A stretch of DNA of 20,000 nt, taken from the IMG/VR virus record IMGVR_UViG_3300021387_000812, one strand, 5' to 3'. The notes under the pieces are model-generated. The model saw only the letters and a program-made list of their open reading frames with translations, did not search any database and was not told where the DNA came from. Position 1 is the first letter of the stretch, and every line of letters begins with the position of its first letter. The DNA is from an uncultured virus (IMG/VR IMGVR_UViG_3300021387_000812). Lineage: Duplodnaviria; Heunggongvirae; Uroviricota; Caudoviricetes. The translations under genes and the position numbers were made by a program. Positions 1-20,000 of the stretch are shown one piece after another.

Positions 1-117
1 CTGGGCGGTTATCCAACGAGAGTTACATCTTTTATGCTTTGTGGCGAATGCAATCAGCCGATAGCTAGAAGCGACGCGTTCTGTCGTGCTTGCGGCCGGC
101 CGATAGATTGGAGTTGA
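1..117 (+). CDS. Partial (3' end) zinc-ribbon protein
   Basis: Frame 1 reads LGGYPTRVTSFMLCGECNQPIARSDAFCRACGRPIDWS*: two CxxC pairs and a CG-x-x-I-D-W tail like other small genes in the window. Confidence 0.7.
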   Translation: MGGYPTRVTSFMLCGECNQPIARSDAFCRACGRPIDWS

Positions 118-121
118 TCGC

Positions 122-874
122 ATGGAGATTGACCATACATATTTAATCGATGGAGAACCTTATAGACTCGCGCAGATCTCGACATCTCTTGGCAGCCCGC
201 CTGAGTATACGTTTGTGCCTGCTGCAAACATAGAGCTCAGAACAAACACTCGTGCTGATGTCATAGACGCAACAGCATCTGTTCCGGCACAGTATCCTAT
301 AACGGCAGACGGACTGACTTTTAATGCAGATGAACTGACAGTAGGTTCGACGGTAGTAAACTTAGGTACGCCGTATACAGTAGATTCGGCGGCAGTAAGT
401 GCTCCGCCGACTGACGTAGACGGGGACGATGCGACTTTCGTTTGGGACCCGCCGCGTATAAACGAAATACTAGACGCACGGCATCCGGATGCTATGGATG
501 GTCCGATTGTTGGAAGACGTTCACAAATCATGATGGCCGATGATCCACCGGAATTAAACCTTGAAACCGTATCTGTCAGCAGACCGGATGATGGCAACGT
601 TGTGCTTGAAGGATTCAGGCCCTTGCATCCCCAAATCCCAACCGGCGACACGTATCGTATTGTGCAGCCGAACATAAACATTGCGTCACTAGCAACAACA
701 AATATTTTCAGCGACAACATAGCTGCTGATACGGCGGGCGGTCTGTGGATAGACGACCAGATGGCAAAGCAAATCGAAGAAGCGAAAGAATTGTTAAAAA
801 ATATTTTAAACAAACCAGCCACCGAACCCATTGATAACGATGCCTGGGATGAACTGTTCACGCCGGCTACATAA
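122..874 (+). CDS. Hypothetical acidic, Pro/Thr-rich protein (250 aa)
   Basis: Long + strand ORF, GGAG upstream, abuts neighbouring genes; no recognisable motif. Confidence 0.65.
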   Translation: MEIDHTYLIDGEPYRLAQISTSLGSPPEYTFVPAANIELRTNTRADVIDATASVPAQYPITADGLTFNADELTVGSTVVNLGTPYTVDSAAVSAPPTDVDGDDATFVWDPPRINEILDARHPDAMDGPIVGRRSQIMMADDPPELNLETVSVSRPDDGNVVLEGFRPLHPQIPTGDTYRIVQPNINIASLATTNIFSDNIAADTAGGLWIDDQMAKQIEEAKELLKNILNKPATEPIDNDAWDELFTPAT

Positions 875-885
875 GAGAATAAAAC

Positions 886-1116
886 ATGGCTACGATCAAT
901 ATGACGCATTCAAATCTAACGCGTATTCTCAGTAACATGAACAATGATTGGACAACTTCAACTAACATATGGGAAGCCTACTTGGCAAAATATATAAATG
1001 GATCATGGAACCCTGACGACGAAGTAGATACAACAAAATGGAGAACAAAGCAGAGCTCTGACGACAAAGTAGATATAGCGGAGTGGGATAAGCTGACCCA
1101 ACCGATAAAGGAGTGA
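886..1116 (+). CDS. Hypothetical protein (76 aa)
   Basis: ORF fills the gap between neighbours; C-terminal D-x-x-x-W-D-x-L motif shared with the upstream gene. Confidence 0.6.
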   Translation: MATINMTHSNLTRILSNMNNDWTTSTNIWEAYLAKYINGSWNPDDEVDTTKWRTKQSSDDKVDIAEWDKLTQPIKE

Positions 1117-1120
1117 GACC

Positions 1121-1312
1121 GTGTTTATTCTTGATCTTCCGGTTCCGGAAAACTGCTTTGATTGTTATCTGCTTAACGATGAAATGGGATGGTGTCTGCT
1201 TTTCGATGGCGTACCAGCACACGCACATGCGGATAAAGAGAAGCGTCCGGACTGGTGTCCGATCATACTTATGGAGATGCAGAATGGAGATAAACAAAGA
1301 GCTGAACGATAA
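1121..1312 (+). CDS. Small Cys-rich phage protein (PENCxxC...RPDWCP type)
   Basis: AAGGAG at about 1108, GTG start; PENCFDC and KRPDWCP motifs typical of small Firmicutes phage proteins. Confidence 0.7.
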   Translation: MFILDLPVPENCFDCYLLNDEMGWCLLFDGVPAHAHADKEKRPDWCPIILMEMQNGDKQRAER

Positions 1313-1559
1313 GTACCGCCGCAAATATATAAGAGTATCTCGTAAGTGGCAGCGGCTCAAGTTCCACGTTAAGTATTGCCCGAACTGCTACAGCCCGAAC
1401 ATTGGTTTGAACGAGAGCCACACATCCTGGCTGAAAAGGTTTTGGTTGGAGTGCGACGATTGCTACACCGCCAGTAAAAGCAAACCGACAATCAGGATGG
1501 CAATCCGCAGCTGGAACAGAATGAAACCAGACAAGAAGGTAAACGATGAACAAGATTGA
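1284..1559 (+). CDS. Lar-like (restriction alleviation family) zinc-finger protein
   Basis: GGAG before ATG 1284; CPNC...LECDDC...AIRSWN pattern matches the Lar-like CPxC/CxxC/AIxxWN layout. Confidence 0.65.
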   Translation: MEINKELNDKYRRKYIRVSRKWQRLKFHVKYCPNCYSPNIGLNESHTSWLKRFWLECDDCYTASKSKPTIRMAIRSWNRMKPDKKVNDEQD

Positions 1560-1977
1560 ACAACTGATGAAGCGAAGGCAGTGCCTTTGGAGTGACGCTA
1601 AGAAGTACCTGGCTGAACACCGGCACAGCGATGGCCTTGTCGACCCGGAAGATCTCGAAATCTACGACAAGATGACGGACAATGTGATTAAACTCGGAGA
1701 AGAGATTGACCGGCTGGTCAGACAATTGGAGATCGACAGGCTGATTGATGCTCCGGTTGAAAAAAGAATAGCAATCGAACGGTGTCCATGGTGCGGCAGT
1801 GCAGGTATACTCACACAAACGTTAATCGAAGGTTATACGAATAGTCACTTCTATTACGTAGCGTGTTCTAACCCGAACTGTAAGGCAGAAGCGCCGGCAG
1901 GCAGATACAGCGACATTGATAGACATGAGCAGATAGCAAAACAAATGGCAATCGAAGTCTGGAATAGAAGAGCGTAA
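1546..1977 (+). CDS. Fusion: capsid delta-domain-like coiled coil plus Lar-like zinc finger
   Basis: C-half CPWCG...YVACSNPNC...AIEVWNRRA is Lar-like; N-terminal ~70 aa recall the N-terminus of Clostridial HK97-type major capsid proteins. Confidence 0.7.
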   Translation: MNKIEQLMKRRQCLWSDAKKYLAEHRHSDGLVDPEDLEIYDKMTDNVIKLGEEIDRLVRQLEIDRLIDAPVEKRIAIERCPWCGSAGILTQTLIEGYTNSHFYYVACSNPNCKAEAPAGRYSDIDRHEQIAKQMAIEVWNRRA

Positions 1978-1980
1978 GCA

Positions 1981-2018
1981 GTTCGGCCCCTGCCGAAAGG
2001 GGCCGAACACTATTTTTT
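1981..2018 (+). terminator. Intrinsic terminator-like hairpin before xis
   Basis: Perfect 11-bp stem GTTCGGCCCCT (1981-1991) / AGGGGCCGAAC (1998-2008), then ACTATTTTTT. Confidence 0.75.
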
Positions 2019-2029
2019 AGGAGATTGAA

Positions 2030-2230
2030 ATGAAACAGACAGTTGCAATCTCAGAGAAGTTCTTGCTCAGCACAGAAGAAGCGAGCGACTACTTCAACAT
2101 CGGCATCAACAAACTGCGCCGGCTGATACAGAACAACACGAACGCCGGTTGGATTCTATGGAACGGCAACCGCGCATATATAAAAAGGAAAGAGTTCGAA
2201 AAATATCTAACTGGAATCTCCAATATTTAA
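2030..2230 (+). CDS. xis: Excisionase, Tn916-Xis-like winged HTH
   Basis: EKFLLSTEEASDYFNIGINKLRRLI...WILWNGNRAYIKRKEFEKYL resembles Tn916 Xis; AGGAG RBS; directly upstream of the integrase. Confidence 0.88.
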   Translation: MKQTVAISEKFLLSTEEASDYFNIGINKLRRLIQNNTNAGWILWNGNRAYIKRKEFEKYLTGISNI

Positions 2231-2231
2231 C

Positions 2232-2261
2232 TTGTAATCTACCCCGACCGCAGAATATAAT
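2232..2261 (+). promoter_or_regulatory. Putative sigma-A promoter for the integrase
   Basis: TTGTAA (2232-2237), 18-nt spacer, TATAAT (2256-2261), followed by the AAAAGGAG RBS of int. Confidence 0.5.
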
Positions 2262-2288
2262 AAGACGTCTGACGTAAAAGGAGTCCAG

Positions 2289-3542
2289 ATGAAAAGGAAG
2301 GATAGTAAAGGCAGAGTCCTACGACCTGGAGAATATGAAAGGAGAGATAAGAGATACGCGTTTAGGTATAAGAATGAAAAAGGGAAGGCCGCATACATAT
2401 ACTCCTGGCGGCTGATCGAGTCTGATCCGCACCCCAAAGATAAGCCGCGCTGCGAATGTCTCAGAGAACTTGAGAAGTCTATTCTGAAAGATCTTGGAGA
2501 CGGCATCCAGACCAACTCAAAAATCACGCTCAACCAAAGATGGGATGAGTACATCGCAAACAAGCCGAAACTGAAGCAGTCCACCGCTACAAACTATAAG
2601 TACATGTACAACAAGTACATCCGGGATGACATCGGCGGCATGCCGATTAAGGCAATCTCGTACTCGATGTGTAACAAGTTCTTCAACCATCTGATCAATG
2701 AAATAGGATTCAAGATTAACAGCGTCGAGATTGTCAACACGATTCTATCCCCAGTGTTTAAGATTGCGGTGCGAGACGGACTCATCAGATTAAATCCGAT
2801 GGAAGGAGTTATGACGGAGTTGAAAAAGAATAACAGCGAAGTTGAAACGCGGCATGCTTTATCGATGGATCATCAGCTTGCGCTGATGGATTTTGTGCGG
2901 ACTCACCCGACTTACGGGCACTGGTATCCATTGCTGGTCTGCCTGCTCGGTACGGGCTGCCGCATCGGTGAAATGCTCGGTCTTCGGTGGCAGGATATTT
3001 ACTGGAAACAGAACATCATCTCCATAAATCACAGCCTGATCTACCGGTTACAAGATGACGGCTCTGTAAAGTTCAGGATCACCACTACAAAAACAAAGAA
3101 CAGCAACCGGGAGATCCCAATGTTCAAGTCTGTGAAGGAAGTTTTAAGAGCAGAGTACGAGCGGCAAGCCAAGTCAGGCTTCTGTAGGGCTGAAATCGAA
3201 GGGTACTCTGGTTTTATCTGGCAAAACAAGGATGGTTACGTGCTCTCACCACACGCGGTGAACAGAGCGCTGGAAAGAATCATCTCTGCGTACAACGATT
3301 TCGAAACTGGAAGAGCCGCAGAAGAGAAGAGACGACCAGATCTGCTCCCACACTTCTCAGCCCACCATCTCAGGCACACTTTTTGCACCAGGCTGTGCGA
3401 AGTGGAGACAGATATCAAGGTTATCCAGGAGATCATGGGCCACGCGAACATCACAACCACGATGGACATCTATAATGAGTCCAACCTGGACCGCAAAAAG
3501 AAGAAGTTTGAAGAACTGGAAAAGATTTCAAACGCCTTCTGA
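2289..3542 (+). CDS. int: Tyrosine recombinase/integrase, Tn916-Int-like
   Basis: N-terminal arm-binding domain (KRKDSKGRVLRPGEYERRDKRYAFRY); catalytic R (GCRIGE), K (TKT), HxxR (HHLRHT), H (MGHANI), Y (MDIY). Confidence 0.95.
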   Translation: MKRKDSKGRVLRPGEYERRDKRYAFRYKNEKGKAAYIYSWRLIESDPHPKDKPRCECLRELEKSILKDLGDGIQTNSKITLNQRWDEYIANKPKLKQSTATNYKYMYNKYIRDDIGGMPIKAISYSMCNKFFNHLINEIGFKINSVEIVNTILSPVFKIAVRDGLIRLNPMEGVMTELKKNNSEVETRHALSMDHQLALMDFVRTHPTYGHWYPLLVCLLGTGCRIGEMLGLRWQDIYWKQNIISINHSLIYRLQDDGSVKFRITTTKTKNSNREIPMFKSVKEVLRAEYERQAKSGFCRAEIEGYSGFIWQNKDGYVLSPHAVNRALERIISAYNDFETGRAAEEKRRPDLLPHFSAHHLRHTFCTRLCEVETDIKVIQEIMGHANITTTMDIYNESNLDRKKKKFEELEKISNAF

Positions 3543-3547
3543 TGCTG

Positions 3548-3774
3548 TACTAAAAATTTACCAAAATTTTCCGTGAGAATACGTAGCGAAAAGTAGTAAA
3601 ACGTAGGTAAGATTTTAGTACGACAAAAATAGAGTCAACAAAATCAACGGCTCCAAGGCGCAAGGCTACTTTTCCCGACGATGAAGCCTGTCGAAACCTG
3701 AAATCCCAGTAAAATCAACAGGTTCAGCACTATAAACACCCTACAAAAACAGCGGTTTACCAAAAATTTACCAA
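3548..3774 (+). other. attP-like attachment region with lysS 3'-end core
   Basis: Direct repeats TACTAAAAATTTACCAA (3548) and TACCAAAAATTTACCAA (3758) bracket a core at 3666-3701 encoding LLFPTMKPVET*. AAAATCAAC occurs on both sides of the core. Phased A(C/A)GTAG repeats at 3581, 3591 and 3601. Confidence 0.75.
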
Positions 3775-3814
3775 TGATCTATCAAAAAACGTCAGACAAT
3801 AAGGTTTTCGTAAT

Positions 3815-3846
3815 TTAGAACACGACTCGAAAGAGCCGTGTTTTAA
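3815..3846 (+). terminator. Hairpin/terminator downstream of the att region
   Basis: TTAGAACACGACTC-GAAA-GAGCCGTGTTTTAA, GAAA tetraloop, one mismatch, T-rich 3' side. Confidence 0.55.
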
Positions 3847-3880
3847 GTTTGGAAAATTTTATACGAAGGTAGGACGAAGG

Positions 3881-4216
3881 ATGGATAAATTAGAGACATG
3901 TATTAAATCGTTGGAGTCAAACTTGAGTAAACAGTCAGGCAAAAATACGATCACTCTACCTGTAAACACAGTTGCAAACGCACTTGATCTTCTTAAAGAG
4001 ATAGCAGAGCCGAAAAAACTAACAAATAAAGAATGGCTCGCAACTTTAACTCCGGATCAGTGGTGGTTGGCGATGGATTGGCTGTTTCATCAGTACGGTA
4101 AAAGGTATGATAACTCTTATATTGCTATTGTAGAGTGGTTGAGTATGTCCAGAGACACATGGGTAGAGCAAGCAATTAAAGGAGAAGGAGTATGGGACAA
4201 ACCATTTTGGCAATAA
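3881..4216 (+). CDS. Hypothetical protein (111 aa)
   Basis: AGGA RBS; TNKEWLATL motif resembles small phage proteins. Confidence 0.7.
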   Translation: MDKLETCIKSLESNLSKQSGKNTITLPVNTVANALDLLKEIAEPKKLTNKEWLATLTPDQWWLAMDWLFHQYGKRYDNSYIAIVEWLSMSRDTWVEQAIKGEGVWDKPFWQ

Positions 4217-4440
4217 TTAGTGCGGCGGTTGCAGTAGTTGGAGCGATAACAATCTTTCGATTAGTGTATGTTGTGTTTAGCAAGTTGATCGATGGCGACA
4301 CTCATGAAGAATCAGTTGAATTTGGAGACAAGGCGATCGAAACCCTTTTTGGAGCTATTGTCCTAGCTCTCATCGCGATAGCGTTAAGAATTTTGTATTT
4401 CATTGGAACATATCTTATTCTACCGATCTTTGGATTATAA
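4192..4440 (+). CDS. Small membrane protein (2 TM)
   Basis: GGAGAAGGAG RBS; two hydrophobic stretches separated by an acidic loop. Confidence 0.7.
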   Translation: MGQTILAIISAAVAVVGAITIFRLVYVVFSKLIDGDTHEESVEFGDKAIETLFGAIVLALIAIALRILYFIGTYLILPIFGL

Positions 4441-4456
4441 AAAAGGAGTGCGAACA

Positions 4457-4651
4457 ATGGTTTGTGTTAAAGAGATTACTGCCATGTTCAAAGGTAAGGA
4501 TGGGTCAATGGGATTCCGCACCGGACAAGAATATAAGCTGTGGTACTTCGAGAAGAACGGCAGGTTCTACATCAGCCGCCCATTCGAAGACGCAACAGCG
4601 ATATCCTACGACACAATAGCCGCGATTAAAAAGAATTGGGAGATAAAGTGA
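4457..4651 (+). CDS. Hypothetical protein (64 aa)
   Basis: AAAGGAG RBS before ATG 4457; MVCVKEITAMFKGKDGSMGFRTGQEY... Confidence 0.7.
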   Translation: MVCVKEITAMFKGKDGSMGFRTGQEYKLWYFEKNGRFYISRPFEDATAISYDTIAAIKKNWEIK

Positions 4652-4908
4652 TGACAGTAGAAGAACTGTATAACATGGTTTCATTCTGCGTAGAACGTGG
4701 AGACGATGGACTCTCTGTGTCTACAGCCGAAGATGCGAAGACGCTATGTGAAGCTCTTAGTTTATTAAAAAAGCAGAAGCCAATGAAGCCGTCATGGAAT
4801 TGCGGCAGTGCGTACTGTGGAAACTGCGGGCAGAAGCTGCCGCGTAAACATCATGAATACGAACGAAACTATTGCTCGAACTGTGGCCAGGCGGTGATTT
4901 GGGAATGA
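4651..4908 (+). CDS. Modular array gene with C-terminal zinc ribbon
   Basis: LLKKQKP hinge, then CGNCG...CSNCGQAVIWE*; stop overlaps the next ATG. Confidence 0.75.
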   Translation: MTVEELYNMVSFCVERGDDGLSVSTAEDAKTLCEALSLLKKQKPMKPSWNCGSAYCGNCGQKLPRKHHEYERNYCSNCGQAVIWE

Positions 4909-5168
4909 TAGATGAACGAAAAAAGGTCGAGTTTATAGAATCCTACATCAAAGTCGGAAACGACTACCAATGGAATGACAACCACGGACTATTGGTCAGG
5001 TGCAAGGATTGCAAACATCGTCCAACAGATCCGAAAAACAAAGGGGTTGGACAGTCTTTGGTATTTCCTGATGAAATTTGTCCATGCCAAGTTGGAGACA
5101 ATTGGTATTCGTGGATGCCGAAAGATGACTGGTTCTGCGCTGGCGGTGAATGTAAAGAAGGACAGTGA
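4905..5168 (+). CDS. Modular array gene with VRCKDC...WFCAxG zinc module
   Basis: ATGA overlap; LVRCKDCKH...CPC...DWFCAGGECKEGQ*. Confidence 0.75.
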   Translation: MIDERKKVEFIESYIKVGNDYQWNDNHGLLVRCKDCKHRPTDPKNKGVGQSLVFPDEICPCQVGDNWYSWMPKDDWFCAGGECKEGQ

Positions 5169-5175
5169 AGTGGGA

Positions 5176-5355
5176 ATGATTGCAGTTGTTATTTTGATTG
5201 TTTTGGTTACAGTTTTATCTGTCTATTCTGCGTTTGGAACATATCAGAATCAACAGGATATAAAAGCGTTGGCAGATGTGACAAAAGGGATAGGCATTAA
5301 TTCAAAACACATTTGCCAAATCCTTGAGATGCTAAAACAGCAGGAAGGTCAGTGA
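5176..5355 (+). CDS. Small membrane-anchored array protein
   Basis: ATG inside the junction repeat; hydrophobic N-terminus MIAVVILIVLVTVLSVYS; ends MLKQQEGQ*. Confidence 0.65.
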   Translation: MIAVVILIVLVTVLSVYSAFGTYQNQQDIKALADVTKGIGINSKHICQILEMLKQQEGQ

Positions 5356-5360
5356 AGCGA

Positions 5361-5705
5361 ATGGACAGGGAGAAGGTTGTAAAAGAGTTTGAACATTTAT
5401 TAAATGCAGCAAATGGAAACTATCAGGATTTTGTTGACTTAACCGTTGACGGAGCCGAAGAGATTCTTGCCTTGCTGAAAGAGCAGGAAGCAAAAGAGCA
5501 GTGTTTAAAAACCAAATGCATTTTATGCCCACATTGTGATAATTGCGACGTTGATGAAAACGGATTACTGAAAGAGCAGGAAGCAATAAAACCCGTAAAA
5601 CAAATAGAAGAACATGAATGGACAGTATGTGGTTATTGCCGCGAGCATCTTATCTCTAAATGGATGTTCTGTCCATATTGCGGAAGGCCGGTGAAATGGG
5701 AATGA
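5361..5705 (+). CDS. Modular array gene (DREKV N-module, two LKEQEA hinges, zinc ribbon)
   Basis: MDREKVV...LLKEQEA...CILCPHCDNC...LLKEQEA...CGYC...CPYCGRPVKWE*. Confidence 0.8.
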   Translation: MDREKVVKEFEHLLNAANGNYQDFVDLTVDGAEEILALLKEQEAKEQCLKTKCILCPHCDNCDVDENGLLKEQEAIKPVKQIEEHEWTVCGYCREHLISKWMFCPYCGRPVKWE

Positions 5706-5971
5706 CAAAGGAAGAAGCATATCGTTATATTGATAATCTTAAATGGTTAAAAGGGTACGACAATACAACAATCGGCGGGAAAACCGTTGGTGAGATATTG
5801 GACGAAATCGAAGCTATGCTAAAAGAGCAGGAAGCTGTAAAGATCGAAGTAAAAAAGATTAACGATAGTGGAAGATGTGGACGATGCCCAAACTGCTTTA
5901 TGGAATTAAACGAGACGGATTATCCGAAGTTTTGCGGATATTGCGGTCAGAAGGTGAAATGGAATGATTGA
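5702..5971 (+). CDS. Modular array gene with zinc ribbon
   Basis: ATGA overlap; MLKEQEAV...CPNC...CGYCGQKVKWND*. Confidence 0.78.
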   Translation: MTKEEAYRYIDNLKWLKGYDNTTIGGKTVGEILDEIEAMLKEQEAVKIEVKKINDSGRCGRCPNCFMELNETDYPKFCGYCGQKVKWND

Positions 5972-6290
5972 CAGGGAGAAGGTTATTAGAGCAGTTGATT
6001 CATGTTTTGAAGACTGGTTAGAGCGACATAGATATTTTTTACATCCGTCAGACTTGGAAAAGGTTCGGCAGACAAAAGCTGATGCCCTTGTCCTTCTAAA
6101 AGAGCAGGAGTCAAAACTAATTACAACAAAAGTTCGTAAAGTTCTTTGGGATGAAACTGATGATGGACCTGTTTACAATATGGATACCTTTTACTGTTGC
6201 CCAAAGTGTGGTTATGTTTTATCCAGAACTAACAAAAATAAAGATATTCACTTTTGTAGTAAATGTGGGCAGGCGGTGAAGTGGGAATGA
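5964..6290 (+). CDS. Modular array gene with zinc ribbon
   Basis: MIDREKVI...LLKEQES...CPKCG...CSKCGQAVKWE*. Confidence 0.8.
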   Translation: MIDREKVIRAVDSCFEDWLERHRYFLHPSDLEKVRQTKADALVLLKEQESKLITTKVRKVLWDETDDGPVYNMDTFYCCPKCGYVLSRTNKNKDIHFCSKCGQAVKWE

Positions 6291-6583
6291 ACTTCGAAGC
6301 CGTGAACGATCTCCGTAAAAGTACAGATTTCCTTCTCAATGTAAGGAAAGTAAACGGTTGTCAGTATTCGAAGAAGGAAATGGAAGTAATGCTTGAAGCA
6401 CTAAATGCCGTAAAACTGTTGGAACCTGCTGAACCGATCTATGTTACGAATCCTTATACAGATTTGCCCGTGAGCTATTGTCCCCGCTGCAGGGAATCTA
6501 TCAGGAAGTTTCAATATGGTGAAGCATACAAAGAATCGAAGTATTGTACTTTTTGCGGTCAGGCGGTGAAGTGGTGTGATTGA
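6287..6583 (+). CDS. Modular array gene with zinc ribbon
   Basis: ATGA overlap; CPRC...CTFCGQAVKWCD*. Confidence 0.78.
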   Translation: MNFEAVNDLRKSTDFLLNVRKVNGCQYSKKEMEVMLEALNAVKLLEPAEPIYVTNPYTDLPVSYCPRCRESIRKFQYGEAYKESKYCTFCGQAVKWCD

Positions 6584-6886
6584 CAGGGATTTGCTGTTAG
6601 AACGGCTTGAACGGCTTGCAGTTGTTCTTGACGAGCTGATGCCACAATGTGCTGAATTGGTGCGTGATTCCATTGTCCTACTGAAAGAACAGGAAACATA
6701 AAATATTTACAAATGCAAAAATTGTGGCACATGGGTTTCGGCTGAAAATGTTGTCCGTTGTAAGGATTGTAAGCACTACAAAGATGGATTTTGCTATAAT
6801 CCGAACACATATGACGATAAAAAACAAGGAGAAATACTGTGCCTGATTGGTTCTGTGCTAACGGGGAACGAAAGGAAGGTTGGTGA
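6576..6886 (+). pseudogene. Disrupted array gene (in-frame TAA and frameshift)
   Basis: GTG-IDRDLLLERLE...LLKEQET then TAA (6699-6701); the same frame continues YKCKNCG...VVRCKDCKHY; a shift at the A6 run (6819-6824) restores VPDWFCANGERKEGW*. Confidence 0.75.
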
Positions 6887-6893
6887 AGTAGAA

Positions 6894-7076
6894 ATGAAAA
6901 TCAGAATTGAAAAGACATCTGACCCTAATTTTACTATTTATGCTGAATATGCTAGCTTGGAACAATGTATTAATTTGTTAATAAATGAGGCTAAAGAAAA
7001 TCAGTATGTCGTTACAAAAAAATTTGACAGTCAATGTGACCGGACTGTGGAAATTTACGACTTTTATAGGGAGTAA
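6894..7076 (+). CDS. Hypothetical protein (60 aa)
   Basis: ATG within the junction repeat; MKIRIEKTSD...VEIYDFYRE*. Confidence 0.65.
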   Translation: MKIRIEKTSDPNFTIYAEYASLEQCINLLINEAKENQYVVTKKFDSQCDRTVEIYDFYRE

Positions 7077-7080
7077 TACC

Positions 7081-7521
7081 ATGCCAACAAGAAACAAAAA
7101 ATACAAGTACGTTGTAGAGAAGGAAATGGAATGGATTGATGAAGATGTGCGGATCATAAACGAAAAACTTAATAATGAAAATCCGGGAGACACAAGCCGT
7201 TCCACTATTGAATTACATCTTCGTAGAATTTGGGCTGAAAACGAAAGGGCCAGACTTTATATGTTTATGAGGGAATTTAAGCAAAAGTGTGAAAATCAGA
7301 AAGAGCCAAAAATAATTGAGAGGTGCGATCTTGGAAAAGGCAGAAAACGTATATGGGTTGAATTTAGATGTAACGGATTGATTTTCGAAAAAAATATGGA
7401 AGACATAGACTTTCTTCTGAATTTTAATGCTGAAAGTTGTGGCTACGGTGAACTGTGGCGTTGTTGGACGGAGAGACCAACAGATGAGCAGAGAGAGGCG
7501 GTGAAGTGGGATGACGATTAA
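7081..7521 (+). CDS. Modular array gene ending WRCWTxRPTxEQREAVKW
   Basis: GGGAG before ATG 7081; C-terminal module shared with the next gene. Confidence 0.72.
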   Translation: MPTRNKKYKYVVEKEMEWIDEDVRIINEKLNNENPGDTSRSTIELHLRRIWAENERARLYMFMREFKQKCENQKEPKIIERCDLGKGRKRIWVEFRCNGLIFEKNMEDIDFLLNFNAESCGYGELWRCWTERPTDEQREAVKWDDD

Positions 7522-7846
7522 AGAATGGGAAAAAGACTTCAAATCATATGTAACATGGTTAGATATGCCAAGAGATGATTATAAAGGCATCATGAAATAC
7601 ATTGACGATGCTATTAATCTACTGAAAAAGCAGGAAGCGCGAGAATTAACTATAGACGAATGGAGAGAATGGAAAGCAAATCCAAAGCGAAATCCAATAT
7701 GCGAATTATGGGAAAATGATACATCTCCGATGTGGGTTCTTACTCCGGACAAGGTTCATGAGCCAGCGTTACTTATGGGTAAACTGAAACTGTTTACAGG
7801 AAAACCGACTTTTGAACAGTGTAAGGCGGTAAAATGGAATGGATAA
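7511..7846 (+). CDS. Modular array gene
   Basis: LLKKQEAR hinge; ends KPTFEQCKAVKWNG*. Confidence 0.75.
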   Translation: MTIKEWEKDFKSYVTWLDMPRDDYKGIMKYIDDAINLLKKQEARELTIDEWREWKANPKRNPICELWENDTSPMWVLTPDKVHEPALLMGKLKLFTGKPTFEQCKAVKWNG

Positions 7847-8153
7847 TTTACCAGTGGGAATTTTAGCCTTTTGGATTTTAATCGGTGGTTTTATAGGTGG
7901 CTTTTTACAAATGATGTTTGCATTATTTGATGACGATGAACTGTCATTTAAAACAGCATTTTGGTATGCGATGGTGTTTTATGAAAACAATGAAGACAGA
8001 CTTAATTCCGCTGGATTAACTATAGTTATTGTTGCAATGTCATTATTACTTTTACCGGGTTATGTTTTGATATTTTTCATAACGTGCTTAAATAAAGCGT
8101 TTTGCAAATTGTGGAAAGCATATAAATATGTATTCAGAAAAGAACAGAAATAA
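7839..8153 (+). CDS. Membrane protein (2 TM)
   Basis: Starts in the junction repeat; two long hydrophobic segments and a basic C-terminus. Confidence 0.72.
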   Translation: MDNLPVGILAFWILIGGFIGGFLQMMFALFDDDELSFKTAFWYAMVFYENNEDRLNSAGLTIVIVAMSLLLLPGYVLIFFITCLNKAFCKLWKAYKYVFRKEQK

Positions 8154-8178
8154 TATAAAGAAGTGTGGTAAAAATTTG

Positions 8179-8286
8179 ATGACAAACAGGAGGAAAACCA
8201 ACGTATTACAGTGCTGTTGGTAACTGGTTATGTAAAAAAAGACAGTCGATACATACTGCGGACCGGCGGTGAAGTGGGATGGATAA
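8179..8286 (+). pseudogene. Decayed array-gene remnant
   Basis: Begins like the DREKV module (ATGACAAACAGGAGGAAA) and ends TYCGPAVKWDG* in a well-conserved junction repeat, but has no continuous frame. Confidence 0.5.
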
Positions 8287-8551
8287 ATCAGAAATTATCA
8301 GTAGACTCAAAAAAATAGGCTATCATGCAATCCATATTAACGGTGAAAGCCCGTTTGTTATGAGCCTTGACGATGGAATAGCCGTGAACGAAGCAATTAA
8401 TATGCTGAATGAGCAAGAAGCGGTTGAATGTATAAATGATCATGGAGTTTTGCTGTGCGGAAGGTGTAAAAATATTATTGGCTATGACGATGGCTATGGA
8501 CGCAGCTATAAAAGCAAGTTTTGTTGCGAATGCGGAAGGTCGGTGAAATGA
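8279..8551 (+). CDS. Modular array gene with zinc ribbon
   Basis: MLNEQEAV hinge; CGRC...CCECGRSVK*. Confidence 0.75.
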   Translation: MDKSEIISRLKKIGYHAIHINGESPFVMSLDDGIAVNEAINMLNEQEAVECINDHGVLLCGRCKNIIGYDDGYGRSYKSKFCCECGRSVK

Positions 8552-8553
8552 AA

Positions 8554-8748
8554 ATGGGATTAACAGAAAGTCATTGGTTTGAAGATGAGGAACCCACATT
8601 AACAGAACAACAATTAGAAAATGCGATAGCAGAGAAAGAAAGCGCATATAAACGTGGGTACGAAAAAGGTTTTAATGACGCTATGCTTGGCAAACAAGAA
8701 TTGATGTATGAAGGCATAGACGGAAAATGGCATAAGAAAAATTGGTGA
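8554..8748 (+). CDS. Hypothetical protein (64 aa)
   Basis: Bounded by junction repeats; AYKRGYEKGFNDA motif. Confidence 0.65.
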   Translation: MGLTESHWFEDEEPTLTEQQLENAIAEKESAYKRGYEKGFNDAMLGKQELMYEGIDGKWHKKNW

Positions 8749-8755
8749 AGTGGGA

Positions 8756-9166
8756 ATGAGCAGACAATTTAATACTGATGAGTTGATGGTATTTCCACCA
8801 GATAATGGAGAGCCTATAACGTTGAATGCATTCGAAAGCATCGAATGCGCCATTGAATTCGCTATCGCATTTGATGTGCGAAGTTGGTCTGAAGATTGGA
8901 TAAGCGCATGGATTTACTCCATTGTATTTGGCCGGGATGATGAAGAATGGGATAAAGTGGCGAAGGAGTTCGGCTGGGATGAAGAAGATCGTAAAAGGGT
9001 AAACATGATGCATGAACAATGGATAAAAGCGAAGGAAAAGATGGAACAGTCAAAGATTGTTCGTTGCAGGGATTGCAAATGGTATTCACCGGAAATATCA
9101 TGGTGTAACAATTTTCATTCACCAAAGGAAGAAACATTTTATTGTGCTGATGGGAAAAAGCGGTGA
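8756..9166 (+). CDS. Modular array gene with VRCxDC...FYCADG module
   Basis: IVRCRDCKW...C...FYCADGKKR*; bounded by junction repeats. Confidence 0.75.
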   Translation: MSRQFNTDELMVFPPDNGEPITLNAFESIECAIEFAIAFDVRSWSEDWISAWIYSIVFGRDDEEWDKVAKEFGWDEEDRKRVNMMHEQWIKAKEKMEQSKIVRCRDCKWYSPEISWCNNFHSPKEETFYCADGKKR

Positions 9167-9172
9167 AGTGAA

Positions 9173-9370
9173 ATGAAAATAGAAGAATGGAAAAATAAAA
9201 CTGATGAATGGAAGAACGGTTATTTGGCGTATGTAAATAATTACACTATTGCATATCCAGATGAAATGAGTAAAGATTGGTGGCTCGGCTTTAATTATGC
9301 TTGCAGATATGCAGAGTTAGATAAACAGAATGGTGAATACCCCTTTATATTTTTTGCAAAAAAGCGGTGA
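9173..9370 (+). CDS. Hypothetical protein (65 aa)
   Basis: Bounded by near-identical AAAAAGCGGTGAAGT junctions; internal EWKNGY / DWWLGF repeat. Confidence 0.65.
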   Translation: MKIEEWKNKTDEWKNGYLAYVNNYTIAYPDEMSKDWWLGFNYACRYAELDKQNGEYPFIFFAKKR

Positions 9371-9376
9371 AGTAGA

Positions 9377-9658
9377 ATGATTGAAAAAAATAGTTATGAC
9401 TATATTGCAGATGCGGTTAGAACATATTGGAAGAATACTTTCCCACAAGATGTAGTAGCATTTTTTCGGCAAAAATATAGTTATGATGACGAATGGGAAT
9501 GTCTTGAAGAGGTTATTTTTTGCAAAAGTGATTCTGATTATGAAACAATAAGTTTCTTAAATGATTTTTGCGAAGGACAAACGTGTGTAAAAGACATAAC
9601 AATCGTACCATTATTAGAAATAACTGAATATTACGCAAGAACAAAACTTAATTATTAA
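9377..9658 (+). CDS. Hypothetical protein (93 aa)
   Basis: Bounded by junction repeats; FLNDFCEGQ motif. Confidence 0.7.
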   Translation: MIEKNSYDYIADAVRTYWKNTFPQDVVAFFRQKYSYDDEWECLEEVIFCKSDSDYETISFLNDFCEGQTCVKDITIVPLLEITEYYARTKLNY

Positions 9659-9681
9659 ATAGCAAAAGACGGTTAAGTAAA

Positions 9682-10047
9682 ATGATTGATCTGGAGAAGG
9701 TTATCAAAGGGCTGGATTCTTGTGCAAAATGGATGGGGAAAGACGATAGTGATGCTTGTAATAACTGCCCCTATCATCTTAGTCACTTCAGCTATGATGA
9801 CAATAATTGCATAGCCGCAGTCAACAATGATGCTATTGCCCTGCTGAAAGAGCACGAAGCAAAATGGATCTACGGTGAAGATGAAACAGGTATAGATGGG
9901 TGGCATTGTTCAGAGTGCAACTTTTTTGAGCCGTGGTTTTATGATTTTACTGATGATATTGATTTTATAAGGTTCTACAAACACTGTCCAAATTGCGGAA
10001 GTAGAATGACATCGTACACAGTGAAACCAACACAAGACAGGTGGTAA
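9682..10047 (+). CDS. Modular array gene with two Cys modules
   Basis: MIDLEKVIKGLDSC...CNNCPY...LLKEHEAKW...CSEC...CPNCGSRM. Confidence 0.8.
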   Translation: MIDLEKVIKGLDSCAKWMGKDDSDACNNCPYHLSHFSYDDNNCIAAVNNDAIALLKEHEAKWIYGEDETGIDGWHCSECNFFEPWFYDFTDDIDFIRFYKHCPNCGSRMTSYTVKPTQDRW

Positions 10048-10053
10048 AGTAGG

Positions 10054-10320
10054 ATGATTGACCGGGAAAAGGTCGCCAAAGAACTAGCTGTTAGGATACA
10101 AAGCGACAGCGAAGAATGGAATACGATTGAATTACCAATCGAACAAGCAAAAGATATTCTTGCTCTGCTGAAAGAGCGGGAACCTATAGAGCCCGAAGTA
10201 TTTATGGATGGAATTATAGAACGATATAAATGTAGACGATGCGGAAAACACCTTATCAAAACAAGATTTTGGAAAGACAACTACTGTTCACTATGCGGCG
10301 GTGAGATATTATGGAAATGA
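10054..10320 (+). CDS. Modular array gene with zinc ribbon
   Basis: MIDREKV...LLKEREP...CRRCG...CSLCGGEILWK*. Confidence 0.78.
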   Translation: MIDREKVAKELAVRIQSDSEEWNTIELPIEQAKDILALLKEREPIEPEVFMDGIIERYKCRRCGKHLIKTRFWKDNYCSLCGGEILWK

Positions 10321-10550
10321 TAGATAAAAATAAGATAATTGAAGGGTTGGAATGCTGTTCCACAAAAAATCTATGCGAGCAGTGCCCATACTACGCCGGC
10401 TGGAACGAAGATTGCGTCGGCGCACTGTCGAAAGATGTTCTTAAACTATTAAAACAGCAGGAGCAGAAGCTGGTTTGCCCAAAGTGTAACGGGCAACCAA
10501 AGTGGGTGACATGCGGACTTTGTGGACAGGTGATAAAATGGAATCAATAA
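10317..10550 (+). CDS. Modular array gene with two Cys modules
   Basis: MIDKNKIIEGLECC...CEQCPY...LLKQQEQ...CPKC...CGLCGQVIKWNQ*. Confidence 0.75.
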   Translation: MIDKNKIIEGLECCSTKNLCEQCPYYAGWNEDCVGALSKDVLKLLKQQEQKLVCPKCNGQPKWVTCGLCGQVIKWNQ

Positions 10551-10936
10551 ATAAGATTATTGAAGGGCTTGAACATTGTGAGCTTGGGTCAGGCCAGCCT
10601 TGCTATGAAAAGGATTGCCCATACTATCTTGACCATGATTGTTTAGATTATTTAAAAACTGATATCATTGCGCGGCTAAAAGAACAAGAAGAACGCATCA
10701 GGATTTTAGATAGAGCAATCAAATACATACCGCAACCTACAAAACTACTGGATGTATTTGGGAATGATTATGCAAAGATCGTAAAATGTAAGCATTGTAT
10801 ATACGGAGAAGGACTACCGGATGGACTGTATCAATGTCACTACGACAAGGATTATACCCGCCGCGAACAGAAGCACAGCCCAAGCTGGTTCTGTGCAGAC
10901 GGAAAGAGAAGGGAACAGAATGAGTTGGAGAGATGA
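10538..10936 (+). CDS. Modular array gene with two Cys modules
   Basis: MESINKIIEGLEHC...DCPY...RLKEQEE...IVKCKHC...WFCADGKRRE. Confidence 0.75.
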   Translation: MESINKIIEGLEHCELGSGQPCYEKDCPYYLDHDCLDYLKTDIIARLKEQEERIRILDRAIKYIPQPTKLLDVFGNDYAKIVKCKHCIYGEGLPDGLYQCHYDKDYTRREQKHSPSWFCADGKRREQNELER

Positions 10937-11114
10937 TCCCGTAACTGAAAAGCAATTGGAAATGATTAAGAACATGCATGAGTTCTCTGACTGGCCGTTA
11001 CCTAAGTTCACGGGGCAGACCAAAGGTGAAGCTGCCGACTATATCGATACATGGATTGTAAAGGCACACGAAAGTATTTTGGATTGCTGGGATGTAACGC
11101 AAGGGATTCAGTAA
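10920..11114 (+). CDS. Small helical protein (TEKQL...TKGEAADYI motif)
   Basis: GAAGGGA before ATG 10920; motif typical of short phage helical domains. Confidence 0.65.
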   Translation: MSWRDDPVTEKQLEMIKNMHEFSDWPLPKFTGQTKGEAADYIDTWIVKAHESILDCWDVTQGIQ

Positions 11115-11130
11115 AGGACGGTGAAGTCTG

Positions 11131-11517
11131 ATGGATGAATTAAGACCTTGCCCTTGGTGTAATGAAACATTGCCGCTCGTTATCTTAACAGAACGATGTT
11201 CTTGCGGCAAACACCATTGGGTTTTTGTGAAATGCCATAAATGTGGAGCCAGTGGGCCTACCGTGCCTTATTATAAAGAGACAGACGATTTAAGTATACG
11301 TGAAAAGGCCGCAGCTGGATGGTGGAATAACATGCAGCCAACACAAGCCACGATTAAACCAGTACGAGATAAAGAGACAGGCCGGCTCTGGTTATGCAGC
11401 GATTGCGGCTGTTACATAGGGTTTGAAGACAACGACGAAGACGATCCGAACGAGTTCAGCAACTTCTGTCCGCAATGTGGAAAGATGATAGATTGGAACA
11501 ATCGAGATGGAAATTGA
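11131..11517 (+). CDS. Lar-like zinc finger fused to an array-type zinc ribbon
   Basis: ELRPCPWC...VKCHKCGASGP...AAGWWN, then IKPV...CSDCG...FCPQCGKMIDWN. Confidence 0.75.
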   Translation: MDELRPCPWCNETLPLVILTERCSCGKHHWVFVKCHKCGASGPTVPYYKETDDLSIREKAAAGWWNNMQPTQATIKPVRDKETGRLWLCSDCGCYIGFEDNDEDDPNEFSNFCPQCGKMIDWNNRDGN

Positions 11518-12298
11518 TATTTTCGATAAACGTGGAAATAAAGTTGACACCTTAAACCTATGCGAAGCTTGCAGAGAAGCAACGATGATTGCGAAAAAAT
11601 ATAACGCAACTCACAACAAAACTATCATGAAAGTCGACTTATGCGACGACTGCAAAAAGGAATATGAAAGATATTGTAAAAACAAAGAATTAAAAGGAGA
11701 GAATAAAATGATGAATCTGTTTGGTGGAATGAACAACATGTTTGGCAAGGTAGCTCCTGGAATGTGCCGGGTCTCTATGAGTGGAAAGATTGCGATCAAA
11801 ACCAGCTCCGGATATAAAGCCTACGATGTAAACACCGGCCGGCTAACAAACTGCGACAACTTCGCCTTCGACATCGGCGAAGACTTCTTCTTCGTTATCC
11901 CGACAAACAAAGTCACAAAGGGAGACATCATTCTTGCTGGCGGCAAACCCCGGTGTGTAATCGAAGCCGCAAAGAATGAGATTAAAACCTTTAGTTATGA
12001 AGATGGCACGATTGATACCCTTGTCCCGGAGCGTCATATGTTCATGGGCAAGCAATACTTCTACGGCAAGATTATCTCTGTCTTTGGTAACATGTTCGGC
12101 AAAGGTAAAGGTATGAACAACATGATCAAATACATGATGATGAGTGAGATGCTTGGCGGCAAAACCGGGACTGACAGCAATAACATGCTCCCGATGCTGA
12201 TGATGATGAACGGCGGCGGTGGCATCTTTGATGGAATGTTCGACATGGACGAAGACGAAGATATTGAAGAAGAAGTCAACGATGAGGAGGATGAATAA
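11507..12298 (+). CDS. Hypothetical protein with Met/Gly/Asn-rich C-terminus and acidic tail (probable main start 11708)
   Basis: Single ORF, but a strong AAAGGAGA RBS precedes the in-frame ATG at 11708; stop overlaps the vWA gene start (TAATG). Confidence 0.75.
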   Translation: MEIDIFDKRGNKVDTLNLCEACREATMIAKKYNATHNKTIMKVDLCDDCKKEYERYCKNKELKGENKMMNLFGGMNNMFGKVAPGMCRVSMSGKIAIKTSSGYKAYDVNTGRLTNCDNFAFDIGEDFFFVIPTNKVTKGDIILAGGKPRCVIEAAKNEIKTFSYEDGTIDTLVPERHMFMGKQYFYGKIISVFGNMFGKGKGMNNMIKYMMMSEMLGGKTGTDSNNMLPMLMMMNGGGGIFDGMFDMDEDEDIEEEVNDEEDE

Positions 12299-13176
12299 TG
12301 GGTGGTGGAACGTGGACGACGTCATCGGCAACATCGTATGTAACAACCAAGTACGCCGATCTTAACGTTAGAAGTCTTGACGATCTTATCAATCTTGACA
12401 CTACTCAGATTTATGAGTCAAAGAAACTGGCGCCGGAGTTAAATCCCAAAGGAGTTATCCGGGAATGCCGCGACTCAGAAGAGCACCCGAATACGTTCCC
12501 GGTCATTCTCGCGCTGGATGTGACGGGGAGTATGGGTTTGGCGACAAAGCACTGCGCCGCAAAGCTGGATGATATTATGACGGAGCTTTACGGTAAAGTA
12601 GCAGATATCGAGTTTATGATGATGGGCATCGGCGATTTGGCATATGACAGCGCTCCGATCCAAGCGACACAATTTGAAAGCGATGTCCGTATTATGGATC
12701 AGACCACCAAGATCTGGTTCGAACAGGGCGGCGGTGGGAACCAGTTCGAATCCTACACGGCAGCCTGGTACTTCGGGCTGCATCACACCGATCTGGACTG
12801 CTGGAAGCGGGGAAAGAAGGGGCTCATCATTACAATGGGTGATGAACCTCTGAATCCATATCTCCCTGGGGACCCATTAAACATTGCTCTTGATAAGCAA
12901 AGGAACGTACATTCAGAAGATGTTGGGACGGGCAAGCTTTTCAAAGAAGCATGTGAGAAGTTTGATATTTATCACATTGCAATCACAGACAACGAATCAA
13001 GCTTCTCGCATTATAAGCGCAAGATCCTTGAATCATGGGGAACACTGCTTGGGCAGCATTGTCTGTTTGCGGAGAGTAAAGATTTACCAAAAGTAATCGG
13101 CCAGATCGTAGATGACTGCATTGAAAATAATAAGCAGTTTGTCGCGGCTGACAATAAAGAAGGGATAAGCTGGTAA
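12298..13176 (+). CDS. von Willebrand factor A (vWA) domain protein
   Basis: MGGGTW N-terminus; VILALDVTGSM MIDAS-like motif, GGGGNQFESY, IITMGDE; GAGGAGG RBS. Confidence 0.85.
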   Translation: MGGGTWTTSSATSYVTTKYADLNVRSLDDLINLDTTQIYESKKLAPELNPKGVIRECRDSEEHPNTFPVILALDVTGSMGLATKHCAAKLDDIMTELYGKVADIEFMMMGIGDLAYDSAPIQATQFESDVRIMDQTTKIWFEQGGGGNQFESYTAAWYFGLHHTDLDCWKRGKKGLIITMGDEPLNPYLPGDPLNIALDKQRNVHSEDVGTGKLFKEACEKFDIYHIAITDNESSFSHYKRKILESWGTLLGQHCLFAESKDLPKVIGQIVDDCIENNKQFVAADNKEGISW

Positions 13177-13177
13177 A

Positions 13178-14254
13178 ATGAAAGTTCAGGTTGTTATCGG
13201 AGCTAACTACGGCGACGAAGGGAAAGGTCTGGTATCGGGATGCCTTGCAAGAGAGGCATCCCTTTTGAATGAAAGAACTTTAACAGTATTCTATAACGGC
13301 ACAGCCCAGCGGGCGCACACCTTCGAAGGAGAAGTGCACAGATGTATGGCGGCCGGGAGTAAGTACGGATCAGATACCTTCTATTATGAAACGTTTGTAG
13401 TAGATCCGATATCGCTCCTGATCACCCAAGCCAAACCGATTATTGATCCGCGCTGTAGGGTAATTCTCCCTTGTGATGTTATCGCAAACAGAACAAAGGA
13501 AAGGAAAAGAGGTAAGAACCGGCACGGATCATGTGGGTTTGGTTTGTTTGAAGCCGTCGCGAGATCCAGAATCCCTTCATTTAATCTGCGGATAAAAGAC
13601 TTTTTATACCCAGATGTTAGCAACAAACTATTAAAAATCAAACAATACTACGGCAAATTCGACGATGAGATTTACAATGATGAAATCCTGGAAGCCGCAC
13701 GAAGATATATTGTGAAACATTGCAGAGTGATCCCATTTGAGAATCTTCTGTTAGAAGAGAACTACGACCGCATAATCTTCGAAGGTGGCCAGGGCTTGCT
13801 GCTTGATCAAAGGAACATGCAATACTTCCCGCATCTAACGCCTTCTTGCCCTGGCAGCTTCTTTATCTCTATGGGTATCAATGATCTCCTGAGCAAAGAG
13901 ACACCTGAGTTATTCTACGTCTCCAGGAGCTATATGACGCGGCATGGGGCCGGACCGATGAAAGCAGAGTGCACGAAGCAGGAGATCAATCCAGACATAG
14001 TGGATCTGACTAATGAACCAAATGAGTTTCAAGGGTCTCTGAGGTTTGGAAAGCTGGACGTAGACGCGCTGAATAAAAGAATCCTTGCAGATGCCTCAAT
14101 GTATAAAAATCCAAAGGTCAATCTTGTATTCACGCAGCTAAACTACACAGCCGGCAAACTTGAAACAACGCAAGGCTGCAGAGAGATCTTCGCTCCAGAT
14201 TTTGTAGACAACATTTATGCTTCCGATCAAAAGGATCAGATGACAATTCTGTAA
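13178..14254 (+). CDS. Divergent adenylosuccinate-synthetase (PurA)-like protein
   Basis: P-loop GANYGDEGKG, AHT, IFEGGQGLLLD, YMTRHGAGP and RFGKLD align with PurA motifs; shorter than PurA and lacks the TTTGR aspartate-binding loop. Confidence 0.85.
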   Translation: MKVQVVIGANYGDEGKGLVSGCLAREASLLNERTLTVFYNGTAQRAHTFEGEVHRCMAAGSKYGSDTFYYETFVVDPISLLITQAKPIIDPRCRVILPCDVIANRTKERKRGKNRHGSCGFGLFEAVARSRIPSFNLRIKDFLYPDVSNKLLKIKQYYGKFDDEIYNDEILEAARRYIVKHCRVIPFENLLLEENYDRIIFEGGQGLLLDQRNMQYFPHLTPSCPGSFFISMGINDLLSKETPELFYVSRSYMTRHGAGPMKAECTKQEINPDIVDLTNEPNEFQGSLRFGKLDVDALNKRILADASMYKNPKVNLVFTQLNYTAGKLETTQGCREIFAPDFVDNIYASDQKDQMTIL

Positions 14255-14275
14255 AGTAAAGAAGGTAGACTGGGA

Positions 14276-14494
14276 ATGACCGATATTAATACCGTGCTGA
14301 GTTGGTTGGAAGGTTTGACGCAAGACGACTGGAGAGCATATCATAGCGACAGCGAAGTGCAGAATATCGCGGCGGCCGCAATGGAACTGATCAAAATGCA
14401 GAATATTGCGGCGGCTGCAATGGTGCTGGCCAAACACAAAGTAATGTCACCAAATGACTTTGCAGTTGAAACATCTGAGAATAAACAGGAGTAA
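14276..14494 (+). CDS. Outlying array-type gene with internal tandem duplication
   Basis: Preceded by a junction-like GAAGGTAGACTGGGAATGA; QNIAAAAM occurs twice with a 39-nt period. Confidence 0.65.
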   Translation: MTDINTVLSWLEGLTQDDWRAYHSDSEVQNIAAAAMELIKMQNIAAAAMVLAKHKVMSPNDFAVETSENKQE

Positions 14495-14498
14495 TAAT

Positions 14499-14693
14499 AT
14501 GACACTTAACCAGCTTATCACAATCTTACAACAGATAGCAGATCACGAAGATCCAAATGCAATCCAAATAGCGGGACACCAACTTGCGCTTAACAATTTG
14601 AGCAAGGTCACCAAAGTCAGATATATTAAAGAATTTGACCCGGCCAACAACAAACAAAGTAATACGATATATATGATTGAAGGAGATAAGTAA
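14499..14693 (+). CDS. Hypothetical protein (64 aa)
   Basis: AGGAG RBS; MTLNQLITILQQ N-terminus typical of small phage proteins. Confidence 0.7.
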   Translation: MTLNQLITILQQIADHEDPNAIQIAGHQLALNNLSKVTKVRYIKEFDPANNKQSNTIYMIEGDK

Positions 14694-14748
14694 ACGTCCC
14701 TGCTACGCCACCGATGATAGTACAAGCGCACCACTGCAGGGCTTATTA

Positions 14749-14784
14749 AAGATACGGACCTATCATTTGCCGTGTCTTCTTTTT
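14749..14784 (+). terminator. Intrinsic terminator-like hairpin
   Basis: AAGATACGG (14749-14757) / CCGTGTCTT (14770-14778), one G-U pair, followed by CTTTTT. Confidence 0.6.
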
Positions 14785-14798
14785 AGTTAAGGAGTAAT

Positions 14799-15344
14799 AT
14801 GGAATATATATTACATGCAGACTTTCATACAGATGGAGACTATTCAATCGATAAAAGTGTGTTCAATCGGCTAAGAGAAGAACATGAAGATGAAGTCTTT
14901 TATGATGAAGGTCTGGAAAACTTTTCAATATACATTGAAACAAAAGACTTTTATCTTGTTCGCGACTGCCTGGAAACTATGGCTAAATCTTTTCATGTCA
15001 ATCACTATTGGCTGATTAAAGATCTGTTTAACCTGTGCGACAAAACATTGGAAGCGTTACGTGACAAAGACACATTTGAACACACAGAATATTTAGGCGG
15101 CAACTACGATGGAACGGTCGTCTCTCTTAAGAAGATCGGAAATGAAGTAAAAGTTGCAAAGGAAAAGAATGCTTCTACGATATTGGTGCTTAACAAACTA
15201 CAAAGAGCGTTAATGAAATACTATGAGAGAACCGATGAAGTTGATTACTGTCGCAGTGCTGTTCTTTGTAAAGACGTTGAAGATATTATAGTGAGTGCCG
15301 CTGAAGCAATCGGTAAACTTGGAGTAGTCGAATCTGAAGAATAA
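14799..15344 (+). CDS. Hypothetical protein (181 aa)
   Basis: AAGGAG RBS; acidic ORF with no recognised motif. Confidence 0.75.
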   Translation: MEYILHADFHTDGDYSIDKSVFNRLREEHEDEVFYDEGLENFSIYIETKDFYLVRDCLETMAKSFHVNHYWLIKDLFNLCDKTLEALRDKDTFEHTEYLGGNYDGTVVSLKKIGNEVKVAKEKNASTILVLNKLQRALMKYYERTDEVDYCRSAVLCKDVEDIIVSAAEAIGKLGVVESEE

Positions 15345-15347
15345 TAA

Positions 15348-15500
15348 CATGCGGTGGCGGAATAGACACGGCCGGGCAACCGGAGTAGGCAGGAGAAGTG
15401 AATCCTGTCAGTAGACGCAGGGCGGCCAGGGTCCGGGCAGATGTATGGCTTGGCTTCGCACCAACGGGTCTCTGCAAGGTGGAAATCCTTGCCCGCATGA
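15348..15500 (+). ncRNA. tRNA-like RNA 1 (Leu/Ser-type D arm, T arm, acceptor stem; no anticodon arm)
   Basis: CATGCGG/CCGCATG acceptor-like stem; TGGCGGAATAG...GTAGACGC D arm split by an insert; GCAAGG-TGGAAAT-CCTTGC T arm; fills an intergenic gap. Confidence 0.7.
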
Positions 15501-15512
15501 AAGGAAGTTAAA

Positions 15513-15791
15513 ATGTATTATGCTTTTACACCATTACGCGAAATAGACTTATCGAAAATAAATTGGGAAGCCGCATACGATAAGAATGGTAACGAACTGC
15601 CGCTCGTAAAACAAAAGACAAATAATCCGCACTGGCAGATCTTAAGAGACTGCGCCAACTCAGGCATATACTGCTCCGCGTGCAACAAACTGATGTACGC
15701 CAGGGAGACGAAGCCAAAGAACATATACCTTAACTATTGTCCGAACTGCGGCGCGAAGATGGCGCCGTGGGAACAAGCTGAATGGTTGTAA
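15513..15791 (+). CDS. Zinc-ribbon protein flanked by the two tRNA-like RNAs
   Basis: AAAGGAAG RBS; CSACN...NYCPNCGAKM. Confidence 0.75.
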   Translation: MYYAFTPLREIDLSKINWEAAYDKNGNELPLVKQKTNNPHWQILRDCANSGIYCSACNKLMYARETKPKNIYLNYCPNCGAKMAPWEQAEWL

Positions 15792-15795
15792 TGCA

Positions 15796-16072
15796 TTTGC
15801 GGTGGCGGAATAGACGGGATAGTCTGGCGACATCTCGGTAAAACCGTGGCGTAACACCCGGTAACAGTAGACGCAAAGACAAACTTGACCAGTAGTAATT
15901 AGCGTGGAGACCTTCTGAGCGGAAGCCTGTAAGGTGGATGTGGATGCAAAACCACTGTTAAAGCATAACTGTCCCGCCGGTGGCAAGCGAAGAGCTTAGA
16001 GCCTGAAATCTCTCGCCGATCCTAAATTGCTTTAAAACTGGTTATGCAGGGTGCAAATCCCTGCCCGCATTT
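15796..16072 (+). ncRNA. tRNA-like RNA 2 (about 275 nt, large inserted domains)
   Basis: Shares TGCGGTGGCGGAATAGAC and CAGTAGACGCA with RNA 1; T arm GCAGGG-TGCAAAT-CCCTGC then CCGCAT; long internal helix TGACCAGT/ACTGGTTA. Confidence 0.7.
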
Positions 16073-16102
16073 TACAAGTAAGATGCAAAAGGAGCAGAAC
16101 AA

Positions 16103-16291
16103 ATGACAGTAAGATGCGAACTGTTCAACTACGCAAACGATAAAAGCCCGCTGGATAATCCGAAGGTAATAATCGAAGACGACGGCCCGCTCAACAATCA
16201 GGTCCGCATATCAATCGGAGAAGTGTTTGCGGTCGTAAGCATAACGCAGATGGAAAAGGCGCTGCTCGCATGCGCAAACGTCCCGAAATGA
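16103..16291 (+). CDS. Hypothetical protein (62 aa)
   Basis: AAAGGAG RBS, ATG start. Confidence 0.7.
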   Translation: MTVRCELFNYANDKSPLDNPKVIIEDDGPLNNQVRISIGEVFAVVSITQMEKALLACANVPK

Positions 16292-16301
16292 AGGAGATAG
16301 T

Positions 16302-16514
16302 ATGATACAGGAACAAAGAACATACTGGTGTGACGCTTGCGGCAGAGAGATAAAAAAATACAAATACACAACAAAATTCATTGAGTTCGACGACGATGGG
16401 TATTCTCATTCTGCCGGAAAAGACTTTTGTAAAGACTGTGCAATCTCCTTTCAGAATTGGTTGAAAGAGAGAAGAGCGACAAATCCAGAGAAGAGCTACA
16501 TTGATATGCCGTAA
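16302..16514 (+). CDS. Small zinc-finger protein
   Basis: AAGGAG RBS; WCDACGREI...DFCKDC. Confidence 0.75.
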   Translation: MIQEQRTYWCDACGREIKKYKYTTKFIEFDDDGYSHSAGKDFCKDCAISFQNWLKERRATNPEKSYIDMP

Positions 16515-16523
16515 AGGAGAAGT

Positions 16524-17177
16524 ATGAAAGAATATCATAAGATTGAAACAATCTACGCCAGGGATACCGAAGGCACGAAGAAGCTGATGGAAGGCATCTA
16601 CCGCAACGAAACAATTGAGTTCTTAAGCAAGTGCCAATGGGAGTGGACCGAGAAGGTGGACGGAACCAACGTAAGAATCCGCTGGGACGGACACAAGGTT
16701 GAGTTCGGCGGCCGCACAGATAAGGCTCAAATACCTGCGCCGCTGGTAAACAAGCTGAACGAATACTTCGGCGGCGAAGAGAACGCTCAGCTGTTCGAGC
16801 AGACATTCGGAGACCGCGAAGTTATTATCTTCGGAGAAGGATATGGTGCAAAGATTCAGAGCGGCGGGGATTATACAGACGGTCAGTCTGTAGACTTTAT
16901 AATGTTCGACCTGTTGATCGGAGAGAACTATCAGCCGCGAAACTCTGTATTTGAGTGTGCTAAAACATTCGGCGTCAAAACCGTACCGGCAGTAGGTTGT
17001 GGAACCCTGGAAGAAGCAGTTGAGTTCGTAAAGTCTCATCCCATGTCTACGCTCGGCAACAAGAAGCACGAGATGGAAGGTATTGTCTGCCGGCCGCTCG
17101 TAGAATTGAACGACCGCTGTCATAATCGTGTGATCGTCAAAATCAAATGGGAAGACTTTAAAGGTCTGGTAGGGTAA
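16524..17177 (+). CDS. ATP-dependent RNA ligase, Rnl2-like nucleotidyltransferase domain
   Basis: Motif I EKVDGTN, III IFGEGYG, IIIa FIMFDL, IV EGIVCRP, V IVKIK; no OB or C-terminal domain. Confidence 0.85.
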   Translation: MKEYHKIETIYARDTEGTKKLMEGIYRNETIEFLSKCQWEWTEKVDGTNVRIRWDGHKVEFGGRTDKAQIPAPLVNKLNEYFGGEENAQLFEQTFGDREVIIFGEGYGAKIQSGGDYTDGQSVDFIMFDLLIGENYQPRNSVFECAKTFGVKTVPAVGCGTLEEAVEFVKSHPMSTLGNKKHEMEGIVCRPLVELNDRCHNRVIVKIKWEDFKGLVG

Positions 17178-17197
17178 GTTTATAAGGAGTATAACCT

Positions 17198-17572
17198 ATG
17201 AAGTATCAGGATTTGATGGCAGGAGATCCGGTCTTTATCCCAGGAGAGAAGCGGCCGTTTAAAGTTATCTGCAGAGATGAACGTTATATCATCTGCACAA
17301 AACCATTCAATCCAAAACATACCGTGCGATACTTTATTATCGATCTTGAAAAGGGACTCCGTGGTCCAGATAATATGGTCTTCTGTTCTGGATATGAAAC
17401 CAAAGAACAATGCCAGGACAGATTGAAACAACTGCAAAACGGAGAGATTGAAGTATCTACGCGGAACGCCGTAGAGATAGACCCGAATGAACCGTTGGAT
17501 CTTCGTTATGTTTCAACTGCAAAACTGGAATGGCAACACGAATGTAAAATGTGGGCCGGGAAGAGAGAATGA
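17198..17572 (+). CDS. Phage hypothetical protein
   Basis: AAGGAG RBS; RDERYIICTKPFN...YFIIDLEKGLRGPDN. Confidence 0.75.
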   Translation: MKYQDLMAGDPVFIPGEKRPFKVICRDERYIICTKPFNPKHTVRYFIIDLEKGLRGPDNMVFCSGYETKEQCQDRLKQLQNGEIEVSTRNAVEIDPNEPLDLRYVSTAKLEWQHECKMWAGKRE

Positions 17573-17862
17573 AAATGAGTAACACGATTAAGAAGGTTAT
17601 TATCTTTGCGATAGTATTTGTTATTGTTGTTATCCTGATCTACGGAATCGTAACAACAGTTGGCAACCGTGGTATCGGCGTAGATTTGAACAACAGATTC
17701 AACCGTGCAATCATCAAGCTGGGAGAGACGGTGCACGAGATTGGTATCAAGTCCTGGCGGGACTTTGATGATAGCGATGTTGTACAGATTATCGGAGACG
17801 ATGGTACAGTGTATCTGACACATTACAATAACGTTATCCTTGTTAACAGGAGTGTGAAATAA
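17569..17862 (+). CDS. Membrane-anchored protein
   Basis: ATGA overlap; N-terminal TM helix, then FNRAII...SWRDFDD...DGTVYLTH, resembling small phage lipoprotein-like domains. Confidence 0.72.
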   Translation: MKMSNTIKKVIIFAIVFVIVVILIYGIVTTVGNRGIGVDLNNRFNRAIIKLGETVHEIGIKSWRDFDDSDVVQIIGDDGTVYLTHYNNVILVNRSVK

Positions 17863-17865
17863 TAC

Positions 17866-18096
17866 ATGCCAACATATCACATAGGCACGGGAGAAATCTC
17901 TGGAGAAATATACGCAGGCATTCTCAATAAAAACGGATTAACCTGGAGGAACCGCACGATCGTAACTACTGAAGCTGTTAACGCAGTTCGAGATCATATG
18001 TTTAACAAAATGATCGTAGACAACCTCAGTCATTTTGGGTACGAATGGACACGGAAAGACGGGAAGAAAGTTGTGCTGCAACTGTCCATTGAATGA
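17866..18096 (+). CDS. Phage hypothetical protein (76 aa)
   Basis: IYAGILNK...W...VTTEAVNAVRDHM; abuts the previous gene. Confidence 0.7.
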   Translation: MPTYHIGTGEISGEIYAGILNKNGLTWRNRTIVTTEAVNAVRDHMFNKMIVDNLSHFGYEWTRKDGKKVVLQLSIE

Positions 18097-18202
18097 TGTA
18101 ATGGGCAAGGCGGAAGCCCTTAATCCGGAACCCATCCGGGATAGAAGCGGGGAGAAGCCTACACCACAGTAGAATTTTGTGGAAGGTGGTGAGAATCCAC
18201 CT
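18097..18202 (+). ncRNA. Candidate structured RNA ending in a T-loop hairpin
   Basis: GC-rich intergenic stretch with ATGGG/CCCAT, GGC-GGAA-GCC, CCACAG/TTGTGG and AGGTGG-TGAGAAT-CCACCT. Confidence 0.4.
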
Positions 18203-18222
18203 AATCTAACTAGGAGTTTTTT

Positions 18223-18366
18223 ATGAGCGAACAAAATGCAGAGATTCGATATTCTGATTGTGCCGATGCTCTCCTGAAACTATGGATGGAGAATATTATT
18301 ACAGACGGCGAATATAACCGTATTATGGATAGGTTAAACAAAGCACACAAAGATGGAGTAATTTAA
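18223..18366 (+). CDS. Small protein, SHOCT-like (47 aa)
   Basis: AGGAG RBS; MSEQNAEIRYSDCADALLKLWMENIITDGEYNRIMDRLNKAHKDGVI*; not in the ORF track. Confidence 0.65.
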   Translation: MSEQNAEIRYSDCADALLKLWMENIITDGEYNRIMDRLNKAHKDGVI

Positions 18367-18367
18367 A

Positions 18368-18538
18368 ATGCGTAGGTCTGATATTTGTCCAACATGTGGC
18401 ACTCATTTGCGTTGGCAACCACCGTCATATACAGAATGGGGATGCGCGATGTGGTTTTGCACTCGATGCAAATACAAGCGGCCGGAAGGCAGTCCAATGA
18501 CATATCCATGGTTGAAACGAAGAAGGAAAAGGAAATAA
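18368..18538 (+). CDS. Small basic zinc-ribbon protein (56 aa)
   Basis: GGAG RBS; CPTCG...WFCTRCKY, basic tail; not in the ORF track. Confidence 0.65.
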   Translation: MRRSDICPTCGTHLRWQPPSYTEWGCAMWFCTRCKYKRPEGSPMTYPWLKRRRKRK

Positions 18539-18568
18539 CTTAAATCAACACTCTAAAGGAGTATTGCT

Positions 18569-18664
18569 ATGATAATCCGTGGAGTATGCGGGGAAAAAGC
18601 ATACAAAAAAGCGAGATTCAAACGGGCACTTGCAAGATTTGATGCTTGGTGCTATCGGCAGTGA
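18569..18664 (+). CDS. Putative 31-aa peptide
   Basis: AAAGGAG RBS; MIIRGVCGEKAYKKARFKRALARFDAWCYRQ*. Confidence 0.45.
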   Translation: MIIRGVCGEKAYKKARFKRALARFDAWCYRQ

Positions 18665-18695
18665 AAATTCGTTAAGTAACACAATGGAGGGCATT

Positions 18696-18872
18696 ATGAC
18701 AAAAGAGGACATTCGCAAAAAAGAAATCGAAGGACAGCTTGAGAGTATCAAAAACATCGTAGATAACGATGTGCGTCTTGCTGTATCTCCAGATAACTGG
18801 TGCATCTATTCGCACTTATATGATGAAATCGAACAACTTGAAACGCTCTTGAAACTAAATGGAGTGATTTAA
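18696..18872 (+). CDS. Hypothetical protein (58 aa)
   Basis: GGAGG RBS before ATG 18696; MTKEDIRKKE...LNGVI*. Confidence 0.65.
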   Translation: MTKEDIRKKEIEGQLESIKNIVDNDVRLAVSPDNWCIYSHLYDEIEQLETLLKLNGVI

Positions 18873-18985
18873 ATGACCTGTTGTTTCGACGGAAGGGGTA
18901 TGAAATAGTACCGTGAGACTGGTTGTCGTGTAATATTGTTTGTCGCATAAACATTCCACACGTCTGAATCAAATAGGAGTTTAAA

Positions 18986-19150
18986 ATGATTGCCTTTAAA
19001 ATGGTTGTCATAGGTAAACGTGCGTACGGCACGGATCAGTTCAGATGGTTTTATCACCCGTTGTTACCGCAGAACGAAAAGGAATTCTTTCATTTCTTTG
19101 TTTGGTTCGGCAAGAATTGGTATATATGTTGGCATAAGAAAGGTAAATAA
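18986..19150 (+). CDS. Small aromatic-rich protein (54 aa)
   Basis: AGGAG RBS; MIAFKMVVIGKRAYGTDQFRWFYHPLLPQNEKEFFHFFVWFGKNWYICWHKKGK*. Confidence 0.55.
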   Translation: MIAFKMVVIGKRAYGTDQFRWFYHPLLPQNEKEFFHFFVWFGKNWYICWHKKGK

Positions 19151-19170
19151 CTCTTTTCGGAGGGGCCGGT

Positions 19171-19569
19171 ATGAAAAAGAAGACTTTGTTGGTTTTTGCG
19201 TTGCTAATCATGATGGTGTTACTGAGTGCATGCAGACAGAGCGAGACGGTGACCTACAATCTGAAGCGGGAAGCGGACGACTTCAACATTCGGAGAAGAA
19301 TTACGGTGTTGAATACGCGGACGGATACGCCGATGATGCAGATTACCGGGTTGCTGGCGATAAGTACGGATGACGATGGGGACCTGAACATCACGATTGA
19401 GAAAGCTCCTGGTGAGTACGCGTTAAACTTTGCACACCTGTCACAGGACACGACATACATTGTGGAGCAGATTCAAACGAAAGAAGTCAGCAAGTATCAG
19501 TACGAGATTAAGTTTTATCCTTCGCAGCTCATCAGCGGGTGGTATGACGTGCAGTTGAAGGATGACTAA
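19171..19569 (+). CDS. Phage lipoprotein
   Basis: GGAGG RBS; signal peptide with lipobox LSAC; YNLKREADDFNIRRRITVLN resembles a recurrent Firmicutes phage lipoprotein family. Confidence 0.82.
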   Translation: MKKKTLLVFALLIMMVLLSACRQSETVTYNLKREADDFNIRRRITVLNTRTDTPMMQITGLLAISTDDDGDLNITIEKAPGEYALNFAHLSQDTTYIVEQIQTKEVSKYQYEIKFYPSQLISGWYDVQLKDD

Positions 19570-19801
19570 TAACACTTTTATAAGTAACGATATGAGTGAA
19601 GAACCGAAGAGATGGAAAGATGTTTTCCATCACGGGTTTGGGTATACAGTTTGCCCGTATTGCGGTGACGAGACATGTTGGTATAATCCTGCAAGCCAAC
19701 GTTTTCAAAGCGACCTTAAAAACAATCAGCGAGAGCATTGCCCGAAGTGTGGGAAACGTGTTTATGCTCGTGAAGGTTGGATTATGAATCAACCTTCATG
19801 A
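19562..19801 (+). CDS. Small zinc-ribbon protein
   Basis: VCPYCG...HCPKCGKRV; overlaps the previous stop. Confidence 0.65.
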   Translation: MTNNTFISNDMSEEPKRWKDVFHHGFGYTVCPYCGDETCWYNPASQRFQSDLKNNQREHCPKCGKRVYAREGWIMNQPS

Positions 19802-19829
19802 TTCAAATAACCTATTAAAGGAGGACAAC

Positions 19830-20000
19830 ATGGAAACACCGTTTGCAAACGATATGTTTTCAATTTTCTACAAGGCATTTAAAAACCTTTGTAACAAAAA
19901 AGTTGACGTTCAATGGGTCAATGAAATAGAACCAGTCGAAGGCGAAGAAGTGTCCGGTATAACTCGATTCTTCGATGATGGCACGATTGAAATCTATATT
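19830..20000 (+). CDS. Partial (5' end) hypothetical protein
   Basis: AAAGGAGG RBS; METPFANDMF...GITRFFDDGTIEIYI, open to the window end. Confidence 0.7.
   Translation, partial: METPFANDMFSIFYKAFKNLCNKKVDVQWVNEIEPVEGEEVSGITRFFDDGTIEIYI

Follow-up and report, generated by a model that had tools for sequence, protein, structure and literature searches.

What joins the small genes of this viral array, and why does one short repeat recur at nearly every boundary between them? The window, the whole 20,000-nt stretch that we analysed, comes from an uncultured Caudoviricetes virus (IMG/VR IMGVR_UViG_3300021387_000812), a phage of gut bacteria, and contains the following array.

4651..11517, + strand: array of about 23 small genes, all on this strand, with products of 41-146 aa, closely packed or overlapping (ORFs and translations)

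Intergenic gaps run from -17 to +23 nt at most array boundaries. No terminator-like site was detected on the + strand between 2889 and 11866, and a scan of the array for promoter and terminator consensus sequences gave results at shuffle level. An earlier note on this DNA had proposed that a single repeat joins about 20 genes at 4.9-11.1 kb and had interpreted it as the joint of an integron-like array. We find the observation confirmed and the interpretation partly supported.

By our own calls of gene starts (array range 4905-11131), the motif GGTGAAGTGGGA(A)TG stands at 17 of the 22 starts between 4.9 and 11.1 kb and at 1 of 27 starts outside the array, at 14276 (start-codon-anchored match in the window; Fisher p = 6e-8). 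A start was counted as motif-positive when at least 72% of an 11-12 nt reference matched directly 5' of the start codon. The negative array starts are 5361, which has a degenerate copy with a 5-nt spacer, 7081, which has an AGGGAG site instead, and 10317, 10538 and 10920. Scanned as a 19-mer, the motif occurs with zero mismatches at 6272-6290, as originally reported, and with 2-3 mismatches at five sites (4890, 5161, 5687, 8265 and 8741; 0.01 expected); six copies were reached in 0 of 200 shuffles. A degenerate form gives 9 matches in the window versus 0.37 expected, and the 12 matches of a regular expression all lie on the + strand, within 5690-10043, with none on the - strand. The junctions and the features bound up with them are listed here, with tails written up to the stop codon.

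4890..4908, + strand: junction, frame A, tail CGQAVIWE, ATGA overlap (19-mer scan; start-reference test 10/12)
5161..5179, + strand: junction, frame B, upstream gene tail KEGQ, stop is the TGA inside AGTGA, spacer AGTGGGA non-coding (start-reference test 11/12)
5344..5363, + strand: degenerate junction GGTCAGTGAAGCGA-ATG, repeat family D10; the ATG at 5361 (MDREKV...) is the likely true start of the following gene
5687..5705, + strand: junction, frame A, tail CGRPVKWE (19-mer scan; start-reference test 11/12)
5950..5967, + strand: junction, 6-nt spacer, tail GQKVKWND (degenerate scan; start-reference test 10/11)
6272..6290, + strand: junction, exact consensus, tail CGQAVKWE (0 mismatches)
6562..6579, + strand: junction, GTG start, tail GQAVKWCD (start-reference test 10/11)
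6576..6890, + strand: broken family gene, in-frame TAA at 6699-6701, frame change before PDWFCANGERKEGW and the stop (sequence and translation)
6879..6897, + strand: junction ending the broken gene, frame B
7497..7514, + strand: junction, tail AVKWDDD, 3' of an unrelated WRCW..PTDEQRE family protein (start-reference test 11/11)
7825..7842, + strand: junction, tail CKAVKWNG, 5' of a membrane protein gene (start-reference test 9/11)
8247..8282, + strand: orphan zinc-ribbon tail remnant YCGPAVKWDG, no upstream gene (125-nt gap), non-coding motif at 8265 (repeat families D2 and D9; start-reference test 11/11)
8540..8557, + strand: junction variant GGTGAAATGAAAATG, tail CGRSVK (start-reference test 9/12)
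8741..8759, + strand: junction, frame B, tail KKNW, exact 15-mer, spacer non-coding (19-mer scan)
9159..9176, + strand: junction, frame B, tail GKKR, left edge of cassette 9173-9370 (degenerate scan, cassette homology)
9363..9380, + strand: junction, frame B, tail AKKR, right edge of cassette 9173-9370 (degenerate scan, cassette homology)
9668..9685, + strand: junction, fully non-coding, GGTTAAGTAAAATG (degenerate scan)
10040..10057, + strand: junction, frame B with TAA stop, tail QDRW (degenerate scan)
11117..11134, + strand: junction, non-coding, GGTGAAGTCTGATG, final junction of the array (start-reference test 9/11)

Overall, the motif takes the form (GGA-A/C-A/G-G-G/T-C)GGTGA-AGTGGG(A)-ATG(A), about 15-27 nt. 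Predicted pairing to the 3' tail of 16S rRNA is -11.3 kcal/mol at the 22 array starts versus -8.3 at the 27 other starts, and the motif is not predicted to be more accessible in the mRNA than other places are (p = 0.62). Genes outside the array mostly carry AAGGAG-type ribosome sites, in agreement with the AGGAG sites noted before. Since the spacer AGTGGGA cannot pair with the 16S tail, reading the motif as a ribosome site leaves its best-conserved part unexplained, a point that the earlier note had also made.

The same DNA is read in different ways at different boundaries. The xVKW-type tails described at 5687, 5950, 6272, 6562, 7497 and 7825 are all present, and we add 4890 (AVIWE) and 8540 (RSVK). 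A stop inside GGTGA, AGTGA or GGTAA ends the upstream gene at 5161, 5348, 6879, 8741, 9159, 9363 and 10040, again as described, and to the non-coding copies at 9668 and 11117 we add 8265, where the only present role of the orphan tail remnant is as leader of gene 8279. Among 204 motif copies counted, 117 read xVKWE and stop, 41 close an upstream ORF with the internal TGA, 36 are not the end of any long ORF and the other 10 are of different kinds; these proportions are conditional on retrieval because all loci outside the window were found through an exact 18-mer. That 18-mer has 86 contexts, with 42 copies after a zinc-ribbon tail, 15 after the WRCW..PTDEQR family, 11 after further unrelated proteins and 18 with an upstream stop in that frame. 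Upstream proteins in frame B are mutually unrelated, and their final residues (EGR, DRR, ERR, KGW) are set by the motif. The gene family of 9173-9370 and its homologues (L055, L048) enters the motif in three different frames. The motif is found in all three reading frames, after unrelated protein tails and in non-coding DNA.

Conservation persists where the motif is non-coding. We chose sites only as GGTGA-N6-8-ATG followed by an ORF, with the seeding copies removed. Among 50 frame-B sites with a 7-nt spacer, the counts were A47, G43, T48, G44, G47, G40 and A48 of 50, and where the spacer is non-coding each position is 80-96% conserved. Polarity is strict: in 77 non-redundant IMG/VR loci (766 kb), a scan that allowed up to 3 mismatches placed 197 copies on the strand of the genes and 3 on the opposite one. 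To judge from these sequences, the junction repeat acts as a nucleic-acid-level joint and not as a peptide motif; the proposal of a DNA-level joint with a built-in stop, ribosome site and start is supported.

The observation extends beyond the window, with the exact 18-mer present in 81 IMG/VR loci. Across 596 Gb of genomes the exact motif has only 20 matches, of which about 12 belong to Clostridia-type MAGs from ruminants or the gut; a search of 50,697 deposited phages returned none, and the collections searched yielded no close relative of the window itself. A ribosome-site habit of the host, or a preference genome-wide, is ruled out: in five host MAGs (2.4-5.7 Mb) the motif stays near the control count except for clusters on single phage contigs (for example, 4 exact copies within 1.7 kb on one contig), and in phages it is confined to islands. 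In five phage records of 115-151 kb, three of them complete with terminal repeats, copies lie within islands of 0.9-2.8 kb, and two of the five records have a single copy. The ORFs downstream have a median length of 83 aa and form 92 clusters. Genes for SSB, dUTPase, ThyX and RusA in motif-bearing loci never carry the motif.

Are genes exchanged at the motif? At the DNA level, the best matches of the array genes are each on another contig and among other neighbours. The homology of cassette 9173-9370 begins and ends at its two junctions, and the cassette is common to three unrelated contexts from motif to motif. Two loci that are 98-99% identical (L029 and L061) differ by one 300-bp gene, and the crossover lies inside the flanking junction repeats, which share only 14 and 6 exact nt around one mismatch. 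A relative from run X3 is without 11499-14276, and with it the three-gene PurZ module, between two junction-like copies. Genes bounded by the motif stand in different orders and neighbourhoods, in line with the proposal, and in many other uncultured phages of rumen and gut the motif marks the places where small genes have been exchanged or have disappeared. The close-relative events open to examination number two or three, all from metagenome assemblies. The sequences at the edges of the module, and a second conserved stretch within the array, are as follows.

11479..11510, + strand: junction-like tail CGKMIDWN..., left edge of the three-gene module 11507-14254 (run X3 contig joint from 11498 to 14479, 22 letters between)
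14260..14279, + strand: junction-like copy GGTAGACTGGGAATGA, right edge of the PurZ-containing module, only motif match outside the array (start-reference test 9/12)
4750..10465, + strand: conserved 32-nt stretch, intragenic LLKEQE(A) hinge, 10 copies at 4750, 5460, 5553, 6081, 6666, 7607, 8390, 9829, 10153 and 10434 (repeat family D1)

The hinge is a second crossover point, given a chimeric gene in L029 and loose ends and joints at 5489-5495 and 9828-9851. It also qualifies the earlier description of the cargo as unrelated, which holds only in part: about half of the array proteins are paralogues with the LLKEQE hinge and a CxxC...CxxC zinc ribbon. The expectation that breakpoints fall inside the repeat holds for the crossover between L029 and L061; others fall at the hinge, at RCKDCK and at one different intergenic repeat. 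Because breakpoints also lie at these other conserved motifs and that repeat, the junction is one of several crossover points and not a unique site. On the sequences compared, general short-homology recombination is a better match to these breakpoints than a dedicated recombinase. In bulk, homology was broken at 41 and crossed at 4 motif boundaries versus 259 and 73 non-motif boundaries (p = 0.048), a weak signal from noisy ORF calls; in any mosaic phage genome one expects homology to end at gene boundaries, and a conserved motif by itself extends alignments up to its own edge.

We favour the reading, with a probability of roughly 0.55, that the motif is a frame-proof adaptor of stop, Shine-Dalgarno site and start that also offers short homology for cassette shuffling. 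Its 5' part would be an extended, bipartite Shine-Dalgarno site. It would provide a stop for two of the three incoming frames, through the TGA inside GGTGA and the TGA of ATGA, and place the next start codon 6-7 nt past GGTGA. Given this two-frame stop and fixed start distance, an upstream ribosome would terminate within about 10 nt of the next start whatever gene precedes, and we infer that the next small gene is translated by coupling with the upstream one. Many small accessory genes have these 15-27 nt in common. They form a large pool of at least 92 sequence clusters, with the zinc-ribbon family dominant, and occur across numerous uncultured phages of Bacillota from ruminants and the gut. 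The adaptor could therefore also serve as exchange homology, by which genes would be gained, lost and swapped through ordinary homologous or short-homology recombination.

A doubtful alternative, though one with real points in its favour, is that the motif is an operator at which a sequence-specific trans-acting factor jointly switches the accessory genes, with recombination as a side effect. The factor might be a translational repressor or activator, an mRNA-acting RNase or a stoperator-type DNA-binding protein. Conservation is strict at every position, even in the spacer, which has no coding role and does not pair with rRNA, and polarity and distance to the start codon are fixed. The closest analogue, the start-associated sequence (SAS) of Cluster K mycobacteriophages, is proposed as a possible binding site of a host or phage product in its description (PMC3203893), and zinc-ribbon proteins, dominant in the islands (53 of 77 loci), are conceivable binders. 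However, besides this family, which locus retrieval favours, no protein family occurs in most of the 12-kb loci. The identical 15-mer is found in very different phages, from fragments of about 6 kb to complete 151 kb genomes, often as 1-7 copies in one small island, a pattern that one would hardly expect of a regulatory circuit serving the whole phage or of an operator specific to immunity.

It is unlikely that the motif has no special function and is the conserved 3' end of an expanding zinc-ribbon family (CxxCGQAVKWE and stop) with an adequate ribosome site, the other-frame and non-coding copies being recent tail remnants from deletions and fusions. The zinc-ribbon tails among the exact contexts (42 of 86) are what this predicts, and the motif follows 61 of 97 family members. 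The window has the orphan remnant at 8247-8282 and the broken gene at 6576-6890, where a run X1 contig has one extra letter at 6818 (18.6 of 71.3 depth). Towards the right of the array, spacers show a G-to-A drift (AGTGAA, AGTAGA, AGTAAA, AGTAGG), and some frame-B tails resemble a zinc-ribbon tail fused to a second motif copy. Nevertheless, with seeds removed, non-coding and frame-B sites (95 + 87) outnumber frame-A sites (57), with the spacer kept as described above. Neutral remnants should have decayed, since the flanking proteins are unrelated or only 25-40% identical, and what is preserved is not the peptide, since a single family accepts three different tails imposed by the motif.

The integron-like interpretation, in which the adjacent integrase or another site-specific recombinase moves single-gene circles at the junction, is very unlikely. 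It draws on the following neighbours of the array.

2030-2230, + strand: Tn916-type excisionase (Pfam Tn916-Xis 3.7e-17)
2289-3542, + strand: tyrosine integrase (Pfam Phage_integrase 2.5e-27, Integrase_DNA 5e-24; PHROG integrase 3e-68)

The array begins about 1.1 kb downstream of the integrase, just past a 338-nt intergenic region that is likely to contain attP; its genes appear to be without promoters of their own by consensus scan, and the single-gene indel between two junction copies is precise. But an integrase with a Tn916 N-terminal DNA-binding domain and a Tn916-type Xis make a normal prophage module, and tblastn of the integrase against 81 motif-bearing IMG/VR loci gave no homologue. 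We found no inverted repeats or hairpins at the array junctions, crossovers also lie at other homologous motifs, and motif islands occur in phages of very different size and type. Both genes at 2030..3542 are array neighbours outside the junction system, and the position of the array next to int/attP looks incidental.

Finally, mis-joining of contigs at a shared repeat by short-read assemblers is a most improbable source of the mosaic. In its favour, the comparison sequences are all metagenome assemblies, source-sample contigs break repeatedly inside the array and many short-sided joints fall on motifs. Against it, junction copies are seldom identical over more than about 20-27 nt (in the L029 indel, over 14 and 6 nt), which is shorter than the final k-mers usual in assembly. 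Samples and studies independent of each other show the same cassette boundaries, and the motif pattern within the window is independent of the assembly of other contigs.

How does the adaptor that we favour compare with known systems? Integron cassettes (IntI, attI, attC) resemble the array in their one-directional, probably promoterless small genes of varied function, gained and lost singly at a repeated boundary element. The array differs in having no IntI-type integrase, no attC hairpins and no recombinase linked to arrays elsewhere, and its boundary element is a translation signal. The stoperators of Cluster A mycobacteriophages (L5) are, like the motif, asymmetric 13-15 nt sites at short gene junctions in one orientation relative to transcription. 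They occur throughout the genome of their phage and correspond to its own repressor; the motif, in contrast, is confined to islands of 0.9-2.8 kb and identical in unrelated phages.

Stoperators are named as a contrast to SAS of Cluster K mycobacteriophages in the account of Pope et al. 2011 (PMC3203893). As described there, SAS is, like our motif, a short asymmetric repeat a few bases 5' of starts in one orientation, confined to the non-structural part of the genome, with a Shine-Dalgarno core and conserved positions unable to pair with 16S rRNA. As with our motif, the upstream stop sometimes lies inside it, and it is linked to many gene families and essentially absent from the host chromosome. 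SAS function was still called unverified in the relevant passage of a 2025 paper (PMC12699233). Its consensus, GGGATAGGAGCCC, and its host phylum are different, and SAS is described within one phage cluster (PMC3203893), whereas our motif occurs in small islands of many unrelated uncultured phages. Unlike SAS as described, our motif regularly belongs to the coding sequence of the gene before it, read in two or three frames, and gene exchange is evidenced at it, which the SAS sections of PMC3203893 do not present. Our repeat scan found no ESAS-like inverted repeats accompanying the junction motif.

The promoter-early stem-loop (PeSL) of T4-type phages (Arbiol et al. 2010, PMC2839356; Comeau et al. 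2014, PMC4122927) is likewise described as a short conserved regulatory sequence. It flanks small non-essential genes of unknown function in hyperplastic regions, and its copies, like those of our motif, delimit the insertions, deletions and replacements by which close relatives differ, implying recombination between copies (PMC2839356). Mini-circles are reported for PeSL cassettes. PeSL is an intergenic, transcriptional promoter-plus-terminator (PMC2839356), whereas our motif would be a translational stop, ribosome site and start that overlaps coding sequence. Unlike PeSL, the junction motif showed no promoter in the promoter scan and no stem-loop in the repeat scan.

Botstein's modular theory of 1980 is said to hold that short conserved linkers between functional modules give homology for exchange between otherwise unrelated phages, and reportedly concerned the large functional modules of lambdoid phages. 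Clear natural linkers of this kind are scarce. The motif is like them in being a short conserved sequence with homology for exchange; in place of large modules, its units are single small genes, and the linker probably doubles as a translation signal.

The window belongs to a temperate phage, or a prophage, whose host is a gut bacterium, and every gene called in it lies on the + strand. The genes that frame the array and its right flank are as follows.

2030-2230, + strand, Tn916-type excisionase (Pfam, PHROG)
2289-3542, + strand, tyrosine integrase (Pfam Tn916 integrase DNA-binding domain PF02920, 5e-24; PHROG)
within 12298-14254, right of the array, + strand, PHROG-2971 protein (1e-51), adjoining the PurZ-like gene
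13178-14254, + strand, PurZ-like adenylosuccinate-synthetase homologue (PHROG 1211 '2-aminooxy adenylosuccinate synthetase', 5e-43; Pfam Adenylsucc_synt, 1.5e-22)
16524-17177, + strand, RNA ligase (Pfam/PHROG)
19171-19569, + strand, RDF-like protein (Pfam/PHROG)

A gap of 338 nt follows the integrase gene, and then about 27 small genes extend up to 11.5 kb. The stretch 3543-3880 is likely the attP region, with local inverted repeats at 3547-3621 and 3582-3680; one contig of the source run stops at 3863, and between 3863 and 3899 a relative found in X3, a sequencing run of another study, is longer by about 540 letters. At 1113-1977 and 11131-11517 are three Lar-like restriction-alleviation homologues (Pfam PF14354, PHROG 599), which bracket the integrase module and form the end of the array. 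Pfam and PHROG gave no function for most array proteins, and the Protein Atlas returned only hypothetical viral clusters for the zinc-ribbon protein encoded at 5964-6287. The position of the Lar-like homologues is a hint that the small zinc-ribbon genes may have an anti-restriction or host-takeover function. To the right, the PurZ-like gene beside the PHROG-2971 protein is a hint that the phage DNA may contain 2-aminoadenine; neither DatZ nor MazZ was recognized as a partner within the 20-kb window.

Gene boundaries from about 4.9 to 11.1 kb share a repeat of roughly 15-27 nt, made of GGTGA, a spacer AGTGGG(A) and the next start, ATG(A). This element is real, strongly non-random and widespread. 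Its 19-mer form, GGCGGTGAAGTGGGAATGA, is matched exactly at 6272-6290, and 5 further copies have 2-3 mismatches, against an expectation of 0.01; a degenerate form has 9 matches in the window where 0.37 are expected. Based on our own calls of every gene start, the motif lies directly 5′ of 17 of the 22 start codons in 4905-11131 and of 1 of 27 outside the array (Fisher p = 6e-8). Genes beyond the array mostly have ribosome sites of the AAGGAG kind, in line with the AGGAG sites named in the earlier note, and the note was also right in all of its junction classes, namely xVKW tails, stops inside GGTGA/AGTGA/GGTAA, and non-coding copies. Its description of the cargo as unrelated applies only in part: about half of the array proteins are paralogues that share an LLKEQE hinge and a C-terminal CxxC...CxxC zinc ribbon, and the description fits the rest, including two membrane proteins. 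An orphan zinc-ribbon tail at 8247-8282, YCGPAVKWDG and a stop, has no upstream gene and ends a 125-nt gene-free stretch (8154-8282); it is apparently the remnant of a deleted family gene, retained as the leader of the next gene. Another family gene, 6576-6890, is interrupted by an in-frame TAA (6699-6701) and by a change of frame. In one contig from the source sample there is an extra letter at 6818 (18.6 of 71.3 depth) that would unite the two C-terminal parts in-frame, so an unbroken allele may coexist in that sample. For the gene called at 5352, the ATG at 5361 is the likely true start.

The motif is a nucleic-acid element and not a peptide. An exact 18-mer, GCGGTGAAGTGGGAATGA, occurs at 81 IMG/VR loci (L001-L081) in 86 distinct contexts; the loci were collected through this exact motif, and the comparison DNA consists of metagenome assemblies throughout. 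Across 77 non-redundant loci, copies of a 15-mer with up to 3 mismatches are nearly all on the gene strand, 197 against 3 on the opposite one. We classified 204 copies, a set that takes in the seeds used to find the loci. In 117 the motif reads as an xVKWE tail with its stop in ATGA (frame A), and in 41 an upstream ORF of at least 35 codons stops at the TGA inside GGTGA (frame B); 36 have no long ORF ending there, and 10 are of other kinds. The upstream proteins of frame B are mutually unrelated, and their end residues (EGR, DRR, ERR or KGW before the stop) are simply the motif's 5′ extension read in that frame. Upstream of the 86 exact contexts we found a zinc-ribbon tail in 42, a WRCW..PTDEQR family protein in 15 (window gene 7081-7521 is a member) and other unrelated proteins in 11, with a stop upstream in that frame in the remaining 18. 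Gene 9173-9370 and its homologues in L055 and L048 enter the motif in three frames, ending in ...FFAKKR, ...FFAKAVKRND and ...FFAKGGEVG.

Conservation of the spacer was measured on sites defined by nothing more than GGTGA followed after 6-8 nt by an ATG that opens an ORF of 40 or more codons; the seeding copies were removed. This yielded 57 sites in frame A, 95 in frame B and 87 others. At 50 frame-B sites with a 7-nt spacer, which is non-coding there, the consensus was A47 G43 T48 G44 G47 G40 A48 of 50, or 80-96% per position. The proteins flanking the motif are unrelated or 25-40% identical, yet the spacer is kept; its conservation therefore needs purifying selection or continual homogenization. 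This implies a reader of the spacer that has gone unrecognized, or a homogenizing process.

Part of the motif can be read as a translation signal. Good pairing is predicted between its 5′ part (GGAAGG/GGACAGG ... GGTGA) and the 16S rRNA 3′ tail, for which an assumed sequence stood in for that of a host genome; with this assumed tail the predicted duplex is -11.3 kcal/mol for the 22 array starts versus -8.3 for the 27 other starts. The spacer AGTGGGA is unable to extend this pairing. For the 12 nt directly 5′ of the start, predicted mRNA accessibility did not differ from that in the rest of the array (p = 0.62). GGTGA and ATG are 6-7 nt apart, and the motif provides a stop for two incoming frames, the third being stopped by a variant with a 6-nt spacer, as in L048; the frequent start ATGATTGA adds two further out-of-frame TGAs. 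With these stops in place, an upstream gene always ends no more than about 10 nt from the start that follows, an arrangement that matches translational coupling. A scan found no + strand terminator-like sites inside the array. Promoter-like sites numbered 38 versus 42.6 in shuffled sequence and terminator-like sites 18 versus 17.0, with none at junctions.

Other roles were considered and set aside on general grounds. A Chi-like recombination hotspot leaves the fixed distance to the start codon unexplained, and a promoter would give a transcript that misses the ribosome site. Replication iterons are wrong in spacing and position, programmed frameshifting between neighboring genes lacks a slippery sequence, and CsrA binding is a poor match.

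The earlier note had itself set an ordinary genome-wide ribosome-site preference against its proposal. This is ruled out for both hosts and phages, since counts in host genomes are near control and the motif is confined to islands in large phages. The genome-wide scan proposed in the earlier note was run on five host MAGs that contain the 18-mer. Allowing up to 2 mismatches, copies of the 15-mer were about as numerous there as those of the reversed control, except for clusters on single contigs, such as four exact copies in 1.7 kb. In 596 Gb of prokaryote genomes the exact 18-mer had only 20 matches, about 12 of them in ruminant or gut Clostridia-type MAGs (Lachnospiraceae, Ruminococcaceae, Solobacterium and others); the other 8 or so, single matches in Proteobacteria and similar, we took as chance. 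We also looked at five phage records of 115-151 kb, of which three are complete and have terminal repeats. Their copies fall within one stretch of 0.9-2.8 kb, and two of the five have a single copy. L061, L078 and L053 (records G006, G010 and G009) belong to such phages and carry the same motif in this one island only, which is why islands or their cassettes seem to move between very different phages. The motif was absent from 50,697 deposited phage genome records, and a sensitive search with a 36-nt junction gave chance matches only (E = 5). Megablast of the whole window against these records found no match. IMG/VR relatives of the integrase (53-59% identity) and of the protein encoded at 12298-13176 (57%) are too distant for breakpoint mapping, and a metagenome scan with the protein encoded at 11131-11517 returned two window-identical contigs and one distant match; none of these searches produced a close relative.

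A strict pattern gave 182 sites; the ORFs downstream of them are short (median 83 aa, only 5 reaching 150 aa) and form 92 sequence clusters. The motif keeps largely to a small number of families. The zinc-ribbon family, with 97 members, has it upstream of 35 and downstream of 61. Other carriers are the WRCW family, RCKDCK...WFCADG families and many singletons. The islands of other phages adjoin replication and nucleotide-metabolism genes (SSB, dUTPase, ThyX, RusA, MazG); at these loci neither these genes nor the HTH genes ever bore the motif. Its presence upstream varies among members of one family, so the motif goes with the neighborhood, not with the gene.

For every array gene of the window, the contig that gives the best DNA match (70-90%) is a different one, and so are the neighbors there; many of the matches stop at a junction. 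In a three-way alignment of cassette 9173-9370, homology runs from the upstream GGTGAAGT to just past the downstream one, and the sequence outside is unrelated. L029 and L061 are 98-99% identical over 8.3 kb. L029 has an extra 300-bp zinc-ribbon gene between two junction copies, and L061 has one hybrid junction, with polymorphisms that put the crossover inside the repeat. The earlier note expected breakpoints between relatives to lie there, and this crossover does; others lie elsewhere, one within an RCKDCK motif, one at a different intergenic repeat (L054/L061) and several at the LLKEQE hinge. Ten DNA copies of the LLKEQE(A) hinge occur inside genes at 4750-10465, and homology to other contigs often begins or ends at them; one gene of L029 joins the N-half of 9682 to the C-half of 5702. 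Domains are therefore shuffled as well as genes. The intergenic repeat, TAAATAACACTTTAA, lies 5′ of a number of small genes and marks the edge of a replacement between two contigs of 97-99% identity (L054 at about 5670-6000, L061 at about 1670-1700); in L054 it is directly 5′ of a non-coding junction copy.

Run X3 has a 5-kb contig that follows the window collinearly, with about 93% identity, and lacks 11499-14276, a three-gene block that includes PurZ. Since the whole block is missing, it behaves as an optional module. Both of its edges are junction-like, ...TAGATTGGAA and ...TAGACTGGGAATGA, the right one being the only motif match outside the array. Joints in the runs often had sides of only 20-35 letters, probably from other motif-sharing phages, and only this long collinear contig was used. 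Some parts of the window had no coverage in runs X2, X3 and X7. In the X3 contig, 15365 is joined to 19571 across 29 other letters, so the relative also lacks the block containing the RNA ligase and the RDF-like gene. Gene 14276-14494 has an internal direct repeat, NIAAAAME...NIAAAAMV, and the relative retains only its first 22 nt and last few codons.

Only a handful of recent exchange events can be read in this way. A bulk test compared boundaries with and without the motif for whether homology was broken or crossed there; it was weak (p = 0.048), its ORF-based boundaries being noisy, and is given no weight here. Recombination in the islands uses any short conserved stretch, and the junction is the most frequent of these. 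Breakpoints at several different conserved stretches fit homologous or short-homology recombination rather than a site-specific enzyme.

Taken together, we favor, at a probability of roughly 55%, a motif that is a frame-proof translational adaptor and also a crossover point for cassette exchange. A bolder proposal, which we hold only tentatively and think rather unlikely, is that selection maintains the junction as a universal adaptor, since this makes genes interchangeable. About 90 or more small-gene families would then circulate as a pool among unrelated phages of several Bacillota families, every gene flanked by the same frame-proof stop, ribosome site and start, and any cassette could enter any island through ordinary short-homology recombination and be expressed at once. 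If true, this would be a functional integron that lacks both integrase and attC, and the old linker model of phage evolution would have its proof in nature.

A frame-proof adaptor that doubles as a crossover point bears on how a pool of small accessory genes travels between unrelated phages, and on the purpose of the start-associated repeats of some phages. One exactly conserved sequence serves as gene end, ribosome site and next start in any reading frame, and marks sites of swap, loss and gain in dozens of uncultured rumen and gut phages. Being short, defined and abundant, the motif makes the linker idea directly testable. It is also a handle for finding accessory-gene islands, which likely hold host-takeover or anti-defense genes, in metagenomes, and it might serve as a ready-made, portable translational coupler for Bacillota.

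A full-text literature search with a 12-mer returned unrelated primers only, and a literature search on conserved junctions, coupling and mosaicism gave nothing on the motif. The earlier note had called the array integron-like. This holds for function at most and fails for mechanism: the integrase beside the array, classed by domain, is not of the IntI type and has PF02920 and a Tn916-type Xis; tblastn (1e-6) found no homologue of it in L001-L081; and the attC hairpins of integron cassette boundaries are absent here, none of 18 inverted-repeat pairs in 3500-11600 being a local junction hairpin. Stoperators are spread genome-wide and are specific to one immunity group, whereas the motif keeps to a single island in each complete genome and unrelated phages carry it in identical form; a repressor was not recognized among the window's genes. 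For shuffling, the closest system is the PeSL cassettes of T4-type phages (PMC2839356). Like these, the motif bounds indels and replacements between close relatives, in the few events seen. PeSLs are promoter-terminator units with a sigma-70 early promoter and a stem-loop, and the motif has neither. The closest analogue overall is the start-associated sequences (SAS) of Cluster K mycobacteriophages, whose position, polarity, Shine-Dalgarno core with unexplained bases, link to non-structural genes of many families and absence from the host are described in PMC3203893. The role of SAS was still given as unverified in a 2025 paper (PMC12699233). The motif differs from the SAS consensus given in PMC3203893; it is an analogue and does not belong to the mycobacteriophage set. 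It shares the traits of SAS nevertheless: it is a short asymmetric repeat a few bases 5′ of starts in one orientation, combines a Shine-Dalgarno core with conserved positions beyond rRNA pairing, is rare or absent in the host chromosome, and is attached to many gene families, all of them non-structural.
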